DNA from: Escherichia virus TH40 | Sequence record: MT446411.1 | Reading direction: 5' to 3' (one strand) | Length of the DNA: 64,000 nt | Shown: one piece after another, positions 1 through 64,000 of the stretch | Numbering within the stretch: position 1 is the stretch's first letter | Layout: the number at the start of each line of letters is the position of its first letter | The notes under the pieces: generated by a model | Seen by the model: the letters and a program-made list of their open reading frames with translations, nothing else | Database searches by the model: none | Told to the model about the DNA's origin: nothing | Program-made: the position numbers and the translations under genes

Positions 1-70
1 CATTTTGTACGTTATGTGCAAAACCACCTACTGCACGAGCTTGACTATTAAAAGTTTTAGGACCGTTCAT
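1..70 (-). CDS. hypothetical protein, N-terminal fragment (gene continues beyond window start)
   Basis: ATG at 68-70 on reverse strand preceded by GAGGAAAATATT RBS and an early-type promoter (98-127); reading frame open to position 1. Confidence 0.3.
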   Translation of the reverse strand, partial: MNGPKTFNSQARAVGGFAHNVQN

Positions 71-97
71 AATATTTTCCTCATTGATTGTGGGACC

Positions 98-127
98 ATT
101 ATGTCATAGCCCCATTTGGTTGTACAC
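98..127 (-). promoter_or_regulatory. early sigma70-type promoter (-35 GTGTAC, 18-nt spacer, -10 CATAAT)
   Basis: Reverse-strand reading GTGTAC-N18-CATAAT followed by RBS and ATG at 70. Confidence 0.45.
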
Positions 128-129
128 AC

Positions 130-1089
130 TTATTTTGAAAAAGGACGAATTAAATGTTGGTTAGCCTTGAAACGTTTAACATAGTCTTCGCGACCCAGGG
201 TGTTGTACATATTCACTACTTCCTGGTAATGTTCCCAGGCATACTCACGAAACCATCCAGAAGTAATGGAGGTGCAGACTTTTTCCAGAGCAATATGGAA
301 GCTCACGGATGGAGAGATACTAAACTCGTTAGGAACCTGCGAACGCTCCAGAGCGAGCACACATGCTTCTTCATAAACCCCTGCCAGTTTAATAACATCA
401 GGGAGTGCTTCAAATTTTTCACGCGAGGTCATGACTTCCGAATCATCCTTCATATAGAACTTATATGCAGGCTTATCAGCAAGCGCCACGGCCTCGTGGA
501 TGGAGTCATGGTCAAGGGTATAGATTGTATCATTAAAGAAAGTTTTCTTGCCCACGTCTAGTTTAGGGTGGCTATATGACAGTGTTTCTGCCTGACGTTG
601 TAACATAATTTTCTGCAGTTCATCATTAAGAACAACACCCTTATTACGAAGGTAATTAATATGGCTCATGGTCTTCAGGAAGAATGGATTGTTCTTCAGG
701 TAACGATGAGACAATTTAATTGCCAGACAAATATCAGGGGTCGCCCAATAGAAACCTGTAAGACGGTCTTTCTTAATATGATTTTCAGCGTATTTCAAGA
801 GACGATAACTTGAGGTGAAATCTTCATCTTGAAGCTCACCAGTAATTTCTCGTACGTTGGTCAGGGCACGGACAATATAAGCTTCAAAATAGGTTTCTTT
901 GCCATTGTACATACATTTAAAAGCTTGGACATCAGGGTTATCCACAGGAACATGAGCACCGAACATACGTGCTTTAAAGTGGTTCCATGAGCCCTGGTCA
1001 GCGATGAAGTCCCAATCAGAGTTTTCAATTTTCTGACTTTCAATCAGACCAGCGTTATGTAATGCACGAGAACCAATAACTAACATCAT
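130..1089 (-). CDS. hypothetical protein (320 aa), N-terminal GS...DxD motif reminiscent of Pol-beta-type nucleotidyltransferase
   Basis: Long reverse ORF 130..1140; start moved to internal ATG-ATG at 1089 which has GAGGAAAATATT RBS; N-terminus MMLVIGSRALHNAG...DWDFIAD. Confidence 0.5.
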   Translation of the reverse strand: MMLVIGSRALHNAGLIESQKIENSDWDFIADQGSWNHFKARMFGAHVPVDNPDVQAFKCMYNGKETYFEAYIVRALTNVREITGELQDEDFTSSYRLLKYAENHIKKDRLTGFYWATPDICLAIKLSHRYLKNNPFFLKTMSHINYLRNKGVVLNDELQKIMLQRQAETLSYSHPKLDVGKKTFFNDTIYTLDHDSIHEAVALADKPAYKFYMKDDSEVMTSREKFEALPDVIKLAGVYEEACVLALERSQVPNEFSISPSVSFHIALEKVCTSITSGWFREYAWEHYQEVVNMYNTLGREDYVKRFKANQHLIRPFSK

Positions 1090-1108
1090 AATATTTTCCT
1101 CAGATAAC

Positions 1109-1339
1109 TTAAATTTCAGCAGCAGAGATATTAGATTCATCTATCATCTCGGAGGCGGACCCCTTAACGATAGGAACCAATTTGCCATAGAGGTCTTCAT
1201 TATAAGGGTCGTTGATACAGTGCGCATCTTCAAAACGAACACCGTAATCAGACTTCTTATAAACGAGACCGTAAATCTTTGTAAACTTAGCGCGACTAAT
1301 TTTTACGGGCTCATCAGCCATTGGAGCATAATACCACAT
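1109..1339 (-). CDS. hypothetical small protein (76 aa)
   Basis: Reverse ORF with GAGGAAAATATT RBS, early-type promoter upstream at 1368-1397. Confidence 0.45.
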   Translation of the reverse strand: MWYYAPMADEPVKISRAKFTKIYGLVYKKSDYGVRFEDAHCINDPYNEDLYGKLVPIVKGSASEMIDESNISAAEI

Positions 1340-1367
1340 AATATTTTCCTCATTAGTTGACGAGATA

Positions 1368-1397
1368 ATGATACTACGTTTCTTTAGGCTTGTACAC
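1368..1397 (-). promoter_or_regulatory. early sigma70-type promoter (-35 GTGTAC, -10 TATCAT)
   Basis: GTGTAC-N18-TATCAT on reverse strand upstream of 1109..1339. Confidence 0.4.
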
Positions 1398-1442
1398 TAA
1401 ATTTCTGCGCATAAGTCCTCCTATCACATCCTTGTGATTAAA

Positions 1443-1670
1443 TTATTTTCCTAACGAAATACGAGTAGGTTTTTTACCGAAATATTCTTCATAGGAACCA
1501 TCTAAACGGCCCGCTTTAGACCGACAGTACGAATCATACTTTTTGTAATAAGTCAACTCTGTATTGTAACGTGGATGTCTATCAGCCATAATAATACTTA
1601 ACGGCCAACCTTTGGCGTAATCACGAAGACCATTTATTTTACGAATATATCTTTTCTTTAATTTTAACAT
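1443..1670 (-). CDS. hypothetical basic small protein (75 aa)
   Basis: Reverse ORF in co-oriented array; start overlaps upstream gene stop. Confidence 0.4.
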   Translation of the reverse strand: MLKLKKRYIRKINGLRDYAKGWPLSIIMADRHPRYNTELTYYKKYDSYCRSKAGRLDGSYEEYFGKKPTRISLGK

Positions 1671-1888
1671 GAGCTCGGATACCAGATTTTACCATCCGGG
1701 TGAGCAACAAAGGTGCGTCCAGCTTCTTCACCATAACAAGAGCTATTCAACCAGTCTTCAAGACGAACTTCACCATCATAATCGTCGAGCTCAATACCGA
1801 AATCTTGGGCAGAAGCCATATCTTTAACTTTCTTATACAGCGCAGCCAGTTCAAGAGCTGCTTTTTCTAATTCATTAATATCAGACAT
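1664..1888 (-). CDS. small acidic protein, diverged member of tandem paralogue family (C-terminus ...WYPSSC)
   Basis: Reverse ORF; N-terminal helical segment and C-terminal Ser-rich Cys end resemble the three neighbouring paralogues. Confidence 0.5.
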   Translation of the reverse strand: MSDINELEKAALELAALYKKVKDMASAQDFGIELDDYDGEVRLEDWLNSSCYGEEAGRTFVAHPDGKIWYPSSC

Positions 1889-1897
1889 TTTTATTCC

Positions 1898-2095
1898 TTA
1901 GCATTCGTAAGAGGAGGACACCCAAGAGGTACCACTAATAGTAATACAACCGTTATAAAGCGTGATATGTCGTTCTAGGTCACGAACACCGTCGATATAG
2001 ATATCAGCTTCTTCTCGTTCTTCTTTACAAATCTGGATAACGTTTTCAATAGCTGCGGCTGCAGTACGGATTGCACAATCTAATTCACGAGACAT
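1898..2095 (-). CDS. small protein, tandem paralogue family member (C-terminus SWVSSSYEC)
   Basis: Reverse ORF; 3' end DNA near-identical to 2105 and 2396 genes (plus strand ...AGAGGAGGACACCCA...). Confidence 0.55.
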   Translation of the reverse strand: MSRELDCAIRTAAAAIENVIQICKEEREEADIYIDGVRDLERHITLYNGCITISGTSWVSSSYEC

Positions 2096-2104
2096 AATAA
2101 TTCC

Positions 2105-2386
2105 TTAACATTCAGAAGAGGAGGACACCCAACCACCTTTTTCCAGGTCAGTTGTATAGTCATGTTGGTTAACGATAGCGTATTGGGCTTCACCGTAGTT
2201 TTCCCAATGAGCAAGGTCAGCTTTCAGGGCGCCAGGAGAATAATAGTCACCGCCCATACCGCGAGCAGGGTATATATTAAAATGAGTCTCATATTTGTTT
2301 GCAATTTCCTCGGCACGACGAATAGCTTTATGGATATCATTTACTGCGTTGGCCAGTTCTTTATTTTTACTGTAATCGTTCATCAT
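2105..2386 (-). CDS. small protein, tandem paralogue family member (C-terminus GWVSSSSEC)
   Basis: Reverse ORF; conserved C-terminal motif and conserved 3' DNA. Confidence 0.55.
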   Translation of the reverse strand: MMNDYSKNKELANAVNDIHKAIRRAEEIANKYETHFNIYPARGMGGDYYSPGALKADLAHWENYGEAQYAIVNQHDYTTDLEKGGWVSSSSEC

Positions 2387-2395
2387 ACCATTTCC

Positions 2396-2686
2396 TTAAC
2401 ACATCTCAGAAGAGGAGACCCAAGCACCAACGGTAACAACACCATTTTCAACCCGACCGCCATTGGCTTCAATATGATGGGTAAACCATTCAGAGCATTC
2501 ATAACCAACTGGATGATATGTACGGCCGGTGCCGTAATCACCAGTGCTGAATTCGATACCATATTCATCTGCGATTTCTTCACAGTGTTTTTCAATTTCA
2601 GAGGTCTTATTTAGAAGAGAATAGATAGCTTTTTCTGCAGATTTCTCATCATAATACTTGGGGATAGCAATTTCAATTTTATTCAT
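2396..2686 (-). CDS. small protein, tandem paralogue family member (C-terminus AWVSSSEMC)
   Basis: Reverse ORF; conserved C-terminal motif and conserved 3' DNA. Confidence 0.55.
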   Translation of the reverse strand: MNKIEIAIPKYYDEKSAEKAIYSLLNKTSEIEKHCEEIADEYGIEFSTGDYGTGRTYHPVGYECSEWFTHHIEANGGRVENGVVTVGAWVSSSEMC

Positions 2687-3036
2687 GATTTACATTCCTT
2701 AATAAAGGTTTCAAGGTCATTACGTTTTGTTTTGTCTAGGAACTTATTATACTCAGCCATTGCTGAAGCATATCTCTTATATATGGGAGCATTCAAGGCG
2801 TTTGTATAACAGATATCATACACAACCGGGATAAAATAGGCCACAACAGCCGGAGCAATTATCATAAAGAAGCCCATCTCAATAGGCATGACTCCCTCGA
2901 TTGCAGCCATAACCGTGGTCATTACCAGACCAACCAGACCACCGAGCATGGCAGTGACAATCCCTAATAATAAATTGGCACCAATATCATATTCAGCCAA
3001 TTGATAAACATGTGATGCAAGACTAGGCCGTTCCAT
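2683..3036 (-). CDS. small membrane protein (two predicted TM helices)
   Basis: Reverse ORF; start set at internal ATG 3036 with AAGGAGG RBS; hydrophobic stretches LLLGIVTAMLGGLVGLVMTTVMAAI and FFMIIAPAVVAYFIPVV. Confidence 0.5.
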   Translation of the reverse strand: MERPSLASHVYQLAEYDIGANLLLGIVTAMLGGLVGLVMTTVMAAIEGVMPIEMGFFMIIAPAVVAYFIPVVYDICYTNALNAPIYKRYASAMAEYNKFLDKTKRNDLETFIKECKS

Positions 3037-3400
3037 TACGAACCTCCTTAATAAATTCTTCGGCACATTTAATTTTGTGCTCTTCTTGTAGGGAAACACA
3101 TTTTTGTTCCCACTCTTTAACTCGTCCACGATATCCTTTATTCATATGATTTTGATGCCACACATTTATCAATATCATACACAAGACCGTAATAAAAGGA
3201 GCGGCGATTATTAGTGCCCAGGCAACTCCAACACTAATGATATCCATATCCCCACAAAGCACCATCATTATAACCCCAACAATGCATATAGACAGAGCCC
3301 CAAATGGAGGCATAAGGTCTTTATCAATTTTGTCTGCGTATACAAATTTTTCTGGTTTACTTGGTAGATATAGCGTTCGCATTTTGAGCCCCTTTAGCAT
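3023..3400 (-). CDS. small membrane protein (two predicted TM helices)
   Basis: Reverse ORF; likely start at 3400 or 3382 (AAGGGG RBS); hydrophobic segments ICIVGVIMMVLCG and AWALIIAAPFITVLCMILI. Confidence 0.45.
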   Translation of the reverse strand: MLKGLKMRTLYLPSKPEKFVYADKIDKDLMPPFGALSICIVGVIMMVLCGDMDIISVGVAWALIIAAPFITVLCMILINVWHQNHMNKGYRGRVKEWEQKCVSLQEEHKIKCAEEFIKEVRNGTA

Positions 3401-3911
3401 ATTCACGACATTCAGTAATAAAACGATTAAGCTTCCGTTGTTGTTTACGACTCTCTGATGTGTATTCAGCCGCCAAATCAAGAAGTTCAGCTTTATCATA
3501 ATTTTTAATATCAGCATAAGCTGGACGACGGTCAACCATTCCAAAGTGGTCACCATTTTCTAACATCAAATAACATACCAAATGGTCATCATCATCCGCA
3601 TCAATAAGTCGTTTATAATCGCTTGGGTCGTTTAATGCATACACTGAATAACGTAGTCCAGCGAATTCCACTCGTTGGATACCCAGATTTACGTCAATAA
3701 TTTCCAAGGCATCTGCAAAAGAAAGGTCTTCAGCTAAAGCAAAAATAAAAGGCAATTTTGTAGTATCACCACGGCTAGTTGTTCTTCTTAAGAAATCATT
3801 GGAATAACCTAGGTCACCACGGATTCTATAAAGAACTGTATTAGTTTCAGTGGCAAGACCACTACCGCCAAACCATTCTACATTTGATATAAGATTATCG
3901 TATGAAGTCAT
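3357..3911 (-). CDS. hypothetical protein (184 aa)
   Basis: Reverse ORF; start at 3911 with GGAGAGGAG RBS; hairpin 3921-3949 upstream. Confidence 0.5.
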   Translation of the reverse strand: MTSYDNLISNVEWFGGSGLATETNTVLYRIRGDLGYSNDFLRRTTSRGDTTKLPFIFALAEDLSFADALEIIDVNLGIQRVEFAGLRYSVYALNDPSDYKRLIDADDDDHLVCYLMLENGDHFGMVDRRPAYADIKNYDKAELLDLAAEYTSESRKQQRKLNRFITECREYAKGAQNANAISTK

Positions 3912-3920
3912 AATATTCTC

Positions 3921-3949
3921 CTCTCCCAATTAAGGGGGCAAAGCCCCCT
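3921..3949. terminator. GC hairpin GGGGGC-AAA-GCCCCC with T-run (plus-strand orientation)
   Basis: Stem-loop followed by TTTTAT on plus strand. Confidence 0.4.
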
Positions 3950-3955
3950 TTTATC

Positions 3956-4549
3956 TTACTTAAGTGAATTGATGTATTCTTCAATGTCAGCGGATGTGGT
4001 ATCCACACCGACCTGCGGGCCTTTGAAGGTTTCAACACGCATCAGAGTGTCTTCAATATCAATCTTAGTCAATGCAGCGATTTCAACAACATCATCTGCA
4101 GTCGCAATACCCAGGGCAGATACCTTACGAGTTTCGCGGATGTATTCCAGTTTAACAGCTAGTTCCTGACGAGAATCATCCAGCTCTTTAACTTTCAATT
4201 TAATTTCATTACGCATTTCAACATAATCATCTGCCTTCTTACGAAGTTGTTTAGCAGTGCGACGATACAGAAGACCCAGTTTAGCATGGACTTGCACATC
4301 TGCTCCATCAGCAATCAGTTTACGGATTTCACGCTCTTTTGAAGCAGCGAGCTGGTCTTTTTCATTCGCTAACTCGCGGATGCGTTTTTCTTCATTAACA
4401 GACTTAACGTGGGCAGTCTGGAGCTCAGTAATCTTGTCAATCAGGGTAGAAGCCGCTTTGGTATACTGGTCTTCAATAGACAGGTTTTGTGCCATTGCAG
4501 TACCCAGTTTGGAGCGGATGAATTCAACAAGTTTCTTTAAAGTATTCAT
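3956..4549 (-). CDS. hypothetical coiled-coil protein (197 aa)
   Basis: Reverse ORF rich in heptad-like charged/hydrophobic pattern; early-type promoter at 4592-4621. Confidence 0.55.
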
Positions 4550-4591
4550 GGTATTTCCTTCAGTTGGTTAATGTTTTATTATCCAGGGAAC

Positions 4592-4621
4592 ATACTATCA
4601 TGTTCCCGTTAAAGCGTACAC
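4592..4621 (-). promoter_or_regulatory. early promoter (-35 GTGTAC, -10 TAGTAT) with -10 embedded in palindrome GGGAACAT...ATGTTCCC
   Basis: GTGTAC-N18-TAGTAT on reverse strand; 22-bp inverted repeat 4586-4607. Confidence 0.45.
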
Positions 4622-4625
4622 TGAT

Positions 4626-4931
4626 TTAGATTTTATTTTCCTGCACACCATAATACAGTTCATCAGATACAATATTCAGGATGTGGCGAACATATTCATC
4701 ATGGTATTGACAGTCAAAATCAAATGCAACAGTAGTTTCCGCTTCACGAGTGAATTTAACTTGCACATTCAGGTGATTAGTAACGTGAGTTAATTTATCA
4801 GTAAAGAACTCTTTTGCTACCGCCTGCTGGACTTGCACTTTGAACTTGGTGTTGCGAATCATATTTTCAGCAGATGCGAAATTACCAGTTTTATCAAAGT
4901 CAACAAGCGCCAGGTTGATGATGAATTTCAT
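4626..4931 (-). CDS. hypothetical protein (101 aa)
   Basis: Reverse ORF with GGAGAA RBS and early-type promoter at 4971-5000. Confidence 0.5.
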   Translation of the reverse strand: MKFIINLALVDFDKTGNFASAENMIRNTKFKVQVQQAVAKEFFTDKLTHVTNHLNVQVKFTREAETTVAFDFDCQYHDEYVRHILNIVSDELYYGVQENKI

Positions 4932-4970
4932 TTTATTCTCCAGTTTTATTTGGTAACTCAGTATGGAATC

Positions 4971-5000
4971 ATTATGCCTTAAAGCAGGGGGCTTGTATAC
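4971..5000 (-). promoter_or_regulatory. early promoter (-35 GTATAC, -10 CATAAT) with conserved leader CCATACTGAGTTACC
   Basis: Reverse-strand GTATAC-N18-CATAAT; leader motif shared with 5486, 6003 and 43339 promoters. Confidence 0.5.
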
Positions 5001-5011
5001 CCCCTTTTGAA

Positions 5012-5443
5012 TTAAATTTCAAATTCTTTGCGGAAGTTGGAAGCATAAGATTGAACTGATGCTTTGTTGAATCCAAACTCACGCACAATCATATCAATAA
5101 CAGCTCTGCGAGCAGCACCATTAGACATATTAACAGTTTTGAACATATCATAGCATAAATCTTTGTTGCTCATACCGGAGCGTTTAGGTGCCTTACGCTC
5201 AGCTTTTGGTTCAGCTTTAGGAGTAGGTTTAACCTGTCCATCATTCAGACCTTTAAAAATTTTACCCGCCAGAGTTGCCAGTTTAGCAGCTTCGCCACGA
5301 GTGATACCAAATACTGCCGGGTTAAATGAAATACCTTCAGCTGTTAAACGTTTGAAGAACATACGCGCTGCGGATTGCGCTTCAGCTTCAGAAGAGTTGT
5401 TTAATGCCAGTTTAACGTACTTAATCAGTTTTGAAGTTTTCAT
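5012..5443 (-). CDS. hypothetical protein, paralogue A (C-terminal AARRAxID...VQSYASNFRK domain)
   Basis: Reverse ORF, start at internal ATG 5443; C-terminal 35 aa conserved with 5527..5952 product; promoter 5486-5514. Confidence 0.5.
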   Translation of the reverse strand: MKTSKLIKYVKLALNNSSEAEAQSAARMFFKRLTAEGISFNPAVFGITRGEAAKLATLAGKIFKGLNDGQVKPTPKAEPKAERKAPKRSGMSNKDLCYDMFKTVNMSNGAARRAVIDMIVREFGFNKASVQSYASNFRKEFEI

Positions 5444-5485
5444 TTTATTATCCCGTTTGTTTATTTGGTAACTCAGTATGGGATA

Positions 5486-5514
5486 ATTATACACTATCCC
5501 ACCTGGAAGTAAAA
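5486..5514 (-). promoter_or_regulatory. early promoter (-35 GTTTTAC, -10 TATAAT) with conserved leader
   Basis: Reverse-strand GTTTTAC-N17-TATAAT; -10 inside GGGATA...TATCCC palindrome. Confidence 0.5.
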
Positions 5515-5526
5515 CACTTTTCTCAA

Positions 5527-5952
5527 TTATTTTTGAGCTTTGCGGAAGTTAGAAGCATAAGACTGAACAACAGTCTTTTTGATATCATGGGTAGTAACCA
5601 GAACATCAATCAGAGCGCGGCGAGCTGCATTATCATTCATATCAATTTCTGCAAATGCCTGGAAGCAAATGTCACGGGCGTTACCAGATTTGGACTGGAT
5701 TTTTTCTTCTTTAACTTCTTCAATTGGGAATTCAATCATTTCAGCTTGGATTAATTCAATGATGGACTCTTTTGACTGTTTGGTGTTTACCTTCAGTTCA
5801 GAATTAAGGGACTTAGCGATGGCAACAATCTGGGTTGAAGTCAGATGGATAAGGGCATCTTCACGAATGCAGATTTCACATACTTCGTCAGCAACCATTT
5901 TGTTAGTGATGCGGGTAACAGAAAATGCAGAGGTCAGGGTCAGAAAGTTCAT
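5527..5952 (-). CDS. hypothetical protein, paralogue B (C-terminal AARRAxID...VQSYASNFRK domain)
   Basis: Reverse ORF with GGAGAA RBS; promoter 6003-6032. Confidence 0.5.
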   Translation of the reverse strand: MNFLTLTSAFSVTRITNKMVADEVCEICIREDALIHLTSTQIVAIAKSLNSELKVNTKQSKESIIELIQAEMIEFPIEEVKEEKIQSKSGNARDICFQAFAEIDMNDNAARRALIDVLVTTHDIKKTVVQSYASNFRKAQK

Positions 5953-6002
5953 TTTATTTCTCCAAAGTTTTTGTGATTCAGTGTGTAACTCAGTATGGAA
6001 TC

Positions 6003-6032
6003 ATTATGCACCCGGTCAATTCGGATGTACAC
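6003..6032 (-). promoter_or_regulatory. early promoter (-35 GTGTAC, -10 CATAAT) with conserved leader
   Basis: Reverse-strand GTGTAC-N18-CATAAT upstream of 5527..5952. Confidence 0.5.
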
Positions 6033-6079
6033 TACTTTTTGAAGAAATATTAAAAATAAACCCGCCGGAGCGGGTTTGA

Positions 6080-6634
6080 TTAGTTCTTATAAAAACGGAA
6101 GGGATTGATATGAAAGGCTAACATAGCTTTCGGGATAGGACGGGACAGAAGACTTTTTAGCTTCCAACCACAATACACGCGCAGATAAAAGGTGATTCCA
6201 CCAACTTTAAGATAAGGTACGGAAGCGAACACGCCCCATGCATTATCATTCCACATCCAGAGCCAGCCATGGTGAGCTTTATCCGGGGAGCCCGATTCAA
6301 CATCAGGATTACCTTTATAATGGAATTTAGAATCACAATCGCGGCCCAGCTTATGATAAGCAAAATTGTAGGCTTTGTTTCGCCAGAGCCAGGCCACTCG
6401 CTGGAAGTAAACGCCTAACGGCCATTTTCTGATTTTTTCCCAGCGTTTAACATGACCACGGTCGCCATCAATTGGGTTGTCGTATGTCATCATCCAGTCA
6501 AATCCAAACGGAAGCTTACCAGTCTTTTTGTTATGGAACGGCACTACAAATGGTGTAAGGATAACAGCCAGAATCATGGAGATAAAATCCAGTGGCACTA
6601 ACAGAATCCAGCTTAGATATTTTAAAAGTTTCAT
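6080..6634 (-). CDS. hypothetical protein with N-terminal membrane anchor, Trp-rich (184 aa)
   Basis: Reverse ORF; N-terminal hydrophobic helix; TATAAATA-like element and terminator hairpin upstream. Confidence 0.5.
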   Translation of the reverse strand: MKLLKYLSWILLVPLDFISMILAVILTPFVVPFHNKKTGKLPFGFDWMMTYDNPIDGDRGHVKRWEKIRKWPLGVYFQRVAWLWRNKAYNFAYHKLGRDCDSKFHYKGNPDVESGSPDKAHHGWLWMWNDNAWGVFASVPYLKVGGITFYLRVYCGWKLKSLLSRPIPKAMLAFHINPFRFYKN

Positions 6635-6668
6635 AAATTTCCTTAGTTATGGGTACGTTATATTTATA

Positions 6669-6695
6669 AAAAAGCCCCAACCTTTCGGAAGGGGC
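6669..6695 (-). terminator. hairpin AGCCCC...GGGGCT followed by T-run on reverse strand
   Basis: Stem plus TTTTTT downstream of 6734..7117 gene. Confidence 0.45.
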
Positions 6696-6733
6696 TATAC
6701 CTTGTCGGGGTTCCACCTGCAAGGCAAGTGTTC

Positions 6734-7117
6734 TTATCCGCGGGCGAATGCCATTGCAGCGCGTTCGTTGGCACGGTCAGTGATGTTCAAGAATTTATCA
6801 CGAGCGATTTCGATTGGAGCGCCAACCCAGTCAGCGGCTCCATTACCTGGAGATTGTTTAGGACGAACCATATAAGTTGAAACTTTGGAACCAGCTAGTT
6901 TAGCACCAGGTGCAGCGGCATTCTTAACGTCTTTAGCTTTGATACCAAAACCAGTTACAATGCCCCAAGAAACACCATTAACTGGTTTCTTGAACATAAC
7001 ACGGTCGCCAATTGAAACCCCAGCTTTTTCTGGAGCTACTAAAGAAAATTTACCGGCTTCAGTCAGTACGGATTCGGTGATGGTATTGCGATTTAAAAAT
7101 TCTGCATATGTAAGCAT
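6734..7117 (-). CDS. internal-protein-like protein with capsid targeting sequence-like N-terminus (MLTYAEFLNRNTITE)
   Basis: Reverse ORF; N-terminus resembles T4 IPI/IPII/IPIII capsid targeting sequence MKTYQEFIAE; TATAAATA late promoter at 7149-7156. Confidence 0.45.
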   Translation of the reverse strand: MLTYAEFLNRNTITESVLTEAGKFSLVAPEKAGVSIGDRVMFKKPVNGVSWGIVTGFGIKAKDVKNAAAPGAKLAGSKVSTYMVRPKQSPGNGAADWVGAPIEIARDKFLNITDRANERAAMAFARG

Positions 7118-7148
7118 TTTGTTTTTCCATTATTAGGGTTGTTGTTAA

Positions 7149-7156
7149 TATTTATA
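7149..7156 (-). promoter_or_regulatory. late promoter TATAAATA
   Basis: Exact TATAAATA on reverse strand about 30 nt upstream of 6734..7117 start. Confidence 0.45.
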
Positions 7157-7175
7157 TTCCATAGTACCGGATGCA

Positions 7176-7223
7176 CCACCCGCTCGGATTTCTCATACTA
7201 CCGGGCGCACCGCCCGCTCTGGA
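7176..7223. repeat. tandem direct repeat (about 24 bp x2) TACCGG(A/G)(T/C)GCACC(A/G)CCCGCTC(G/T)GGA, each forming a short GC hairpin
   Basis: Two adjacent near-identical units between the tRNA cluster and the 6734..7117 gene. Confidence 0.5.
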
Positions 7224-7358
7224 AAAACTCCGTAAAAGGTGCGCCGTTTCAGCTGTGATATAAGGGGCCATTAACAAAACATAAAGATTTATTAATGTCA
7301 GTCCTTAAACAGGGAACTTCAGTCCGACGACTTACCGGTAGCGACCCGGTTTCTTGTT

Positions 7359-7434
7359 TGGTCGAGACAGTAGGAATCGAACCTACGACCCAGGACTTAG
7401 AAGGTCCTTGCTCTTCCTTCTGAGCTATGCCTCG
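7359..7434 (-). tRNA. tRNA-Arg (anticodon UCU), CCA encoded
   Basis: Hand-folded cloverleaf: acceptor CGAGGCA/TGTCTCG, D stem GCTC/GAGC, anticodon stem AGGAC/GTCCT with loop CTTCTAA, T arm GTAGG-TTCGATT-CCTAC, discriminator A, CCA. Confidence 0.85.
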
Positions 7435-7442
7435 TGCTTGTT

Positions 7443-7567
7443 CATAGCGGGGTGGACTCGAACCACCAATATTAAGTCACTCATGCTCCAAGCATGCAGG
7501 GCACTTACCCCGGACGGAATCGAACCGCATCTACAATACCTATCGCCATGATAATTTAAAATAAGTT
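7443..7567 (-). ncRNA. tRNA-like stable RNA candidate (contains two T-arm-like hairpins, no canonical acceptor stem); position matches the T4 RNA C/RNA D species between tRNA-Ile and tRNA-Arg
   Basis: GGTGG-TTCGAGT-CCACC and GCGG-TTCGATT-CCGT hairpins on reverse strand; no 7-bp acceptor pairing could be found. Confidence 0.3.
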
Positions 7568-7641
7568 TGGTGGCCCTGGGTGGAATCGAACCACCATCCA
7601 GCGATTATGAGTCGCTCGCTTGACCGTCCAGCTACAGGGCC
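7568..7641 (-). tRNA. tRNA with CAU anticodon (Met, or Ile as in T4 convention), CCA encoded
   Basis: Hand-folded cloverleaf: acceptor GGCCCTG/CAGGGCC, anticodon stem AGCGA/TCGCT with loop CTCATAA, T arm GGTGG-TTCGATT-CCACC, discriminator A, CCA. Confidence 0.8.
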
Positions 7642-7719
7642 TTAATTCTATTATGAAAGGCTCTTTGAGGGAAGAACCTTTGGTAATAGAGGGTACTTAT
7701 TAATAATAACGCGTTTTTA

Positions 7720-8196
7720 TTAAAGCATATCAAGTGCTTTAACGTTCAGGATTTGGATTTCTTCTTCGATGATGTATAATTTCACCCACGAAACTACGCG
7801 TATAAAATCACTATCATATTCCACTGGCTCGCCCAGCAATTCCTGGAGAGAACACAATAATTCAAATTCCTGGTCATTGTCACCTTCAACCAGATTTTCA
7901 ATACAAAGTGTTTTGTTAATGAATTCAGGAGTTAATTGACCAGATTTTACACCAGATTCAATGTGTGCGATAATCAAGTCTTTAACTATGTCCCATTCTG
8001 AATTACCACATTTATTGCGGTTATTACAATGAGAGCCTTGAAAAAGTTCCAGGATATATTTGTACTGCTGGATTTCTTGTTCTTCTACACCAAATATTGT
8101 CTGGGTTTTATAGTTGTCACCATCATTTTCCAAGGTTTCAATTTCAATCACATAACCTTTAGGGATGGTCTGACCAAATTTAATATTCATAATCAA
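7720..8196 (-). CDS. hypothetical protein (158 aa)
   Basis: Reverse ORF, start overlaps upstream stop (ATGA). Confidence 0.5.
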   Translation of the reverse strand: MIMNIKFGQTIPKGYVIEIETLENDGDNYKTQTIFGVEEQEIQQYKYILELFQGSHCNNRNKCGNSEWDIVKDLIIAHIESGVKSGQLTPEFINKTLCIENLVEGDNDQEFELLCSLQELLGEPVEYDSDFIRVVSWVKLYIIEEEIQILNVKALDML

Positions 8197-8573
8197 CCTT
8201 CATCAACAATAGTATGGGTATTAGCATTAACAATCTGCCACCAGTCAAAACGGTTAGAACCATATTGAGGCTTATTCTCGTTTTCTTTAATGATATCACG
8301 CAGTTCATCTTCGGTAGCGGCTTTTGCGATTAGGTCTGCATAACCGCCACGGGGATAATAGTTATCGCCAGCAAAGAGTAAAAAGTTTGTTTTGATATTC
8401 TTGAATTCTTCAAGAGTAATAACCGTTCCAGATGGTTGAACAATATCTACGTAACTATATCCTAATTTCTGGGCATTATCTACCGCTTCAAGCAGGGTGT
8501 CATGTGCCCACCCAATTTGACATTCTGGTTTTTCAGATGGATTTGCCTGATAATCTGCATACACTTTATACAT
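8193..8573 (-). CDS. hypothetical protein (126 aa)
   Basis: Reverse ORF; start placed at internal ATG 8573 with AAAGGTGAG RBS immediately after stop of 8575..8760. Confidence 0.45.
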   Translation of the reverse strand: MYKVYADYQANPSEKPECQIGWAHDTLLEAVDNAQKLGYSYVDIVQPSGTVITLEEFKNIKTNFLLFAGDNYYPRGGYADLIAKAATEDELRDIIKENENKPQYGSNRFDWWQIVNANTHTIVDEG

Positions 8574-8574
8574 T

Positions 8575-8760
8575 TTACTCACCTTTAGAGATTTTATCCA
8601 TAACGAAAGAGATTGAACCAATTAAGAATGCAACTACTAAAGAGATTATATTCTCAGAAGTTGAAAGCATATTCAACATAAAGCCAGCAAACATGCTAAA
8701 ACCAAAAGCGGTAACAGCAACAAGGGCAGTAACATTTCTAATTAATTCGCAACGTTTCAT
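8575..8760 (-). CDS. small hydrophobic/membrane protein (61 aa)
   Basis: Reverse ORF with GAGGAGAA RBS and early-type promoter 8789-8818. Confidence 0.4.
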   Translation of the reverse strand: MKRCELIRNVTALVAVTAFGFSMFAGFMLNMLSTSENIISLVVAFLIGSISFVMDKISKGE

Positions 8761-8788
8761 TTTATTCTCCTCAGTAGTTAATGGGATA

Positions 8789-8818
8789 ATTATGCACTAT
8801 CCCATTCAAAAGTACACT
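8789..8818 (-). promoter_or_regulatory. early promoter (-35 GTGTAC, -10 CATAAT) within GGGATA...TATCCC palindrome
   Basis: Reverse-strand GTGTAC-N18-CATAAT upstream of 8575..8760. Confidence 0.45.
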
Positions 8819-9051
8819 TATTTTTTACGGAAAATTGATTTATACTGTTTAGCCCATTTCTCGATAACTTCTGCCGGACCCTGGATAACAAAATAGTCCC
8901 CAAACTCTTCACCGCCGAGCTGACCGTAATTATCTAAGGCGTCGCGGAGAGTTCCATAAGGCATTTCGCCCATTTTATCTTTCTTGCCGGTGTAAATGAA
9001 TTGCACTTTAACATCAGCAGTTTCATTAATAAATTCTTGATAAGTTTTCAT
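8818..9051 (-). CDS. internal-protein-like protein, N-terminal capsid targeting sequence MKTYQEFINE
   Basis: N-terminal 10 aa match T4 internal protein capsid targeting sequence (MKTYQEFIAE) known to be cleaved by gp21 after Glu; early promoter 9077-9106. Confidence 0.65.
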   Translation of the reverse strand: MKTYQEFINETADVKVQFIYTGKKDKMGEMPYGTLRDALDNYGQLGGEEFGDYFVIQGPAEVIEKWAKQYKSIFRKK

Positions 9052-9076
9052 GTTGTCTCCAGTAGTTGATGGGATA

Positions 9077-9106
9077 ATTATACTGCAGTTATCCCAGCGC
9101 GTATAC
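9077..9106 (-). promoter_or_regulatory. early promoter (-35 GTATAC, -10 TATAAT) within GGGATAA...TTATCCC palindrome
   Basis: Reverse-strand GTATAC-N18-TATAAT upstream of internal-protein-like gene 8818..9051. Confidence 0.5.
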
Positions 9107-9349
9107 TTATTTTAAGTCTTCCAGACGTTTTTTCATCTTGGTACCATTCTTAGCAATTTCGCCTGCATCAGAACAAAGAGCAAGGAGAGCTTTAACTTTA
9201 CCCTGGTCGCCTTTAAAAGATGATGCATCTACAGAATCAGCAAGTTCTTTGATGCGAGCAAACAGACGCTCTGCTTCAGCAAGGGCTTGACCAAGTTTAA
9301 CTTCCATACCATGAGAAGATTCATTAATAAATGTTTGATAAGTTTTCAT
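9107..9349 (-). CDS. internal-protein-like protein, N-terminal capsid targeting sequence MKTYQTFINE
   Basis: Capsid targeting sequence-like N-terminus; tandem with three similar genes. Confidence 0.65.
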   Translation of the reverse strand: MKTYQTFINESSHGMEVKLGQALAEAERLFARIKELADSVDASSFKGDQGKVKALLALCSDAGEIAKNGTKMKKRLEDLK

Positions 9350-9357
9350 TTGAAATC

Positions 9358-9630
9358 CTATTTTAGATAAATTGCGTATTTTTTATACCCAGCTGTCTCA
9401 TGGCGGAGACCCTTGTCATTGGCAAAACGCTCAATGTTATTAATTTGGTTCTGGTCAAGTTCTGAAATGTCAAACGCGAAAAAGTTGCGTTTGTTTCCAA
9501 TTGTTATATGGTCAGTTAAGTCAATGCTATACAGGTGATTGATATTGTCAATCATAGCTTTGACTGCTTTACTAATTTTTACTTCTTCATTCAGTTGGGA
9601 CTCGTTGAAAAGTTCATTAAAAGTTTTCAT
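9358..9630 (-). CDS. internal-protein-like protein, N-terminal capsid targeting sequence MKTFNELFNE
   Basis: Capsid targeting sequence-like N-terminus. Confidence 0.6.
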   Translation of the reverse strand: MKTFNELFNESQLNEEVKISKAVKAMIDNINHLYSIDLTDHITIGNKRNFFAFDISELDQNQINNIERFANDKGLRHETAGYKKYAIYLK

Positions 9631-9638
9631 AAGAAACC

Positions 9639-9971
9639 TTATTTATACAGTTTAGCTAGTTCTTTACGTCCGCGAGCAGACATAATGAATTGTTCATCAC
9701 CAATTTTGAAATAAGCCATGCCGCCGTCAACAGCGATACCAATTTCTTTAGTACCTTCTTTACCTTTCCACTTGCCACCAGATTTTAGGACAGCTTCAAC
9801 TGCAGCTTTGGAATATTTGGATGTTTGAAAACGTTCATTACCAATCTGAAAGAAAACACCATCTGCATTTTTGGATAAACCAAATTTCAGAGAGCCTTCA
9901 CTATCATCAATTGATTTAGTCTCATTGATGGCGGATTCGGCTAAAAACTCATTATAAGTCTTGATGTTCAT
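9639..9971 (-). CDS. internal-protein-like protein, N-terminal capsid targeting sequence M(N)IKTYNEFLAE
   Basis: Start at internal ATG 9971 (GGAG RBS); capsid targeting sequence-like N-terminus; promoter 10003-10033. Confidence 0.6.
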   Translation of the reverse strand: MNIKTYNEFLAESAINETKSIDDSEGSLKFGLSKNADGVFFQIGNERFQTSKYSKAAVEAVLKSGGKWKGKEGTKEIGIAVDGGMAYFKIGDEQFIMSARGRKELAKLYK

Positions 9972-10002
9972 TTTAACTCCGTTTGTTCGTTGGTGTAGGA
10001 AC

Positions 10003-10031
10003 ATAATACTGTGCCTACACTCATTTGTACA

Positions 10032-10033
<2 letters not shown>
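10003..10033 (-). promoter_or_regulatory. early promoter (-35 GTGTAC, -10 TATTAT)
   Basis: Reverse-strand GTGTAC-N18-TATTAT upstream of internal-protein-like gene array. Confidence 0.45.
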
Positions 10034-10722
<689 letters not shown>

Positions 10723-10723
<1 letters not shown>

Positions 10724-11400
10724 TATATTACCTTATTAATTTTATCAAAAAGTTCTTCGAGTGTGCCATCGTTTTTAATAACAATGTCACTAGCTAGTGG
10801 TGGAAGTCCAGCTTCCGTAATGTGTGTATCAGTAGAATGATTTGCTTCATCGCGTTCTACAAAGATTATTGTAGCACCCATCGCCCGAAGCGAATCAAGT
10901 TCGTTCTTTTGGCGAACATCAGGGACAACGTAATATTTATATCCAGAATAGAGGTTGTCAAGATAATCGCACGCAAAAGTTTTAATCCAAAACATGCTGT
11001 CGAACTCTGTACAAACGATGTCAGTTCCAAGGGTCTGCATGAAACGTCTAACTGTCCAGGGCTCAACATTATTTAGTGTGTGAAATTCAATGATTTTACG
11101 AACCATATCTGGATTCGGAAGGTCAAGATTATATTGTTGTTTTAACCATTCAAGAGCATCAACCAGAAGAATATAAGCTTCGGTATTGTTCATTATCAAG
11201 GTTTTTTCACGGTCATAACCTTGTCCATCAAAATTTTCCAGGGTCAAATTGTGTGGCAGGTCTTGACGAACCCACGCTTTATAAAGCGCTTCTTTAATTG
11301 GACCAGCAAGTTGCCACTTTGTTCCGTTTTGACTAATAACATAATCAGCGGTCGTATCTTTACCACTGCGTTTTTTACCCACAATCGCAATTAATTTCAT
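10723..11400 (-). CDS. 1: deoxynucleoside monophosphate kinase gp1
   Basis: P-loop VGKKRSGKDTTAD, ...MGATIIFVER...NDTHITEAGLP, matches T4 gp1. Confidence 0.85.
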
Positions 11401-11996
11401 ACGTTTCTCATAGATGGATGCATTGACTTAGACCTGATTTCCTGTTGCATTGCTGCATTACTATCAATCTGTGGTCTACCTTCTATTATTATACCATCAA
11501 TTTCTACAGCAAAAGACTTAAAGTTAAAAGTTGCTGTTGCGTTGATAGCAGGGTCAGAATCTTCTTTATATGAATACTGAATCTCTGACAGGTCGGACGG
11601 CCATGCTCCATAGTAATGGATTGACATGACAATTTTGTCCTTGTTGTTATCTAAGATATGAAGCGTGACCGCTTCGGGACGACCCTTTGGATGCCATGCC
11701 TTTGATTCGTGTGTGATGTAGTTATTAAGCGAGAGCATCCATTTATAGATATCAAGCCATGCTCTTAAGTCTTTGTCACACAGAAAGTTAACAATCAGCG
11801 GGTCGAATTCTATTGTACTACCAGGAAGGCTGGAGCGATTTATACCTTGCGTTCCGCCGGGGACATCTGTAACAGGAATGTGAACTCCTGGGAGGGTAAC
11901 GTCTTGAACGTTGAGTTTAAAAGTCTGTGTGAGGTTTGAGTCGCTTACCTCTAATATAAAGTTAGTCGTGTTAGTTTGATTATATAAACCTGACAT
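11397..11996 (-). CDS. 3: gp3 tail completion / sheath stabiliser (start uncertain)
   Basis: Position between genes 1 and 2 as in T4; start placed at internal ATG with AAGGTG RBS. Confidence 0.55.
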   Translation of the reverse strand: MSGLYNQTNTTNFILEVSDSNLTQTFKLNVQDVTLPGVHIPVTDVPGGTQGINRSSLPGSTIEFDPLIVNFLCDKDLRAWLDIYKWMLSLNNYITHESKAWHPKGRPEAVTLHILDNNKDKIVMSIHYYGAWPSDLSEIQYSYKEDSDPAINATATFNFKSFAVEIDGIIIEGRPQIDSNAAMQQEIRSKSMHPSMRNV

Positions 11997-12007
11997 AGTG
12001 CACCTTG

Positions 12008-12046
12008 TTTGCTTTAAACCAATCAGTGTTATAATGGTTCTAGACC
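12008..12046 (+). promoter_or_regulatory. MotA-box middle-type promoter (TTTGCTTTA, 13 nt, TATAAT) followed by GGTTCTAGACC, oriented antisense to gene 2
   Basis: Plus-strand TTTGCTTTA-N13-TATAAT-GGTTCTAGACC in the gene 3 / gene 2 intergenic gap. Confidence 0.4.
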
Positions 12047-12081
12047 TTTTGTCCTTACCAATAACACTGACCGATAATAGA

Positions 12082-12906
12082 TTATGAATTTCTCCATACT
12101 TTCTGGGAAGAGAATCTTTTGCCTTTCGACATGAACTGCTGAAGGGGGAGTAATACCACATTTGCCCAGTCGCTGGGCTTGATTTCAGTGATACTACCTT
12201 TTATATTACCAGGTATATATGCTTTAATCATCTGGTCAGCCCCTTTAAATCCCTTCACCTTTGACCAATCAATCTTCAGATGAGTCTTGTTTGTAATCGT
12301 AGGAGTATTAGCATATTGCTTAAGAAGTTCCTCAAGGAACTCTTGACGTGCCTTCGGTGGAATATAGTGCAAGTTCAAACCGTACATCAAATTATGCTTA
12401 CCTAGACCAAGATAAATGATTAACGGATATTTATCCCAGTATGGAAGAGTATCCTTATGCTTTGCATCATAGATATAAGCATAAAGTTTGCCTGGTTGAG
12501 GTTTAGCCGTTACGTGACCGCGAACTGATTTCTTAATTGTCTCTGCGAACCATCTGGCGGATTTGGTGTTGCTTGCAGCGCCTTCGTTAGCAATCTTATC
12601 TCTTATGCTCTTCCTAAAGCTATTCACCATTATCAGCTGGCGTTCCGCCTTCGTAAGTTTACCAGCAGGTTTCTTTTTGAGCTTAGATACTTTATAAGCA
12701 GTCTGAATTCTTGAATGATACCTCGACATGCTTTTGGTAAAGGTCGAATAGTTGATTCCTTTCTCTTCAGCAAACTTCTTCGAGGTCATTCCTTTTTCTT
12801 TTGCTGTATAAAATTCAACCCCTATCTCAACCCATTGTTGTTCGGATTTACTGGGTTTCGGACCTGGTTTATCTGCAGATTCATTGATAAATGTAAAAAT
12901 ACTCAT
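12082..12906 (-). CDS. 2: gp2 DNA end protector protein
   Basis: 274 aa from ATG overlapping gene 4 stop (ATGA coupling); basic; synteny 3-2-4. Confidence 0.65.
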
Positions 12907-13352
12907 CCTTTCCATCCTAATTTTTTCAGTGAGTTTTCAGTGATTATCCTGAACGTTATACCCATCTTATCCGCGGTAGCTTGCGCAGCTTTCCATTTGT
13001 CAGAGTTAACGCTCCAGGTGTACATCTCGTTAATAAATCTCTTTTTACTCGCGGCTGTATTATTAACCGGTTTGGTTGGAGGTCTTGTTTCTTTTAATGG
13101 CTTAACTTCAAAAAAGAACTGTTGTCCTGTATCAAACTTAACCCAGAAATCCATATAATATCTGCGCTTTTTCCCTTCAGCATTGCAGAAGTATGGAATA
13201 ATCACAGTCTCAGAGCCCCATTGAACAACGTTCGGATGGTTGTCGAGCCATCTCATCAACCAAGCCTCCCAGCTTGACCGGTATTGTATTTTCTTCCAGT
13301 CGCCCTTATATTTTTCTATATTAGTGGGCTTAAATTTCCCGGAGTATGCCAT
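12903..13352 (-). CDS. 4: gp4 head completion protein
   Basis: 149 aa, synteny adjacent to divergent gene 53. Confidence 0.7.
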
Positions 13353-13400
13353 ATAGCCTCCTAATAAATATTGATATACTTATTTATAAATGGAGGCTTT

Positions 13401-14003
13401 ATGCTTTTTTCATTTTTTAACCCAATTGATTATGATGCTAAAACAATCAGAAAAAACTCGGCATCATTAACGAAAGAAGATGTCTTAAGCATCCCAATGA
13501 CTGACATCTTCAGAAACTATCGTGCGTATTTTGATAAGGTTGCGGTTAATTATACACCGAAAACATATTACATCGCCGGAGCTCCGAGACCTGAAGAACT
13601 TGCATATCAGCTCTATGGTAATACTCAACTCTATTGGGTTCTCCTTATGCTTAATAATATCTATGACCCGTATTATGGTTGGATATGTTCACAAGAATCA
13701 TCATATCAGGCATCAATTCAACGCTATTCGAATATAGGTGGTAATCAGGTTCTTTATCATGTAAATGAAGATGGTGAAAAATTCTGGAATCTTGTTTCTT
13801 ATCCTGATAATCCATACACATGGTATGATAAAGGTGATAAGAACAAATTATACCCACAGTATGAAGGCCCATTAGCTGCAGTGGATATCTACGAAGATGC
13901 TATTCGCAAAAATGAATATAAACGAGAAATAAAGATAATCGACCCTAATGATATCGAATCATTTATTTCGGCATTAATCCGCGAGATGGAGAAGGCGCTA
14001 TGA
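13401..14003 (+). CDS. 53: gp53 baseplate wedge protein
   Basis: MLFSFFNPIDYDAKT...IPMTDIFRNY...YGWICSQE matches T4 gp53; GGAGG RBS. Confidence 0.85.
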   Translation: MLFSFFNPIDYDAKTIRKNSASLTKEDVLSIPMTDIFRNYRAYFDKVAVNYTPKTYYIAGAPRPEELAYQLYGNTQLYWVLLMLNNIYDPYYGWICSQESSYQASIQRYSNIGGNQVLYHVNEDGEKFWNLVSYPDNPYTWYDKGDKNKLYPQYEGPLAAVDIYEDAIRKNEYKREIKIIDPNDIESFISALIREMEKAL

Positions 14004-15742
14004 TTAATATGTCAGATAGTGTAAGTTGGTTCGTCGGTGTTGTCGAAGACCGAATGGACCCACTTCAACAAGGTCGTGTTCGTGTTCGGGTATGGGGTAT
14101 GCATCCATATGAGAAATCACAAGGGCCTGTAAAAGGTATCAGAACTGAAGACCTACCATGGATGTCCGTACTGATGCCAACATCATCTGCATCGGTTTCC
14201 GGTATTCAAACTGCCATGACTGGTATGGTACCAGGGACTCAGGTATATGGTCACTTTTTGGACAAGTGGAAGCTCAATGGATTAGTCCTTGGTACATATG
14301 GCTCAGCATCAAGACAGAAGGCAAACACAACAGAAGGTTTTAGTGACCCCACAGGGCAATATCCACTTTATGTGGGCAATGATGCTGCTGCGCTTAACCG
14401 AGGCGGTGAGGTCGGTTATGATGACACTTCAAACGTAATACAAGATGCAAACACTGATGTAGGTATTAATCCAGACGGGTTAGATTTAAGCCAAGTTAAG
14501 CCTGATGATAATCCTAATTTCACAATAGAAAACATGCTTCACCGCGATGAAGGTCTTCGTCTGAAAGTATATTGGGACACTGAAGGTTATCCTACTATAG
14601 GTATAGGACACTTAATTACACCACAACCTATTAGAGATATGAATCAGATAAACAAAATATTATCTAATCAAATAGGCCGTGAAGTTAAAGGTAACCCTGG
14701 TGCAATATCAATGGACGAGGCTTCTAAGTTATTCCAAGAAGACCTTAAAAAAGTCCAAAATGATATAGGTAGACATAGTGTTGTAGGTCCGGTTTACAAT
14801 AAAGAAAACCGTTCAAGACAAATGGCTCTTGAAAACATGGCTTTCCAAATGGGATTAGGTGGACTTGCTAAATTCCGTGGAATGCTTAGTGCAATGTTAA
14901 TAGGCGATTATAAAAAGGCATTTGAAGAAGCTCGCAATTCAGTATGGTTTAACCAAACTAAAGGACGTGCATCAAGGGTATCAATGATTATCCTCACCGG
15001 TAATATGGAATCATACGGTATTATGGCCCCAAAAGAAATGGAATTTAATGGGCGTTCTTATAGGATGATTCAAACCTTTGCAGCCCCTACAAATTCCGAC
15101 CCGGCCGACCCGTGGACTCCAGAAGATACGAGGATTCTGTTTAAAGAGCCAGAATCAAGTTACAAGGGCGAATATCCTTATGTGCAGACAATGCAAACTG
15201 AAGGCGGTCATATTCAGGAATTCGATAACACTCCAGGACAAGAACGTTATCGACTGATTCATCCGACCGGTTCCTATGAGGAAGTTGCACCAGATGGTCG
15301 TAAGACTTCGAAGACGGTAGCCGATGGCTATTATATGACCCAGGGCGATTCAAGCACTTATGTTGGTGGGAATAATAAAGTCAACGTTGGTGGTGATGAA
15401 ACCTATTACAATATGGCTAACGTTCGTCGTCAGACCGATGGAAACGAAACCATCCATATTCGTGGTAACGAAGAGAAAACTGTAGAAGGTAATGGAACAC
15501 TCAGAGTTAAAGGCAACGTTACTGTTATTGTTGAAGGAAATGCTGATGTTACTGTTAAGGGTGATGCGACTACCTTAGTAGAAGGTAATGAAACTCGCAC
15601 GACTAATGGTAATTTAAACTGGACTGTAAATGGTACCGTATCTTGGACTTGTGCAGGTGCTTGGTCCGAGACTATGGCTTCAATGAGTTCTATTACATCT
15701 AGTCAATATACTATTGATGGTTCGAGGATTGACATTGGCTAA
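14000..15742 (+). CDS. 5: gp5 baseplate hub / tail lysozyme (cell-puncturing device)
   Basis: 580 aa; lysozyme motif DTEGYPTIGIGHLI; C-terminal VxGxxxxxV beta-helix repeats. Confidence 0.92.
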   Translation: MINMSDSVSWFVGVVEDRMDPLQQGRVRVRVWGMHPYEKSQGPVKGIRTEDLPWMSVLMPTSSASVSGIQTAMTGMVPGTQVYGHFLDKWKLNGLVLGTYGSASRQKANTTEGFSDPTGQYPLYVGNDAAALNRGGEVGYDDTSNVIQDANTDVGINPDGLDLSQVKPDDNPNFTIENMLHRDEGLRLKVYWDTEGYPTIGIGHLITPQPIRDMNQINKILSNQIGREVKGNPGAISMDEASKLFQEDLKKVQNDIGRHSVVGPVYNKENRSRQMALENMAFQMGLGGLAKFRGMLSAMLIGDYKKAFEEARNSVWFNQTKGRASRVSMIILTGNMESYGIMAPKEMEFNGRSYRMIQTFAAPTNSDPADPWTPEDTRILFKEPESSYKGEYPYVQTMQTEGGHIQEFDNTPGQERYRLIHPTGSYEEVAPDGRKTSKTVADGYYMTQGDSSTYVGGNNKVNVGGDETYYNMANVRRQTDGNETIHIRGNEEKTVEGNGTLRVKGNVTVIVEGNADVTVKGDATTLVEGNETRTTNGNLNWTVNGTVSWTCAGAWSETMASMSSITSSQYTIDGSRIDIG

Positions 15743-15776
15743 TATACTTCCGATGAGCACTGACCTAGGAGACTCC

Positions 15777-16274
15777 ATGGAAGGAGCCTCAATCGATGTT
15801 ACGTTTACAGCTCAATTAGAAACAAACGAAACATTAGTCGAAATAAATATAACTGAATATGAGGCCACCCCTGGCGTTAATGTTGAGGGAAATCATCTTT
15901 ATGGTGTTTATGAATCCGTGTTCGGATTTGCAGATGATGCACTTAAATATCGGCTTAATGATGAATTTAAAACTGCTGGTTCATGGGAAGACCTTCCTAC
16001 CGATAAGAGTACTCAATTGTATCTCTGGAGGGCCCCATCGAGCCTCCAGAAGGTCTTTTCATACACGGTAACCCTAACCTATGATTTTCAAGAAGAGAGC
16101 TCTGGTGGAGACACAGGGAACTCTGGTGGCAGTAATAGCCGTACAGGTAATGAGACCGACCCACCTCCTGCTCCAGTAAGAAAGACAATGACAAAAGTTT
16201 ACACAAAAACTATCGTTGGCAACTGGTCAAGATGGGCCGATAAATTGCGTTCATACGTATACGCGAGGGATTAA
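15777..16274 (+). CDS. hypothetical protein in gene 5.1 position
   Basis: ORF between gene 5 and 5.4; start chosen at ATG with AGGAG RBS. Confidence 0.45.
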
Positions 16275-16567
16275 TGGCTGGATTAAGTTTTAATCAATGT
16301 GTTACAGCAGGCCACGAAGCATGGCCGCCGACTGTAATTAATGCAACTCAAGGTAAAGTATTCACCGGGGGAATTCCAGTATTAGTTGCCGGAGACCCTA
16401 TTACCGAGCATACCGAAATTAAAAAACCATATGAAACCCACGGCGGAGTAACACAACCGCGTACATCAAAGGTATTCGTTACCGGTAAGAAAGCTGTTCA
16501 AATGGCAGACCCGATTTCATGTGGTGATACTGTGGCTCAAGCCTCATCAAAAGTCTTTATAAAATAG
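16274..16567 (+). CDS. 5.4: gp5.4 PAAR-repeat spike tip protein
   Basis: 97 aa, MAGLSF...[23 protein letters not shown]... matches remembered T4 gp5.4. Confidence 0.75.
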
Positions 16568-16575
16568 GAAATAAA

Positions 16576-18522
16576 ATGGCTACTCCTACGAATTACCAAT
16601 TAACAAGAACCGTTAACGCTATCCCAAAAGTATTTGTGGGAGCTACGTTTGAAGAAATTAAAAAGAACATCATCGACTGGTTATCAAGCCAGGATGAATT
16701 TAAGGATTATGATTTCGTAGGTTCGCGAATGAATATCCTGATTGACATGCTTGCATATAATACATTGTATATGCAGCAGTTTGCTAATACAGCGGTTTAT
16801 GAATCATTTATCGGAACTGCAAACTTAAGGTCTTCAGTTGTTCAGGCTGCGCAGGATAATGGATATCTTCCATCTTCTCGCTCGGCTGCAAAGACTTCGG
16901 TTATGTTGACATGTTCTCATGCTCTACAACCATCGAATATTGAAATCCCACGAGGAACTAAATTCCTGGCTTATGCTCGTGATACATCAGCTGACCCTTA
17001 TGTTTTTGTTACCACGGAAAACGTTATCGCGGTTAAAGATATTAACAACCAATACCTTCCGATTGTATCTCTGGCACAGGGTCGTATTATTCGTACGGAA
17101 CTTTTATATGACCCGAAACAACCTATTCTTATCCGCGACCCGGATATTGACCGCAAAGAAGTTAAGTTATATGTGAATGGTGTTGAGTGGGATGACTGGA
17201 CGAACAAATCAATGGTTCACGCTGGTTCGACTTCCACCATATTTTATATGCGTGAAACAATTGATGGCTATACCGAATTTTTCTTCGGTGAAGGTGAATC
17301 CACCAAATCTGTGGCCGGTGGCGTTATGGAAGCCAACTATATTGGCGGTCTTAAACCTGTGCAAGATTCAACAATTGTTATTGAGTATCTTCGCACTTCC
17401 GGGGCAGATGCAAACGGCGCTGTTGATTTTAGTTATGCTGATACTTTGTCTTATATTACAGTGGATAAAATTACCGAAAACTATAATAACGACCCTGATT
17501 ATGTCGGTGCTGATGGTGGCGGTGACCCAGAAGATATCGAACGTATCCGTGAACTGGCTGTTGTTAAACGTGAAGCGCAGATGCGTGCTGTCACCGGAAC
17601 AGATTATGATACCTTCGTATCCGAAAGATTTGGGTCAATTGTACAAGCCGTGCAGACGTTTACAGACGCTAATAAACCTGGATATGCGTTTATATCAGTT
17701 AAGCCTAAATCGGGCTTGTATCTCACTGCAGTGCAGCGTGAGGACATCCAGAACTACCTTAGCGAGTTCAACGTATCAACAATTACACCATCGGTAATTT
17801 CTCCGGATTATTTGTTCCTTAAACATAATATCAAAGTGTCTTATGCGCTGAACAAATTGCAAGAATCTGAACAATGGTTGCAAGCACAAATCATTAATCA
17901 GATTGACCGTTATTATATTGATGAAGTTGAAATCTTTAACAGAAGTTTTGCTAAGTCAAAAATGCTTACATACGTGGATAATACCGACCATAGTATTCTT
18001 GGCTCGTCTGCAACCATTTCGATGGTGCGTGAAGTCCTGAACTTCTTTAAGACTCCGGAATCCGGCATTAAATACTATAACCAGTATGGCAACCGTTCAG
18101 TCGAATCAAGCGAATTTGAATTTGTTCCGACTACGGGTGAAGCCTATAACGTTCGCATTGTTGCAACTGATAAAGATTCTCGCGGTGATGGCAAAATGGT
18201 AATTGGTCCATTCCGTCCGGGTGATGTTATCGAAAACGTAAACATCCAGCCTTACCTACAAGATGACTTTAATAAAATGGAAGCTCCGGCTGACCAAACA
18301 GTTTATTACGCAATTGGCGAAATTGACTATTACTCTGACTATATTTTTTGGGATATCGCCGCGATTGGATTGACATCCGAGCGCTTTGAAGTTCAATCAA
18401 TCGAACTTTATGCAAGTCCCAACCAAGATAATATATACACGCAAGATGGTTCACTGATTGTATTTGAGAATGACCTTCGTCCGCAATATACAAAGATTGA
18501 CCTTGAACCGATTACACTATAA
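16576..18522 (+). CDS. 6: gp6 baseplate wedge protein
   Basis: 648 aa, synteny and size (T4 660 aa). Confidence 0.85.
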   Translation: MATPTNYQLTRTVNAIPKVFVGATFEEIKKNIIDWLSSQDEFKDYDFVGSRMNILIDMLAYNTLYMQQFANTAVYESFIGTANLRSSVVQAAQDNGYLPSSRSAAKTSVMLTCSHALQPSNIEIPRGTKFLAYARDTSADPYVFVTTENVIAVKDINNQYLPIVSLAQGRIIRTELLYDPKQPILIRDPDIDRKEVKLYVNGVEWDDWTNKSMVHAGSTSTIFYMRETIDGYTEFFFGEGESTKSVAGGVMEANYIGGLKPVQDSTIVIEYLRTSGADANGAVDFSYADTLSYITVDKITENYNNDPDYVGADGGGDPEDIERIRELAVVKREAQMRAVTGTDYDTFVSERFGSIVQAVQTFTDANKPGYAFISVKPKSGLYLTAVQREDIQNYLSEFNVSTITPSVISPDYLFLKHNIKVSYALNKLQESEQWLQAQIINQIDRYYIDEVEIFNRSFAKSKMLTYVDNTDHSILGSSATISMVREVLNFFKTPESGIKYYNQYGNRSVESSEFEFVPTTGEAYNVRIVATDKDSRGDGKMVIGPFRPGDVIENVNIQPYLQDDFNKMEAPADQTVYYAIGEIDYYSDYIFWDIAAIGLTSERFEVQSIELYASPNQDNIYTQDGSLIVFENDLRPQYTKIDLEPITL

Positions 18523-18541
18523 GCCTCTTCGGAGGCTTTTT
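18521..18541 (+). terminator. hairpin GCCTC-TTCG-GAGGC + TTTTT after gene 6
   Basis: Tetraloop stem-loop with U-run. Confidence 0.55.
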
Positions 18542-18550
18542 AAGGAAACC

Positions 18551-21500
18551 ATGATGAGTGTTAAAGCCCCTTATGTAACCAGCTTACGGATTGATAAACT
18601 ATCTGCTAACCAGGTTAGCATAAAATGGGATAATGTTGGCGCCAACTTTTATTATTTTGTTGAGATTGCTACGACAAAAGAAAATGGTGTTGCTATTCCA
18701 GAAGAAAATCTGTTATGGAGGAATTTAGGTTATACTCCAGACAATGAATGGTTCGAACAAAATTTTATTCGTCCAGTATCATTTTACAAAATGCGTGTTG
18801 CTGTTGCAGCAATGGGTTTTGAACAATCTGATTGGGTTTATACCGAAGAATTTGAAACCTTTGCAACTAACGCATATACATTTGAGCACATGCGTGAATT
18901 TACATTAACAAATAAATTCATCGAAGAAAAATTTACAAACAATAACCAAGCTTATATCAACTTTAATAATGATGCAATTATGGCATCGCTGATGTCTGAA
19001 GATTTTAGCTTTACTCCTGCGTATTCTCATTTGTCTTCAATTTCAAACTATGTATTAAAAGAAGACCAATACCACGAAATCCAGGGTAGCATTCAGCCGG
19101 TGTGTAACGATGTTAATCGTACGATGATTGCTGAACTCGGTGGCGTACTGTATTTGTTTGAACGATTCCAGACAACTGTCAAAGTCTCCAATGATAAAGG
19201 GCAGAACTGGTATTATGTAAAATTGTTTAATGACCGTATCGGTAACCCGGTATCGCGCACAATTTATTATCAATCAGATACGACAACTTATGTACTCGGG
19301 TATGACCGAATTTTTTACGGCCGCAAATCAAGTGACATAAGATGGTCTGCTGATGATATTCGATTCAGTTCCCAGGATATAACATTTGCAAAAATTGGTT
19401 CGGATATCAATCTTGGATTTGATATTGAAATATTTGGCACATACGCAAGACTTCCTGCTTATATCTCGACAATTGCCGAAGCAATCACTACGACCGATTC
19501 CATGATTTACGTTGCCGGGCGCGACCGCGTGTACAAAGCTAAATCTTCTGATGCTCCAATTGATAACGACCCCAACTCCCCAACATTCGGTGAAAAATTA
19601 TTTGAAGCTGGATATAGCACAATAAGTGGTAACCCAAAAGCTGTTTGTTATAAGATGGATGCAATTGATGGTGAAGTATTTGCATTAATCACGGGGGAAG
19701 TAAAAGAAGAGCGACAAGACCCGACTAAACCTGAAAACGTTGTCGATTCGTTATCTAAGGGCGTTTATAAATTAAATGCTGACACCGATACATGGACACG
19801 AGTTTTTGGTAACACAGAGGATGAACGTCGACGTATTGAACATGGTTACACAAGCATGTCAACCGACGGAATTGAACTTTTTATCAGTTCAAGTAACTTC
19901 CGTTATTCCGTAGAGCCGGATACTGAACTCCCTGCTAAGTATCCTGAAGAAGTTAATGAAGCAGTCAAATATGTGTATGACGAACAATGGATACATGACA
20001 AGCATTATTTGATGATGAGTTTTAGGTCGAATAAAGATTCAGGTTGGGAAGAGTTTAAACCTGGCCGTATGTCATATTACGCTGAACCGTTCTTTAACTG
20101 GTCTCGTCGTGATGATACTCGTTGTTGGATTACTACGTCAGACAGAGCTCTGGTTGTATATAATGACATGCTGTATCAAAAGATTATCGATACCTTTGGT
20201 GGTTCATCCCCTGAACGTATTGTACACGAATACTGGAATAAAGGTCAAGTAAAAGTTACTTCTCCTAACATCGAATTCAATGGCTTTAAAAAATACGCCT
20301 CGGGTATTATGTTACACAAAAATACTGGAGAGCTTATTGGCTATTTTGAATTTGACTATCGTAGGCGTGATGAAGTTAGATTAATCTGGAAACCGAAAGA
20401 AGTTATGTTCACTGCAGAATTACAGAACCAGGAACATGATATTCCATGGACACCAGATAATGACGAACAAGAGAAAGACCCAGACTTGCGTCCTCTTTTA
20501 ACAAAGATGGTTCCAGATAGTTATTTGCTCCAGGATAGCAACTTTGAAAAATTCTGTGAATATTATTTGCAGTTTATCAGTGATGGCTCTGGTACATATT
20601 ATAACAACCTTTTGAACTTAATTCGCAACCAGTACCCGCGCGAGGAAGATGCATGGGAATACCTTTGGAGCGAAATGTACAAAAGAAATATATATTTGTC
20701 AAAGACCAAGCGTGACGAAGTAGTTCGTTTCTTTGAAGCAAGACAGTCTGATTTTTGGGCCACTAAGGGTACTGAAGCATCCTATAAATTTTTGTTCAAA
20801 TTGTTATATAATGAAGACGTTGAAATCGATATTGAATCCAAGAACGGAACCGAGTATGACATAATCGTCGAATCTGATAACATCAGCGAAGATATTGTTG
20901 GACAAACAATTTACACACCAACTGGTCGCAGTAACGTTACTTATATGGAACGTGACTACAAACAGGGTAAATTGAGATGGCGTATCACGATTCATAACTT
21001 ACTTGGTCGCTTTATTGTTGGGCAAGAAATTAAATCCGAAAGGACTTCCTTTGAAGGTATGATTGTTCAGGGTGTTCGTGGGAAAGAATTACTTAGCAAC
21101 AACATCGATTATATCAACCGAAATCGTTCTTACTATGTAATGACCATTAAATCAAGTCTCCCAACATCTCGTTATCGTAATGACGTATTGCGATTTGTTC
21201 ATCCGGTTGGATTTGGATTCGTTGGAATTACATTATTGACAATGTTTGTTAATGCTGGTCTGTCATTAAAACATACCGAAACTATTATCAATAAACTGAA
21301 CAACTATCGTTGGTCGTCAGGTATTCCGTCAGAATGGTGCGACCGTATCGCAGTTATTGGGGCCGATGGAAACATTGAGCGTAGTCCTGTTACAGGTGAA
21401 GCGGTATATAATATTGCTCCTAATGCAGGTTTACCATTCCCATTACCAGCAGATTATGATGCCGAAAACGATTTTTCAGATTTTCATGGGACTCTCCCGT

Positions 21501-21649
21501 CTGAACGTCGTAAAAAATACAGTCCATTGTTTGACCAGTCTGCCGTGACTTTTGCTAACTGGCGCAATTTGGTTAATCAACGTCTTAAGGATGATATTGG
21601 TAATCCACGCGACCCGAAAGAACCCACACAGGTAAAGGTAAATGAATAA
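18551..21649 (+). CDS. 7: gp7 baseplate wedge initiator
   Basis: 1032 aa from ATGATG with AAGGAAA RBS, identical length to T4 gp7. Confidence 0.85.
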   Translation: MMSVKAPYVTSLRIDKLSANQVSIKWDNVGANFYYFVEIATTKENGVAIPEENLLWRNLGYTPDNEWFEQNFIRPVSFYKMRVAVAAMGFEQSDWVYTEEFETFATNAYTFEHMREFTLTNKFIEEKFTNNNQAYINFNNDAIMASLMSEDFSFTPAYSHLSSISNYVLKEDQYHEIQGSIQPVCNDVNRTMIAELGGVLYLFERFQTTVKVSNDKGQNWYYVKLFNDRIGNPVSRTIYYQSDTTTYVLGYDRIFYGRKSSDIRWSADDIRFSSQDITFAKIGSDINLGFDIEIFGTYARLPAYISTIAEAITTTDSMIYVAGRDRVYKAKSSDAPIDNDPNSPTFGEKLFEAGYSTISGNPKAVCYKMDAIDGEVFALITGEVKEERQDPTKPENVVDSLSKGVYKLNADTDTWTRVFGNTEDERRRIEHGYTSMSTDGIELFISSSNFRYSVEPDTELPAKYPEEVNEAVKYVYDEQWIHDKHYLMMSFRSNKDSGWEEFKPGRMSYYAEPFFNWSRRDDTRCWITTSDRALVVYNDMLYQKIIDTFGGSSPERIVHEYWNKGQVKVTSPNIEFNGFKKYASGIMLHKNTGELIGYFEFDYRRRDEVRLIWKPKEVMFTAELQNQEHDIPWTPDNDEQEKDPDLRPLLTKMVPDSYLLQDSNFEKFCEYYLQFISDGSGTYYNNLLNLIRNQYPREEDAWEYLWSEMYKRNIYLSKTKRDEVVRFFEARQSDFWATKGTEASYKFLFKLLYNEDVEIDIESKNGTEYDIIVESDNISEDIVGQTIYTPTGRSNVTYMERDYKQGKLRWRITIHNLLGRFIVGQEIKSERTSFEGMIVQGVRGKELLSNNIDYINRNRSYYVMTIKSSLPTSRYRNDVLRFVHPVGFGFVGITLLTMFVNAGLSLKHTETIINKLNNYRWSSGIPSEWCDRIAVIGADGNIERSPVTGEAVYNIAPNAGLPFPLPADYDAENDFSDFHGTLPSERRKKYSPLFDQSAVTFANWRNLVNQRLKDDIGNPRDPKEPTQVKVNE

Positions 21650-22646
21650 TTCATCTGTAGTTTATCGTTCGATAATTACCTCGAAATTTCGAACTGAAAA
21701 AATGTATAACTTTTATAAAATGATTGGTAACGAGCCTGACCAGAATACGATGTATGTAACATTCGGTCGTGCTGAACCCTGGGCTTCGAATGAGAATGAC
21801 CCGGGGTTCGCCCCTCCTTATCCGGTTGATACAGCACAAGGTGTTGAAGATACTTGGACCAATATGATGGGGGCAGTCAAAGTTTATAAATCAATGCTTG
21901 ATTGTGTTGTCCCACGTAAAGACTGGGGCGATATCAGATATCCTAATCCGCTTAACTTCCAGGTAGGGGAAATTGTTGTAGCTAACAGTGCTCCATATAA
22001 CCGAACTGATGTTGGTAAAGGTTGGATGGTTTATCGTTGCGTGGATGTTCCTGATGTTGGGACTTGCTCCATTTATTCCATTATCAATAAAGAAGAGTGC
22101 TTAAAACTCGGTGGTAAATGGACGGCAGAATATAACTCGACGAGAGCTCCAGCAGGGACTGGCGACACTGAAGGACGAGTTGATATGGGCGATGGTTATC
22201 TCTGGGAATATTTGTATGAGATTCCGCCTGATGTATCCATCAACCGTTGTACTAACGAATATATTGTTGTTCCATGGCCTGAAGAAATCGAAGAAGACCC
22301 GTCACGTTGGGGTTACAAAGACAATATCAGCTGGCAACAAGATGATTTCGGTTTAATATATAGAATCAAAGGATATACAATCAGATTTAAAGCATTTATG
22401 GATTCCATTTACTTCCCGGAATTCAGTCTCCCGGGAAACAAAGGCTTCCGACAGCTGTCGATTATATCCAACCCACTTGAAGTTAAAGTACATCCTAATG
22501 ACCCAAATATCAAAGCAATCAAAGAATACTACGATGCAATTGATTTGGACCGTCATTCTGGGGAAATGATTTATATGGAAAACCGCCCACCAATTATTCG
22601 TGCAATGGACCAGACAGAAGAAGTTAACATTATTTTTGAATTCTAA
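21642..22646 (+). CDS. 8: gp8 baseplate wedge protein
   Basis: 334 aa, same as T4 gp8; synteny. Confidence 0.85.
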   Translation: MNNSSVVYRSIITSKFRTEKMYNFYKMIGNEPDQNTMYVTFGRAEPWASNENDPGFAPPYPVDTAQGVEDTWTNMMGAVKVYKSMLDCVVPRKDWGDIRYPNPLNFQVGEIVVANSAPYNRTDVGKGWMVYRCVDVPDVGTCSIYSIINKEECLKLGGKWTAEYNSTRAPAGTGDTEGRVDMGDGYLWEYLYEIPPDVSINRCTNEYIVVPWPEEIEEDPSRWGYKDNISWQQDDFGLIYRIKGYTIRFKAFMDSIYFPEFSLPGNKGFRQLSIISNPLEVKVHPNDPNIKAIKEYYDAIDLDRHSGEMIYMENRPPIIRAMDQTEEVNIIFEF

Positions 22647-22649
22647 CTA

Positions 22650-22671
22650 GGGACCTTCGGGTCCCTTTTTT
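22650..22671 (+). terminator. hairpin GGGACC-TTCG-GGTCCC + TTTTTT after gene 8
   Basis: Perfect 6-bp stem, TTCG loop, T6. Confidence 0.65.
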
Positions 22672-22674
22672 ATT

Positions 22675-22682
22675 CTATAAAT
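22675..22682 (+). promoter_or_regulatory. late promoter TATAAATA (gene 9)
   Basis: Exact T4 late consensus after terminator hairpin, 28 nt upstream of ATG. Confidence 0.6.
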
Positions 22683-22710
22683 ATAGCTATATCAATAACG
22701 AGGCTTACCT

Positions 22711-23580
22711 ATGATTAATCAAACCCCAAAATTATTAGTAGACATCGGCGAGATTGGTAACGCCAGCACCGGTGATATTCTATATGAAGGCGGTCGTAAA
22801 CTGAACGTGGATTTAGACAGTTTGTATAATACATTTGGCGACCAGCGTCTGTACTCTGTGAACAATGGAGAAAACACCCAGGTCCTTCATGCGACTGGGT
22901 ACTATCAAAAAGCTACAAATATCATCGAATGGAACTCAACTGTTGCTCTCGGTTCTATGCGTGATGTCAATACTGCCGAAGGTGTTATCACCGCAAGAAT
23001 TGCAAAAGGTAAAGCAGGCGAAGGTGTTATCTTTATTAACTCCAATGGTTCATTATCTACCTCGATGCCTCTGGAAGTTGAACTACAAGGCACGGATTCA
23101 TTCCTGACCGCTGCAACGAACAAAATGAAATTTACTCAGCCTTATACAAAAATTACATTGTGGTGTATTGACGATGCTAACGGCGTAGGGACCTGGGACT
23201 ACAAAATTGAAAGTATGTTTGGTAACCAATCTGTATTGCTCGACAAAACATACAATATGAGCTCGGTTGTTCGTGATATTCCAATCGCTTACCGCGCAGA
23301 TTATAAAACTATCAAATTGATGCTGACAGCTATTTCAACAGACGAAACTAAATACAAAGCATCAGAAATGTTACTTTACATCGACCTTAAAGCCCGCAAG
23401 GTATATAGCACAGAATACGCTGTAATCAGACGTGGACAAGCTAACGACGATGATGAGATATATGCTATCGATTTTAGAATTGATAACCAGGACATCATAC
23501 AGGCGGCTATAAGCTCACCCACTGCCATGAAGCTCGCTATTAAAGTAATTTCCGCCCAAACAATCGGAGTACCGGTATAA
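22711..23580 (+). CDS. 9: gp9 baseplate wedge / long tail fibre socket
   Basis: 289 aa; late promoter TATAAATA at 22675-22682. Confidence 0.85.
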   Translation: MINQTPKLLVDIGEIGNASTGDILYEGGRKLNVDLDSLYNTFGDQRLYSVNNGENTQVLHATGYYQKATNIIEWNSTVALGSMRDVNTAEGVITARIAKGKAGEGVIFINSNGSLSTSMPLEVELQGTDSFLTAATNKMKFTQPYTKITLWCIDDANGVGTWDYKIESMFGNQSVLLDKTYNMSSVVRDIPIAYRADYKTIKLMLTAISTDETKYKASEMLLYIDLKARKVYSTEYAVIRRGQANDDDEIYAIDFRIDNQDIIQAAISSPTAMKLAIKVISAQTIGVPV

Positions 23581-25391
23581 TGAAACAGAATTTAAAAATT
23601 GGAAATATGGTTGATGATGGTACGGGTGATTACCTTCGTCTCGGCGGTCAAAAAATAAATAATAACTTTGATGACCTTTATTATCAGCTAGGGGACGGTG
23701 AAAATCCCCATGCAGCTGGTGCATGGAAAACTTGGACTACGCAAGAAGGTACCGAGTTGTCCGCTGTTATGGGCCGAAGCTATACCATCGATACATCAGC
23801 GGGTGCCGTTCGAGTCGTCCTTCCGAAAGGAACAACTCAAGAATACAATTATGTAATTCGCTTGCGTGATGTGTTTGCTACCTGGCAAATCAACCCGGTG
23901 ACAATTGTTCCTGCAGTCGGGGATACGATTAAAGGCTCACCGAATCCAGTAGAAATTAAACGCAACTTAGCCGACCTTGAACTTGTATATTGTTCACCAG
24001 GTCGTTGGGAATATATCGATAATAAACAAGTCGATAAAATTTCAAATAACGACGTTGCCACAGTTGCATCCCAACAGTTTATTGCCACCGAAGGACAAAC
24101 TGACTTTATCAATGTGTTTGGTGCTATTCCATATAGCGTATCGAACTTAGAAGTCAAACATCGTGGTAACGACCTGTTTTATGGTAAAGATGATATTTTT
24201 GACCCGGTGAATGCTGAATTTGGTTCCCCTGGTGCAAACCCTGGTGAAATCGTTGCGCTTGATGGTAAAAGCATCCGTCTGAAAATGCCATGTGCTGAAG
24301 GTGATACTGTTATCATCCGAACATTTAATGATGGTATTGCTCAATGGCGTAGTTCGTATAATCGTCGTGATATACTTGTTCGTAGTCAAGACAGGACCAA
24401 AGAAACAACAATTAATGGTTCTTTGATTGTTACAGATTTGGCAACCAAACACACCTTTACAATTGAAGAACTTGGTATTTCTCCGGGTAGCCCAATTAAC
24501 CCAAACGCATGTCAGGTATTCATTAACAGTATTTTACAACATCAGGCTGGTACTGCGGGAACTCCAGTATTTTATTGTGAAGGTGCACAAGGTTCTACTG
24601 CTGCAGAATGTAGTGCAAATGGTGGTAGCTGGTCTGAATCAAACCAGGATTATTTGCTGCAATTTGATGATGATAACCGTATCGAAGGCATTAGCATTTA
24701 CCGTGAATTTGAAGACGGTGATATTCTGTCGGTCATTTGGTACAATAACGATATCGGCACAACTATGACCATGGATGAAATCCGTGATGAGACTGATACT
24801 CTTTATGTTTCTCAGGGCAATACGTTGAGCCTAACCGGTCGTGTGCGTATTACAGATTTTGATAATCCGTTTGCACCAAACGTTGAACCAGTCGGTCTTC
24901 AGGAAGTTGTTCCATCTTCTGTTGGCGCTATCTTTGAATTATTCTATCCGGTCGGTACAATTTACGAAAATACGGTTAACCCAAATAACCCGGTTACTTA
25001 TATGGGATTTGGTTCATGGAAACGTTTGAAAGAACGTGTAATTGTTGCCTGGTCAGACGACCCTGCCTCAAACTTCCATACAAACAATAATGACCTGGAT
25101 TCTGGTGGTAACCCACAAGCGACAGCAGGTGGTACAGGTGGTAGCGTTGAAGTTCATATTAAAGATATAAACGTACCTAAACTTGAAACTGATGAGAAGG
25201 TTTTAGTTGTTGATGATAATGGCCCGATTGTTGTCGGTGGTTGTCAGGTAGACCCGGATGCACAAGGTCCAGCCTATACCAAATACAGAGAAGACAAAGC
25301 CACCATTAACCAGGCGCAAGACCCTCAAGCTCAACCGGTTTATACAATGCCTCCATATTTGATTGCTCATCGCTGGGTAAGGATTGCTTAA
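23580..25391 (+). CDS. 10: gp10 baseplate wedge / short tail fibre attachment
   Basis: 603 aa vs T4 602; synteny. Confidence 0.85.
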   Translation: MKQNLKIGNMVDDGTGDYLRLGGQKINNNFDDLYYQLGDGENPHAAGAWKTWTTQEGTELSAVMGRSYTIDTSAGAVRVVLPKGTTQEYNYVIRLRDVFATWQINPVTIVPAVGDTIKGSPNPVEIKRNLADLELVYCSPGRWEYIDNKQVDKISNNDVATVASQQFIATEGQTDFINVFGAIPYSVSNLEVKHRGNDLFYGKDDIFDPVNAEFGSPGANPGEIVALDGKSIRLKMPCAEGDTVIIRTFNDGIAQWRSSYNRRDILVRSQDRTKETTINGSLIVTDLATKHTFTIEELGISPGSPINPNACQVFINSILQHQAGTAGTPVFYCEGAQGSTAAECSANGGSWSESNQDYLLQFDDDNRIEGISIYREFEDGDILSVIWYNNDIGTTMTMDEIRDETDTLYVSQGNTLSLTGRVRITDFDNPFAPNVEPVGLQEVVPSSVGAIFELFYPVGTIYENTVNPNNPVTYMGFGSWKRLKERVIVAWSDDPASNFHTNNNDLDSGGNPQATAGGTGGSVEVHIKDINVPKLETDEKVLVVDDNGPIVVGGCQVDPDAQGPAYTKYREDKATINQAQDPQAQPVYTMPPYLIAHRWVRIA

Positions 25392-26056
25392 TGAAAACAT
25401 TAACGAATAAAAAGGCTGGAGTAATTTCCCGCCTTGCTAGTTGCTTAGAATTTCAAAATACATCAAAAAATATTACGGCTGTCATGGGTCAACGAGCAAT
25501 CGGCGGCCCATCTGCAACACAAACAACCGAGGGTATTTTTTATCCAACAGTTCAGAGCGCAATAGATGATATTGCGTTTCGATATGAGCTTCCGGTTGGC
25601 AGTGTAATTACTAATACGAATAACCTTTCTCCTGCGGCAATCAGTCAGTCGGATAAAATTAAATTTACCGGGTCTATTTCTGGTGCTGGAGTTGGTGATA
25701 CTGTTTTATTTTTCATTTTTGGTATTCCAGTTGAGGTTATTGTCGGGGATTCGGCTGTATTAGTTGCTTCCAAGGTTAACGATGCTTTGTTAGCGGCTGT
25801 TGCTGATAGTTTAATTGTGTCAAGCTCTGCAATTGATAGTGTAGACCAGTCTATATTAAATATTACATATAACGATTATCAAAACCATAATTTTGCACCT
25901 TTTGCTCAATATGGTTGTACGCTTAGCCAGACTATTATACAACAACCGCGCGGTGGTTATGGTTCCTGGGAATATCTTGGAACTTCAACCCAGACATTAT
26001 CAGGTGGCACAGCAGATGGCGCAATTTCACTTTACCATTATAAGCGAGTATCGTAA
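25391..26056 (+). CDS. 11: gp11 baseplate wedge / short tail fibre connector
   Basis: 221 aa vs T4 219; synteny. Confidence 0.85.
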   Translation: MKTLTNKKAGVISRLASCLEFQNTSKNITAVMGQRAIGGPSATQTTEGIFYPTVQSAIDDIAFRYELPVGSVITNTNNLSPAAISQSDKIKFTGSISGAGVGDTVLFFIFGIPVEVIVGDSAVLVASKVNDALLAAVADSLIVSSSAIDSVDQSILNITYNDYQNHNFAPFAQYGCTLSQTIIQQPRGGYGSWEYLGTSTQTLSGGTADGAISLYHYKRVS

Positions 26057-27606
26057 TGACAACGACTAACACGCTAAAACACATTAGCGATAAATCCGAA
26101 TATAAAACATTCGACCCGACGGGAACAGCTTTCCCGTCGACTGTTACCAACGTACAAGAGGCTTTAGGGTCTCTTAATAAAATTGCGTTAGATGGATATA
26201 TCCCAGCCTCATCCGAAACGACCGCAGGACTCATCAGGCTAGCCACCACACAAGAAGTTATTGATGGTATTAGTCCAGACTCTGCAGTTACTCCAGCGAC
26301 CTTAAAAGCTCGTTTAGACATTCCTACGCAAGCTACAGAAACTTATGTAGGTATTACCCGTTATGCAACCAATGCCGAAGCAATTGCCGGGACAGTAACC
26401 GATGCGGCTATTGTTCCATCTTCATTAAAAGCAACAATTGATGATGTTTTTACTGTTCGTGTTGGTACCGAAAATAATTTGGGTGTTCTTCGTATTAGTA
26501 CCGAGGATGCAGCTTTAGCTGGCACAGATGACACAACCGCTATGTCTCCGTTGAAAGTTGCTCTGGCAATTGGCAAAGCAACAGCGGCGCTTCCAACTTA
26601 TTCAACTGCCACACAAACTGTTTCTGGTTTAGTACGAATTGCTACAAATGCTGAAGTGCAAGCAGGAACCCTGGGTGACGGTGTAGCAATTTCTCCAGCA
26701 GGTTTAAATGCTCGTACAGCAACACAAGACCGCGCTGGGATTATTCGTCTTGGTAATCAGTCAGAGATTAATAACAGTGCTGATGGTGTTGCGGTAACTG
26801 GCGCAACTCTTAATGGTCGTGGAGCCACAACCGATAATCGCGGCGTCGTTAGATTAACTACTCAGGCTGGGGTTGCTCCTGGTGGTGATGGTGCCGGTGC
26901 ACTGGCTTGGAATGCTGATGTAATCAACACTCGTGGTGGTCAACGAATTAATGGAAGTCTTTTTTTAGATTATATTTCCACCGGCAATTTTGATTCCAAT
27001 ACAGCTCATATGGGCGGTCAATTACTTTCTACACAGCGTTATGCTTCTGAACGGGTTCCAGTTGGAACGGTGATGATGTTCGCAGGTGATAGTGCTCCTC
27101 CTGGCTGGATTATGTGTCACGGCGGCACCGTTAATGGTGACCAATTCCCTGACTATCGAAATACTGTTGGAACTCGTTTCGGTGGCGATTGGACCAACGT
27201 CGGTATTCCTGATATGCGTGGTTTGTTTGTTCGTGGTGCTGGTACCGGTGGACATATTCTGAATAACCGCGGTCAAGATGGTTATGGCAAAGACCGTTTG
27301 GGTGTTGGTTGTGATGGTTCATGGGTCGGTGGTGTACAAGCTCAGCAAATGTCATATCATAAACACGCGGGTGGTTGGGGTGAATACCAACGTAACGAAG
27401 CTCCATTTGGTGCATCAGTTTATCAAGGTTATCTAGGTACAAGAAAATATGCAGACTGGGATAACGCTTCATATTTTACTAACGATGGATTTGAACTCGG
27501 TGGCGGCAGAGATGCTTTAGGTACGTTAAACCGTGAAGGTCTTATTGGTTATGAAACTCGCCCATGGAATATGTCTTTAAACTATATTATCAAAATTCAT
27601 TACTAA
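26056..27606 (+). CDS. 12: gp12 short tail fibre
   Basis: 516 aa; repetitive Ala/Thr/Gly-rich fibre repeats; synteny. Confidence 0.85.
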   Translation: MTTTNTLKHISDKSEYKTFDPTGTAFPSTVTNVQEALGSLNKIALDGYIPASSETTAGLIRLATTQEVIDGISPDSAVTPATLKARLDIPTQATETYVGITRYATNAEAIAGTVTDAAIVPSSLKATIDDVFTVRVGTENNLGVLRISTEDAALAGTDDTTAMSPLKVALAIGKATAALPTYSTATQTVSGLVRIATNAEVQAGTLGDGVAISPAGLNARTATQDRAGIIRLGNQSEINNSADGVAVTGATLNGRGATTDNRGVVRLTTQAGVAPGGDGAGALAWNADVINTRGGQRINGSLFLDYISTGNFDSNTAHMGGQLLSTQRYASERVPVGTVMMFAGDSAPPGWIMCHGGTVNGDQFPDYRNTVGTRFGGDWTNVGIPDMRGLFVRGAGTGGHILNNRGQDGYGKDRLGVGCDGSWVGGVQAQQMSYHKHAGGWGEYQRNEAPFGASVYQGYLGTRKYADWDNASYFTNDGFELGGGRDALGTLNREGLIGYETRPWNMSLNYIIKIHY

Positions 27607-27614
27607 GGACCAAA

Positions 27615-29240
27615 ATGATTAATAAACTCAGTCTCAAAGAACTGCCGTATAGCATCGGTATTCCAGACGAAGGTCAACAGAGAATTCGTTGGATACAAAA
27701 CGGCGATTGTATGACTGCGGCCAGTACCAAATATGGTCATGATGGTAATTTGAACGCCGCTGCAGTTGGCGTTCAAACAAACGTAGATACACTCGACGAC
27801 AACTCAAATGCATCTAAAGAAAAAATAAACGAAATTATTGATAACGTCAATAATATTCAGGAAGCTTTGAATATAACAACTAACACGGAAGTTGTTAAAC
27901 AAATTGAAAAAAACCGTACAGATATTCTTGACCTTGATGAACGTCAATTTAATACCGAATTGTTATCAAGCGAAACATCTGAAGACCTTAAAAAGTTAAA
28001 AGAAGATGTTGGTGTTTATGACCCGTTAACCGATTCATATTATCGCACAGTTCGTAATGACCTCGTATGGATTAAAAATGAATTAGGCCAGTATGTTGAC
28101 CAAGATATAAATGGTCTCCAGGTTATCGGCAATCCGTCAAGAGGCATGAAACGTCGCATCATCGATAACAGTTCGGCTATTGTTGCCCATGGAGTTCGTA
28201 TTAAGACTCTTGAGGATAATTACCATGATTCTGATGTTGGTTCTCTTAACGTAAAAGTAATTAAAATTCGCGAAGAATTGGGTGAGTCGACTTTAGCAGT
28301 AGGTAAACCAGCTGTATTTGTTCGACTGAATACTCTTGACGACAAAGTAGTCGAAATTGACGAAGATATTGCCAATATTCAAGAAGATATCGGTTTTGGC
28401 ACCGGGCTTGCAATTACAACTCGCGTTGAAAATCTTGGTGGACGTGTTTCGGTCAATGAAACAGATATTGCGAATATCAAACCAAGACTCACTAAGGTTG
28501 AAGCTGATATCGGCACCGCTCTGGAACCATTAACAATTAATGGTCGAATCAGTGCTTTGCGTTCGGATGTTAATGGCTTACAGGTTGTTGTTGGCCAGGA
28601 TTCAAGCTCTGGTTTACGCGGAACCACTGCATGGCTTTCTCAGAGAATCGGTACAGAGCAATCTCCGGAGCCAAACACTATCACGTATAAGTTGAATGCG
28701 ACCACTACACTGGCTAACGAAACTGCATCAGGCCTTCAGGATGTACAGGCCGAAATCGGTACAAATAACACTGGTATGAAAGGCTCTATTTTGACTTTAA
28801 CTAGCCAGATGAATGGTACAAACCCTAACGGTGCTACCGTGGCTGAACGTGGTGTTCTTCCGGTTGTAATTAACTTGGATATGCTGATGGCGTCCAAGCT
28901 GAACGACGCACCATTGGACAATAAGTTATATGGTCGCAAGCAAGGAAACTGGGCTGAAATTATCGATACCAAAACCGAGATTGATGCAATTAAACTCGAT
29001 ACTGCAAAAATTGCACCATTAACCACTCGCGTGACAACCCTTGAAGGTACAGTAACTCCGCTCCCTGGTCGCCTGGATGTGGCCGAGGCGAAGATAACTA
29101 CTTTAGAAGGTAAAGTATCAGCCTTAGAAACAGAGCTCGCCAAAAGGCCTCCTGTCGCTCCTGCAGCTGATGGTCTCCCTTATGTGCTCGTTGATAATGC
29201 ATGGGTTCTTTTGTCTACATTCGTGACTGTTGGACCATAA
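27615..29240 (+). CDS. wac: fibritin (whisker/neck fibre) with C-terminal foldon-like motif
   Basis: Coiled-coil; SRIRWIQNG N-terminus and C-terminal ...GLPYVLVDNAWVLLSTFV resembling T4 foldon ...YVRKDGEWVLLSTFL. Confidence 0.8.
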   Translation: MINKLSLKELPYSIGIPDEGQQRIRWIQNGDCMTAASTKYGHDGNLNAAAVGVQTNVDTLDDNSNASKEKINEIIDNVNNIQEALNITTNTEVVKQIEKNRTDILDLDERQFNTELLSSETSEDLKKLKEDVGVYDPLTDSYYRTVRNDLVWIKNELGQYVDQDINGLQVIGNPSRGMKRRIIDNSSAIVAHGVRIKTLEDNYHDSDVGSLNVKVIKIREELGESTLAVGKPAVFVRLNTLDDKVVEIDEDIANIQEDIGFGTGLAITTRVENLGGRVSVNETDIANIKPRLTKVEADIGTALEPLTINGRISALRSDVNGLQVVVGQDSSSGLRGTTAWLSQRIGTEQSPEPNTITYKLNATTTLANETASGLQDVQAEIGTNNTGMKGSILTLTSQMNGTNPNGATVAERGVLPVVINLDMLMASKLNDAPLDNKLYGRKQGNWAEIIDTKTEIDAIKLDTAKIAPLTTRVTTLEGTVTPLPGRLDVAEAKITTLEGKVSALETELAKRPPVAPAADGLPYVLVDNAWVLLSTFVTVGP

Positions 29241-29241
29241 C

Positions 29242-29263
29242 AAAAGGGCTTCGGCCCTTTTTT
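29242..29263 (+). terminator. hairpin GGGC-TTCG-GCCC + TTTTTT after wac
   Basis: Stem-loop plus T-run. Confidence 0.6.
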
Positions 29264-29265
29264 CG

Positions 29266-29273
29266 TATAAATA
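29266..29273 (+). promoter_or_regulatory. late promoter TATAAATA (gene 13)
   Basis: Exact consensus directly after terminator hairpin. Confidence 0.6.
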
Positions 29274-29291
29274 CAGTAAAGAGGAAAACAT

Positions 29292-30230
29292 ATGGCAACT
29301 GAATCATACAACCCGAAACAATTAAAAGATGCAATCCTTCGACGTCTTGGTGCTCCAATTACGAATATCGAAGTTACGACCGAACAGGTCTATGATTGCA
29401 TCCAGCGTGCATTAGAATTATATGGTGAATATCATTATAATGGTTATAACAAAGGTTATCAGGCTTTTTATATCGGTCATGATGACGTTTCACAGCAGAA
29501 ATTTCGCGATGGCGTTTTCGATTTAAAAGGCCGTAATATTTTTGCAGTAACGCAGATTATTCGTACTAACGTCGGTTCATTAACTTCGATGGATGGTCAA
29601 GCTACATATCCATGGTTCACAGATTTTGTTCTAGGACTGGCCGGGATTAACGGTGGAATGGGTAGCTCATGTAACAGCTTTGGTCCAAATGCTTTTGGTG
29701 CAGACCTTGGTTATTTTACACAGCTTATGCAATATCGTTCAATGATGCAAGACCTGATGGTTCCGCTTCCGGATTACTGGTATAATGACGATACTGAACA
29801 ACTTAAAATTATGGGTAACTTCCGACAGGGAGATGTGATTGTAATTGAAGTTTATACCAAATCGTATAACGGCGTGGATTCAATGGTAGGCAATACAGCT
29901 GGATATGGTTTTGCTTCGGCCGATTGTGATAATCCGTGGAATGCTGGCGCACAGTGGGATAACCCGGCGCGCAGAATAAGCGGCATGAGAGCAGGTGAGG
30001 ACCTTGGACTTCAAGATGGCGCATACAACAACCGTTGGGTGAAAGACTATGCCACGGCGCTCGTTAAGGAAGTTAACGGCAACGTATTGGCTAAACACCA
30101 GGGGATGATGATGCCAGGTGGTACCACGGTTGATGGTGTTCGTTTAATTGAAGAAGCTCGTATGGAAAAAGAACGTCTTCGTGAGGAACTTGACCTGCTG
30201 GATGCACCGGCTGGAATACTAATTGGGTGA
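29292..30230 (+). CDS. 13: gp13 neck protein
   Basis: 312 aa vs T4 309; late promoter 29266-29273. Confidence 0.85.
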
Positions 30231-30233
30231 TTA

Positions 30234-30869
30234 ATGACTACTTACTATAGACTTTATGTATCAACATTTGAAACATCTAATGGGATAATGGTATATGGCG
30301 GTAAACGCCATTCACATTATGAAGATTCTAAAGCGGATAGTTATTTCGGTTCTGGTACTATTGTCAAGCGAGCTAAACAAAAATACGGAAGGAAATGTTT
30401 AGTCGACATTACATGGTCTAAACCTTTTGAATCGCCTGCCCTATTAAAAGAAGCCGAAGCCTTACTAGTCAGTGAGCTTTTAGAAAGTTTCGATAATTGT
30501 GCAAATTTACATCCAACAGGGGGAGGCGGACCAGAAGGTTATAGTTGTCCAGAAGATTCCCCTGCCTTTGGTAAAAAGAGAACAGCAGAATCAAGAAAAC
30601 GAATGTCAGACGCAGCAAAACAAAGGGAATGGTCAGAAGAAGGATTAAAACGTCGTAAAGAATCAACAGCTCGAATGTGGATTGATTTTAAGGACAGACA
30701 TCCAGATTTTTCTGATGATAAAAATCCGGCCGCGCGTAAAATTATTACCGGCGACCTAGAATTTTGTACCGGAAGAAAATGTGCAGAATATTATTCGATA
30801 ACACCGGCGACGGTCATTTACAGATGTAAAAGTACAGCCGAAAAATGGAAATTATGGAATTATGCGTAA
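30234..30869 (+). CDS. putative free-standing homing endonuclease (GIY-YIG-like N-terminus, NUMOD3-like motif)
   Basis: Extra gene between 13 and 14 (not present in T4); N-terminal YRLYV-x10-MVYGGKR; [18 protein letters not shown] resembles NUMOD3 repeat. Confidence 0.5.
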
Positions 30870-31650
30870 TTCTTATGATGCAAGCTTATTCGCTCGGCTC
30901 GAAGATGGAACCGGGTATGACAATACAAACTCGTCAGAGATACTCAACCAATATGTAAACTTTATGCATCATGAAAATACCCAGACTTTAGCAGATGCTA
31001 TTGTTGCTGAAAGTATTCAGATGCGCGGAATGTCTCTCTATTATATCCCAAGACAATTCGTTAAACCGGATTTATTATTCGGTGAAGACCTCCAGAGTAA
31101 ATTTGATAAAGCATGGAAATTTGCTGGATATCTGGATACGTTCGATGCATATCAGGGTGATGGTTCTATCTTTAGTAAATTCGGTATGACTGTGAACGAT
31201 GAAATTACAATATCGATTAACCCTAATCTGTTTAAACACCAATGTAACGGAACTGAACCTATCGCCGGGGATTTGATTTATTTCCCTCTTGATAACAGCC
31301 TGTTCGAAATTACATGGGTGCAACCTTATGACCCATTCTATCAGGTAGGTCAAAATGCTATCCGTAAAATCACCGCGAGCAAATACATTTACTCCGGGGA
31401 AGAACTTAAACCTGAATTGCAACGGAATGAAGGTATTAATATTTCAGAATTCAGCGAGCTCGATTTACAACCAATCCACAATATTGATGGCCTTACAGAT
31501 ATCAGCGATATCCCTTATGCTGAATCCAATGAGATTAACGCAGAAGCAGCTGAATATGTTAAACCATATTTTGTGCAGAATGGTCGTGGACTTGAGGCTC
31601 CACCTAAGGCAAAACAGGATAGCTTTGACGATAGTTTCTTTGATGAATAA
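30862..31650 (+). CDS. 14: gp14 neck protein
   Basis: 262 aa vs T4 256; synteny. Confidence 0.85.
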
Positions 31651-31693
31651 ATACATTTATTAATGCGCCCGAACTGGGCGCCTGGAGGTTACT

Positions 31694-32565
31694 TTGTTTG
31701 GGCATTTTTATAATTCGTCTCTGCGTCGCTATATCGTTTTAATGGGCGATTTATTTTCCCATGTACAAGTGGCCAGAACCAGAGAAGACACTGGACTTAA
31801 ATATATTAAGGTCCCTATTTCTTATGCTTCAAAAGAAAAATTCATGATGCAGCTTGGAAAATGGACCGCTATTCAGAATACACCGACTCCTGACATGTCA
31901 CCACAAGAACGTGCTGCTCAGAAGGCTAAAATCGAGACCGTATTGCCCCGTATGAACCTGCATATGGTTGACTTGATGTATAACGGGCAATATAAAACGG
32001 CTCTCCAGAATCACACACAGGCGCGATTTGCTAATAACGACCCTCGCAAGCAGATATCTCAATATTCTCCTGTACCGGTCAAAATGATTTTCGAGCTTGG
32101 AATATATACAAGGCATCAAGATGATATGTTCCAGATTATCGAACAAATCATGCCTTACTTCCAACCACATTTTAATACAACTATCACCGAACTTTACACG
32201 AATGAAATTACATTCGAACGTGATATAAGAATCGTATTGCAGTCAATTGCTATGGATGAGCAAATTGAAGGTGATGCAATGACTCGTCGTAGACTCGAAT
32301 GGTCCATTATGTTCGAAGTTAACGGTTGGTTATATCCACCGGTCAAGGAAGTAGCCGGGGAAATCCGTACTATCTATCTTGACTTCTTTGCAAATTCCAG
32401 AGAGCTTGCACCGGAGGGCAATTTCGAATCTGTTGACTCGGAAGCTGTTCCACGAGACGTCGACCAAGAAGACTGGCAAGGTGAATCTGTTCAAACATAT
32501 TCGCAGGATATTCCTGTACCGGTTGACCCAGCGCCGCCAGCCCCAAGAAAAAATAGGGTACCACT

Positions 32566-32569
<4 letters not shown>
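31694..32569 (+). CDS. 15: gp15 tail sheath stabiliser / tail terminator
   Basis: [13 protein letters not shown]...LMGDLFS...[11 protein letters not shown] matches T4 gp15; TTG start with GGAGG RBS. Confidence 0.9.
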
Positions 32570-34876
<2,307 letters not shown>

Positions 34877-34905
34877 AAGTAAAGCAAACTATTAGAGGAC
34901 TCAAA

Positions 34906-36885
34906 ATGGCTTTATTATCCCCGGGCATTGAGCTCAAAGAAACAACGGTACAAAGCACTGTTGTTCGTAACGCGACGGGTCGTGCGGCGCTGGTTGGTAA
35001 ATTCCAGTGGGGCCCAGCTTTCCAGGTAACTCAAATTACAAACGAAGTTGAACTTGTTGATTTGTTTGGTGGTCCGAATAATGAAACAGCAGATTACTTT
35101 ATGAGTGGGATGAACTTCCTGCAATATGGTAACGACCTCCGTACTGTACGTGTTGTTAACCGTGACGAAGCTAAAAACGCATCCCCTATTGCTGGCAATA
35201 TTGAAACTACCATCGTAACTGCTGGTACAAACTATGCTGTCGGTGATGTTATTCAGGTTAAACACAACCAGACTGTTGTTGAACCGGCTGGCCGTGTGAC
35301 CAAGGTCGACGTTGATGGTAAAATTCAGGCAATCTTTATTCCTACCGATAAGATTATTGCATTTGCCAAAACTATTAACCAGTATCCTAATTTAGGTAGT
35401 GCATGGACTGCAGAAGTTACGACCACTTCTTCCGGTGTATCTGGTACCATCACTGTTGGGAAAATTGTTACCGATTCTGGCATTCTGTTGACTGAAGCAG
35501 AAAACAGTGAAGAAGCAATTACTTCTCTGGAATTCCAGGCATCACTGGCAAAATATGCAATGCCGGGTGTTGTTGCTCTTTATCCAGGCGAAATCGGTTC
35601 GACTCTGGAAGTTGAAATCGTATCTAAAGCTGAATTTGAAAAAGGCGCAGCTGCAAATCTGAATATTTTCCCGGGCGGCGGAACGCGTGCTTCTGTGGCT
35701 CGTGCCGTGTTTAACTATGGCCCTCAGTCTGAAAACCAATATGCAATTATCGTTCGCCGCGATGGTGCAATCGTCGAAAACGTTGTTTTGTCTACCAAGC
35801 AGGGCGAAAAAGATGTTTACGGTAATAACATTTATCTGGATGACTACTTTGCAAAAGGTACTTCCAACTACATCTATGCAACATCTCGCAACTGGCCTGT
35901 AGGCTTCAGTGGTATCATCAATCTGTCTGGTGGTATTTCTGCAAACGATAAGATTACCGCTGGTGATTTGATGCAAGGTTGGGACCTGTTTGCTGACCGT
36001 GAAGCACTGCATATTAACCTGCTTATCGCTGGTGCAGTAGCTGGTGAAGGTGATGCGACCGCTTCCACTGTTCAGAAACACGTGGTTTCTATTGCTGACG
36101 AACGTCAGGATTGTCTGGCATTTATTTCCCCGCCGAAAGGTCTGTTGGTTAACGTTCCTCTGACCCGTGCAGTGGATAACCTGATTGACTGGCGTACAGG
36201 TGCTGGCGCATTTGATACTGATAACATGAATATCAGCACGACTTATGCAGCGATTGATGGCAACTATAAATATCAGTATGATAAATATAATGACGTTAAC
36301 CGTTGGGTTCCTCTGGCAGCTGATATGGCTGGTCTGTGTGCTCGTACTGATGATGTTTCTCAGCCTTGGATGTCTCCGGCTGGTTATAACCGCGGTCAGA
36401 TTCTGAACGTTCTGAAATTGGCTGTTGAACCACGTCAGACCCAACGTGACCGCATGTATCAAGAAGCTATCAACCCGGTTGTTGGTTTCGCAGGTGGTGA
36501 TGGTTTTGTTCTGTACGGTGATAAGACTGCAACTAAAGTTCCATCTCCGATGGACCATATTAACGTTCGTCGTCTTACGAATATGCTGAAGAAAAATATC
36601 GGTGATGCATCCAAATATAAACTGTTTGAGCTTAACGATAACTTCACTCGTGCATCATTCCGTATGGAAACTTCTCAATACTTGGATGGTATTCGTGCAC
36701 TTGGTGGCATTTATGAAGGTCGTGTAGTTTGTGATACTACTAACAACACCCCGTCGGTCATAGACCGAAATGAGTTTGTTGCTAGCATTTATTTTAAACC
36801 TGCGCGCAGCATCAACTACATCACTCTTAATTTCGTAGCCACTAGCACTGGTGCTGATTTTGATGAGCTGATTGGGCCACAATAA
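34906..36885 (+). CDS. 18: gp18 tail sheath protein
   Basis: 659 aa identical length to T4 gp18; MALLSPGIELKETTVQS; late promoter 34869-34876. Confidence 0.95.
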   Translation: MALLSPGIELKETTVQSTVVRNATGRAALVGKFQWGPAFQVTQITNEVELVDLFGGPNNETADYFMSGMNFLQYGNDLRTVRVVNRDEAKNASPIAGNIETTIVTAGTNYAVGDVIQVKHNQTVVEPAGRVTKVDVDGKIQAIFIPTDKIIAFAKTINQYPNLGSAWTAEVTTTSSGVSGTITVGKIVTDSGILLTEAENSEEAITSLEFQASLAKYAMPGVVALYPGEIGSTLEVEIVSKAEFEKGAAANLNIFPGGGTRASVARAVFNYGPQSENQYAIIVRRDGAIVENVVLSTKQGEKDVYGNNIYLDDYFAKGTSNYIYATSRNWPVGFSGIINLSGGISANDKITAGDLMQGWDLFADREALHINLLIAGAVAGEGDATASTVQKHVVSIADERQDCLAFISPPKGLLVNVPLTRAVDNLIDWRTGAGAFDTDNMNISTTYAAIDGNYKYQYDKYNDVNRWVPLAADMAGLCARTDDVSQPWMSPAGYNRGQILNVLKLAVEPRQTQRDRMYQEAINPVVGFAGGDGFVLYGDKTATKVPSPMDHINVRRLTNMLKKNIGDASKYKLFELNDNFTRASFRMETSQYLDGIRALGGIYEGRVVCDTTNNTPSVIDRNEFVASIYFKPARSINYITLNFVATSTGADFDELIGPQ

Positions 36886-37029
36886 TTATCATCGCTTAGA
36901 ATGAATTAATCAGTTAGAAACCGTAGAACCATTATACAGTGGTATAAATAAAAGCATAATCGGTTCTACGGGCTCCTGTGGTTGATTCTGGGAAGCCATT
37001 ATCTTGAGATGATGAATCATATTACCTAG

Positions 37030-37037
37030 TATAAATA
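37030..37037 (+). promoter_or_regulatory. late promoter TATAAATA (gene 19)
   Basis: Exact consensus; supports gp19 start at 37090. Confidence 0.6.
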
Positions 37038-37089
37038 CATGCATCAGGGACGCGTTCGCGCGACCTGTGTCTATAAAGAGGATTCCTTA

Positions 37090-37581
37090 ATGGAGTTGAC
37101 CGATATCACACGCGCTTTCGAATCCGGCGACTTTGCTCGCCCTAACCTGTTCGAAGTCGAAATCCCATTCCTGGGTAAAAACTTTGCTTTCCATTGTAAA
37201 GCAGCCCCGATGCCAGCAGGCATTGTAGAAAAAGTTCCTGTCGGCTACATGAACCGTAAAATCAACGTTGCGGGCGACCGTACATTTGATGACTGGACTA
37301 TTACGATTTATAACGACGATGCTCATAAAGTTCGTCAAGCAATTGTTGATTGGCAAAACCTGTGTCACGGTATGACTAACGAAATCACCGGTGCAGCTCC
37401 TGCTGATTATAAGAAAACCGCTACTGTCCGCCAGTTCCATCGTGATGGTAAGACCGTTACGAAAGAAGTTGTTATTACCGGCATGTGGCCAACCAACGTT
37501 GGGGAAGTCCAGATGGATTGGGACTCCAATAATGAGATTGAGACGTTCGAAGCAACGTTCGCAATTGACTGGTGGGAATAA
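37090..37581 (+). CDS. 19: gp19 tail tube protein
   Basis: 163 aa from internal ATG; ...TRAFESGDFARPNLFEVEI... matches T4 gp19; late promoter 37030-37037. Confidence 0.95.
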   Translation: MELTDITRAFESGDFARPNLFEVEIPFLGKNFAFHCKAAPMPAGIVEKVPVGYMNRKINVAGDRTFDDWTITIYNDDAHKVRQAIVDWQNLCHGMTNEITGAAPADYKKTATVRQFHRDGKTVTKEVVITGMWPTNVGEVQMDWDSNNEIETFEATFAIDWWE

Positions 37582-37582
37582 G

Positions 37583-37590
37583 TATAAATA
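37583..37590 (+). promoter_or_regulatory. late promoter TATAAATA (gene 20)
   Basis: Exact consensus followed by GAGGCTTCGGCCTC hairpin in leader. Confidence 0.55.
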
Positions 37591-37638
37591 AAGTTATTAT
37601 GAGGCTTCGGCCTCATTTCCCAAACTTCGGAGACTCTA

Positions 37639-39213
37639 ATGGCAGGTTTTAACACAATACTAAATTTTCTTAAGCCTTGGGCTAAAGAAGATGAACAAGA
37701 ATATAAGCAACAAGAAAAAAATAATTTAGAGTCAATGACCGGGCCGAAGTTTGACGATGGGGCTCGCGAAATTGAGTCACAAGAACAAAACGTCCCGTAT
37801 AATGCATTGATGCAACAGATGTTCGGGAGTAATGAACCTGAAGTAAAAAATACCAGGGAATTAATTGACACTTACCGCAACTTACTAAATAATTATGAAG
37901 TTGATAACGCGGTGCAAGAAATTGTGTCTGATGCTATCGTTTTTGAAGACGGTAAAGATGTTGTATCTCTTAACCTTGATGCTACCGAATTTAGTCAGAA
38001 AATTAAAGACCGAATCCTCGAAGAATTCTCGGAAGTTAATAACCTCCTTAATTTCGAGCGTAAAGGTTCTGACCACTTTAAACGTTGGTATGTGGATTCT
38101 CGAATTTTCTTCCACAAAATTATCAACCCAGCAAAACTTAAAGATGGGGTCCAAGAACTTCGTCGCCTTGACCCAAGACAAATCCAGTTCATCCGTGAAA
38201 TCGTTACACGCATGGAAAATGGTACAAAAATTGTCGACGGTTACAGAGAATATTTTGTATACGATACTGGCCATGAAAGTTATTGTGCCGATGGTCGTAT
38301 ATATGAAGCGGGTACTAAAATAAAAATTCCTCGTGCGGCGATTGTATATGCGCATTCTGGATTACTCGATTGCTGTGGTAAGAATATCATCGGATACTTA
38401 CAACGAGCAATTAAACCTGCAAACCAATTAAAACTATTAGAAGATGCTTTAGTCATTTATCGTATAACTCGTGCACCAGACCGCCGAGTCTTTTATATCG
38501 ATACCGGGAATATGCCGTCTCGTAAAGCAGCAGCACACATGCAACATATTATGAATACGATGAAAAACCGTGTCGTATATGATGCAACCACGGGTAAAAT
38601 CAAAAATCAACAGCACAACATGTCTATGACAGAAGACTATTGGTTGCAACGTCGTGATGGTAAAGCAGTCACCGAAGTTGATACTCTCCCGGGCGCGCAA
38701 GGCATGTCGGATATGGACGATGTTCGCTGGTTTAAGAACAACCTATATCAGGCTCTCCGAATTCCATTATCTCGTATCCCTAATGACCAAAACAGCGGCG
38801 TTATGTTTGATGCGGGCGCGACAATTACTCGCGATGAATTGAATTTCTCTAAATGGATTAGGCAGCTACAGAATAAATTTGAAGAAGTTTTCCTCGACCC
38901 GCTTAAAACCAACCTTATCCTGAAAAAAATTATTTCAGAAGAGGAATGGGAAAAGGAACTAAATAATATTAAAGTTACGTTCAACCGTGATAGCTATTTC
39001 ACTGAAATGAAAGACGCAGAAATCATGGAACGCAGAATCAATATGCTAACGATGGCTGAACCGTTTATCGGTAAATATATTTCGCATCAAACGGCTATGA
39101 AGGACTTCCTCCAGATGTCTGATGAAGAAATTAATCAAGAAGCTAAGCAAATTGAATTGGAGTCCAAAGAGGCTCGTTTCCAAAACCCTGAAGAAGAAGA
39201 AGAGGATTTCTAA
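37639..39213 (+). CDS. 20: gp20 portal vertex protein
   Basis: 524 aa identical length to T4 gp20; late promoter 37583-37590. Confidence 0.9.
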
Positions 39214-39467
39214 TGGATGATTTATTTGAAGCCATTAAATCAAACGACCTCGTAGCCGTTCGCAAATATTTTGCTGAAAACATTGGCCCAGTATGCGGTA
39301 GTTTGATTGAAGAACGTAAGATTGAAATTGCACGTTCCATCATGATTGAAGGCGAAGAGCCTAAAGAAGATGATGAAGACGGTAAAGCAGAAAAGAAAGA
39401 CAAAAAAGAATCTGATGACGCTGACGAAGGCGACGATGACGAAGATGATGATGAGGACGATGAATAA
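39213..39467 (+). CDS. 67: gp67 prohead core protein
   Basis: 84 aa acidic C-terminus, synteny 20-67-68-21. Confidence 0.7.
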
Positions 39468-39895
39468 TGTTTATTATCCCTGATGATTACGAATTAACTC
39501 TTGAAAACATTGAAAGTGTTTCCGAAGAAGCTCAGGGACAATTTGATTCATTATCTGAAGCCTTAGAAAAAGACGATATAAATATTATTGTAGAAAACAT
39601 GTTTGCAGCCGGTGAATATGAAAAAGCAACGGTTATCGGCGCGCTGAATGAAGGTGTTCAGCTTAACGAATTTATCGTTAAACATGTATCGTCTCGCGGC
39701 GAGTTAACCCGCACAAAAGACCTAGCTACTCGTAAGCGTAATGCTTTCCAAACAACTGGTCTTTCTAAAGCTAAACGTCGTCAAATTGCCCGTCTGGCTA
39801 CTAAAACAAAAAGAGCAAACCCATCTACGCAAATCAGAGCAGAGCGCAAGCGCAAAAAAGCTCGAGCTAAGCGTAAAGCATTCGGACTTGATTAA
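39467..39895 (+). CDS. 68: gp68 prohead core protein
   Basis: 142 aa vs T4 141, synteny. Confidence 0.7.
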
Positions 39896-40533
39896 TGGAA
39901 CAGAAACCAGAGTTACTAATTGAACACTGGGGTCAACCGGGCGAAATTAAAGATGGTGTACCGATGTTGGAATCTCATGACGGTTCCAGCAGCGGTTTAA
40001 AGCCAGGACTTTATATTGAAGGTATTTTCCTACAAGCTGAAGTTGTTAACCGTAATAAACGACTTTATCCTAAACATATTTTGGAAAAAGCCGTTGCTGA
40101 TTATATGACAGAACAGGTTGCTACTAAACAAGCTTTAGGAGAATTAAATCATCCGCCCCGTGCTAACGTCGACCCTATGCAAGCCGCTATTATTATTGAA
40201 GATATGTGGTGGAAAGGTAATGATGTATATGGCCGAGCGCGTATTATCGAAGGCGACCATGGCCCAGGTGATAAACTTGCTGCAAATATAAGAGCAGGTT
40301 GGATTCCAGGTGTATCTAGTCGTGGACTTGGTTCCTTGACTAAATCAGCAAAAGGTTATAGCATCGTTAATGAAGGTTTTAAATTGACGGTTGGAGTAGA
40401 TGCAGTATGGGGGCCAAGTGCTCCGGACGCTTGGGTCAAACCAAAGCAGATTACAGAATCACAAACGGCAGTTGCCGATACCAGTGCCGATGACGCCTTT
40501 ATGGCTCTCGCAGAGGCTTTAAAGACGTTATAA
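39895..40533 (+). CDS. 21: gp21 prohead core scaffold / protease
   Basis: 212 aa identical length to T4 gp21; synteny. Confidence 0.9.
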   Translation: MEQKPELLIEHWGQPGEIKDGVPMLESHDGSSSGLKPGLYIEGIFLQAEVVNRNKRLYPKHILEKAVADYMTEQVATKQALGELNHPPRANVDPMQAAIIIEDMWWKGNDVYGRARIIEGDHGPGDKLAANIRAGWIPGVSSRGLGSLTKSAKGYSIVNEGFKLTVGVDAVWGPSAPDAWVKPKQITESQTAVADTSADDAFMALAEALKTL

Positions 40534-40536
40534 ATA
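40529..40536 (+). promoter_or_regulatory. late promoter TATAAATA (gene 22)
   Basis: Exact consensus 30 nt upstream of ATG. Confidence 0.6.
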
Positions 40537-40565
40537 AATGTATATCTTAACAACAGGACTACAAA

Positions 40566-41384
40566 ATGCTTAAAGAACAACTCATTTCTGAAGCTCAGAA
40601 TATCGATGCTTCCGTTGCTCTCGATAGTATTTTCGAATCAGTTAATTTGTCCCCGGAAGCGAAAGCTACCTTCGGCACTGTATTCGAAGCTACCGTCAAG
40701 CAACACGCCATCAAACTGGCAGAATCTCACATTCACGCCATCGCTGAAAAAGCTGAAGAAGAAGTCGAAAAGAATAAAGAAGAAGCCGACGAAAAAGCAG
40801 AGAAAAAACTGAAAGAATCTGCAGCTAAATTCCTGGACCACGTTGCTAAAGAATGGCTCGCTGAAAATAAACTGGCTGTCGACCGTGGCATTAAAGCTGA
40901 CCTGTTCGAATCCATGTTCACCGGCATGAAAGAACTGTTCGTTGAGCACAACGTTGTTGTTCCAGAAGAATCTGTCGATGTTGTTGCAGAAATGCAGGAA
41001 GAACTGGCTGAACAGAAAGAAGAAACCGCTAATCTGTTCGAAGAAGTTGCTAAGCGTGATGCTTATATCAATTATGTCCAACGTGAAGTTGCGTTGACTG
41101 AAGCGACTAAAGACCTGACTGAATCTCAAAAAGAAAAAGTTGGTTCTCTGGTAGAAGGCATGGAATACTCTGATGCATTCGGTACCAAAATTGGCGTTAT
41201 CGTTGAAATGGTTAAAGGTCAGGTAGAACCCACCGACAAACCAATCACCGAAGCCGCTATAAATAAAAATGTAGACGATGCTGCGGCACTGAATTACATT
41301 TCAGAAGCAGTTGAAGAAAAAGGCGCCAAGCCTACCCTGTCCTTCGCGGACTTGTCTGCTCTCGCAGCATCACGAATTTCTTAA
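40566..41384 (+). CDS. 22: gp22 prohead core scaffolding protein
   Basis: 272 aa acidic coiled-coil; late promoter 40529-40536. Confidence 0.85.
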   Translation: MLKEQLISEAQNIDASVALDSIFESVNLSPEAKATFGTVFEATVKQHAIKLAESHIHAIAEKAEEEVEKNKEEADEKAEKKLKESAAKFLDHVAKEWLAENKLAVDRGIKADLFESMFTGMKELFVEHNVVVPEESVDVVAEMQEELAEQKEETANLFEEVAKRDAYINYVQREVALTEATKDLTESQKEKVGSLVEGMEYSDAFGTKIGVIVEMVKGQVEPTDKPITEAAINKNVDDAAALNYISEAVEEKGAKPTLSFADLSALAASRIS

Positions 41385-41405
41385 TTTAATAAGGTTATAC
41401 AACAC

Positions 41406-42965
41406 ATGAAAAAGAATGCATTAGTTCAAAAATGGTCCGCTCTGCTGGAAAACGAAGCTCTTCCGGAAATCGTTGGTGCTTCTAAACAAGCTATCATCGC
41501 TAAAATCTTTGAAAACCAGGAACAAGATATTCTGACCGCTCCTGAATACCGTGACGAAAAAATCTCCGAAGCATTTGGTTCTTTCCTGACCGAAGCTGAA
41601 ATCGGTGGTGACCATGGTTATGATGCTACCAATATCGCTGCTGGCCAGACCTCTGGTGCAGTAACTCAGATTGGGCCGGCAGTTATGGGTATGGTTCGTC
41701 GTGCTATCCCGCATCTGATTGCGTTTGATATTTGTGGCGTACAGCCTCTGAACAACCCGACTGGCCAGGTATTTGCCCTGCGTGCAGTTTACGGTAAAGA
41801 CCCTGTAGCTGCTGGTGCTAAAGAAGCTTTCCACCCGATGTATGCTCCAAATGCTATGTTCTCTGGTCAGGGCGCTGCTGAGGCTTTCGAAGCTCTGGCT
41901 GCAAGCAAAGTTCTTACCGTTGGTAAAATTTATTCTCACTTCTTCGAAGCAACCGGTGCCGCGCACTTCCAGGCTGTTGAAGCTGTAACCGTTGATGCTG
42001 CTGCTACTGATGCCGCTAAACTTGACGCCGAAGTTACCAAACTGCTCGAAGCTGGTAAGCTGGCCGAAATCGCTGAAGGTATGGCTACCTCTATCGCCGA
42101 ATTGCAGGAAGGCTTCAACGGTTCTACTGATAACCCGTGGAACGAAATGGGCTTCCGTATCGATAAACAAGTTATCGAAGCTAAATCCCGTCAGCTGAAA
42201 GCAAGTTACTCCATCGAACTGGCACAGGACCTGCGCGCTGTTCATGGTATGGATGCTGATGCCGAATTGAGTGGTATTCTGGCTACCGAAATTATGCTGG
42301 AAATCAACCGCGAAGTTATCGATTGGATTAACTACTCCGCACAGGTTGGTAAATCTGGTATGACCAACACCGTTGGCGCTAAAGCTGGTGTGTTTGACTT
42401 CCAGGACCCGATTGATATCCGTGGCGCTCGTTGGGCTGGTGAAAGCTTCAAAGCTTTACTGTTCCAGATTGATAAAGAAGCCGCTGAAATCGCTCGTCAG
42501 ACTGGCCGTGGTGCAGGTAACTTCATCATCGCTTCCCGTAACGTAGTTAACGTACTGGCTGCAGTTGATACCTCCGTATCTTATGCTGCTCAGGGTCTGG
42601 GTAAAGGTTTCAACGTTGACACCACTAAAGCTGTGTTCGCTGGTGTTCTGGGTGGCAAATACCGTGTATACATCGACCAGTATGCTCGTGCAGACTATTT
42701 CACCATCGGTTACAAAGGCGCTAACGAAATGGATGCTGGTATCTACTACGCACCATATGTTGCACTGACCCCGCTGCGTGGCTCTGACCCGAAAAACTTC
42801 CAGCCGGTTATGGGCTTCAAAACCCGTTACGGTATCGGTATTAACCCGTTCGCTGACCCGGTAGCTCAGGCTCCAACCAAGCGCATTCAGAACGGCATGC
42901 CGGACATCGTTAACAGCCTCGGCTTGAACGGTTACTTCCGCCGCGTATATGTTAAAGGAATTTAA
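41406..42965 (+). CDS. 23: gp23 major capsid protein
   Basis: 519 aa; strong codon bias; synteny. Confidence 0.95.
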   Translation: MKKNALVQKWSALLENEALPEIVGASKQAIIAKIFENQEQDILTAPEYRDEKISEAFGSFLTEAEIGGDHGYDATNIAAGQTSGAVTQIGPAVMGMVRRAIPHLIAFDICGVQPLNNPTGQVFALRAVYGKDPVAAGAKEAFHPMYAPNAMFSGQGAAEAFEALAASKVLTVGKIYSHFFEATGAAHFQAVEAVTVDAAATDAAKLDAEVTKLLEAGKLAEIAEGMATSIAELQEGFNGSTDNPWNEMGFRIDKQVIEAKSRQLKASYSIELAQDLRAVHGMDADAELSGILATEIMLEINREVIDWINYSAQVGKSGMTNTVGAKAGVFDFQDPIDIRGARWAGESFKALLFQIDKEAAEIARQTGRGAGNFIIASRNVVNVLAAVDTSVSYAAQGLGKGFNVDTTKAVFAGVLGGKYRVYIDQYARADYFTIGYKGANEMDAGIYYAPYVALTPLRGSDPKNFQPVMGFKTRYGIGINPFADPVAQAPTKRIQNGMPDIVNSLGLNGYFRRVYVKGI

Positions 42966-42984
42966 TCCTAGATTAAGTTAAATA

Positions 42985-43012
42985 AAAAGGGACCCTTGAG
43001 GTCCCTTTCTTG
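42985..43012. terminator. bidirectional hairpin GGGACC-CTTGA-GGTCCC flanked by A-run/T-run between gene 23 and reverse ORF
   Basis: Stem-loop with AAAAA upstream and TTTC downstream. Confidence 0.55.
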
Positions 43013-43015
43013 TTT

Positions 43016-43297
43016 TCATACCATACCATTTAAATGAACTTCTACCCGGCGCTTGATGAGGTCTCTGAAGTTAACATTGTTTTCTTGAAGTTTCAACCAG
43101 TTACCATTTTTATCTTTAGTGTGAGTAGAATAATTACCATTCCACCAGAAATCAGTGTCATATGCTAAGTTTTCATATTTTTTAACTAGTTTGTTCAGAG
43201 CATTACCATTAACACCATTTGGGTATTTGTTGACCAATGCAATAACTTCAATTTCCAATTTTTTAAAGGTGTTCAGAAGGAAAGTTGCTTTGTTCAT
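43016..43297 (-). CDS. hypothetical protein (93 aa) on opposite strand between genes 23 and 24
   Basis: Reverse ORF with GGAG RBS and early-type promoter 43339-43368 carrying the conserved leader motif. Confidence 0.45.
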   Translation of the reverse strand: MNKATFLLNTFKKLEIEVIALVNKYPNGVNGNALNKLVKKYENLAYDTDFWWNGNYSTHTKDKNGNWLKLQENNVNFRDLIKRRVEVHLNGMV

Positions 43298-43338
43298 TTT
43301 TAAACTCCAGGTTTTGTTTGTTAACTCAGTATGGAATC

Positions 43339-43368
43339 ATTATGTCTTATCTTAATCTGGTTGTAAAC
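43339..43368 (-). promoter_or_regulatory. early promoter (-35 GTTTAC, -10 CATAAT) with conserved leader, divergent from gene 24 late promoter
   Basis: Reverse-strand GTTTAC-N18-CATAAT followed by GATTCCATACTGAGTTAAC. Confidence 0.5.
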
Positions 43369-43374
43369 AACTTT

Positions 43375-43382
43375 TATAAATA
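43375..43382 (+). promoter_or_regulatory. late promoter TATAAATA (gene 24)
   Basis: Exact consensus 27 nt upstream of ATG. Confidence 0.6.
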
Positions 43383-43408
43383 AAGTATATCACAAAAGGA
43401 AAGCGCAA

Positions 43409-44689
43409 ATGGCAAAGATTAACAAATTACTGCGCGAGTCAACTATTACTACCAGCAACTCCTTGGGCCGCCCGAATCTTGTTGCTTTGACCCGCGCTAC
43501 GACTAAATTGATTTACCGCGATATCATCGCTGAACAACGTACTAACCAACCTGTTGCTGCACTGTATGGTGTTAAATATCTTACTCCTGATAATGAATTC
43601 AGTTTCCAGACGGGCGCTACTTATGGAGGCGAAGTCGGTTCTAAAGACCGCACAACTATTCCAGAATTAACTACAGCCACTCAGCCTGTGGCTAAAGGCG
43701 AATATGTAAAATACCAAAATATCGTTTACAAAGCTCTGGTTGATAATCCATTTGCATCGACCACAGAAACAGTGTTATCTGATGTTCTGCAAGAAGGTCT
43801 TATTGCATCGACTATTCGCCTTGTTCCTGATGCCGCACACACTGAAAAATTCGAAGCCGGTGATGTTGAAATTAGCAATGCTGTATTCCAGGTTAATAAA
43901 TGGAATGCTCCGGTTAAAACACGTAAATTGAAAACTGCATTAACTGTTGAACTTGCTCAGGATATGGAAGCAAATGGTTTTAACGCTCCTGCTTTCTTGG
44001 AAGACCTGCTTGCCACTATTATGGCAGATGAAATTAACAAAGATGTTCTTCAGTCTCTTATTACCGTTTCCAAGCGTTATAAAGTAACTGGCGTTTCTGA
44101 CAATGGCACCATCGATTTAACATATGATGCAGCTCCAGAAGGCGCACGTAAACTGTATGAACTGGTTTGCGAAATGAACTCCGAAATTCAGAAAACTACA
44201 TCTTATTCCGGTACCTTTGTTGTTGCCTCTAGCCGTGTTGCTGCTATGTTGGCCGGTTCTGGTTGGTTGAAACACAGACCAGAAGACGAACAGTGGCTCC
44301 CCGAAACAGCGTACGGTTATTTGATTAATGGCCTCCCTGTATTCTGTGATGTTAACAGTCCATTGGATTATGTAACTGTTGGTGTTAAAGAAAATTACGG
44401 CGGAAACGAAGTCGTAGGCTCAATTTTCTATGCTCCTTATACCGAAGGCCTGGACTTGGATGATGAAGAGCACGTTGGTGCGTTTAAGGTCATTGTGGAC
44501 CCAGACAGCTTGCAGCCATCTATCTCTCTGATGGTTCGTTACGCACTTTCAGCTAACCCGTACACCGTTGCTAAAGACGATAAAGAAGCTCGTATTATCG
44601 ATGCAACCAATATGGATTTAATGGCCGGTCAGAGCAATATGTCTTATCTGCTCGGTGTTAAACTTCCGCCAATCATTTATGAGGCGTAA
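43409..44689 (+). CDS. 24: gp24 head vertex protein
   Basis: 426 aa; MAKINKLLRESTITTSNSLGRPNLVALTRATTKLIY... matches T4 gp24; late promoter 43375-43382. Confidence 0.9.
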   Translation: MAKINKLLRESTITTSNSLGRPNLVALTRATTKLIYRDIIAEQRTNQPVAALYGVKYLTPDNEFSFQTGATYGGEVGSKDRTTIPELTTATQPVAKGEYVKYQNIVYKALVDNPFASTTETVLSDVLQEGLIASTIRLVPDAAHTEKFEAGDVEISNAVFQVNKWNAPVKTRKLKTALTVELAQDMEANGFNAPAFLEDLLATIMADEINKDVLQSLITVSKRYKVTGVSDNGTIDLTYDAAPEGARKLYELVCEMNSEIQKTTSYSGTFVVASSRVAAMLAGSGWLKHRPEDEQWLPETAYGYLINGLPVFCDVNSPLDYVTVGVKENYGGNEVVGSIFYAPYTEGLDLDDEEHVGAFKVIVDPDSLQPSISLMVRYALSANPYTVAKDDKEARIIDATNMDLMAGQSNMSYLLGVKLPPIIYEA

Positions 44690-45973
44690 ATGCAAAAGAT
44701 TAATGCACTAATTCACGAATCAACATTAACGGCGGCCAACCAGGTCGCCCGTCCTAATTTGCTTTCTTATACTCAGGCTACGAATAAACGAATTTTTAAA
44801 GCACTCGTGGCCGAACAGAAAACTACCCAGCCTGTTGCAGCCCTGTATGGTGTTCGTGTTCTGAACCCAGATGATAAAATGACTTATCTCGGTGGAGCAA
44901 CATTTGCAGGTCAGATTGGTATGTTCGAGCGTAAGAATATTCCAGAATTTACAAACAAAGACGAAGCTTATGCAGTCGGCGATATGTTCCAGTTTGAAAG
45001 TGTTGTGTTCAAAGTTTTGGAAGCATCCCCATTCGCCGGTACACTCGAAACTGATTTAGGTGAAGTTATTTCTGAAGCCATTGCTGCTGGGCATATAAGA
45101 ATGATGTCAGATGCTGCTTTCACTGATAAATTTGAAAAGGGGCATCCTGAAATTGCTGAAGCTGGTTTTCGTATCGATAAATGGCAGACTGAAGTTAAAT
45201 CCAGAAAGTTGAAAACTTCTTTAACTGTCGAGCTTGCCCAGGACCTGGAAGCAAACGGTTTTGATGCAACAGACTTCATCGATAATATTCTCGGCATTCA
45301 AATGGCAGAGGAAATTAATAAGGATGTATTGCAATCCCTTATTACTGTTAGTTCCCGCTTCAAGGTGCAAGGTGTTTCGGAAAAAGGTGTATTGAATCTT
45401 ACTGACCCGAAATATGATAATGCCCAGGACCGCGCACGAACCCTGTATTATTATATGTGTGAAATGAATTCTGCAGTTCAACGTCAGACTTCGTTTGCTG
45501 GTACATATGCAGTTGCTTCTTCCCGTTGTGCAGCTATTTTAGCCGCTTCTGGCTGGGTTGAGAAAAAGGAAGACCAGGATGAATTGGCCTATGGTGTTCT
45601 GAAGAACGGTTTGCCTCTTTACGCTGATATGAATAGTCCATGCGATTATGTTATTGTTGGTGTAAATGCGGATATGGGTGAAGGTCAGACGGTCGCATCT
45701 TTATATTATGCGCCTTATACGGAAGGACTTAGCGAAGTTGATGATGAGGGTGATACCTCGGTTGGGGAATTCAAGGTTATTGTTGACCCCGAAAGCTTAC
45801 AACCTACGGTTGCACTGTTAGCTCGTTATGCTTTGACTGCGAACCCTTACACCGTTGCTAAAGATGATAAAGAAGCTCGCCTTATTGATGGAGCTGATAT
45901 GGATAAGATGGCTAACCAAAGTCAATTGAGTTCTTATCTTGGTGTTAAACTTCCACCGCTGGAAAAAGAATAA
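44690..45973 (+). CDS. gp24 paralogue (second vertex-protein-like gene)
   Basis: 427 aa, clearly paralogous to preceding gene along full length but diverged; ATG directly follows stop of first copy. Confidence 0.85.
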   Translation: MQKINALIHESTLTAANQVARPNLLSYTQATNKRIFKALVAEQKTTQPVAALYGVRVLNPDDKMTYLGGATFAGQIGMFERKNIPEFTNKDEAYAVGDMFQFESVVFKVLEASPFAGTLETDLGEVISEAIAAGHIRMMSDAAFTDKFEKGHPEIAEAGFRIDKWQTEVKSRKLKTSLTVELAQDLEANGFDATDFIDNILGIQMAEEINKDVLQSLITVSSRFKVQGVSEKGVLNLTDPKYDNAQDRARTLYYYMCEMNSAVQRQTSFAGTYAVASSRCAAILAASGWVEKKEDQDELAYGVLKNGLPLYADMNSPCDYVIVGVNADMGEGQTVASLYYAPYTEGLSEVDDEGDTSVGEFKVIVDPESLQPTVALLARYALTANPYTVAKDDKEARLIDGADMDKMANQSQLSSYLGVKLPPLEKE

Positions 45974-45993
45974 GGGCCTTGCGGCCCTTTTTT
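45974..45993. terminator. hairpin GGGCC-TTGC-GGCCC + TTTTTT between gene 24 paralogue and rnlB
   Basis: Stem-loop plus T-run. Confidence 0.6.
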
Positions 45994-46999
45994 ATTCACT
46001 AATTAATGCAATCCATACATGTCTTAATGTTTCTTTTACATTTGCGATAAGTTGCTTTTTAACTTCAACAGGATTTTCTGTCTGGGTTAATTCAAGTCCT
46101 TCACGACCCGCTTCTTCCAGGATATCCTGGACAGTCAAACCCATTACCTTTCCAAAATCCTTAGGTGTTACTTCCCCAATCTTACTGATAACATTATTGA
46201 TACGGTTGACAGTCACATAATCAGTAAACTTCCATAAAACATCCAGGTCTTCCTGTGACAACACAACTGCAGCTTTAATAGGCTTATCAGACTTTTTCTT
46301 TTCACTGAATTTAGAGTTCTTGCATTTAATCGCTACGCGCTCACCGTTAGGTAACCATGCAGGAACATCAGGTTTTAATACAAATCCTTCAGCAGTGAAT
46401 ACTTTACCTTCCACCTTTGCATCAAAATCAGTGGTATTTGCTGTAGTCAATCCTGCGTTATCCACTGTAAAATTGTAATCAGGGACCACAGAATCCAGGT
46501 CATTAGGGAGCTTAATCAAGTCTTCAAAGCTACCTGTGGCCAGGCGTGGGGCAACTTTAAACTTATGAATAATACAAAAGGCTTCCATAAGTGTGTCAGT
46601 CAGGACGGATTCAGAGCCATCTTCCTTAGTAACGCGGATATCAAACACATAGAAATCTTTATCGCCGTAATCCACATTCTTCTGAATACCTGTACCAGCA
46701 AACTCGCCATAAATCTGGTAAGCCTGGTAATTAATATCCTGCAAAAGTTTCTGCACAGATTTAATAGAATCTGTGTAGTTCTTTAATACAATTTCATAAC
46801 CATAGAAATCTTCTGCAGGTAGAATAGGTCCAGTGCGTTTCGCGCATGTCACATTGTCTTGTTCAATGATTAATGAAAAGTTGGTACCATGAATTTTCTC
46901 ACGAGCTACCCATTCACCGCTGGTGAAGCCTTGCAGGCGAATCTTTTCAATGAACTTGTTATTATAGTGATTTTCAAGGCTGTTGTATTTCTTAAACAT
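45992..46999 (-). CDS. rnlB: RNA ligase 2 (Rnl2)
   Basis: [19 protein letters not shown]...[16 protein letters not shown] (KxHG nucleotidyl-transferase motif), 335 aa, matches T4 Rnl2. Confidence 0.95.
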
Positions 47000-47082
47000 A
47001 ATCTCTCACTTTTGATGTTATAAATATCATTATAAATTAGACCCGCTATACTTTCTTTCTCTGAAAGGAATTAATAGTCACA

Positions 47083-47124
47083 AAGGGTCTAGAACCATTA
47101 TACCGCATTTTTATTTGAAGCAAA
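47083..47124 (-). promoter_or_regulatory. MotA-box middle-type promoter (TTTGCTTCA, 13 nt, TATAAT) followed by GGTTCTAGACCC, upstream of rnlB
   Basis: Reverse-strand reading TTTGCTTCA-N13-TATAAT-GGTTCTAGACCC. Confidence 0.5.
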
Positions 47125-47129
47125 AAGGG

Positions 47130-47393
47130 TCAGAATTTTACATACAGCATTGGCTTGGATTCTTGCCAATCATAATTCCAGGTAAAAGATGTAAATTTTT
47201 CTGCTCGCAGAAATTCAGATATCTTTGCGCGGTTTCCTTCTTCATACTCTTTTTCAGAAACTGCCATATTAACAGCATCTTTGCCGTTCTCGGCGGCGGC
47301 AATAGCCACTTTGCGAAATATAGAAATAAAGTCATTTGCAACTTTATCTTGTGACTCTTTGTCTATTTGGCGTAGTTCTTCTGCGAATGTCAT
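47130..47393 (-). CDS. hypothetical protein (gene 24.2/24.3 region)
   Basis: Reverse ORF between hoc and rnlB. Confidence 0.45.
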   Translation of the reverse strand: MTFAEELRQIDKESQDKVANDFISIFRKVAIAAAENGKDAVNMAVSEKEYEEGNRAKISEFLRAEKFTSFTWNYDWQESKPMLYVKF

Positions 47394-47593
47394 TTCTTCA
47401 CCTTTTTGTTATTCAAACGTTTACGATAAACAATCTTTTCTTTCGCTTTAAATTTAGCTTTGGCTTGTTCTACATCAACCCAGGCCTTTGCCATCTCTTT
47501 AGCAGTCCCGCCTAATACCTTGGCGATTTCAATAAATGTCATGCCAGATTCATGCAGAAAATGTACTTTAACCTTATCCATAATGATTCTCAT
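47390..47593 (-). CDS. hypothetical small basic protein with HTH-like segment (gene 24.2/24.3 region)
   Basis: Reverse ORF; MTFIEIAKVLGGTAKEMAKAW helix-turn-helix-like. Confidence 0.45.
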   Translation of the reverse strand: MRIIMDKVKVHFLHESGMTFIEIAKVLGGTAKEMAKAWVDVEQAKAKFKAKEKIVYRKRLNNKKVKK

Positions 47594-47734
47594 GTTGAGT
47601 TAGTGAAGCTATCTTAACATGGAATTTTTAACTTGTAAACATGATTTTTATGCCAGATGAACAATTGTTATGGTATGACCACAAGGACTTACCGGAGAAG
47701 GGGCCCAGGCAATGTTTGCTCAGTACCATAAAAA

Positions 47735-47760
47735 TAAAGGGACCGAAGGTCCCTTTTTAA
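47735..47760. terminator. hairpin GGGACC-GAA-GGTCCC with flanking A/T runs after hoc
   Basis: Stem-loop flanked by AAA and TTTTT. Confidence 0.55.
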
Positions 47761-48894
47761 TTAATAAACGTAATCGTATATAATACCAGTTTCTAAAGCG
47801 GTGCGATGAATAACTCGACCATTACGAGATTCTTGTACATCAACCTCTGGATAGTCGGTAATCATTTTTTGAAGTGTGTATCGGTGCAAATAATACGGGC
47901 TATCCGGGTCATCAGTTTTCCAGTCTTGGCCGGCAAGAGTCATTTTCTGAATTTCATCCATAACCCACCAACCACACCAGATATAAGCTGAATTACGTAC
48001 TGGCAATGGGTGAATATATGGTAATTCGCCATCTGGAACTGGTGCGACTTTAGCCGTGACTGTTACATTACCAGTTTTGGTAACGGTTACAGGGTTATAA
48101 TCTGTAGCAGATACAACAACAGAAACTTCAATTAACTGGGAACCTTCGGCGCTTGTATCGATTGCTAAAGTATCCGTGGTACCAGCGACTGGTGAACCAT
48201 CTTTCTTCCAAGAATAGGCAAAAGTAGCACCGGCAGGCGCACCGGCTACAGTAGCTTTAAAAGAAGCCGGAGTTCCTGAAGGAACATTAATAGAGGTCGG
48301 TGCTAAAGTAACAGAAACACCCGACATAGTTTTCTTAACAAAAGTTACCGCAGCTCCTTTAGATGCGGTGCCATTATTATAATCGGGTGCAGAAACAGTA
48401 ACTTCACAGTTCAATGTATAATTTGCTTCTGCTGATTCGGTGACGGTAATAGTTTTACCAGTTTGACCTGCGATTACGCTAGTGTTACGTTTCCAAACGT
48501 AAGCGATTGTTGCACCAGAAGGAGCGCCTGTCACGTTAGCAGTAACAACTTGAGATTGCCCCACTTCTTTAGTAACAGAGGCAGGGTCTAAAGTCAATGT
48601 AATAGCAGGCATTGTTTTATTCTGGATAGTTAAAGTTGTCTCAGCCTCAGCAGTTTCCGGTTCACCGTCTGCCGGAGTGGTAGTTGCAACAACTTTAATA
48701 GTCTTACTGCCTGCTGGGCCAACAGCGACATAAGCCATTGCTGCAGTCACAGAAGATTGAGGAACGCCATCAACGGTCCATACAAATGATTCAACACCTT
48801 CAGCTGCAGCACCAGAGCCGGTTGCAGTGAAATTGGTTGTTGCTCCAATAACGGCCGTAGCCGCCAAAGGAGCAATAGCTACGGTATAAGCCAT
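47761..48894 (-). CDS. hoc: Hoc highly immunogenic outer capsid protein (Ig-like domains)
   Basis: 377 aa; ...TKTGNVTVTAKVAPVPDGELPYIHPLP...YIWCGWWVMDEIQKMT... matches T4 Hoc C-terminus. Confidence 0.9.
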   Translation of the reverse strand: MAYTVAIAPLAATAVIGATTNFTATGSGAAAEGVESFVWTVDGVPQSSVTAAMAYVAVGPAGSKTIKVVATTTPADGEPETAEAETTLTIQNKTMPAITLTLDPASVTKEVGQSQVVTANVTGAPSGATIAYVWKRNTSVIAGQTGKTITVTESAEANYTLNCEVTVSAPDYNNGTASKGAAVTFVKKTMSGVSVTLAPTSINVPSGTPASFKATVAGAPAGATFAYSWKKDGSPVAGTTDTLAIDTSAEGSQLIEVSVVVSATDYNPVTVTKTGNVTVTAKVAPVPDGELPYIHPLPVRNSAYIWCGWWVMDEIQKMTLAGQDWKTDDPDSPYYLHRYTLQKMITDYPEVDVQESRNGRVIHRTALETGIIYDYVY

Positions 48895-48903
48895 AATAAA
48901 CCC

Positions 48904-49569
48904 TTATTTTAAAGTGACAAAAGATGAGTTACGAGTTTCTCGTACTAGAACAGACCCATTACGATTGATGTAATAAATCAAACTGAATAGGGTTTGATGC
49001 GCGGTGGGATGTGGGAAAGCAGTTGGACGTTCTTTCCAATCCGGAGTCTCAGAAATCCACTGATAAATCCACCATGGAACAGTACAGAATCCAGGGTTCT
49101 TGCCAATAAGCATAAGATTTGGACTAAAGTTTTTTGGTAGAGCAAATACAGGTTTTTCAGATTCGATAACCTTAGCAACAGCTGCTTCGAACTTTTCTTC
49201 GATAAAAGGAACATCTTCTTCGACCAAAACAACTGGTTCTTTGATTTCAACAACTTCAACCTTTGCTTCGGTTGGAGCATCAAATAAGAGTTTAGCTTCT
49301 TCTTTAGCTGACTCATCGCCATCAAATTTAGCACCTGACAATTCATCGTCAGCATCAATAAGGTCGGTGATGCTCAGGCCTTCATTATCATCAGGCATAG
49401 GCATGTCAGCAAATGCTTTAAGTCCTGCTTCCAGGTCAGCCAACATATTATCAAAGGTTTTTGTTTTCTTAACATCAACGCCAAGTGATGCTGCATATTC
49501 GGCTAATTTTTCTTTGGCTTCTTTTTTCTCGAGGACACGAATTTCCTCAATGTAGTTCTTGTCAATCAT
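48904..49569 (-). CDS. inh: Inh-like inhibitor of prohead protease
   Basis: 221 aa, position between hoc and uvsW as in T4. Confidence 0.55.
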   Translation of the reverse strand: MIDKNYIEEIRVLEKKEAKEKLAEYAASLGVDVKKTKTFDNMLADLEAGLKAFADMPMPDDNEGLSITDLIDADDELSGAKFDGDESAKEEAKLLFDAPTEAKVEVVEIKEPVVLVEEDVPFIEEKFEAAVAKVIESEKPVFALPKNFSPNLMLIGKNPGFCTVPWWIYQWISETPDWKERPTAFPHPTAHQTLFSLIYYINRNGSVLVRETRNSSFVTLK

Positions 49570-49587
49570 GATGAACCTCGGTTAGTG

Positions 49588-49595
49588 TATAAATA
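49588..49595 (+). promoter_or_regulatory. late promoter TATAAATA (uvsW)
   Basis: Exact consensus 29 nt upstream of uvsW ATG. Confidence 0.55.
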
Positions 49596-49623
49596 TAGAT
49601 ATATTTATTACCTTGGAATCATC

Positions 49624-51123
49624 ATGGATATTAAAATCAACTTTCTAAATTTTAGTCACGTGCATGTTGAATGTGAAGATGGAATCTTCTACGAACTCCG
49701 TGATTACTTCAGCTTCGAAGCTGAAAACTATCGCTTCAATCCAAAATTCAAGCAGGGAGTTTGGGACGGACGAATCCGCCTCCTGGATTACAATCGTAAA
49801 TTACCATACGGTTTGGTTAATCAAATTAAAAAGTTCGCTGACCAGTTTGGCTATTCATTCTGGATTGACCCACAAATCACCGAGAAAGAAGAAATCTCTC
49901 GCGAAGAATTCGACAAATGGGTCGAGTCAAAAGAAATCTATTCAGGCAATACTAAGATAACGCCCCATTGGTATCAATCTGACGCCGTATATGATGGTCT
50001 GGTCAACAGAAGAAAGATTCTGAACTTACCTACGTCTGCAGGTAAAAGTCTCATCCAGGCGCTTCTGGCGCGATATTATCTCGAGAACTATGAAGGCAAG
50101 GTACTTATCCTTGTTCCTACAACCGCGCTTGTTGACCAGATGATTAATGACTTTGTTGATTATCGTCTGTTCCCTCGTGAAGCTTGTCTGGGTATTCGTT
50201 CTGGTACCAAACGCGATTCTGATGCGATGATTTATGTATCGACTTATCAGACGGCTGTAAAACAACCTAAAGAATGGTTTGAACAGTTTGGTCAGTTTAT
50301 GAATGACGAATGTCATATGGCTACAGGTAAATCAATTTCGACGGTTATCGAAGGCCTTACGAATTGTATGTTTAAATTTGGTTTGTCCGGTTCACTCCGT
50401 GACGGCAAAGCCAACCTTATGCAATATATGGGTCTGTTTGGTGATATCTTTAAACCAGTATCAACATCTAAATTGATGGAAGATGGTCAGGTCACTGACC
50501 TTAAAATAAATAGTATTTTCCTTCGTTACCCTGATGAATTTACCGTTAAAATGAAAGGTAAAACTTATCAGGATGAAATTAAGGTAATTACAAAAGCTAC
50601 ACGCCGAAATAAATGGGTAACAAATCTTGCTCTCAAGCTTGCTAAAAAAGATGAAAACGTCTTTTTGATGTTTAAGAATATCGAGCACGGTAAATCGATG
50701 TTTGAAATGCTTAAGGAAGCTGGTCATGAGAAAGTGTATTATGTTTCCGGGGAAGTTGATACCGAAACTCGTAATGCATTAAAGGTCATGGCAGAGAATG
50801 GAAAGGGAATTATCGTTGTAGCTTCATATGGCGTATTCTCGACGGGTATTTCCGTTAAAAACCTCCATCATATTATTTTCGCCCACCCGGTCAAGTCAAA
50901 GGTAATTGTACTCCAGACAATTGGTCGTGTGCTTCGAAAACATGAATCCAAATCACAAGCAAACGTTTTTGATATCGTGGATGATATGGGGGTTAAACCT
51001 AAATCGGTAAATGCTAAAAAGAAATATGTTCATTTGAACTTTGCCCTAAAACATGGTCTTGAACGTATACAACGATATGCTGATGAACGTTTTAACTATG
51101 TAATTAAACAGGTGGAAATTTGA
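49624..51123 (+). CDS. uvsW: UvsW DNA/RNA helicase (SF2)
   Basis: MDIKINFLNFSHVHVECEDG...; Walker A PTSAGKS, DECH box; late promoter 49588-49595. Confidence 0.9.
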   Translation: MDIKINFLNFSHVHVECEDGIFYELRDYFSFEAENYRFNPKFKQGVWDGRIRLLDYNRKLPYGLVNQIKKFADQFGYSFWIDPQITEKEEISREEFDKWVESKEIYSGNTKITPHWYQSDAVYDGLVNRRKILNLPTSAGKSLIQALLARYYLENYEGKVLILVPTTALVDQMINDFVDYRLFPREACLGIRSGTKRDSDAMIYVSTYQTAVKQPKEWFEQFGQFMNDECHMATGKSISTVIEGLTNCMFKFGLSGSLRDGKANLMQYMGLFGDIFKPVSTSKLMEDGQVTDLKINSIFLRYPDEFTVKMKGKTYQDEIKVITKATRRNKWVTNLALKLAKKDENVFLMFKNIEHGKSMFEMLKEAGHEKVYYVSGEVDTETRNALKVMAENGKGIIVVASYGVFSTGISVKNLHHIIFAHPVKSKVIVLQTIGRVLRKHESKSQANVFDIVDDMGVKPKSVNAKKKYVHLNFALKHGLERIQRYADERFNYVIKQVEI

Positions 51124-51815
51124 ATTATCAAAAAATATATGATGATTTAATTGGGAGTCGAAAGGCTTCCAAACCGATTGGATATACAGAATCTCACCAT
51201 ATCATTCCAGAATGTATGGGTGGGCCTGATACACAAGAAAACAGAGTCAACCTTACTCCGGAAGAACATTTCATTGCACATAAATTATTGGCCAAAATTC
51301 ATCCCAATCATTACGGTCTTATAAAGGCCGTCATTGCTATGGGTATGAGCTCTCGGACACACCAACGACAATTTAATAAATCGTATGGATGGGAGCGTAG
51401 ACAAATGTCAGTTCTTCAAACGGGTGAAGGTAATCCTTTTTATGGTAAGCACCATACTGAAGAACATAAAGAATATATGAGTCAATTATTGAAGGGTCGC
51501 AAAATAACTTGGGCTGATAAAATATCCGTGACAAAGAAAGCGAATCCGTATAAATACTCTCAAGCACAATGTCAAGCTATATCAGAAAGAAATAAAGGTG
51601 AAGGCAATTGGATGTATGGTAAATCACATACACCAGAAGCATCGAAGAAAATTTCAGATAAAGCGAAAGAACGTTATAAAGACCCGTCTAAAAATCCGGC
51701 AGCTAAAAAGGTTGTTATAGGTGGAGTTGAATATGGTTCAATGAAACAAGCTTCAGAAGCTACGGGGCTTTCTAAATATAAAATTAGAAATTTAATTAAA
51801 CAGGTGGAAATATAA
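51120..51815 (+). CDS. HNH homing endonuclease (free-standing), NUMOD-like repeats
   Basis: ESHHIIPECMGGPDTQENRVNLTPEEHFIAHK HNH motif; repeated GNxxYGKxHTxE modules; TTG start overlapping uvsW stop; flanked by 19-bp direct repeat. Confidence 0.75.
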   Translation: MNYQKIYDDLIGSRKASKPIGYTESHHIIPECMGGPDTQENRVNLTPEEHFIAHKLLAKIHPNHYGLIKAVIAMGMSSRTHQRQFNKSYGWERRQMSVLQTGEGNPFYGKHHTEEHKEYMSQLLKGRKITWADKISVTKKANPYKYSQAQCQAISERNKGEGNWMYGKSHTPEASKKISDKAKERYKDPSKNPAAKKVVIGGVEYGSMKQASEATGLSKYKIRNLIKQVEI

Positions 51816-52042
51816 TGAAATCCTTCGAAGAAATTATGTACGAAGCATCAATTGAAGGCTTTATGGCTAAGATTGGTTCCTGCCAGACCATAGACGGTCT
51901 GAAGGAGTTGGAAAGCTATTATAAAAAACGCAGTAAAGAAGCTGAACTAAAAGATTCCGATGATATCAGTGTTCGTGATGCTCTTGCCGGTAAACGCGCC
52001 GAGCTTGAGGATATGGACGATGATGAAGACGAAGATTTCTAA
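51815..52042 (+). CDS. uvsW.1: UvsW.1
   Basis: 75 aa acidic C-terminus; position after uvsW. Confidence 0.65.
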   Translation: MKSFEEIMYEASIEGFMAKIGSCQTIDGLKELESYYKKRSKEAELKDSDDISVRDALAGKRAELEDMDDDEDEDF

Positions 52043-52099
52043 ATAAAAAGGCCCCAACCAAAAGGAAGGGGCAAAACCAAAAATGGTTAACAACACTAG

Positions 52100-52267
52100 C
52101 TAAATTAAAAGTTGGGTCTCGTTCAGTTGCTCTTCTGTATTTTCCGTAACTGGCAAACTCTGAACATAATTATAACAGGCGCCCGGATGCACCGGACCTT
52201 GGTCTGTATCCACAACCAATGCAGAATCGATTGGAGTTTTACAGACAACACAAATCTTATCTGACAT
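52100..52267 (-). CDS. small Cys-containing protein (uvsY.-2 position)
   Basis: 55-aa reverse ORF read by eye (MSDKICVVCKTPIDS...); not in supplied ORF track because under 60 aa. Confidence 0.3.
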   Translation of the reverse strand: MSDKICVVCKTPIDSALVVDTDQGPVHPGACYNYVQSLPVTENTEEQLNETQLLI

Positions 52268-52406
52268 GATTGTCTCCTCAGTTAAACTTACATATCTATT
52301 TAGTGCTCTTCATAATAGCAGCACGAGCTTTCATCTCATTAACAATTTCAGTTATTCGGTTTGCAGAGATAACCATCTCGTCGAGAATCTTACTAATATT
52401 TTTCAT

Positions 52407-52640
52407 TTAATTTTCCTTAAAGTATCTCATACCAGTATCTATCCCCATATTGTGAGAATAGAACGCATCATCGATGTATCCTGCAAATTTACCTTTAACA
52501 TAGATAACATCTTCACCGCAAGGGTGGTCAGCGCAGATACGAATATCTGCACGATTCAATTTCCATTCCTTCATCATATACTTAATTTCTTCTTCGAACT
52601 CTTCGTCTTGGTTAAACGCATCGTCGATAGAATATCGCAT
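52407..52640 (-). CDS. UvsY.-1-like protein
   Basis: 77 aa reverse ORF immediately downstream of uvsY. Confidence 0.5.
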   Translation of the reverse strand: MRYSIDDAFNQDEEFEEEIKYMMKEWKLNRADIRICADHPCGEDVIYVKGKFAGYIDDAFYSHNMGIDTGMRYFKEN

Positions 52641-53074
52641 TATTTGCCTGCCTCGAATTGTCTTATTTCTAACATATGTTTAAGTGCGAAACTTCGCGAC
52701 TTAACACCATCTAATGCAGCGCTACAGAAGTCCTGGAGTAGTGCCCAATACTGAATTGAAGTATCAATCTTCAGTATGTTTGAATCTGCTGCCATGACTG
52801 TTTTCAATTCTGACTTCTCGTATACATCCATGCATACTTCTTCCCCAGGGTCACCTCTTCCCGTATAATGGTCTAGTCGTTTTTTCAGTGCAGTTTTCTT
52901 CTGAATCTCAAGACGCATTATTTCTTTCTTGCAGTTGGTATACAATCTCAACCATTTGCTATGCAACAAAACGTTGTTTTGTGTTTCATATTGAAGTTGC
53001 GTACCATCAATTTTTAAATCTGCATCTAACTCATCCTGAAAGACTTCTAACTTATATTCAATCTCTGTTTTCAT
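52640..53074 (-). CDS. uvsY: UvsY recombination mediator
   Basis: ...LQYETQNNVLLHSKWLRLY...LDHYTGRGD...ALKHMLEIRQFEAGK matches T4 UvsY; MotA-box middle promoter upstream. Confidence 0.9.
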   Translation of the reverse strand: MKTEIEYKLEVFQDELDADLKIDGTQLQYETQNNVLLHSKWLRLYTNCKKEIMRLEIQKKTALKKRLDHYTGRGDPGEEVCMDVYEKSELKTVMAADSNILKIDTSIQYWALLQDFCSAALDGVKSRSFALKHMLEIRQFEAGK

Positions 53075-53088
53075 AATGTATCCAATGT

Positions 53089-53129
53089 AAGGGTCTAGAA
53101 CCATTATACAGCCATAAAATTAAAGCATT
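53089..53129 (-). promoter_or_regulatory. MotA-box middle-type promoter (ATGCTTTA, 12 nt, TATAAT) followed by GGTTCTAGACCC, upstream of uvsY
   Basis: Reverse-strand reading ATGCTTTA-N12-TATAAT-GGTTCTAGACCC; T4 uvsY is known to have a middle promoter. Confidence 0.55.
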
Positions 53130-53517
53130 AACCGTTTTGACTTAGCTGAATCCTGATTTGTTCGAGGGTGTCAGGGTCATCAACAATGCTGAACTGAACC
53201 GTTACGATAATGGAGTTATCATCATACATAGGGACAACTGCAACCTGTAGATTGCTTATTCTTGGTTCGAAGTTCCGCACCGCGGAGACGATGTTGCGTT
53301 TAATGGTATCTGTAATTAACGGTGTGATATTCTCAAAAAGCTGATTACTTATATCACATCCAAATTCGGGCATAAAAGGCCGTGACCCTTTTCTTGTGGT
53401 GATTATTCCCAGAAGACTGTTCTTAACAGACCTTGCGCCAGTTACTTTAGCAACGTCTTTATCCCAACTTGTAGATAAGTCGGGAGATACATCGCTATAC
53501 ATTTTGTTTATATTCAT
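53128..53517 (-). CDS. 25: gp25 baseplate wedge protein (lysozyme-like fold)
   Basis: ...NSLLGIITTRKGSRPFMPEFGCDISNQLFEN... matches T4 gp25. Confidence 0.9.
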   Translation of the reverse strand: MNINKMYSDVSPDLSTSWDKDVAKVTGARSVKNSLLGIITTRKGSRPFMPEFGCDISNQLFENITPLITDTIKRNIVSAVRNFEPRISNLQVAVVPMYDDNSIIVTVQFSIVDDPDTLEQIRIQLSQNG

Positions 53518-54174
53518 TTACATAAACTTAAAGAATTCTTTAAGCCCCTTAATTACATGGACAGAATGCGCTCCGCACTCACAAGAGATAGGAATAGCCA
53601 TTTGGACCTGTGGCTTGAGAAGTTCTTCGGTTAGTGCATTTATATCATCGAGGGTAATTGCGTTGTATAGGTCCTCGATTTCGGCTTCATTTAAGTCATC
53701 AACAACGATGCGCTCGCCACCTTCCGTGATAATATATTCGATACAACAAGCAATCATTTTACCTTTATCGCCGTCTTCAAACAACCCAGGATAACGGAAT
53801 TTAATTTTAAATGCCCCGAAATCACGAATAACTTCAGACTCATCCACGATGCTTGCACGACTTATAGTCACAGGAATATCTTGTTCCTTTCCACATTCGC
53901 ATACCCATGTATGCTCGACATTAACAACCCCAAGACTATTTGCCCAGAGATTAATAAGAAGCAGCTCGGCTTCCTGTTTGTTTAACCCTTTAGCATCAGT
54001 GCATTTATTAAGCAGTTCAATTATTGCAGGTTCCATACGCTTTTCTAATTTTGCCTGAAGCAAATCTTTGTATTCGCGCAATGTAAAAGCCCTACAATTT
54101 ATAGTTTTATTTTTAATTTGGACAATAAATTCATAAGTCATAATTTGCTCCTTTACTGTATTTATAAATATCAA
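53518..54174 (-). CDS. 26: gp26 baseplate hub protein
   Basis: 218 aa vs T4 208, synteny 25-26 / 51. Confidence 0.65.
   Translation of the reverse strand: MIFINTVKEQIMTYEFIVQIKNKTINCRAFTLREYKDLLQAKLEKRMEPAIIELLNKCTDAKGLNKQEAELLLINLWANSLGVVNVEHTWVCECGKEQDIPVTISRASIVDESEVIRDFGAFKIKFRYPGLFEDGDKGKMIACCIEYIITEGGERIVVDDLNEAEIEDLYNAITLDDINALTEELLKPQVQMAIPISCECGAHSVHVIKGLKEFFKFM
54163..54170 (+). promoter_or_regulatory. late promoter TATAAATA (gene 51)
   Basis: Exact consensus 25 nt upstream of ATG. Confidence 0.5.
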
Positions 54175-54194
54175 TAAAGATAAAAGGGGATTCT

Positions 54195-54947
54195 ATGGCC
54201 AATATCGTAAGATGTGAAATGCCAGACGGAGTTCATCGTTTCAAACCGTTTACAGTCGCTGATTACCGTGATTTACTGCTTGTGCGAAACGACATGAACA
54301 ACAAACCCGTCGAAGAACAAAAACAATTATTAGACGAACTGTTGGAAGATTATTTTGGAGAGTATCCGAAAGCATGGAGACCATACATATTCTTGAAGGT
54401 ATTCACTTCCTCTATCGGTAAGACAAAAGTCCCGGTAGCGTTCGAATGTCAAAAATGTAAAAAGACAAAGCAGACTTTGTTTAATATGAGCCAAGGTCCA
54501 TTGACAAATCCAACAATGGAAACCGCGGGGATAAAAATACAATTTAAGTTCCCTGAAGTAGAATATAAAGATAAGTCGGAGCTTGTTCTAAACACCATCC
54601 AGACTGTCGAAGACTCAGAACAAAAATACAATTGGGAAGACCTTCCTGAAGAAACGAAGATGCAGGTTATTGATGCAATTGATATAGAGAGTCTCGAAGA
54701 GCTCCTTAAGAAAATGCATTCAGTTTATATTCCATTTACATATGGTTGCTGCGAAAAACACAAAACCGAATATACAGACTTGATTGATGTCTTTAAGCTT
54801 ATCCTTAACCCGGATGAAGTCTTTGTATTTTATCAAATTAACCACTTACTGGTAAAGAATCAATATACACTGGATAGCATCATGCACATGATTCCTATCG
54901 AACGAGGTATTGCTTTATCGTTAGTTGAGAAGGACTTGAAGAAATGA
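54195..54947 (+). CDS. 51: gp51 baseplate hub assembly protein
   Basis: 250 aa vs T4 249; late promoter 54163-54170. Confidence 0.7.
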
Positions 54948-56113
54948 CAGCTAAATCTATGCAGCGTGAAGGCTTTCCTAATATCAGCATACGCCTTTAC
55001 GAAGATTATGATGCCTGGCTCGAACACCGTTTTGTAGAACTGGCTGCAACATTTACAACCATGACCATGCGTGATTCCCTTTACGGAAGAAACGAAGGTC
55101 TATTGCAATTCTACGACACAAAGAACTTACATACAAAAATGAACGGTGAACAAATTATACAAGTCTCCGTTAAGAATGCCAACTCAGACCGAACCCAATC
55201 CAGAATATATGGAAGCAAACACTTTGCAGTTTCTGTGGATTCAAAAGGCGATAATATAATTACAATTCAGCTGGCTCCTATTCACGAAATTGAAGACCTG
55301 AAATTTAGTCGTATGTTTTACCCGAGTGTACAAGAAACATTAGTCGAAATGACCGGGGTAATTTATCAGGATAGACCGTTGCTTTCTCCACCAATAAACG
55401 GCATAAACGTTTATGCTCCTAACGTTCCATGGTGTGATTCGATGAACCGATATATGGAATTCATAAGGGAAGTTGGTCTGGCAGTAGAAACTGATAAATT
55501 TGTTTTTGTATGGGAAGATATTGATGGAATAAGTATCCAGGATTATGAATGGTTAACATCACAAGAGCCAATTAATTTCGTGGTGGGTGAACCTCGATTG
55601 GTCGGCCAGTTTGTACAAAACCTCGAGACTCCATTGGCCTTCGATTTTGAATGGTTAACAAAGGCGAACCAACACACAAGAAAACCATACGAAAACGCAA
55701 CCGTGTATGCGCATTCATTCCTTGACAAGAACGCAACCAGAATAACTTTTGGGGAAGGACAAAACAGCATTCTGGTATCTCGTTCAGGCGGCTATTCGGA
55801 TTATACATACCGAAACGGTTTCGAAGAAGCACAACGATTAATAACCATGTCTCAATATGATGGTTACGCGCATTGCAAAACATACGGGAACTTTGAATTA
55901 ACCCCGGGTGATAAGATAAATTTCTATGACCCGAAGAACCAATTCAAATATGATTTTTACGTAGACGAAGTTATTCATGAAGTGAGTAACAATACATCAA
56001 TTACAAACCTCTATATGTTTACCAATGGTAAGCCTATTGAAGTTGAAGAGCCACCAAAGGTTAAAAATGAACTTAAAACTGATTCTGCCGACGAAGAAAA
56101 TACAGCTGGGTGA
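54944..56113 (+). CDS. 27: gp27 baseplate hub protein
   Basis: 389 aa vs T4 391; synteny. Confidence 0.85.
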
Positions 56114-56585
56114 TAAAGAGATTCACATTCCTAAGCTGGGTCTTAAACATCACAATCTGATTAAAAACGAACCTAACCCATACGCTGCATTAAGAAAGAT
56201 TATGCAATCGATATTCCCTAATCTTACAGCAGCTGAATCCGACTTTGTATCTTTACATCTTCTGGAATTTAATGGTAAGCTAAAAGACAAACGTGTGATT
56301 GATGGGTTTACATATAAGCTGGATGATGTTTATATCTGTCAGTGCCTTGAATTCTCTTATCAAGGAAAAACATTTAAATTCCGCTCTAATAAACCGTATG
56401 AAGAATTCGGACCAGTTGACAATCTTCTGGAGACTCTTTATCTCGGGGAAGACGTTCCAGACTTTCTGGATATGCCTGCTTTTGTTGCTAAGTGGGCAGA
56501 CGATATCACAAGCACATTAGCAATCCCGGGACCGAATGGTCCTGTTAAGGGGTTACTGAAAATAATGGAACTCCTAAATGAATAA
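56067..56585 (+). CDS. 28: gp28 baseplate hub distal subunit
   Basis: 172 aa from internal ATG with AAGGTT RBS, overlaps end of gene 27. Confidence 0.6.
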
Positions 56586-58323
56586 GAACTCCGAACAAAC
56601 AAGCTTCAGACGCGGTGGACCGAATAAAAAGCTTATTGAAGAATTAGCACCACAAAGGAGGGCGGAAGCCCTCTCTGCCGAACAGAATGACGAACTATCG
56701 AATCTGAATACAACTCTTACAAATACTCAGGCCGCAACCGAACTTGTGTCGGAAGCTATTGAGGATAAGGGTAATCAGATTATCGAGAATATCCAAACCA
56801 ATAACGGAGTCCTCCAGGATATCAGTGCTGGGGTCGAACTGACGGCCGAAGCCACCGAGAAGACTCAACAAGGGATTAAAAACCTCACGGATATTCTCTC
56901 AGATAAACTCGACAAACTCAGCGCAATGATAAGTGGTAAACTAGGCGTCACGTCTCCTGTGGCTGGTTCTGAAAGCCTTAAACCTGTAGAGGATGCACTA
57001 CCAGAGCCTGAAGAGAATAAGCCCACGGCGAGCGTTCCAGAGCTCATACCGCCAGAAGAACAAAAGCCCGACGCTGACTTCATTCCAGAACCAGAACAAC
57101 CAAAAAACGATGCAGAAGGTAAAGAGACTAATACCTGGTCACTTGGCGATAAGCTTGACACCCTTTCGAAGATAACCGAAAAAGGATTTAAGGCATCGAT
57201 TTCTGTTGCTGACCGAATCTCCGGGATGCTGTTCAAATACACAATTACGGCCGCTGCTGAAGCAGCCAAGCTTATTGGTGGATTATTGCTGTTGGTATTT
57301 GGTATCGATGCGATACGAGTTTATTTTCAATATTTCATGAAGCAATTCGAAAAAGGATGGGCCGAATTTAATGACAAGTTCAAAGAATGGGGACCGTTAC
57401 TCGAAGGACTAATGACTTGGGCTAAGAATGCTGAAGCGATGTTTAGTGAAAGGAACTGGTTGGGATTAGCTGAAGCTATTATCCGTGGGATGGTCAACTT
57501 AACGAAGAACATGGCTCAACTTCTTATGCTTGGAATTTCGAAACTGATTTCAGCTATCTTAAGCAAAATCCCTGGAATGGGTGATTTAGCAGATAATGTG
57601 GAAGCCTCGGCTTTGATGTCTTATCAGCAAAATACAGGGGCAACTCTGGATGATGAAGACCAAACCAAGATAGCAAAATATCATGACAAACGTTCGGCCG
57701 AAGCAATGGAAGCTGCAGAGAAGATGAATAAGAAGTATAAGGATAAACCTGAACTAATTAATCAAGCCGAAAAATATGGTAACCTTACCAAGGAACAAGC
57801 TGACCAGCTTCGTGCGGGTGGTATTGACACAAGCTTCAGAGACCTTCCAGAAGAAGAACGTCTGGACTATTTCAAGAAGCGTGACAAAGCACAGGCTGAT
57901 ATTATTCGTTTGACCCAAACTGCTGACAACCTAATGAAGCCAGATGCGACCGATAAAAAGAATGCGCTGGAAATGAGAGCTAACATTGAAAAACAATTAG
58001 CTGACCCTGCTATGGCGAAAGGTGGAGCTCCGAAAGACTTGAATATGCGTGCTCTCCTGGAAAAACTTGATAAGTCTCTTGAGAAGTTCAAAGATGAACC
58101 GAAGGTTAAACCACCAGACATTAAGACTTCTCCAGATGCACAACAAGCTGCGAAGGTCGATGAAGGCATGAAGGCCAAAGAAAATAAATACAAGGATGCA
58201 CCGGCTCAGGCCCAAATTAACACAGTCAATAATATTCAGAAGACTTCCAGGACGCAATACAATATGCCTCCCCAAAGTTCAACCCCTGCCCCTGGCATGA
58301 GACAGGCTACGAGAATTAACTAA
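56578..58323 (+). CDS. 29: gp29 tail tape measure / baseplate hub protein
   Basis: 581 aa vs T4 590; coiled-coil rich. Confidence 0.8.
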   Translation: MNKNSEQTSFRRGGPNKKLIEELAPQRRAEALSAEQNDELSNLNTTLTNTQAATELVSEAIEDKGNQIIENIQTNNGVLQDISAGVELTAEATEKTQQGIKNLTDILSDKLDKLSAMISGKLGVTSPVAGSESLKPVEDALPEPEENKPTASVPELIPPEEQKPDADFIPEPEQPKNDAEGKETNTWSLGDKLDTLSKITEKGFKASISVADRISGMLFKYTITAAAEAAKLIGGLLLLVFGIDAIRVYFQYFMKQFEKGWAEFNDKFKEWGPLLEGLMTWAKNAEAMFSERNWLGLAEAIIRGMVNLTKNMAQLLMLGISKLISAILSKIPGMGDLADNVEASALMSYQQNTGATLDDEDQTKIAKYHDKRSAEAMEAAEKMNKKYKDKPELINQAEKYGNLTKEQADQLRAGGIDTSFRDLPEEERLDYFKKRDKAQADIIRLTQTADNLMKPDATDKKNALEMRANIEKQLADPAMAKGGAPKDLNMRALLEKLDKSLEKFKDEPKVKPPDIKTSPDAQQAAKVDEGMKAKENKYKDAPAQAQINTVNNIQKTSRTQYNMPPQSSTPAPGMRQATRIN

Positions 58324-58331
58324 GGAATAAT

Positions 58332-59426
58332 ATGAAAGTAAAAGAACTCGATATTGATATTGCGGGTTTGTTTAACGGAGGTTCTAAGACCTCCGCGGGG
58401 CAGTCAAAAGCTGCCCCGACTCAAGCTACTATTGTGGCGCAATATCCAGCAGAACGAGCTTCCGGTAATGATTCTTCAGATGATATGCGAGTTAATGACC
58501 TTTATAAAAATGGTCTGTTATTCACGGCATACAATTTCAGTTCAAGAACATCTCCGGAATTACGCTCAGATAGGTCAAGCCAATTGACTTCATTAAAGAA
58601 CGTTTCAAATGGTGCTTCATTTAACCCGGTTAAAAGTTTAACATCTTTTGCTAAATCGAAATTAACCGGGGCTGGCTCAACAGGTAAAAGTTTTGATTCA
58701 AATGCTGTTGCAAATATCCTGTTGCCTCGTTCGAAGTCTGATGTAGAATCCGTGTCGCATCGATTCAATGATGTTGGTGAATCTCTTATTACGAAAGGGG
58801 GTGGCTCAGCCACCGGTATTCTTAGTAACATTGCATCGACTGCAGTTTTCGGCGCACTCGAATCAGTTACAAACGGTGTAATGGCCGACCACGGTGAACA
58901 GATTTACACAACGGCAAGAAGCATGTACGCTGGCCCGGATAACAGGACAAAAGTTTACACATGGGAAATGACTCCACGTTCGGCCCAGGACTTAATCCAG
59001 ATAGTGAAGATATACGAGATTTTTAACTATTACTCCTATGGGGAAACTGGTAAAAGTTCGTTTGCTTCCGAGCTGAAAGAAAAAATCGATACATGGTATA
59101 AATCCACCTTCAAAAAGGAAGCAATCGATAACTTTGACGGCAAGTTGCTCGGTGAAGAGATAACAAGCTTCCTAACGAACGTTCTGGTGGTCTCTAACCC
59201 TACTATCTGGTATATCCGCAACTTCGGTGATACAAGCTCGTACGATGGTCGTGGGGAGCTATTTGGGCCATGTCAGATTCAGAGCATAAGATTTGATAAA
59301 TCTCCGGATGGTCATTTCGGCGGATTAGCTATTGCTCCTAACCTGCCATCGACTTTTGTACTTGAAATCACTTTCCGTGAAATCATTACGCTTAACCGTG
59401 GCTCATTATATGCGGAGGGTTTCTAA
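58332..59426 (+). CDS. 48: gp48 baseplate tail tube cap
   Basis: 364 aa identical length to T4 gp48. Confidence 0.85.
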   Translation: MKVKELDIDIAGLFNGGSKTSAGQSKAAPTQATIVAQYPAERASGNDSSDDMRVNDLYKNGLLFTAYNFSSRTSPELRSDRSSQLTSLKNVSNGASFNPVKSLTSFAKSKLTGAGSTGKSFDSNAVANILLPRSKSDVESVSHRFNDVGESLITKGGGSATGILSNIASTAVFGALESVTNGVMADHGEQIYTTARSMYAGPDNRTKVYTWEMTPRSAQDLIQIVKIYEIFNYYSYGETGKSSFASELKEKIDTWYKSTFKKEAIDNFDGKLLGEEITSFLTNVLVVSNPTIWYIRNFGDTSSYDGRGELFGPCQIQSIRFDKSPDGHFGGLAIAPNLPSTFVLEITFREIITLNRGSLYAEGF

Positions 59427-60385
59427 TGTTTACTTTACAAGAATTCCAAACGCAGGCGATTAATATCGACTTACAAAGGAATAACCTTTTTAGTGTGGTC
59501 TTCGCGACCACGCCTTCCTCCAAATCTCAGAATCTTCTGGACCAGTTTGGCGGCGCATTATTCAGCAACCTTCCTGTTAACTCAGATTGGTTTGGTTTAA
59601 CGCAAGGCGACTTAACTCAAGGGATAACAACTCTTGTTACTGCTGGGACACAAAAGCTTATTCGCAAATCAGGGATAAGCAAATATCTTATCGGGGCAAT
59701 GAGTAACCGTGTTGTGCAATCATTATTGGGGGAATTCGAGGTTGGTACTTACCTGCTTGATTTCTTTAATATGGCCTATCCAACGGCTGGTCTATTGGTC
59801 CACTCTGTTAAGCTTCCGGATAACACGTTGAACTACGAAATGGACCTCAACCATAACGCACCAAATATCAAGATAACAGGAAGAGAATATTCTCCATTGG
59901 TATTGAGCTTTAGAATGGATTCAGAGGCAGGGAACTACAGAGCATTTAACGATTGGGTTAACTCTGTGCAAGACCCAGTTACCCAGCTAAGGGCCTTGCC
60001 TGAAGACGTTGAAGCTGATATTCAGGTTAACCTTCACTCACGTAATGGATTGCCACATACGGTTGTTATGCTAACTGGTTGTGTTCCTGTAAGTGTATCA
60101 GCGCCTGAATTGAGTTATGAAGGGGATAATCAGATAGCTACATTTGATGTGACTTTTGCTTATCGCGTTATGTCAACTGGTGCGGTGGGAAGAGCTGCAG
60201 CATTGGAATGGTTGGAAGATAAGGTTATTAAAGGCGTATCTGGTATTAGTTCAGATAACAACTTGAACGCAGAAGTTGCCAAATTGAGTCGCTTGTCTGG
60301 TGCTCAATCTGGATTAACAAGCCTATACAATACGTTTACTGGTTCTGGGAGAACAGTCTCTGGTGGAAGTCAACGTATATTATAA
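59426..60385 (+). CDS. 54: gp54 baseplate tail tube initiator
   Basis: 319 aa vs T4 320. Confidence 0.85.
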   Translation: MFTLQEFQTQAINIDLQRNNLFSVVFATTPSSKSQNLLDQFGGALFSNLPVNSDWFGLTQGDLTQGITTLVTAGTQKLIRKSGISKYLIGAMSNRVVQSLLGEFEVGTYLLDFFNMAYPTAGLLVHSVKLPDNTLNYEMDLNHNAPNIKITGREYSPLVLSFRMDSEAGNYRAFNDWVNSVQDPVTQLRALPEDVEADIQVNLHSRNGLPHTVVMLTGCVPVSVSAPELSYEGDNQIATFDVTFAYRVMSTGAVGRAAALEWLEDKVIKGVSGISSDNNLNAEVAKLSRLSGAQSGLTSLYNTFTGSGRTVSGGSQRIL

Positions 60386-60387
60386 AA

Positions 60388-60412
60388 AGAAAGGGACCCG
60401 AAGGTCCCTTTT
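60388..60412. terminator. bidirectional hairpin GGGACC-CGAA-GGTCCC between gene 54 and reverse ORF
   Basis: Stem-loop flanked by AAAG and TTTTT. Confidence 0.6.
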
Positions 60413-60702
60413 TATTTGCGGAATGAAATGAAACCTGCTGCAGTCATAACAGCTTCTTTCTTAACAAATACTGTAATTGCAATTGGTGCTTCAGATTCAA
60501 GTTGTCCAGTTACTACACCATTAAAAATATTTTCTGTTTGTTCAGAATTTACAAAGTTTTCAACAGGGCGAAGGTCAAACTTCTTATCTTCGCCAAACAC
60601 GCGCCGCAGTTCATTACCCACCGCGCTGTCAAACTCTTCTGAAGCCGGGATAACATTCTCAACTACCAGTTCCTGACCATTAAAGCGAAAAGATGATTTC
60701 AT
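60412..60702 (-). CDS. hypothetical protein (alt-upstream region)
   Basis: Reverse ORF, start at internal ATG with GAGGAAAA RBS. Confidence 0.45.
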   Translation of the reverse strand: MKSSFRFNGQELVVENVIPASEEFDSAVGNELRRVFGEDKKFDLRPVENFVNSEQTENIFNGVVTGQLESEAPIAITVFVKKEAVMTAAGFISFRK

Positions 60703-60765
60703 TTTGTTTTCCTCATGTGCAATTGATATGAACATTGTATCGCACTTCCTTGTGCTTGTAAACCC

Positions 60766-62826
60766 CTACGAAAGGAATTTAGGAGGAATAGCTTCCAAAT
60801 TAATACAACTAGCAAGAATACCAAGACCTTGATTGACTTTCTTCGTTACACCAGAGGATGCAAACGATGCAAAGTCAACAGATTCTACTGGCTCTTCTGT
60901 TTCCTCGCCCTGATAAACGACAAGCTCACCAGTTTCCATCAACACATCACCATCATAGATAACTGCATTTTCATCCAGTTGGTCCGTAGTCTGGATATCA
61001 GCTTCCAGCATTTTGACGTTCGCGTTTCCTTGATACGAAGCATCAGTAATTTTGGTAATCTTAACTACAGTCCCACGAGGAAGAATAACTTCCTGCTCGG
61101 ACGGGTTGCTTGACAATTCCCCAGGAACAATTACGTTAATTAAGTCCGCCCCAGAAATTTTCCAACCAACATGCATCATTACATGGTCGCGGCGTGCATC
61201 CGGCATATCTGGTAAAACAATTTCGTCATCAGCCTGGAAAGATGTCCCATCACGATAGTCCTGATGAACTGCAGCCATAGCAACGTTCGCCACCCAGCCA
61301 CCAAAGATAATCGGTTTAAACGACGTTGATACATAGTTCCTGAAATAAAATAATTTAGATTTCTTAATTTTATCAAATGTAGGAACGTTTAAATATTGAC
61401 CACGCCAAAGAGTTGTATTAGGCGGCAACTTATGTCCAATTTCAAAGGCCGAATCCAATTCCTTAATTGTTTCGACAACTCTGTCTAGATTTAGGAATTC
61501 AGCTTCTTCTTCATAATATTTGCCCATCAAATAATTATTAATATCGGCATAGTTTGCTCCACAATAATCTGCAATTGCTTCTCGCTGGCCATAATGGAAA
61601 CGGTTGTCAGTATACCCTGCTGTAAAATTAAGAGTATTTTCTGATGCTTCTTCGGCAAAGTCTTTAACTGCAACACGAATGGCGCTTGTGTATTCTTTTT
61701 CCCAGAGCGAGGCTGCATAAGTGGCTGCATCCAGGTTGGGAGGAGCATCATTCATTTTTCTTTCGATAAATGCGGCTTTGCGAAGGTTAAGAATCTCTGC
61801 ACATGATTCCGCAAAAATCTGCATCTGCTTCATACTACCAACCGGAGCACGTTTAAGTTCACGGTGCATACGGTTAAAAATTGGGTCAGAGTCTTCAACA
61901 CGAATTTCTTCTTTCCAAACACCATTTGCTCGCATAGCCGTATCTGCTGCGCGCATACGAGCCATAGTATTCGTTTCGGAAGGTCGAACAAAAATTTCCA
62001 GTTCTTCATAATCATCGATAAGTTCTGCTGTAGCTGGTCGACTAAACTTAGCAGCTTCTGCATCAATTTCGTCCCAACCTTCTGGCACGGAATCCATTGG
62101 GGCGTACTGGGCTTGTGCAATAGCTCGGCGGCTGATTTTCGTTTTCTGTGCAACAGCAGCATCGGTCTTTTTGTTTGCTGCGTCAATCAGAATCTCGGCT
62201 GCAATTTCTTGTTTGGATACTTGTGTACCATTATCTTTATTGGTGAATACATCACCAACTTTAGTTTCGACTTTTTTATATTTCTCAGGGACTGGTGGCA
62301 TACCATCAACCGAAAGTAGGTCAACACCCCTTTTGTACATAATTACATAAGCGTTCTTTTTACCAAGGCCAGAAGCATTCGGAAGAACATGATAACGTCC
62401 GCTGGTTTTCATTTGAATCAGTCGATTCATAATACGAATAATAGCTTGGTCTTGTCCTTTCATCTTTTTGGATGGGAAACGGAACAAGACTACATCAGGT
62501 TTGCCTAGTTTAATGCTTTCCCAGACTGTAGTAAAAATCAAGTTAATTGCATCAAGAGGTTTTTCACCTAAACCGCCCTTCAGAGGAACAGCATGGCCAT
62601 GTGAAGTCCCGGATAACAGAAATACCTCGGCAATTGCATCGCCGCGTTTATATTGTTTAACTGTTTCTTTGCCCGTGAATTGCATCAAACGGGCCATAAG
62701 AGAATTGGTCCCAGGAACACCGAATTGCCAAACCTGTGGGACCTTGTATTTTGGATTCATATTAATGACAGGATAACCGAAGGCTTCGATATATTTGTCA
62801 AAGAGTTCATTTAATTGTTCAGACAT
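60766..62826 (-). CDS. alt: Alt ADP-ribosyltransferase (virion-packaged)
   Basis: 686 aa vs T4 682; position between gene 54 and ligase; reverse-strand TATAAATA late promoter at 62852-62859. Confidence 0.8.
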   Translation of the reverse strand: MSEQLNELFDKYIEAFGYPVINMNPKYKVPQVWQFGVPGTNSLMARLMQFTGKETVKQYKRGDAIAEVFLLSGTSHGHAVPLKGGLGEKPLDAINLIFTTVWESIKLGKPDVVLFRFPSKKMKGQDQAIIRIMNRLIQMKTSGRYHVLPNASGLGKKNAYVIMYKRGVDLLSVDGMPPVPEKYKKVETKVGDVFTNKDNGTQVSKQEIAAEILIDAANKKTDAAVAQKTKISRRAIAQAQYAPMDSVPEGWDEIDAEAAKFSRPATAELIDDYEELEIFVRPSETNTMARMRAADTAMRANGVWKEEIRVEDSDPIFNRMHRELKRAPVGSMKQMQIFAESCAEILNLRKAAFIERKMNDAPPNLDAATYAASLWEKEYTSAIRVAVKDFAEEASENTLNFTAGYTDNRFHYGQREAIADYCGANYADINNYLMGKYYEEEAEFLNLDRVVETIKELDSAFEIGHKLPPNTTLWRGQYLNVPTFDKIKKSKLFYFRNYVSTSFKPIIFGGWVANVAMAAVHQDYRDGTSFQADDEIVLPDMPDARRDHVMMHVGWKISGADLINVIVPGELSSNPSEQEVILPRGTVVKITKITDASYQGNANVKMLEADIQTTDQLDENAVIYDGDVLMETGELVVYQGEETEEPVESVDFASFASSGVTKKVNQGLGILASCINLEAIPPKFLS

Positions 62827-62851
62827 AATAGGTTCCTTATAAAATATGATG

Positions 62852-62859
62852 TATTTATA
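62852..62859 (-). promoter_or_regulatory. late promoter TATAAATA (alt)
   Basis: Reverse-strand TATAAATA between ligase terminator and alt start. Confidence 0.55.
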
Positions 62860-62861
62860 CT

Positions 62862-62884
62862 AAAAAAGGGCCGAAGCCCTTTTG
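62862..62884 (-). terminator. hairpin GGGC-CGAA-GCCC with T-run after DNA ligase
   Basis: Stem-loop, followed on reverse strand by late promoter for alt. Confidence 0.5.
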
Positions 62885-64000
62885 TTATTTTAACCCGGTC
62901 TTTGACCAGTCGCCAAATACATCTTCGAATGCGTCTGCATGGTCTTTATCGAAACGGAACCCTTTAATAATCGGCAGGAACAATGCAACCGTATTATCTT
63001 TACGAGTCTCGGAAGTCAACCAACCATTGCATTCACAGTCGGCAATCATTCCAACCAATTCACCTTTACGTGCTTTAACCATCAAGGCTTCACGGTCCAT
63101 TTCATGACGCTCCTCAATCGGAATAGTAACCCATTTTTTGGTTTTCTTATCTTTGACTTGAGTTGTGTCTTTAAAACCAGAACCACAGTTATTTGTAATC
63201 TTACCACAAGAAGAACGAAGCACCACACCGCCAATCTTATTCGGGTCTTTATCGTGCTCGTAATATCCAATGATTTCCATTGCAATGTCAATTACTTCTT
63301 TGAACTTATACAGGTTCTTTGAGCGCTTGTTTTCCCAAATCGATGCCATGTTTTTAAGGATAATACCTTCAAGACCTTCATCCACGTATTTCTTATAGAT
63401 AACTTTCGCTTCATCGAGATTGTTAACAACATGGTTTTCAATCAGAATCATGCGGTCAAAACCATGCAATACCACATTATCTGCAATCATCTTTTCCAGA
63501 ACAGCAAAACGCACATCATATTTCAGTGGATTGAGAATCTTAACATCAGAATAGACTTCAATCAGTGGAACATAATCCCAAACCTGGAATTTCATACAAG
63601 AAGCTTCTGCCGCAGAAATAGTTCCTTTCAATGATTTGTTTGCCATGCCATTTGAAAAGGTTCTTGATTCTGCAAATTCTTTTGCCTTGCTAAGCTCAGG
63701 CATATCGTCAAAAAGGAAGCCCAAACCGTCATTCTGGGGAGCTACTTTCTGCTCATGGTATACTAACTCGCCATCAATTAAAACGCCCTCAGGATGTCTC
63801 TCGCGCGCTTCACGGGTAGCTTCAATCAATTCCTTTTTAAGGAGGTCAAGCTTAAGGTATTCGTTACCAGCTCGGGATAGCAATCGAACATCATCCAACT
63901 CATCGCCACGAACTTCTGCAAAACACCGAGCACCATCGGCTTTCAATTGTGCAAATGCCGGGAACTTAATGTTCTTAGCAATACCGGCTTCATCATAAGA
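62885..64000 (-). CDS. 30: ATP-dependent DNA ligase gp30 (C-terminal 353 aa; N-terminus beyond window)
   Basis: KADGARCFAEVRGDELDDVRLLSRAGNEY (active-site KxDG) and downstream sequence match T4 DNA ligase. Confidence 0.95.
   Translation of the reverse strand, partial: SYDEAGIAKNIKFPAFAQLKADGARCFAEVRGDELDDVRLLSRAGNEYLKLDLLKKELIEATREARERHPEGVLIDGELVYHEQKVAPQNDGLGFLFDDMPELSKAKEFAESRTFSNGMANKSLKGTISAAEASCMKFQVWDYVPLIEVYSDVKILNPLKYDVRFAVLEKMIADNVVLHGFDRMILIENHVVNNLDEAKVIYKKYVDEGLEGIILKNMASIWENKRSKNLYKFKEVIDIAMEIIGYYEHDKDPNKIGGVVLRSSCGKITNNCGSGFKDTTQVKDKKTKKWVTIPIEERHEMDREALMVKARKGELVGMIADCECNGWLTSETRKDNTVALFLPIIKGFRFDKDHADAFEDVFGDWSKTGLK

Follow-up and report, generated by a model that had tools for sequence, protein, structure and literature searches.

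The window analyzed here is a stretch of 64,000 nucleotides from Escherichia virus TH40 (MT446411.1), and its DNA is about 92% identical to that of the Gaprivervirus phages (T4-type, Straboviridae) MN01, vB_EcoM_RZ, and SP18. The gene of interest is located on the minus strand at 130..1089, with the stop codon at 130-132, and is translated into 319 aa plus stop, not the 320 aa given in an earlier note on this DNA. The N-terminus quoted in that note, MMLVIGSRALHNAGLIESQKIENSDWDFIAD, is present as written, but the gap of 15 aa placed after it is too long: only ten residues separate ...HNAG from DWD. A longer reading from the ATG at 1140 was rejected because every homolog begins with M(M)L(V/I)IGS.

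The gene lies within the e-segB/tRNA accessory region, and the tRNA-Arg and tRNA-Met genes are 6.3 kb away. Its MN01 ortholog shows 99.4% protein identity. In phage RB69, the cassette ORF132c-139c, which includes the homolog ORF134c, is located between e.3 and e.2; in T4, e.2 and e.3 abut and the cassette is absent there, so that, at this syntenic site, the earlier statement that the protein is not a recognizable T4 gene holds. The genes of the cassette are densely packed on a single strand, each with its own Shine-Dalgarno sequence. The features are listed below (family A denotes small acidic proteins that are described in a later section).

1..70, minus strand: start of the downstream 228-aa gene, a homolog of RB69 ORF132c, cut by the window edge
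130..1089, minus strand: gene for the DUF7277-DUF7275 protein, a homolog of RB69 ORF134c (Pfam, PHROG, 2061 homologs)
133..747, minus strand: C-terminal all-helical domain, DUF7275 (aa 115-319)
775..1089, minus strand: N-terminal alpha/beta domain, predicted nucleotidyltransferase (aa 1-105)
883..885, minus strand: E69, candidate third catalytic carboxylate, on the predicted strand 64-73 (from conservation)
1009..1017, minus strand: [DE]h[DE] motif D25-W26-D27, predicted metal-binding carboxylates 1 and 2 (from conservation)
1069..1074, minus strand: hG[GS] motif G6-S7 (G6 in 147/147 aligned sequences; S7 in 143/147, G in 3 more)
1097..1101, minus strand: Shine-Dalgarno sequence GAGGA, 7 nt 5' of the ATG at 1089 (read from the sequence)
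1109..1339, minus strand: 76-aa ORF directly 5' of the enzyme gene (phrog_3723; MN01 ortholog without a Pfam match)
1443..1670, minus strand: 75-aa ORF between the family A array and the enzyme gene (phrog_7065)
1664..1888, minus strand: family A copy 4, 74 aa, ending ...KIWYPSSC (phrog_899, E 6e-10; tail in the alignment)
1898..2095, minus strand: probable divergent family A copy 3, 65 aa, ending ...TSWVSSSYEC (aligned W/S/C tail; phrog_4882)
2105..2386, minus strand: family A copy 2, 93 aa, ending ...GGWVSSSSEC (HMM E 1e-28; phrog_899, E 2e-20)
2396..2686, minus strand: family A copy 1, 96 aa, ending ...GAWVSSSEMC (HMM E 6e-29; phrog_899, E 1e-22; no Pfam match)
2746..2772, minus strand: T4 middle-promoter-like site, consisting of the MotA box TATGCTTCA, a 12 nt spacer, and TATAAT (pattern match only)

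The MotA-box-like site lies approximately 60-85 nt 5' of the first family A gene, and no late-promoter motif was found at the cassette. Given these signals, together with the orientation and the tight packing of the genes, early or middle expression of the cassette appears plausible.

The nucleotidyltransferase signature of the DUF7277/DUF7275 family

The encoded protein is an ordinary full-length member of the DUF7277/DUF7275 family, matching DUF7277 over aa 2-101 (E 4e-26) and DUF7275 over aa 120-305 (E 1e-75) in Pfam; in PHROG, it is assigned to phrog_2141, and none of these entries carries a function. Clustering at 90% identity divides the family into 2061 clusters; at 50% identity, there are 1606 representatives with E<=1e-3. 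It is represented in 731 of the 50,697 phage records searched, including T4-like phages of enterobacteria, Aeromonas, and Acinetobacter, RB69-like and rV5-like phages, Phapecoctavirus, Otagovirus, a Ralstonia phage, and actinophages, and proteins of giant viruses (Sylvanvirus, Satyrvirus) match by predicted structure. A set of 185,579 bacterial and archaeal genomes, one per species, yielded only 29 loci, most of these either MAG contigs or actinobacterial regions with phage-type replication genes, namely, primase-, helicase/RecA-like-, and metallophosphoesterase-like ORFs. The family is thus essentially viral. Searches of NCBIfam and PADLOC with the enzyme returned nothing meaningful, and searches of the PDB sequences with the single protein and three family profiles yielded chance matches only (photosystem PsaB, a zinc finger, and a designed TIM barrel). 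One GenBank record labels the homolog from an Acinetobacter phage as a 'DefenseFinder protein'; PADLOC has no such match. In the literature searched, we found no paper naming DUF7275, DUF7277, PF23940, PF23942, phrog_2141, or phrog_899, nothing on small phage proteins with a C-terminal cysteine, and no account of a residue-level nucleotidyltransferase assignment, of an AbiEii/MenT link, or of an enzyme/small-protein module.

The earlier note had fitted the N-terminus to the pattern hG[GS]-x(9-16)-DhD of minimal nucleotidyltransferases. The motif itself is there, but the spacer from G6-S7 to D25 is 17 residues long, one above the stated range; across the homologs, the spacing between G-S and the first Asp varies from 10 to 28, with a mode of 15. 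The bare motif turns up in 0.4% of the shuffles of the enzyme when confined to the first 45 aa and in 4.3% when allowed anywhere in the protein, and, within the window, it is also found in five further ORFs that are 100 aa long or longer. Taken as a bare pattern, it is weak evidence; it is conservation across the aligned sequences that lifts the nucleotidyltransferase signature above chance.

The alignment comprises 147 sequences, the enzyme and 146 representatives, no two of which belong to the same 50%-identity cluster. In the hG[GS] motif, I5-G6-S7 in the enzyme, G6 is invariant and S7 is present in 143 sequences, with glycine in three more; in [DE]h[DE]h, which corresponds to D25-W-D27-F, position 25 is Asp in 145 sequences and Glu in two, and D27 is found in all 147. 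The segment F68-E69-A70 on the predicted strand 64-73 fits the third-carboxylate motif h[DE]h, and position 69 is acidic in 146 of the 147 sequences (131 E, 15 D), the lone exception resembling an alignment shift. The full hG[GS] / [DE]h[DE]h / h[DE]h signature of the Pol-beta-like nucleotidyltransferases is therefore kept across the 147 sequences, in support of the original call; the check for a conserved acidic triad that had been proposed with it finds G6-S7, D25-x-D27, and E69 in 146-147 of the 147 homologs. The two findings that had been named as speaking against the call, a different predicted fold or a lack of conserved catalytic acidic residues in homologs, were not obtained: in the predicted model, the alpha/beta fold of the enzyme is superposable on solved nucleotidyltransferases. 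On these grounds, the enzyme is very probably an active nucleotidyltransferase of the Pol-beta type. A predicted fold and a near-invariant putative catalytic site can now be assigned to a family previously lacking a functional annotation that is present in 731 phages and extends to giant viruses.

The C-terminal helical domain is more conserved than the N-terminal one, and no solved structural relative of it was found. Its invariant residues are K125, H128, K139, H194, D195, and H198, followed by E240, E241, E248, R249, S277, G278, and R281. The idea that this domain is an HD-domain phosphohydrolase was not supported, the metal-binding H...HD...D motif on an HD helical fold not being found. 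Nor does the enzyme show the cGAS/DncV-like fold with an extended helical spine that marks CD-NTase or cGAS-like signaling nucleotidyltransferases.

Within the Pol-beta superfamily, the profile evidence points to the AbiEii/MenT branch. Sixteen of 144 family members match Pfam AbiEii (PF08843 = DUF1814) at E<=1, and one of these matches, the best (P0354, 32.7 bits), exceeds the curated cut-off of 22.5 bits and is aligned exactly on the G-S...DxD segment; weaker matches of family members are to the nucleotidyltransferase families DUF6036, DUF2204, and DUF4269. The window enzyme itself has no PF08843 match at E<=10 and no PADLOC AbiE match. For the motif III lysine (K189 in MenT3, K137 in MenT1), there are two invariant candidates: K125, located in the helix that directly follows the sheet, and K139. 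For motif IV (D211 in MenT3, D152 in MenT1, 15-22 residues after the lysine), there is no invariant acidic residue 15-25 positions after K125; the invariant D195 (with D193) sits 70 residues after it. No gene for an AbiEi-like or MenA antitoxin is found next to the enzyme, the neighbors being the small proteins of families A and B. We therefore consider the enzyme to be AbiEii/MenT (DUF1814)-like and distantly related to that branch but do not file it as a DUF1814 member, because the profile match is indirect, the equivalences of motifs III and IV are ambiguous, the antitoxin partner is missing, and a large unique domain is present.

The distance is apparent in several respects. MenT1, MenT3, MenT4, and AbiEii show about 10% sequence identity to the enzyme, and the MenT structures have no counterpart of its C-terminal domain, which spans about 200 aa and adds a dozen invariant polar residues. 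In MenT1 and MenT3, the phosphoacceptor Ser/Thr is located two residues before the first Asp, whereas, in the enzyme family, this position is usually Pro (consensus RxPxDxD). The AbiEi and MenA partners are unrelated to the acidic-protein arrays of the enzyme. Finally, unlike the MenT/AbiEii toxins, the enzyme family is almost exclusively viral; this would be a relative of bacterial tRNA-poisoning toxins that is carried mainly by viruses.

Enzyme and small acidic proteins form a conserved genetic module

For a survey of the gene neighborhoods, 92 loci were grouped into 21 lineages (60% enzyme identity), ORFs were called, and all neighbors were clustered with no particular partner in mind; the lineage counts given here rest on our own ORF calling and clustering. 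Tandem small acidic proteins adjoin the enzyme gene in 19 of the 21 lineages. In the remaining two, neither partner family was found, and one of these loci begins just 353 bp 5' of the gene. The enzyme and the arrays of small acidic proteins thus constitute a conserved genetic module.

Family A, by far the top-ranking neighbor cluster, consists of proteins of 60-100 aa that belong to PHROG 899, an entry without a function, and have no Pfam match. It was detected with an HMM in 13 lineages and by inspection in two more. All 168 HMM matches are on the enzyme strand, and 164 are upstream of the enzyme gene; there are 1-6 copies per locus, the nearest at a median distance of 584 bp from the enzyme and often only 4-81 bp away. 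The proteins are strongly acidic (median pI 4.4, net charge -9). At the N-terminus, a helix is followed by ADEHG-x-F and, often, YGMGG-x-Y. At the other end, 139 of the 142 unique sequences terminate exactly with a cysteine, within the tail consensus G-G-W-x-S-S-S-x-x-C-COOH; of these 139 tails, 118 have a W at -7, 127 an S at -4, and 118 an S at -3. When compared with the PDB, the family A profile produced only coiled-coil and designed-helix noise. In the window, four family A copies are followed by two unrelated small ORFs and then by the enzyme gene, and one or two such unrelated ORFs separate the array from the enzyme in other T4-like phages as well. The family A HMM does not reach the copy at 1898..2095, which was assigned by its tail.

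A shorter form of the enzyme (about 250-275 aa) is encoded in four lineages without family A, represented by the actinophages ClubL, NiceHouse, and BillNye and the roseophage DSS3_VP1. Its N-terminal domain is reduced to about 50 aa in which IGS...KDxD is still present. In these four lineages, the short-form gene is directly followed, on its 3' side, by 1-4 tandem copies of family B, acidic proteins (pI 4.0-4.7) of 96-156 aa with the motifs GGEGxGD and G[WY]YxS[WY]xGxxWDG and without a terminal cysteine. The same downstream arrangement is seen in all 15 actinobacterial chromosomal loci; family B also occurs at three proteobacterial MAG loci, in one of which (L108) the copies are upstream. Homology between families A and B was considered and rejected (hhalign probability 0.3%), and no Pfam or PDB relative of either was found.

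The linkage of the enzyme to rows of small proteins suggests an enzyme-partner system that has not been described previously. A module that combines an enzyme with tandem acidic proteins carrying an invariant Cys-terminated tail makes this 'hypothetical protein' experimentally approachable.

Two further observations concern the neighborhoods. In a Nocardia ninae protein, the enzyme and a family B domain are fused, a Rosetta-stone arrangement that, as a single case, is too thin to build on. The 228-aa protein encoded downstream of the enzyme in the window contains a GYHHDD...WHTG pattern that resembles the HxD...H of 2OG/Fe oxygenases, and one record names it 'phytanoyl-CoA dioxygenase', with no Pfam or PDB match found. 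This oxygenase-like gene was rejected as a partner, being linked to the nucleotidyltransferase in 2 of the 21 lineages only and lacking Pfam and PDB support.

Possible roles of the enzyme and its partners

Our best guess is that the adjacent small proteins are either nucleotidylated by the enzyme or control it. The reading that we favor, with a probability of roughly 0.35, is that the small acidic proteins are acceptors, an NMP being transferred onto a serine of the invariant tail. The enzyme would be catalytically competent and Mg2+-dependent, with the G6-S7 loop and D25, D27, and E69 of the N-terminal domain binding the NTP and the metal, and the invariant Lys, His, Asp, Glu, and Arg residues of the C-terminal domain holding the triphosphate and the acceptor; K125 and K139 may contact the phosphates. 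The NMP would then pass from the NTP to a hydroxyl held in the cleft that the C-terminal domain helps to form, the most likely acceptor being a serine of the G-W-x-S-S-S-x-x-C tail of family A. The N-terminal helix of the small proteins could serve as a docking element, and their variable middle might give the modified proteins a range of different binding targets in the host, possibly in host takeover or counter-defense.

Several considerations led us to this proposal. A short invariant terminal motif on diversifying paralogs looks like an enzyme recognition site, and Pol-beta nucleotidyltransferases naturally attack hydroxyls. There is also a precedent in MntA-HepT, a type VII toxin-antitoxin system in which a minimal nucleotidyltransferase nucleotidylates a side-chain hydroxyl of its small neighbor (PMC7641770). 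The likeness to MntA-HepT is an analogy of mechanism only: the cassette has no HEPN partner, and the partners are not homologous. No HEPN (Rx4-6H) match was obtained for the family A and B proteins or, in the window and in MN01, for the ORFs on either side of the enzyme gene; R281-x5-H287 in the C-terminal domain of the enzyme is not conserved, the consensus at position 287 being N. Given that families A and B have no detectable homology and that family B lacks the terminal cysteine, a single acceptor site shared by both is a conjecture. Other points also speak against the acceptor reading: the closest structural relatives of the predicted fold, MenT1, MenT3, and MenT4, target tRNA 3' ends, and ANT(2'') and LnuA modify small molecules rather than proteins; unrelated small ORFs intervene between array and enzyme gene in the T4-like phages; and two of the 21 lineages have neither partner family.

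A more elaborate version of the acceptor reading, which we regard as fairly unlikely, is an undescribed phage protein-modification system in which nucleotidylation of the tail serine leaves a stable protein-nucleotide conjugate or else activates the serine, and the products are diversified effectors. An activated serine could eliminate to dehydroalanine, and capture by the terminal cysteine would give a lanthionine-like ring; the modified effectors of either kind could again act in host takeover or counter-defense. If the small proteins are modified substrates, they would represent a new kind of phage protein modification.

The small proteins would, however, fit the role of inhibitors as well as that of substrates given the precedent of MenA1: small proteins encoded upstream of MenT-type nucleotidyltransferases are antitoxins or regulators, and the 68-aa MenA1 regulates or blocks MenT1 and binds its active-site face (PMC10435456, PMC11375011). 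Under this alternative, the main rival although rather doubtful, the enzyme would be a MenT/AbiEii-like RNA nucleotidyltransferase that extends the 3' ends of tRNA or another RNA, such that host translation is shut down or reprogrammed or competitors are excluded. The small acidic proteins would bind its positively charged active-site face, either as regulators resembling antitoxins or as pseudo-substrates. If they are regulators, this would be a virus-borne MenAT-like system, with a bearing on host translation control and phage-defense biology. Against it stand the lack of a PF08843 or PADLOC AbiE match for the window enzyme, the proline that usually occupies the phosphoacceptor position, and the 200-aa C-terminal domain that the MenT structures lack. 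Arrays of 2-6 diverged paralogs with an invariant terminal tail are also atypical of antitoxins, and neither family A nor family B is homologous to any known antitoxin.

Gene linkage of another kind bears on the idea that the enzyme repairs RNA, similar in function to RlaP or CCA-adding enzymes, mending tRNA or RNA ends damaged by host anticodon or acceptor-stem nucleases, in cooperation with the phage RNA ligase and Pnk. In the Ralstonia phage RSP15, the gene is directly 5' of an RNA ligase gene and a phosphatase-annotated gene is 0.9 kb upstream; in DSS3_VP1, Rnl2 and a metallophosphoesterase are 1.2 kb from the gene; in BillNye, Pnk is 2.2 kb away; and in ClubL and NiceHouse, tRNA genes lie at 1.1-1.2 kb. 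Altogether, tRNA genes are located within 3 kb in 6 of the 21 lineages, and the window locus itself is in the e-segB/tRNA region. This linkage is loose, though, and seen in only a minority of lineages; genes of this sort share the accessory regions of large phages in any case. Only two lineages have a ligase next to the gene or at most 1.2 kb from it. The association with the small proteins (19 of 21) is far stronger, and repair leaves the partner arrays unexplained. RlaP (PF10127) enzymes are likewise phage Pol-beta nucleotidyltransferases encoded near RNA ligases and even share genomes with the enzyme (NiceHouse gene 182 is one example), but they have no sequence match to the enzyme, which matches neither PF10127 nor PolyA_pol. 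We consider a role in RNA repair unlikely. Transfer to a small molecule or nucleotide, be it a metabolite, an antibiotic-like compound, or a defense signal, in the manner of ANT(2'') and LnuA acting on drugs, appears quite improbable. The minimal nucleotidyltransferases ANT(2'')-Ia (AadB), LnuA, JHP933, and TM1012 consist of a single domain (150-225 aa), have antibiotics or unknown compounds as substrates, and come with neither a DUF7275-like domain nor partner arrays. It is, finally, extremely improbable that the protein is an inert scaffold that merely keeps a nucleotidyltransferase-like fold. A divergent proteobacterial chromosomal subfamily does contain a degenerate DxD (WDLW), but the catalytic residues are near-invariant across the 147 sequences of the viral family, which is unexpected for a dead enzyme.

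Small acidic proteins encoded beside the enzyme gene

Upstream of the enzyme gene (that of the 319-aa predicted nucleotidyltransferase, DUF7277-DUF7275) lies an array of genes for small acidic proteins, here family A, with a promoter-like site ahead of it:

1664-2686, minus strand: four tandem family A ORFs (PHROG 899)
2746-2772, minus strand: match to the T4 MotA-dependent middle-promoter consensus (TATGCTTCA, a 12-nt spacer and TATAAT)

All four proteins end in the tail W-x-S-S-(S)-x-x-C, with the stop codon immediately following, and an exactly C-terminal cysteine is found across 13 lineages (139 of the 142 family A members). Relatives of family A are absent from Pfam and PDB, and literature searches returned nothing on it. 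The promoter match is located within the 3' end of an e.3-like gene, and the array starts just downstream of it.

Family B, the other group of small acidic proteins, is unrelated to family A and is characterized by the motifs GGEGxGD and G[WY]YxS[WY]xGxxWDG...TV[YW]. Its tandem copies adjoin the gene for the short form of the enzyme (L006:3600-4797, L011:4599-5638, L007:3899-4234, L008 and genome loci L098-L117). The copies come directly downstream of this gene in the actinobacterial chromosomal regions as well as in actinophages and a roseophage; in the MAG locus L108, by contrast, they are upstream. At L108:4728-6440, in this Caulobacterales-binned phage-like contig, a putative nicotinamide phosphoribosyltransferase-like gene, so judged only from the appearance of its N-terminal sequence, is followed by family B in three copies and then by the enzyme gene. 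In a single case, P0267 of Nocardia ninae (L112:7806-8990), the short-form enzyme and a family B domain are joined in one 394-aa protein, which could be a true fusion or else the product of a lost stop codon.

Variant, split and larger homologues of the enzyme

Some homologues contain an HNH_3/NUMOD4 homing-endonuclease domain (P0272, 418 aa); in others, the enzyme is split, with DUF7277 and DUF7275 each on an ORF of its own (predicted-structure entries BFVD J7I4W1 of IME13, 168 aa, and A0A142IE91 of KIL2, 117 aa). Such domains and split ORFs suggest insertion of a mobile endonuclease into the enzyme gene in some homologues.

Beta- and gammaproteobacterial MAG chromosomes (L115, L116, L118, L119 and L120) encode a divergent cellular subfamily whose members are about 340 aa long. 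In these proteins, the metal-binding DxD is degenerate (WDLW/WDIW), with the motifs of the C-terminal DUF7275 domain retained. A TPR-like protein of about 480-520 aa adjoins the gene in four of the five loci; in the fifth, L119, it is encoded on the other strand at a distance of about 3.4 kb.

Among the BFVD matches are also longer DUF7275 proteins with extra regions from giant viruses of eukaryotes, namely, Sylvanvirus A0A3G5AJ90 (508 aa) and Satyrvirus A0A3G5AE53 (571 aa).

Other genes in the window

1-70, minus strand, running off the edge: gene for a 228-aa protein (RB69 ORF132c, phrog_1843; equivalent in the Gaprivervirus MN01, L003:6020-6706)
5012-5494 and 5527-5952, minus strand: two neighbouring ORFs, paralogues of 160 and 141 aa
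7359-7434 and 7568-7641, minus strand: tRNA-Arg(TCT) and tRNA-Met(CAT) genes

The 228-aa protein, encoded downstream of the enzyme gene, has no matches in Pfam or PDB; its GYHHDD...WHTG pattern resembles the 2OG/Fe(II) oxygenase triad HxD...H, and one GenBank record names it 'phytanoyl-CoA dioxygenase'. The paralogous ORFs share a C-terminal region ending ...VQSYASNFRK, and annotations of their relatives vary between 'H15 domain' and 'rho-N domain' protein. The tRNA pair lies 6.3 kb upstream of the enzyme gene, and the syntenic site of RB69 carries these two tRNA genes as well.

Follow-up and report, generated by a model that had tools for sequence, protein, structure and literature searches.

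Small Cys-tailed phage proteins encoded in an array beside a predicted toxin-type nucleotidyltransferase

RESULTS

Four tandem genes with a common tail

What are four small adjacent genes, whose products share a C-terminal tail, doing in a T4-type phage? The genes lie in a 64-kb window, by which we mean the whole stretch of DNA analysed. The window belongs to a T4-type phage close to Gaprivervirus/Dhakavirus isolates; over positions 1400–3200 it is 93% identical to ECML-359 and 92% to SP18. The small-gene cluster occupies the counterpart of the T4 e.2–e.4 stretch, where every gene is on the minus strand. As an earlier note on this DNA had reported, the cluster consists of four tandem ORFs encoding small acidic proteins (65–96 aa, predicted pI 4.3–5.2). 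The D-type gene (2396–2686, minus strand) encodes 96 aa, with a short strand, a helix, a GDYGTGRTYHPVG loop and the tail GAWVSSSEMC. The product of the C-type gene (2105–2386, minus strand; 93 aa) has a helix, a YPARGMGGDYYSPG loop and the tail GGWVSSSSEC, the terminal Cys being its only one. The B-type gene (1898–2095, minus strand) is the shortest, its 65 aa including MSRELDCAIRTA and the tail SWVSSSYEC. Finally, the A-type protein (1664–1888, minus strand; 74 aa) carries the motif twice, as an internal DWLNSSC-YGE and a terminal IWYPSSC.

The C-terminal ends thus read AWVSSSEMC in D, GWVSSSSEC in C, SWVSSSYEC in B and KIWYPSSC in A. The tail codons, with the stop, occupy 2396–2422 for D (W89–C96), 2105–2131 for C (W86–C93) and 1898–1924 for B (W58–C65), all on the minus strand. 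The Trp lies seven residues ahead of the terminal Cys, or five in the A type. In the B, C and D types the Ser pair at −5/−4 is invariant; the terminal Cys never varies in B and D, and 17 of 18 C-type tails have it. Both motif copies are retained in the A type, where an alignment of 50 sequences has W46, S49, C51, W69, S72 and C74 as invariant positions, and the internal W-L-N-S-S-C (residues 46–51; 1736–1753, minus strand) falls in invariant columns. Conservation of the tail was therefore rightly noticed, but the terminal Cys is not invariant across the family as had been proposed, since the member in Acinetobacter phage Henu6 ends in WSASSENS and has lost it. Within the window the tail is a rare feature. 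Among 180 ATG-started ORFs of at least 50 aa, only seven end in Cys, four of them in the cluster, and the W..SS..C motif is restricted to the four cluster ORFs, which is clearly more than coincidence.

The helical N-terminal segment that had been expected from the sequence is present in the AlphaFold model of A (pLDDT 86), which has a helix over residues 2–27 and four short strands. Model confidence is lower at the last residues, which fits a flexible arm. The family build is an N-terminal amphipathic helix, a short beta-meander, in most cases bearing a Gly-rich YGxGG loop, and a flexible tail anchored by Trp, of the form x-[S/A/P]-S-S-x-x-Cys-COOH.

The gene ends are similar because of what they encode

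The DNA at the gene ends had been described as nearly identical, which raises the possibility that it is a non-coding element and that the ORFs are not expressed. A 43-nt direct repeat is indeed present at three of the gene ends, and this is the one observation in favour of such an element. The similarity is weaker than had been claimed, the B and C copies being 86% identical and that of D 63% identical to the reference copy. The repeat contains the tail codons, the TAA stop and GGA, and the TAAGGA serves the following gene as its ribosome-binding site, 9 nt ahead of the ATG, so that the part of the repeat which extends past the stop codon is itself accounted for. At the D-to-C junction (2387–2398, minus strand) the TAA stop is fused to GGA, giving the Shine–Dalgarno sequence AAGGA, then a 9-nt spacer, then ATG. 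The C-to-B (2096–2107) and B-to-A (1889–1900) junctions on the same strand are of like design, and TAA-GGA junctions are also present in most related loci. The similar 3' DNA is the common tail peptide together with the ribosome-binding site of the following gene.

Selection acts on the proteins. Compared with orthologues in six phages, the four genes give dN/dS values of about 0.07–0.39 (by gene, 0.16–0.37 for D, 0.08–0.39 for C and 0–0.33 for B), and all four are under purifying selection. Tails from related loci, 143 distinct ones in all, have their serines encoded by 329 TCN and 120 AGY codons. A switch between TCN and AGY needs two nucleotide changes, and therefore only selection at the level of the peptide explains the mixture. 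RNA folding at the junctions is less stable than in shuffled controls (z of +1.0 to +1.5), and an Rfam search gave no match inside the cluster; on these two grounds we rejected an RNA element or a translational-coupling hairpin at the junctions. Taken with the dN/dS values and the mixed Ser codons, these results leave a non-coding element with unexpressed ORFs a negligible chance of being correct, and we reject it.

The genes are tightly packed. The upstream e.3-like membrane-protein gene shares an ATGA overlap with D, and the ORF at 1443–1670 begins inside the final codons of A. From these overlaps and the stop/ribosome-binding-site junctions it follows that the genes form a single compact, translationally coupled string. 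Inside the cluster no convincing promoter or terminator turned up.

An old family of several paralogue types

Three of the proteins match PHROG 899 (E-values: A, 6e-10; C, 2e-20; D, 1e-22), whereas B matches PHROG 4882 (E 2e-36). Both PHROGs are of unassigned function, and they place the B type apart from A, C and D. Profile comparison with hhalign nevertheless joins C to D (98.6%) and B to C (88.5% over 61 columns), with A to D at 47%. The PHROG matches and these comparisons bear out the proposal that the genes form one paralogous family, even though the paralogues in the window are only 28–32% identical to one another.

At least five paralogue types (A–E) could be distinguished from 60 related loci, and there are further odd members too. 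The D type has the signature GDYGxGRTYYPKG...GxW[VLI]SSSxMC, the C type YPAYGMGGTYYSPG...GGWVSSSMEC, the B type MSRELDCAVRTA...GWVSSSYxC and the A type DWLxSSCYGE...DGxIWxxSSC. The E type (GFWYSSSMxxC) occurs in SP18 and many relatives and is absent from the window. For every type, orthologues occur in phages of Escherichia, Klebsiella, Enterobacter, Edwardsiella, Citrobacter, Aeromonas, Stenotrophomonas and Pseudomonas, and some of these phages lie outside the Straboviridae. An alignment of all types was too diverse for scanning loci, and the D-type alignment was used instead; by tblastn the D-type protein was found in 399 phage records. Copy number, which had been suggested as a point to check, does vary, from one to five per locus, and a frameshift divides the D orthologue of the RB69 reference in two.

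These data speak against the recent duplication that had been suggested for the cluster. Since the paralogues are just 28–32% identical, and since the orthologues of each type are spread over distant phage genera, the duplications must be ancient. The small-protein family is thus old, phage-specific and selected at the protein level.

Searches for known relatives

Scans of the four proteins against Pfam, NCBIfam and PADLOC returned no matches; whether a single sequence or a 34-sequence profile was used, sequence searches of the PDB yielded noise only. Across 5.8 billion proteins searched by word index, and 1.84 billion representatives scanned in full with HMMER, small phage-like proteins were the only matches apart from two spurious repeat proteins. 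In a scan of bacterial and archaeal genomes there were two weak matches, neither of them a coherent ORF, so no cellular homologue was found. The BFVD fold search returned orthologues only. A resemblance to E2/RWD domains had weak fold support and was ruled out by profile comparison; the small proteins do not show the combination of a UBC fold, an HPN motif and a catalytic Cys followed by C-terminal helices. A literature search found nothing on the small-protein family.

The earlier note had not recognised the family from T4, and our searches agree. T4 e.2, at the syntenic position, is unrelated to the family, and T4 positions 1–50,000 and 64,000–74,000 contain neither an ORF with the motif nor a homologue of the transferase considered below. 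The T4 gene nrdC.3, a candidate transferase homologue by size and position, is not homologous. Together with the empty Pfam, NCBIfam, PADLOC and PDB sequence searches and the unassigned PHROGs, this is consistent with the view that the family is not one already characterised.

Linkage to a nucleotidyltransferase gene

In 50 of 51 phage loci retrieved via the small protein, a gene for a product of ∼300–320 aa lies downstream on the same strand. The sole exception is a 3.6-kb contig which ends right after the last small gene. In the window this gene occupies 130–1089 (minus strand; 318 aa from the Met at 1086, with a second Met at 1089), and its product matches Pfam DUF7277 (E 4e-26) and DUF7275 (E 1e-75) as well as PHROG 2141. 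The linkage does not figure in the earlier note. Nor do the entries for PHROGs 899 and 4882 and for DUF7277 and DUF7275, which assign no function, record the tail motif or the association between small protein and enzyme.

The pair is kept in at least six genomic contexts. These are the e.3/e.4 context in Tevenvirinae, the nrdD/nrdC.2 context in Aeromonas phages, a DprA-like/methyltransferase context in Phapecoctavirus-like phages, a pyrophosphatase/HNH context in Otagovirus, a position close to the primase-helicase in Acinetobacter Zedzedvirus, and Stenotrophomonas phage Marzo (Menderavirus), where the order is inverted and two small genes abut the 3' end of the enzyme gene. In Aeromonas, Pseudomonas and Otagovirus phages the gaps between small gene and transferase gene are 40–100 bp, again on the same strand. 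The gap in the window is ∼575 bp and holds two small ORFs that are unrelated to the family (1109–1670, minus strand), at 1443–1670 (PHROG 7065) and 1109–1339 (PHROG 3723). No terminator-like site was found on the minus strand from the start of D (2686) to the transferase gene.

The transferase is found in 731 phage records, as against 399 for the D-type small protein. No small partners were found near its homologues in Streptomyces, Gordonia and Vibrio phages. As the transferase is found in Gram-positive and Vibrio phages without a small partner, the enzyme does not need the small proteins. In the partnerless homologues (BillNye, ClubL, K408), C271 and the TSITSGWFREYAWE block are missing, as is part of the N-terminal lobe of the transferase. 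This association between the absence of a partner and missing parts of the enzyme is suggestive, being a correlation from three lineages that is confounded by phylogeny.

The predicted enzyme

The structure model of the transferase (pLDDT 92) has the bilobed Pol-beta fold of the MenT type, and on this model the protein is a nucleotidyltransferase of the MenT/AbiEii/ANT(2'') fold. Across 48 homologues G5, S6, D24, D26, E68 and K124 are invariant, and H127-R128 is also conserved. The catalytic motifs of MenT, namely hG[GS], [DE]x[DE], a third acidic residue and a Lys in the C lobe, are all represented, equivalence here being by position and not by superposition. Given the invariant G5-S6, D24-x-D26, E68 and K124, the transferase looks catalytically competent. 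A sequence profile search of the PDB with the transferase found nothing, and the Pfam scan gave DUF7277 and DUF7275 only.

DISCUSSION

The small proteins as proposed partners of the transferase

The small-protein family is probably the partner of the adjoining toxin-like nucleotidyltransferase, because it adjoins that enzyme across many unrelated phages. We propose that the small proteins and the DUF7277/DUF7275 enzyme form one functional module, in which the small proteins would bind the transferase and their Ser-Ser...Cys tail would enter the catalytic cleft, acting there either as a pseudo-substrate or as the acceptor in a nucleotidyl or phosphoryl transfer. The paralogues have diverged in their bodies, which would then give the complex different regulation or different targets. 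We hold this scheme as a whole tentatively, at a probability of about 0.4. Binding itself, what the tail does and any consequence for host or phage tRNA are all things that we infer.

There is a precedent for such control. MenT toxins add nucleotides to tRNA 3' ends, and MenA1, a 68-aa helical protein whose gene lies upstream of MenT1, blocks the enzyme and triggers phosphorylation of a Thr in the MenT1 active site (PMC10435456, PMC11375011). Enzymes of this fold can thus be controlled by small proteins encoded upstream, and can phosphorylate the hydroxyl of a protein Ser or Thr. On our reading the phage system would be the counterpart, with several paralogues, of small antitoxins such as MenA1, whose genes lie upstream of MenT toxins and which control those toxins. 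The differences are considerable. MenAT and AbiE have one small partner and are encoded on bacterial chromosomes, whereas the phage module has one to five diverged small partners and is encoded by lytic phages. The phage enzyme, unlike those of MenAT and AbiE, has no match to Pfam DUF1814 (AbiEii) and has its own C-terminal DUF7275 domain. Unlike MenA1, the phage small proteins have a beta-sheet and a W-x-S-S-S-x-x-C tail, and they resemble neither MenA1 nor AbiEi (COG5340) in sequence or fold. As one antitoxin is enough for a toxin–antitoxin pair, the two to five conserved paralogues are ill suited to simple neutralisation.

Some observations sit less easily with a partnership. The enzyme is the more widespread of the two and can exist alone, which counts against it, as do the two unrelated ORFs between the cluster and the transferase gene in the window. 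Within the Straboviridae the linkage could be simply inherited synteny. The internal motif copy of the A type is awkward for a model that requires a free C-terminus.

Other readings of the tail

It is possible, though doubtful, that the small proteins are instead stand-alone effectors directed at the host, along the host-takeover or anti-defence lines suggested in the earlier note. Each would bind a different host or defence protein, and the tail would be a tag recognised by some host factor, for example a protease, a chaperone or a modifying enzyme. That the genes adjoin the transferase gene would then reflect only their co-transcription in an accessory early region. The proteins are certainly small, acidic and found only in phages, and they are encoded in a hyperplastic region; the variation in copy number, the loss of single members (the E type here, the frameshifted D of RB69) and the existence of the transferase without small proteins all accord with effectors. 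What tells against them is that the linkage holds in at least six genomic surroundings, in one of them with the gene order inverted, that neither a PADLOC model nor the literature offered a match, and that strong purifying selection and ancient orthology contrast with the fast turnover usual for anti-defence genes. Partnership with the transferase is the reading we prefer on this evidence.

The tail itself suggests two other, chemical roles. Flexible C-terminal arms with a conserved Cys are known from Cys carriers of the DsrC/TusE type, and lanthipeptide cores have a Ser-rich stretch and then a Cys. Neither resembles the small proteins in sequence or fold, and the enzymes that typically partner them are absent from the neighbourhood. 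One possibility, which we think unlikely, is that these are metal or redox mini-proteins in which the terminal Cys, the Ser hydroxyls and the carboxylate make an intermolecular metal site, or the arm carries a disulfide or persulfide, so that the tail would be structural or would shuttle sulfur or electrons. The only conserved Cys is terminal and the C type has no other, the two invariant W..SS.C motifs of the A type could pair within one chain, and in Aeromonas phages the module lies among thioredoxin and glutaredoxin genes. Yet a classical site needs more than one Cys per chain, the Acinetobacter member retains W-x-A-S-S without the Cys, the redox-gene neighbourhood is confined to one lineage, and no fold match to metal or sulfur carriers was obtained. 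The other possibility is that the proteins are precursors of modified peptides, the helix acting as leader and SSSxxC as core, with the transferase activating Ser and, after elimination, Cys closing a thioether ring. The Ser-Ser-Ser-x-x-Cys end does provide the C-terminal core of Ser/Thr and Cys expected of a RiPP and matches the pattern of residues from which lanthionines form, DUF7275 contains conserved His, Asp, Glu and Cys residues with no assigned role, and enzymes of this fold can phosphorylate Ser/Thr (PMC11375011). We nevertheless consider it very unlikely, because Pfam and NCBIfam identify no known maturase, leader protease or exporter among the neighbouring genes, the putative leader folds as a domain that includes a beta-sheet, conservation extends over the whole protein and not the core alone, Ser and Cys are adjacent in the A type, and there is no precedent in lytic phages.

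A related chemistry can be imagined within the partnership with the transferase. The enzyme might nucleotidylate or phosphorylate the invariant Ser pair, and elimination followed by attack of the terminal Cys might form a C-terminal thioether ring; we regard this version as distinctly unlikely.

A toxin-type transferase in lytic phages

MenT/AbiEii-type nucleotidyltransferases are bacterial toxins and abortive-infection effectors that disable tRNA. Judged by its conserved residues, an apparently active relative of these enzymes is carried by hundreds of lytic phages, and in the Gram-negative lineages examined it is accompanied by an array of Cys-tailed small proteins. Toxin-type nucleotidyltransferase and mini-protein array together appear, from comparison of the loci, to constitute an undescribed and widespread phage module. 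If the small proteins control the transferase or are modified by it, they would show how a phage uses a toxin-type enzyme, for which host shut-off, tRNA manipulation and counter-defence are possible purposes. A true partnership would also define a new small-protein motif, regulatory or substrate, and would supply functions for two Pfam DUFs and two PHROGs, all widespread among phages that are candidates for therapy. Should the tail prove to be a covalent acceptor, the module would be a phage protein-modification system with several dedicated substrates, and these would be the first protein substrates (neither tRNA nor the enzyme itself) for the fold.

Local similarity of the B and C tails

A final point concerns gene conversion, which had been put forward as an alternative to recent duplication. 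The paralogue tails in RB69 and in Klebsiella and Edwardsiella phages use differing synonymous codons, which argues against conversion throughout the family. The common tail codons GTG TCC TCC TCT are found only for the B and C tails of the Dhakavirus/Gaprivervirus lineage, where short, local gene conversion between these two tails is possible.

Genes upstream of the cluster

Two genes encoding predicted membrane proteins, e.3-like (2683-3036) and e.4-like (3023-3400), both on the minus strand, lie directly upstream of the cluster, and the first of these overlaps the start of gene D through an ATGA. Throughout the Tevenvirinae the cluster is always preceded by e.3-like/e.4-like genes; in other phage groups the module occurs without them. 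Further upstream, the neighbouring minus-strand ORFs at 5012-5494 (160 aa) and 5527-5952 (141 aa) have in common, at their C-termini, the conserved block ...AARRA[VL]ID...VQSYASNFRK..., and constitute a further tandem paralogue pair.

Upstream of the whole region, and on the same strand, are two tRNA genes (7362-7434 and 7571-7641), which may be relevant if the nucleotidyltransferase encoded downstream of the cluster acts on tRNA. This synteny, however, is general to T4-like phages. Aeromonas phages carry the transferase gene in the nrdC region; in T4 this region includes nrdC.3, a gene for a 308 aa protein of unknown function (48933-49859 in the T4 locus). We considered nrdC.3 as a transferase homologue and rejected it, as comparison with the transferase revealed no homology.

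Variation among family members

Within the window, gene B is followed directly by gene A (junction 1889-1897), with no E type between them. The E type, a fifth member ending in ...GFWFNSSMSC, is found at this position in SP18 (4499-4726 in its locus) and in many relatives. In the RB69 reference record a frameshift splits the D-type orthologue into the annotated ORF139c and ORF138c (2989-3295 in that locus); the D-type gene is unbroken in the related Mosigvirus ST0 (2489-2794 in its locus).

The tail and the size of the proteins also vary in other phages. A C-type-like member of Acinetobacter phage Henu6 (1689-1877 in its locus) has a YGMGGTY loop and the tail WSASSENS, thus losing the otherwise invariant terminal Cys, and the next ORF ends in ITWYASND. 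Stephanstirmvirinae-like phages (locus L013, 596-1009; loci L047, L048 and L052, ∼4338-5290) carry additional longer members of 137-139 aa, ending in HAWCSSSM[SI]C, and the latter three loci carry, besides these, very short members of 52 aa that end in [VQ/VS]WRSSSYDC. Relative to the main trio, these extra members are found upstream, at a distance of 1-2 kb.

Follow-up and report, generated by a model that had tools for sequence, protein, structure and literature searches.

Organization of the four promoter copies

The window, i.e. the whole stretch of 64 kb analysed here, is 93-99% identical to the Gaprivervirus genomes (Straboviridae, Tevenvirinae, about 170 kb) of EAWsc9, UPEC07, TH22, VR26 and VR7. 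Compared over its whole length, it matches the e-tRNA-ipI hyperplastic region of EAWsc9, the baseplate/neck/head late block, and onwards. The motif CCATACTGAGTTA occurs exactly four times in the window, always on the minus strand (4954-4966, 5469-5481, 5986-5998 and 43322-43334), and each exact copy is separated by 5 nt from the upstream -10 hexamer of a T4-type early promoter. Its invariant core is a 12-mer, CATACTGAGTTA, covering positions -1 to +11 (Table 1). Since the usual distance from the -10 to the start is 6-7 nt, transcripts should begin with AUACUGAGUUA.

The initial annotation had placed four early promoters in the window, and all of them were recovered at exactly the same positions. 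The -35 consensus that it gave, GT(G/T/A)TAC, fits copies 1, 3 and 4 but not copy 2, which carries TTTTAC, and the GATT expected before the motif is missing from copy 2 as well, where the discriminator is TATC. The AT-rich stretch and ribosome-binding site described after the motif are present in all four copies, as an A-rich stretch followed by a GGAG or GGAU Shine-Dalgarno sequence and an ATG. The motif scan and count that it had called for returned the four exact copies. With up to two mismatches allowed, the corresponding 14-mer gave seven matches in the window against 0.35 expected from dinucleotide-preserving shuffles, and none of the 100 shuffles reached seven. The recurrence of the motif is genuine and greatly exceeds what chance would give.

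Copies 1-3 are located in the e-tRNA hyperplastic region. The fourth, described as distant and within the late structural block, was indeed found there, in the interval separating the genes for the major capsid (gp23) and the vertex (gp24), 5' of a minus-strand ORF of 93 aa. Copy 1 is followed by an ORF of 101 aa (4626-4931, minus strand), and the 141-aa gene of copy 3 is a paralogue of the copy 2 gene, with a C-terminal domain common to both. All four copies precede genes for small proteins belonging to PHROG families of unknown function, and no Pfam domain was detected in the four products. The motif is absent at the other early promoters of the window, including those at 98-127, 8789-8817, 9077-9106 and 60734-60763. 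In the spacer of copy 3, TTGACC lies 16 nt upstream of CATACT, which makes a second promoter-like arrangement.

Table 1. Positions of the cassette elements in the window
Copy	Feature	Position	Strand	Remark
1	Invariant 12-mer CATACTGAGTTA	4954..4965	-	Presumed start, A at 4964, from the 6-nt distance to the -10
1	Early promoter GTATAC-N18-CATAAT	4971..5000	-	T4-type
1	G5/C5 stem-loop, then CTGCTTT	4986..5005	-	Loop holds the -35 hexamer
1	GGAGAATAAAATG	4929..4941	-	Shine-Dalgarno, exact RegB/S1 strong-site consensus and start codon
2	Invariant 12-mer	5469..5480	-	
2	Early promoter TTTTAC-N17-TATAAT	5486..5514	-	
2	Stem-loop, arms GGTGGGATAGT / ATTATCCCATAC	5474..5505	-	Arms bracket the -10 hexamer; centroid -16.1 kcal/mol
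2	GGGATAATAAAATG	5441..5454	-	GGAU-type Shine-Dalgarno and ATG of 143-aa ORF (5012-5443)
3	Invariant 12-mer	5986..5997	-	
3	Early promoter GTGTAC-N18-CATAAT	6003..6032	-	
3	Intrinsic-terminator-like hairpin AAACCCGCTCCGGCGGGTTT and ATTTTT	6058..6077	-	25 nt upstream of the -35
3	GGAGAAATAAAATG	5950..5963	-	Shine-Dalgarno and ATG of 141-aa ORF (5527-5952)
4	Invariant 12-mer	43322..43333	-	
4	Early promoter GTTTAC-N18-CATAAT	43339..43368	-	gp23-gp24 intergenic region
4	GGAGTTTAAAAATG	43295..43308	-	Shine-Dalgarno and ATG of 93-aa ORF (43016-43297)
Family B	Cassette GTGTAC-N17-CATAAT, TATCCCATTAACTACTGA, GGAGAATAAAATG	8760..8817	-	Start region common to T4 early promoters
Family B	Promoter GTATAC-N18-TATAAT, then TATCCCATCAACTACTGGAG	9077..9106	-	

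Several other similarities were examined and discarded. The additional near matches of the 14-mer at 7993, 14934 and 41661 lie inside coding sequence, with no promoter context, and a plus-strand near-copy at 47578-47602 coincides with the start of a minus-strand ORF and is thus a chance match. A MotA box of a middle promoter could be considered for copy 1 alone, where TGCTTTA is separated from CATACT by 14 nt, more than the 11-13 nt allowed. The reverse complement of the motif resembles a tRNA D-arm (TAGCTCAGT), a resemblance with 10 hits in T4 at up to two mismatches and therefore at the level of chance (about 7.5). Finally, an 11-nt tandem similarity, CATAATGATTC/CATACTGAGTT (8/11), is confined to the GATTC subtype and is not robust.

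Conservation of the start region within and beyond Gaprivervirus

The EAWsc9 genome contains 11 promoter-linked copies of the motif, seven exact and four with one mismatch, all on the early strand and directly after a -10; over the whole genome, no copy was found outside a promoter. A 50-nt cassette query matched 48 phage records, with 9-13 places (-10 to ATG) in every Gaprivervirus record and one weak place in each of the other genera, except for Morganella phage MP1, which has four. When the 11 EAWsc9 copies are aligned on the motif, the 12-mer CATACTGAGTTA carries 1.96 bits per position (131/132 nt identical), a value inflated by the fact that these copies were gathered by similarity to the 12-mer itself (at most one mismatch). 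The corresponding values are 1.84 for the -10 hexamer, 1.33 for the -35 hexamer, 1.32 for the 5-nt discriminator and 0.64 for the spacer. In the same copies, the distance from the -10 to the motif is fixed at 5 nt and that from the motif to the Shine-Dalgarno sequence varies from 9 to 23 nt, which indicates that the motif is anchored to the promoter and not to the ribosome-binding site.

Outside Gaprivervirus, the 13-mer is found exactly in MP1 and Providencia PSTRCR_127 (Gualtarvirus), in IME341 (Dhakavirus) and in ECp13 (Tequatrovirus). There, the discriminators are TATCC, AATCC and GGTCC, and the spacer and distal leader also differ. Since the discriminator varies among genera that share the exact motif, conservation starts at about -1/+1. 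In MP1, IME341 and ECp13 the cassette precedes the same gene as the EAWsc9 copy at 49367, so that this site is either old or has moved together with its gene. A scan of IMG/VR with a 15-mer gave 107 matches in 99 stretches, 18 of the 107 in promoter context and all of these 18 on contigs as large as a complete T4-like phage genome, a count from which the -35 filter removed a few more promoter copies; the matches outside promoter context that were inspected looked like chance occurrences in unrelated contigs.

These data bear on the possibility that the similarity is a neutral, functionless leftover of the recent duplication of one promoter cassette. Copies 2 and 3 do precede tandem paralogous genes, and leader variants move between sites, as seen when copy 2 of the window is compared with its EAWsc9 orthologue. 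However, the spacers are unrelated inside cassettes whose other elements are near-invariant, which excludes a simple recent duplication. Moreover, the exact motif is retained in distant genera whose neighbouring genes and remaining leader sequence have diverged, and within the genus the number of copies stays at 9-13. We therefore regard a purely neutral origin as hardly credible, and the initial annotation was right that conservation goes beyond local duplication.

A second type of start region was recognized among the 38 predicted early promoters of EAWsc9: 11 have the 12-mer type (family A) and 15 belong to family B (YYATCAACTACTG...GGAG), whose start region is also common in T4 (7/23 promoters examined). 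A diverged A-like start, CCTTACTGAATAA, is located upstream of asiA in EAWsc9. T4 has a repeated cassette of its own, TACTATACAACTATCAACTACTGATACGGATTTGGAGAATAAAATG, at four or more sites. A conserved start region and leader are thus general to T4-type early promoters, and family A is a lineage-specific version. In the literature searched, we found no account of the Gaprivervirus cassette or early promoters, nor of a conserved initial transcribed sequence in T4; the published early-promoter logos that were consulted end at the start site (PMC1524935).

Stem-loops associated with the early promoters

Promoter-early stem-loops (PeSLs) were defined by Arbiol et al. 2010 (PMC2839356) and Comeau et al. 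2014 (PMC4122927) as conserved intergenic sequences of about 100 bp, composed of an AT-rich region, an early promoter, a stem-loop, a Shine-Dalgarno sequence and an ATG. According to the same studies, the stem-loop mostly lies between the -35 and -10 or overlaps the -10, with G-T pairs, and PeSLs are concentrated in hyperplastic regions beside ORFans, with crossovers mapped from the -10 to the Shine-Dalgarno/ATG. Such cassettes have been described for RB49/phi1, T4/PST and KVP40/nt-1.

The four predicted promoters of the window possess good -35 and -10 hexamers and A-rich upstream sequence, conservation reaches the Shine-Dalgarno sequence and ATG of the downstream gene, and there are many dispersed copies, of which copies 1-3 of the window stand in a hyperplastic region, ahead of genes with no known function. 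A stem-loop was also found, although its placement varies from copy to copy: over the -35 in copy 1, over the -10 in copy 2, and as a canonical terminator upstream of copy 3. Copy 4 has none, since it sits in a divergent intergenic region. The hairpin of copy 1 is a putative PeSL stem-loop, and may act as a terminator or attenuator for the upstream gene. That of copy 2 would form solely in read-through RNA or in single-stranded DNA.

Inverted repeats at this position are not restricted to the window. An exact inverted repeat of at least 6 bp around the -10, from the spacer to the discriminator/start region, is present at 14 of the 38 EAWsc9 early promoters. When spacers and downstream regions were re-paired, the expectation was 2.85 of 38 and the maximum 9 in 1000 permutations. 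T4 early promoters are likewise enriched for such repeats. The internal mismatches of the promoter helices are G-T in four cases and A-C in none, which fits pairing in the sense-strand RNA, although these numbers are small.

Rearrangement junctions of related phages

Junction positions were examined for five rearrangements by comparing window 2500-8500 with VR26, TH44, RZ and CJ20, and the full window with EAWsc9. At copy 2, an additional gene of about 370 bp is present in TH44 and CJ20; since the stretch from the -10 to the leader (window 5441-5490) aligns on either side of this insert, it is flanked by two copies of the cassette. RZ lacks window 4586-4929, with the 101-aa gene that follows copy 1, through a deletion between two GGAKAATAAAA repeats. 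Homology to VR26 begins at 6055, just upstream of the copy 3 -35, and a different gene lies upstream. In EAWsc9, the module 1089-1355, flanked by the 16-nt repeat TGAGGAAAATATTATG, has been replaced, as has the body of the IP-like gene enclosed by the two family B cassettes (at 8789 and 9077). In these five rearrangements, the indel or replacement junctions coincide with cassettes. Furthermore, one promoter, recognizable by its unique spacer atcagtatggagtctatg, stands before a different gene in each of EAWsc9, VR20 and a third phage contig, the gene-swap junction lying directly after CCATACTGAGTTACCAAAC. Leader variants also move between sites: the copy 2 leader of the window differs from its EAWsc9 orthologue, and the latter is identical to copy 1.

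Collectively, the genome comparisons show the cassette ahead of about 11 apparently accessory small genes per genome, and point to its repeated copies as the sites at which gene modules are inserted, lost or replaced through homologous exchange among related phages. A mobile promoter cassette of PeSL type, with the rearrangement junctions of related phages inside it, had not been noticed in the initial annotation.

The motif could alternatively be the site of a site-specific nuclease or recombinase, for example a homing endonuclease, that drives cassette exchange. Gene-swap junctions do adjoin it, homing endonuclease genes are present in the window and many exist in these phages, and a helper protein was considered possible by the PeSL authors (PMC2839356). 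However, no endonuclease gene is linked to the cassettes, and junctions also occur at Shine-Dalgarno repeats and upstream of the -35, i.e. at other repeated parts, as expected for general homologous recombination, for which short homology suffices in T4 (PMC2839356). A dedicated nuclease thus appears very improbable.

Properties of the leader RNA and candidate regulatory sites

The initial annotation had proposed a common post-transcriptional control site at the motif, such as a translational repressor or RNase target, and had suggested structure prediction of the leaders. Leaders initiated at the promoters are predicted to fold at -0.4 to -2.9 kcal/mol (z at least 0), i.e. to be unstructured, and no conserved secondary structure of the kind expected for a structured cis-regulatory RNA was found in them. 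Searches of Rfam at gathering and permissive thresholds returned two tRNAs and chance hits on the copy 3 terminator, and no match to the leader. Complementarity of the 5' 11-mer to E. coli 16S rRNA was no better than in shuffles (p~0.2), and that to 23S rRNA (p~0.03) is not meaningful after two tests. In EAWsc9, no antisense partner was detected apart from the promoter spacers that form the PeSL hairpin. The proposal of a post-transcriptional site at the motif itself thus found no backing from structure, Rfam family, phage complement outside promoter spacers or rRNA partner.

A RegA-type repressor site at the motif fared no better. RegA operators overlap or abut the AUG (PMC3014915), whereas the 12-mer lies 20-35 nt upstream of it, at a variable distance. 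By position, the AAUAAAAUG segment could rather be considered as a candidate RegA operator.

On the other hand, the idea of an RNase target holds at another place of the leader. The strong-site consensus of RegB/S1 is GG*AGRAYARAA, as given by Uzan & Miller 2010 (PMC3014915), citing Durand et al. 2006, and GGAGAAUAAAA at the Shine-Dalgarno sequence matches GGAGRAYARAA exactly. This places GGAG in an intergenic translation initiation region together with the 11-nt consensus, and the candidate site is unpaired in the predicted leader folds. In the window, exact consensus sites are located at 4931-4941 (copy 1) and 8760-8770 (family B), and copies 2-4 have near matches. EAWsc9 contains 12 exact sites, all on the early strand and each ending in ATG, with none on the late strand; eight of them belong to family A cassettes (8 of the 11 copies) and three to family B. 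Both regB and regA are annotated in EAWsc9, and regB lies outside the window. A plausible RNase target is therefore GGAGAAUAAAA at the Shine-Dalgarno sequence, a strong candidate by its sequence, and not the motif CCATACTGAGTTAC itself. The initial interpretation was thus partly right: the similarity is not mere duplication, and the leader likely contains an RNase site, at the Shine-Dalgarno sequence instead of the motif.

The idea of post-transcriptional control can also be applied to the 12-mer itself. In such a case, AUACUGAGUUA would be a 5'-terminal RNA tag read by a phage or host factor (a translational repressor, an RNase or a 5'-end modifying enzyme), and about 11 messages would form one post-transcriptional regulon. 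Consistent with a tag, invariance sets in sharply at -1/+1, after a variable discriminator, and is exact across four genera; the motif is predicted to be single-stranded in promoter-initiated transcripts; and the spacers of EAWsc9 72284 and Morganella MP1 are complementary to it, so that hairpin sequestration would occur in read-through RNA alone. However, searches for a structure, an Rfam family or a complementary partner were negative, the distance to the Shine-Dalgarno/AUG is not fixed, the motif never occurs away from a promoter in EAWsc9, and the regulators known from T4 have other targets, the AUG for RegA and GGAG for RegB (PMC3014915). On balance, we consider such a tag unlikely.

Possible function of the invariant start region

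The motif probably represents the region where transcription starts in a portable, PeSL-type cassette for early expression, as suggested by the sequence comparisons and the arrangement of its parts. From 5' to 3', this cassette would comprise a stem-loop or terminator insulating it from upstream transcription, an A-rich upstream region with a T4-type -35 (GTGTAC/GTTTAC), a free spacer of 17/18 bp, (C/T)ATAAT, a 5-nt discriminator, the invariant CATACTGAGTTA, within which all transcripts would begin as AUACUGAGUUA, a short, presumably unstructured A-rich linker and GGAGAAUAAAAUG. Host sigma-70 RNA polymerase would fire these promoters immediately after infection. The open A-rich leader and GGAG Shine-Dalgarno sequence would give strong translation, until the phage RegB endoribonuclease, together with ribosomal protein S1, later cuts in GGAG and shuts the messages off.

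Judging from its position and conservation, the 12-mer most likely serves as the initial transcribed sequence at a promoter of very high strength. This sequence could be kept because promoter clearance limits output at promoters that make very strong contacts, and also because modules with a consensus junction would stay exchangeable. Promoter clearance, however, normally requires no exact 12-nt sequence. The combination of a variable discriminator with invariant positions +1 to +11 across genera would be explained at least equally well by an RNA or protein that reads this sequence specifically.

The motif could also act on DNA or on RNA polymerase, in one of three forms: CATACT (-1 to +5) may be a -10-like element re-bound by sigma-70, causing a promoter-proximal pause as at lambda PR'; it may be the -10 of a second, overlapping promoter; or the 12-mer may be an operator for the shut-off of early promoters. 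CATACT, found at this position in all copies, shows the two key bases of a sigma-70 pause-element hexamer, A2 and T6, which alone is weak evidence, and in copy 3 it was scored as a -10 with TTGACC-N16. At lambda PR', AACGAT (+1 to +6) is followed by GGGTTAAT, to be compared with CATACT followed by GAGTTAAC/CC; this identity of 7/12 is, however, a post-hoc comparison of weak significance. The shut-off of early promoters has been described as not understood (PMC3014915), which leaves room for an operator, but the 12-mer is no palindrome, unlike the site of a dimeric repressor. In addition, most copies have no -35-like hexamer for CATACT, and no good -10-like element is present in the family B early promoters, although these are of the same class. 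Taken together, an action on DNA or polymerase looks improbable.

There is a small chance that AUACUGAGUUA marks about 11 immediate-early messages for common handling, either as a shared 5'-terminal tag or as a signal for sigma-70 re-binding and pausing. If true, phages ranging from Gaprivervirus to Gualtarvirus would share a conserved signal relevant to the unexplained abrupt early shut-off of T4-type phages; a specific reader of the 12-mer would define a new early regulon.

Taken as the start region of a portable cassette, the motif adds a quantified example of PeSL type in another T4-like genus, in which the most constrained part of the cassette is the transcription-start block and not the -35/-10, and in which gene modules appear to be exchanged exactly there. 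For annotation, the cassette would mark about 11 immediate-early transcription units per genome and would predict the 5' ends of these units as well as their sensitivity to RegB. In phage engineering, it could offer a natural 'landing pad' and a compact unit for strong early expression.

Comparison with known systems

The lambda PR' pause element resembles the motif in having a -10-like hexamer (A2, T6) at the start of the transcribed region, then G-GTTAA, but the resemblance covers 7/12 positions and the cassette has no Q-like antiterminator context. As for the RegB/S1 sites of T4 early mRNAs, the likeness is that the consensus is at the Shine-Dalgarno sequence of a predicted unstructured, intergenic early-gene leader and that regB is present in the genus. 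On the other hand, it concerns the 3' part of the leader and not the motif initially flagged, the sites are candidates by sequence, and among the four window copies only copy 1 matches exactly.

T4 early promoters (Pe), for which an extended consensus is available (Hinton 2010, PMC2988021; Nolan et al. 2006, PMC1524935), share with the cassette the GTTTAC-type -35, the 17/18-bp spacer, the -10, the A-rich upstream region and the C-rich positions -3 to -1. Most other early promoters of this phage have the start region of T4, ATCAACTACTG, whereas the ATACTGAGTTA start region was not found in the first 100 kb of T4. The IP loci of T-even phages (Repoila et al. 1994, as discussed in PMC2839356) are flanked by early-promoter-based repeats around small variable genes. 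Similarly, an IP-like gene of the window has family B cassettes on its two sides (8789-9106), but the A-type leader occurs outside IP loci as well.

The closest relationship is with PeSLs. Gaprivervirus is absent from the lineages in which these were described, its promoter is T4-type GTGTAC and not TTGACA, the 12-nt block at the transcription start is the best-conserved part here, and this block is also present in Gualtarvirus, one Dhakavirus and one Tequatrovirus. Nevertheless, the two have in common a conservation that extends from the AT-rich region via the -35, -10 and Shine-Dalgarno sequence to the ATG, stem-loops upstream of or overlapping the -35 or -10, many dispersed copies in hyperplastic regions ahead of ORFans, and indel or replacement junctions of close relatives that fall inside the cassette, between the -10 and the Shine-Dalgarno/ATG. 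Every PeSL feature that can be read at the sequence level is thus present and, judged by these features, the element belongs, as a lineage-specific member, to the mobile early promoter cassettes of the known PeSL class.

Gene content and sequence differences from EAWsc9

The window and EAWsc9, its Gaprivervirus relative, differ in several segments. Two insertions in the window are missing from EAWsc9: a homing-endonuclease-like ORF of 211 aa, which separates neck genes gp13 and gp14, and a homing endonuclease gene of 231 aa at the uvsW/uvsW.1 junction. The 76-aa gene module is bordered on both sides by a 16-nt direct repeat, TGAGGAAAATATTATG, comprising a Shine-Dalgarno sequence and an ATG, and different genes occupy this site in EAWsc9. 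Furthermore, the minus-strand ORF 47761-48894 encodes 377 aa in the window versus 283 aa in EAWsc9; the additional ~250 bp, at 48333-48584, may represent an added repeat domain. The tRNA region (7354-7645) also belongs to the differing segments.

Features of the window and of the comparison genomes (L002-L005, pieces of EAWsc9; L006-L007, pieces of T4)
Feature	Position	Strand	Details
76-aa gene module	1089-1355	-	
tRNA genes (two)	7362-7434; 7571-7641	-	
Homing-endonuclease-like ORF	30234-30869	+	211 aa; phrog_314
Homing endonuclease	51120-51815	+	231 aa; NUMOD3 motifs, phrog_655
Late-promoter consensus, gene 24	43375-43382	+	TATAAATA; ATG at 43409
TTGACC/T-N16-CATACT	5992-6019	-	
TTGACC/T-N16-CATACT	EAWsc9 67836		
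Second start-region family	8760-8817; 9077-9106; T4 (L007)		YYATCAACTACTG..GGAG
Discriminator-to-Shine-Dalgarno/ATG pairing	EAWsc9 72630 (L003:22630-22659); 87519 (L003:37519-37548)		
Inverted repeat around -10	98-127; 5474-5505; 8775-8806; 9060-9097; EAWsc9 (L002-L005); T4 (L006-L007)		
Early promoter, GTGTAC-N18-TAGTAT	4591-4620	-	arms GGGAACA/TGTTCCC around -10

Organization of early promoters

The early promoter of cassette copy 4, in the gp23-gp24 intergenic region, and the late promoter of gene 24 are divergent and overlapping, the late consensus lying on the opposite strand within the A/T-rich upstream region of the early promoter. In each of two cassettes whose leader is the cacactgaatcac variant, TTGACC/T in the spacer stands exactly 16 nt 5' of CATACT; together these hexamers resemble a second promoter, displaced by 11 bp relative to the main one. 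The window phage and T4 have a second family of start regions, YYATCAACTACTG..GGAG, in common, with T4 73543 orthologous to window 8789; this family is present at 15 of the 38 EAWsc9 early promoters.

At two EAWsc9 early promoters, the discriminator (and -10) is complementary to the downstream Shine-Dalgarno/ATG, with pairing arms GTCCTCA...TGAGGAC and CATAATGACCTTTCT...AGAGAGGCCATTATG. At these two promoters the ribosome site would be sequestered only in read-through RNA. Comparable sequestering of the ribosome site occurs in the late transcripts of T4 genes e and soc.

Inverted repeats around the -10

At many early promoters the -10 hexamer lies in the loop of an inverted repeat, whose arms are formed by the spacer and the discriminator/start region. 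Such repeats are found at 14 of the 38 EAWsc9 early promoters, against 2.85 expected, and are likewise enriched in T4. The arm sequences vary from promoter to promoter, showing covariation, and arm mismatches are G-T, not A-C. An e.6-like gene follows one such promoter (4591-4620), whose GGATAATAAAA repeat forms the distal junction of a deletion in RZ, a relative lacking window 4586-4929. The -10 inverted repeats have the same placement as the stem-loops of PeSLs, the promoter-early stem-loop mobile cassettes of T4-type phages (Arbiol et al. 2010).

What the first reader, a model, noticed from the sequence alone, without database searches (positions are those of the whole stretch)
7443..7567. 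125-nt tRNA-like element between the two tRNAs with two T-arm hairpins but no acceptor stem
The interval contains two TpsiC-arm-like hairpins (GGTGG-TTCGAGT-CCACC and GCGG-TTCGATT-CCGT on the reverse strand), yet I could not build a 7-bp acceptor stem for either. In T4 the stable RNAs C and D sit between tRNA-Ile and tRNA-Arg, so this may be a homologous small stable RNA, or a decayed tRNA.
Basis: partly seen in the sequence, partly recalled or inferred. Interest (0 to 1): 0.45.

Follow-up and report, generated by a model that had tools for sequence, protein, structure and literature searches.

The report
Two-T-arm tRNA-like phage RNA gene
Between two phage tRNA genes lies a 108-base gene for a folded, tRNA-like RNA that carries two T-arms but no anticodon. 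It belongs to an undescribed family shared by T4-like and N4-like phages of enterobacteria, and its function is unknown.

Summary
The two T-arm hairpins are real. GGTTCRANTCC occurs four times in 64 kb, all at 7373-7592 on the minus strand, against 0.19 expected.

The element (7550-7443, minus strand, 108 nt) is not a tRNA by ARAGORN or Rfam. It is not a decayed tRNA and not a homolog of T4 rnaC or rnaD; the rnaD homolog lies at 7354-7238.

It belongs to a conserved RNA family with 22 distinct sequences from three clades: T4-like, E. coli/Shigella N4-like and Klebsiella N4-like phages. On their alignment 98.3% of cells are paired, against 38-57% for slid controls, and 15 of 27 pairs show compensatory changes. 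G·U pairs fix the strand.

The family is unannotated in every record inspected. It is absent from Rfam, from 5,426 E. coli genomes and from plasmids.

Best reading: a tRNA-cluster-encoded small RNA excised by tRNA-processing enzymes, built as a double tRNA "elbow". It most likely acts as a mimic of the tRNA acceptor/T half. That function is inferred, not shown.

The parts
7443..7550 (-). Whole element: 108-nt tRNA-like RNA gene with two T-arms
   Evidence: Covariance model R1 scores it at 114 bits, E = 1e-30. Consensus structure from RNAalifold and pair counts. Parts mapped.
7544..7550 (-). Acceptor-like stem, 5' strand (CAUGGCG)
   Evidence: Pairs with 7443-7449. Five of the 7 pairs show changes on both sides across 22 homologs.
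7529..7543 (-). Junction J1, AUAGGUAUU-GUAGAU. The GG and the GUAGAU are invariant. There is no D stem.
   Evidence: Column conservation in alignment A1.
7514..7528 (-). H1: first T-arm-like hairpin, GCGG-UUCGAUU-CCGU
   Evidence: Loop is U-U-C-R-A-Y-U in all 22 sequences. Stem pair 27:39 occurs as G-C, U-A and C-G.
7513..7513 (-). Invariant C between the H1 stem and H2. It parallels the bulged C at 7450.
   Evidence: Alignment A1. The parallel is an inference.
7497..7512 (-). H2: variable hairpin, CGGGG-UAAGUG-CCCUG. Its length and loop differ between clades.
   Evidence: Five of 6 counted pairs show compensatory changes. The window copy lacks the bulged A that the other 21 sequences have after this stem.
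7482..7496 (-). H3: hairpin CAUGC-UUGGA-GCAUG with a conserved YUGGW pentaloop
   Evidence: Pairs 68:80 and 71:77 are compensatory. The loop GG is invariant.
7468..7481 (-). Junction J2, AGU-GACUUAAUAUU, with a conserved core GACUUARUA
   Evidence: Alignment A1.
7451..7467 (-). T-arm 2: GGUGG-UUCGAGU-CCACC, a canonical 5-bp stem with a 7-nt T loop
   Evidence: Pairs 99:113 and 100:112 are compensatory. It is 18/19 identical to the T-arm of the neighbouring tRNA(CAU).
7450..7450 (-). Single bulged C between the T stem and the acceptor 3' strand. It is a C in all 22 sequences.
7443..7449 (-). Acceptor-like stem, 3' strand (CGCUAUG). It is followed by AACAAGCA, so no CCA is encoded.
7568..7641 (-). 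Context: upstream tRNA(CAU) with encoded CCA. A 17-nt spacer (7551-7567) separates it from the element.
   Evidence: Closest E. coli genes are annotated tRNA-Ile.
7359..7434 (-). Context: downstream tRNA-Arg(UCU) with encoded CCA. An 8-nt spacer (7435-7442) separates it from the element.
7238..7354 (-). Context: the true homolog of T4 rnaD (species 2 RNA), directly after tRNA-Arg
   Evidence: blastn against T4 rnaD: 84.7% identity, E = 1e-30. T4 gene order.

Best explanation
Window 7550-7443 (minus strand) is a gene for a 108-nt structured small RNA of an undescribed, phage-only family.

Shown:
- A 7-bp acceptor-like stem closes the molecule and continues, across one bulged C, into a canonical T-arm.
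- Inside are a second T-arm-like hairpin (H1), a variable hairpin (H2) and a hairpin with a conserved YUGGW loop (H3).
- Invariant single strands join them: a GG followed by GUAGAU on the 5' side, and GACUUARUA on the 3' side.
- There is no anticodon arm, no D stem and no encoded CCA.

Inferred:
- The RNA is co-transcribed with tRNA(CAU) and tRNA-Arg. It is released by the host tRNA-maturation machinery: RNase P at its own 5' end, RNase P cutting at the 5' end of the next tRNA, then 3' exonucleolytic trimming.
- Each of the two T-loops is capped by one of the two invariant GG motifs, as the D loop caps the T loop in tRNA. This would give a compact "double-elbow" fold of two acceptor/T-type coaxial stacks: the outer stem with T-arm 2, and H2 with H1. 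In both stacks the T stem is followed by an invariant C.
- The RNA does not decode. It acts as a mimic of the acceptor/T "top half" of tRNA, binding a host factor that recognises tRNA by that half. It may titrate or recruit that factor, for example as a decoy for a tRNA-directed enzyme or defence nuclease.
- It moves between phage lineages as a self-contained cassette.
For: The family is real and its structure is selected.
- blastn finds the interval at 95-98% identity in T4-like phages of three genera: VR5, VR25, TH15, TH22, KLB31, PEi20, PEi26 and CkP1.
- It is found at 74-80% identity in N4-like Gamaleyavirus and at about 71% in Klebsiella N4-like phages. It is unannotated, apart from overlapping ORF calls, in every listed row.
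- Across 22 distinct sequences, RNAalifold gives the five-helix structure, and 15 of 27 pairs have compensatory changes.
- 98.3% of cells are paired, against 38-57% when the 3' partners are slid. The covariation score is 0.565 against 0.06-0.08. None of 500 shuffles reaches the observed value.

Strand: 68 of 593 paired cells are G.U, so pairing would fall to 86.8% on the other strand. The RNA strand is the strand of the tRNAs.

T-loop identity of H1: the loop is UUCRAYU. One phage (U1G) has G to A at loop position 4, and position 6 is U or C. Both fit a T loop and do not fit an anticodon loop.

tRNA-cluster context: in every T4-like locus inspected the element directly follows a tRNA 3' end, or in CkP1 a tRNA 3'-end-like sequence that ARAGORN does not call, by 2-17 nt. 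Its order relative to tRNA-Arg differs between phages. JS98 has tRNA-Asn at the same site.

The neighbouring tRNAs encode CCA and the element does not.

No protein is shared between the T4-like and N4-like neighbourhoods.

There is no copy in 5,426 E. coli genomes or in PLSDB plasmids. None of the pattern-selected loci from one genome per 185,579 species is a member.
Against: No transcript, processing, modification or binding data exist for this RNA, so everything beyond the secondary structure is inference.

- Single-sequence folding is unremarkable (z = -1.2).
- The family spans only three clades, so tertiary contacts cannot be tested. The GG and T-loop residues are invariant. The one suggestive pair (column 18 with column 108) is one of about 2,000 tested.
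- The bulged C between the acceptor and T stems departs from the canonical 7/5 stack, and its effect on RNase P or the CCA-adding enzyme is unknown.
- The acceptor-stem sequence and the discriminator are not conserved between clades. This argues against one specific synthetase, but it also leaves the proposed partner undefined.
- A cellular decoy would face a large excess of real tRNA.
Confidence: 0.6

Rival explanations
1. It is a decayed tRNA pseudogene: the remains of one or two tRNA genes, drifting without function.
For: It sits in a tRNA cluster at the place where JS98 has tRNA-Asn. It keeps T-arm sequences, and T-arm 2 is 18/19 identical to the neighbouring tRNA's T-arm. No tRNA is called there.
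Against: Helices are kept by compensatory changes in three clades from two unrelated phage families. The loops and junctions are invariant while the stems vary. A drifting pseudogene would not be found in unrelated phage families with its structure maintained.
Confidence: 0.03
2. It is an ortholog, or a divergent copy, of T4 stable RNA C (species 1) or D (species 2).
For: Like rnaC it lies in the tRNA cluster of a T4-type phage and is closed by a 7-bp stem next to a 3' T-arm. It shares the octamer ACUUAAUA just 5' of that T-arm. This phage has no rnaC. With filters off, model R1 scores rnaC at 19.2 bits.
Against: rnaD is present elsewhere in the window. A blastn search with rnaC found 748 records; none of the 60 sampled rows was an element-carrying phage. 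R1 with default filters misses rnaC, while ordinary tRNAs score about 21 bits. The 19-bit alignment uses an internal stem (CGGAACG) that becomes a mismatch in rnaC homologs. Their real closing stem is terminal (CGRUUCG/CGUUYCG; CGGUCCG/CGGACUG in TG1). In rnaC, ACUUAAUA is one strand of a long covarying hairpin, whereas here it is unpaired. rnaC has a single T-arm.
Confidence: 0.06
3. It is an unusual but functional decoding tRNA. H1 would be the anticodon arm (loop UUCGAUU, anticodon CGA, serine) and H2/H3 extra variable arms.
For: There are four hairpins inside an acceptor stem, as in class II tRNAs. U33 would be present. Serine tRNAs have long variable arms.
Against: Loop position 37 would be U or C, where tRNAs almost always have a purine (established knowledge). 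The stem has 4 bp. The G to A change in U1G would switch the anticodon. GG...CC flanks the loop as in a T-arm. There is no D stem. H2 loops range from 4 to 11 nt. No CCA is encoded although both neighbouring tRNAs encode it. The Rfam tRNA model and ARAGORN both fail. No acceptor identity elements are conserved between clades.
Confidence: 0.04
4. It is a cis-acting processing or punctuation element. The tRNA-like fold would recruit RNase P and 3' processing enzymes to define the ends of neighbouring RNAs, for example the 5' end of a downstream mRNA. The excised RNA itself would have no function.
For: In PEi20, KLB31, UViG L006 and CkP1 a Shine-Dalgarno sequence and start codon follow the element within about 12-25 nt. 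In the N4-like phages it lies inside a long CDS-free transcript region with other tRNA-like hairpins.
Against: In the window and in VR5 it is flanked by tRNAs that are themselves RNase P substrates, so no extra signal is needed. The downstream genes differ between phages. A simple processing signal would not need invariant internal loops, a second T-arm and conserved junctions.
Confidence: 0.12

Closest known systems
Bacteriophage T4 rnaC (species 1 stable RNA)
   Same: It is a small RNA gene embedded in the tRNA cluster of a T4-type phage. It is closed by a 7-bp acceptor-like stem adjacent to a canonical 3' T-arm and has no anticodon arm. Its function is still unknown (PMC3014915, PMC9697503).
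   Different: There is no detectable sequence homology. rnaC is 139 nt, has one T-arm and a different interior with a long covarying hairpin, has no bulged C, and lies after rnaD. The present family also occurs in N4-like podophages.
Canonical tRNA (Rfam RF00005)
   Same: A 7-bp acceptor stem stacked on a 5-bp T stem with a UUCRANY loop, a GG motif 3' of the acceptor strand, and a position among tRNA genes on the same strand.
   Different: No anticodon arm, no D stem, a second T-arm, two extra hairpins, a bulged C between the acceptor and T stems, and no CCA. It is not detected by the tRNA model or by ARAGORN.
tRNA-like domains of tmRNA and of YrlA (bacterial Y RNA-like)
   Same: An acceptor/T-arm module with a D-loop analogue that lacks a proper D stem: tRNA mimicry without decoding (from established knowledge of these families).
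   Different: No tag reading frame and no Ro-binding helix. Rfam scores are far below threshold: YrlA 14.5 bits against a gathering score of 69, and the tmRNA models hit the T loops only. ARAGORN finds no tmRNA.
Double T-loop modules (T-box Stem I distal end, RNase P J11/12-J12/13, ribosomal L1 stalk)
   Same: Two T-loop motifs in one RNA (from established knowledge). They suggest a structural or tRNA-elbow-related role.
   Different: Those are interdigitated pentanucleotide T-loops in internal or apical loops of larger RNAs. Here both are complete tRNA-type T-arm hairpins in a 108-nt RNA. No 3D evidence is available.

Membership tests
tRNA (RF00005 / ARAGORN) | Detected by the tRNA covariance model (at least 29 bits) or by ARAGORN | tested here: not met
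   Only 7359-7434 and 7568-7641 are called. Nothing is reported in the interval even at E <= 10.
tRNA (RF00005 / ARAGORN) | A 7-bp acceptor stem contiguous with a 5-bp T stem and a 7-nt T loop | tested here: met
   7550-7544 pairs with 7449-7443, next to T-arm 7467-7451, with one extra bulged C. The stem covaries.
tRNA (RF00005 / ARAGORN) | Anticodon arm: 5-bp stem and 7-nt loop with U33 and a purine at position 37 | tested here: not met
   H1 has a 4-bp stem and a loop with U or C at position 6. H2 loops are 4-11 nt. H3 has a pentaloop closed by a covarying pair.
tRNA (RF00005 / ARAGORN) | D arm with a 3-4 bp stem | tested here: not met
   J1 (15 nt) has an invariant GG but no stem in the consensus fold.
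tRNA (RF00005 / ARAGORN) | 3' CCA and aminoacylation | not testable with these tools
   CCA is not encoded (the tail is AACAAGCA), whereas both neighbouring tRNAs encode it. Post-transcriptional addition cannot be assessed.
T4 rnaC (species 1 RNA) | Sequence similarity to T4 rnaC | tested here: not met
   No blastn match of rnaC, or of the EcS1 rnaC, in the window. A search with rnaC found 748 records; none of the 60 sampled rows was an element-carrying phage. R1 misses rnaC with default filters.
T4 rnaC (species 1 RNA) | Shared conserved secondary structure | tested here: not met
   Only the closing stem and the 3' T-arm are common. The rnaC interior differs, and the R1 alignment to rnaC uses a stem that rnaC homologs contradict.
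T4 rnaC (species 1 RNA) | Position after tRNA-Arg and rnaD | tested here: not met
   T4 order is tRNA-Arg, rnaD, rnaC. Here the element lies upstream of tRNA-Arg.
T4 rnaD (species 2 RNA) | Sequence similarity to T4 rnaD | tested here: not met
   The rnaD homolog is at 7354-7238, not in the interval.
tmRNA | Detection by ARAGORN or the Rfam tmRNA models; a tag reading frame | tested here: not met
   ARAGORN finds no tmRNA. The Rfam tmRNA models hit the T loops only, at 8-18 bits against gathering scores of 47-84.
YrlA (Y RNA-like) | Rfam RF02553 at or above 69 bits | tested here: not met
   14.5 bits, E = 5.6, and the hit spans T-arm 2 plus part of tRNA-Arg.
T-loop structural motif | U-U-C-R-A pentanucleotide closed by a G-C pair | tested here: met
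   Both loops are UUCRA(N)U between GG and CC in all 22 sequences. The 3D fold is not testable here.

The most novel reading that the evidence does not exclude
The element may be a member of a wider, unrecognised class of phage "double-elbow" tRNA mimics. These would be RNAs closed by an acceptor stem in which a second T-arm replaces the anticodon arm. Phages would exchange them as cassettes and use them against host tRNA-directed factors, for example as decoys for tRNA-targeting defence nucleases or as inhibitors of tRNA-processing or tRNA-modifying enzymes.

Hints: an IMG/VR scan for two T-loops 35-60 nt apart returned more than 120 loci. Of 67 distinct sites outside predicted tRNAs, 16 have a perfect 7-bp closing stem, against 4-8 at shifted control positions. 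Several (L210, L122, L114/L203, L096, L176) repeat the same order of parts and score 25-35 bits with R1.
Probability: 0.15. Interest if true: 0.8.

Novelty: new variant of a known kind. Interest (0 to 1): 0.6.

Why it matters
Phage tRNA clusters are usually read as codon-usage helpers or as spares against tRNA-cleaving defences. T4's two extra stable RNAs in that cluster have had no known function for fifty years.

Here a second, unrelated, covariation-supported tRNA-like RNA is maintained in T4-like myophages and N4-like podophages of Enterobacterales. It has an unusual two-T-arm design and cannot decode.

This shows that non-decoding tRNA mimics are a recurrent, exchangeable cargo of lytic phages. 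It also provides a compact, well-defined RNA of 108 nt, carried by culturable coliphages such as VR5 and G7C, on which their function can be tested. In addition it flags a gene that current annotation pipelines miss in every record inspected here.

Tried and rejected
- Rfam at gathering score and at E <= 10 on the interval, and at E <= 0.1 on three N4-like loci: only chance-level hits (tmRNA_permuted 18 bits, RAGATH-36 15 bits, YrlA 14.5 bits).
- ARAGORN: no tRNA or tmRNA in the interval.
- Homology to T4 rnaC: rejected after comparing six divergent rnaC homologs.
- Protein coding: only a 65-aa TTG ORF on the opposite strand overlaps. The G.U pairs and compensatory stem changes argue for RNA.
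- Single-sequence thermodynamics: uninformative, z = -1.2.
- Sigma-70 promoter and terminator scan: nothing useful. T4 middle and late promoters are not covered by the tool.
- Extra pairing between junctions: a 3-bp helix (columns 14-16 with 95-97) is compatible but varies on one side only. An all-against-all scan gave one suggestive pair, 18:108, which is not significant with three clades.
- A co-transferred partner protein: none is shared between the T4-like and N4-like neighbourhoods.
- A host or plasmid counterpart: none in the E. coli genomes, in plasmids, or among the pattern-selected loci of the species-representative genome scan.
- Literature: no description found. rnaC and rnaD are still reported as of unknown function.
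- Extra members: pattern scans of IMG/VR and of metagenomes added only close relatives of the same three clades.

Full report
**Where we are.** The window is a T4-type phage closest to the VR5/TH22 group of Dhakavirus (97-98% identity around the finding). The tRNA genes lie on the minus strand. ARAGORN and Rfam find exactly two tRNAs: tRNA(CAU) at 7641-7568 and tRNA-Arg(UCU) at 7434-7359. Both encode their CCA. Nothing in the 133 bases between them reaches any Rfam threshold, even at E <= 10. The best hits are chance-level matches to the T loops.

**The observation.**
- The T-loop core GGTTCRANTCC occurs four times in the 64-kb window. All four lie at 7373-7592 on the minus strand: two in the tRNAs and two in the interval. 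The expectation from shuffles is 0.19.
CATGGCG (7550-7544) pairs with CGCTATG (7449-7443). It encloses the whole element and is separated from the 3' T stem by one bulged C at 7450.
- The unit is therefore 7550-7443, 108 nt. Positions 7551-7567 are a spacer after the upstream CCA.

**Relatives.**
- blastn finds the interval at 95-98% identity in T4-like phages of three genera: Dhakavirus (VR5, VR25, TH15, TH22), Kanagawavirus (PEi20, PEi26, KLB31) and Karamvirus (CkP1).
- Unexpectedly, it is also found at 74-80% identity over about 90 nt in N4-like podophages of the genus Gamaleyavirus (G7C, EC1-UPM, pSb-1, St11Ph5, U1G and others).
- It is found at about 71% identity in Klebsiella N4-like phages (Kaypoctavirus: KP8, VLCpiP4a/b, PW7, JZBo1 and others).
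- In no listed row is it annotated as an RNA feature. A few records have ORF calls overlapping it.
- Pattern scans added one IMG/VR contig beyond the known phages and eight metagenome contigs, all from the same clades.
- A scan of one genome per 185,579 bacterial and archaeal species for the conserved 5' motif gave 14 loci. None is a family member by the covariance model.
- There is no match in 5,426 complete E. coli genomes or in PLSDB plasmids.

**Structure.** I aligned 22 distinct sequences: 6 T4-like, 9 E. coli/Shigella N4-like and 7 Klebsiella N4-like. RNAalifold returns five helices:
- a 7-bp closing stem;
- H1, with 4 bp and a UUCGAUU loop;
- H2, variable in length and loop;
- H3, with 5 bp and a YUGGW pentaloop;
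- T-arm 2, with 5 bp and a UUCRANU loop, with one unpaired C between it and the 3' strand of the closing stem.

The support is strong.
- Fifteen of the 27 pairs have changes on both sides. The closing stem reads CAUGGCG/CGCUAUG, CACGGCG/CGCUGUG, UACAGCG/CGCUGUA, UGACGGG/CCCGUUA, UGGUGGG/CCCACUA and UGGCAAG/CUUGCCA in different phages.
- On the named structure 98.3% of cells are standard pairs, against 38-57% when the 3' partners are slid by 1-3 columns. The covariation score is 0.565 against 0.06-0.08. No shuffle out of 500 reaches the observed values.
- Sixty-eight of 593 paired cells are G.U, so the RNA is read from the minus strand, like the tRNAs.
- Single-sequence folding alone is unremarkable (z = -1.2). 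The evidence is comparative.

**What is conserved.**
- Both seven-base loops are U-U-C-R-A-N-U flanked by GG...CC in all sequences.
- In H1 the only variation is G to A at loop position 4 (U1G) and U or C at position 6. This fits a T loop (R57, N59). It does not fit an anticodon loop, where it would change the anticodon and place a pyrimidine at position 37.
- Also invariant are a GG in the 5' junction (NNNGGUNNN), the following GUAGAU, the GG of the H3 loop, the core GACUUARUA before T-arm 2, and a C after each T stem.
- After T-arm 1 the sequence runs C, then C paired to an invariant G that closes H2. After T-arm 2 it runs C, then C paired to the last G of the closing stem.
- The molecule therefore looks like two acceptor/T-type coaxial stacks (outer stem with T-arm 2; H2 with H1), each with a nearby GG. 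This is the arrangement that caps the T loop in tRNA.
- This "double elbow" is an inference. The residues concerned are invariant, so covariation cannot test it. The single suggestive tertiary pair (column 18 with T-loop-2 position 6) is not significant with three clades.
- The window's copy lacks the A that the other 21 sequences have between H2 and H3. In the model that A is a bulge, so the deletion should be tolerated. The model still scores the window copy at 114 bits, against 118-130 for the others.

**It is not a tRNA.** There is no D stem and no anticodon arm. CCA is not encoded although both neighbours encode it. The acceptor sequence and the discriminator differ between clades, so no synthetase identity set is conserved.

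**It is not T4 rnaC or rnaD.**
- In T4 the order on the transcript is tRNA-Ile, segB, tRNA-Arg, rnaD, rnaC.
- The window has a clear rnaD homolog directly after tRNA-Arg, at 7354-7238 (84.7% identity, E = 1e-30). It has no rnaC.
- rnaC and the element share a design: a 7-bp closing stem beside a 3' T-arm. They also share the octamer ACUUAAUA.
- That does not hold up as homology. A blastn search with rnaC found 748 records, and none of the 60 sampled rows was an element-carrying phage. The covariance model R1 misses rnaC with default filters, while ordinary tRNAs score about 21 bits.
- The 19-bit filters-off alignment uses an internal stem (CGGAACG) that becomes a mismatch in rnaC homologs.
- Six divergent rnaC homologs show that the true closing stem is terminal, with covariation A-U to G-C, and in TG1 U.U to U-A and C-G. 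They also show that ACUUAAUA is the 3' strand of a long covarying hairpin.
- The two RNAs are analogous, not demonstrably homologous.
- The literature still lists rnaC and rnaD as RNAs of unknown function (PMC3014915, PMC9697503, PMC12685909). I found no description of the present family.

**Context and likely biogenesis.**
- In the window and VR5 the element follows tRNA(CAU) by 17 nt. In PEi20 and KLB31 it follows the CCA of a tRNA(CAU) gene by 2 nt. In UViG L006 it follows tRNA-Arg by 2 nt. In CkP1 it follows, by 2 nt, a tRNA 3'-end-like sequence that ARAGORN does not call.
- In the window it is followed after 8 nt by tRNA-Arg. In the other four it is followed by a ribosome-binding site and an ORF that differs between phages.
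- JS98, a close relative, has tRNA-Asn at the same site. The element therefore behaves as a cassette of the tRNA cluster.
- In the N4-like phages it lies in a 1.4-1.9 kb stretch without CDS, downstream of tRNA genes where these are present (the Klebsiella phages; none is called in G7C), together with other tRNA-like hairpins.
- No ORF product is shared between the T4-like and N4-like neighbourhoods, so the RNA travels alone.
- From established knowledge of T4 tRNA maturation, polycistronic precursors are matured by RNase P, 3' exonucleases and the host CCA-adding enzyme. The most economical inference is that the acceptor/T-arm module makes this RNA a substrate of the same enzymes.

**Function.** Nothing here shows what the RNA does. 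It has tRNA top-half features without a decoding part. It depends on no co-transferred phage protein. It is restricted to lytic phages of Enterobacterales and is exchanged between unrelated phage families. These points best fit an RNA that works through host tRNA-binding factors by mimicry.
- I rate "a processed, stable tRNA-like RNA of a new family" at about 0.85-0.9.
- I rate "excised by the tRNA machinery" at about 0.65.
- I rate "a decoy or recruiter for a host tRNA-directed factor" at about 0.25.
- The rivals are a pseudogene, an rnaC/rnaD ortholog, an odd decoding tRNA and a pure processing signal. They are listed with their evidence. The processing-signal idea is the only one not clearly disfavoured.

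**A possible wider class.**
- Of 67 distinct sites in which neither T-arm belongs to an ARAGORN tRNA, 16 have a perfect 7-bp stem enclosing both T-arms. Shifted control positions give 4-8.
- Several of these repeat the order found here: acceptor stem, GG-bearing junction or D arm, T-arm, one or two hairpins (often with a UGG loop), T-arm, acceptor strand. Examples are L210, L122, L114/L203, L096, L176 and L117. They score 25-35 bits with R1.
- The set is heterogeneous and was selected by the pattern, so this is a lead, not a result.

**Verdict.** This is a real, conserved and previously unannotated structured RNA gene. It is a tRNA-like RNA of unusual two-T-arm design, analogous to T4 rnaC but of a separate family. 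Its specific interpretations, an rnaC/rnaD homolog or a decayed tRNA, are not supported.

Noticed in passing
window 7238-7354 (minus strand): A clear homolog of T4 rnaD (species 2 RNA; 84.7% identity, E = 1e-30) lies directly after tRNA-Arg. It ends in GCGCACC followed by UUUU. It is not annotated in the VR5 reference record. No rnaC homolog exists anywhere in the 64-kb window.
   Followed up: partly
window 7568-7641 (minus strand): The gene ARAGORN calls tRNA-Met(CAT) is closest (80.5% over its full length) to E. coli genes annotated tRNA-Ile. The tRNA(CAT) gene at the corresponding position in KLB31 is annotated tRNA-Ile2. It is probably a lysidine-dependent AUA-reading tRNA-Ile2.
   Followed up: partly
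window 7497/7496 junction (minus strand): The window's copy of the element lacks one A (CCCUAGCAUGC becomes CCCUGCAUGC) that all 21 other distinct homologs have, including the 98.5%-identical VR5, VR25, TH15 and TH22. In the model that A is a bulge.
   Followed up: partly
window 7450-7468 and 7578-7596: T-arm 2 of the element, with its flanking bases, is 18/19 identical to the T-arm of the neighbouring tRNA(CAU). This may reflect common origin or gene conversion.
   Followed up: no
window 7160-7185 and 7194-7219: Two 26-nt direct repeats (85% identical, G+C-rich) lie downstream of the rnaD homolog and before the next ORF.
   Followed up: no
window 7647-7665 / 7672-7690: A 19-nt inverted repeat (84% complementary, 6-nt loop) lies between the upstream ORF (7720-8196, minus strand) and the first tRNA. 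It may be a processing or termination hairpin at the start of the tRNA cluster.
   Followed up: no
L013 904-1125 (Klebsiella phage VLCpiP4a) and L019 1901-2003 (KP8): Rfam's permuted-tmRNA model (RF04321) reaches 47.8 bits, just above its gathering score of 47, right after the tRNA genes of an N4-like Klebsiella phage. It reaches 33 bits in KP8.
   Followed up: no
L004 2465-4357 (phage G7C), especially 2871-2969: G7C has about 1.9 kb without annotated CDS and without any ARAGORN tRNA. Just upstream of the element, a long-range helix (GTGAGAAC.../...GTTCTCAC) encloses another T-arm-like hairpin (TTAGG-TTCAACT-CCTAA). The region may be an array of non-canonical tRNA-like RNAs.
   Followed up: partly
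L210 (around 8267), L122 355-452, L114 2386-2485, L203 13260-13360, L096 824-923, L176 (around 1247) (IMG/VR contigs): Unrelated viral contigs carry RNAs of about 90-107 nt with the same order of parts: closing 7-bp stem, GG junction or D arm, T-arm, hairpin(s), T-arm. Perfect closing stems occur at 16 of 67 sites, against 4-8 of 67 at shifted control positions.
   Followed up: partly
L002 1701-1775 (phage JS98): The close relative JS98 has tRNA-Asn exactly where this phage has the element, between tRNA(CAU) and tRNA-Arg. In UViG L006 the element follows tRNA-Arg instead. This shows cassette-like turnover within the tRNA cluster.
   Followed up: partly
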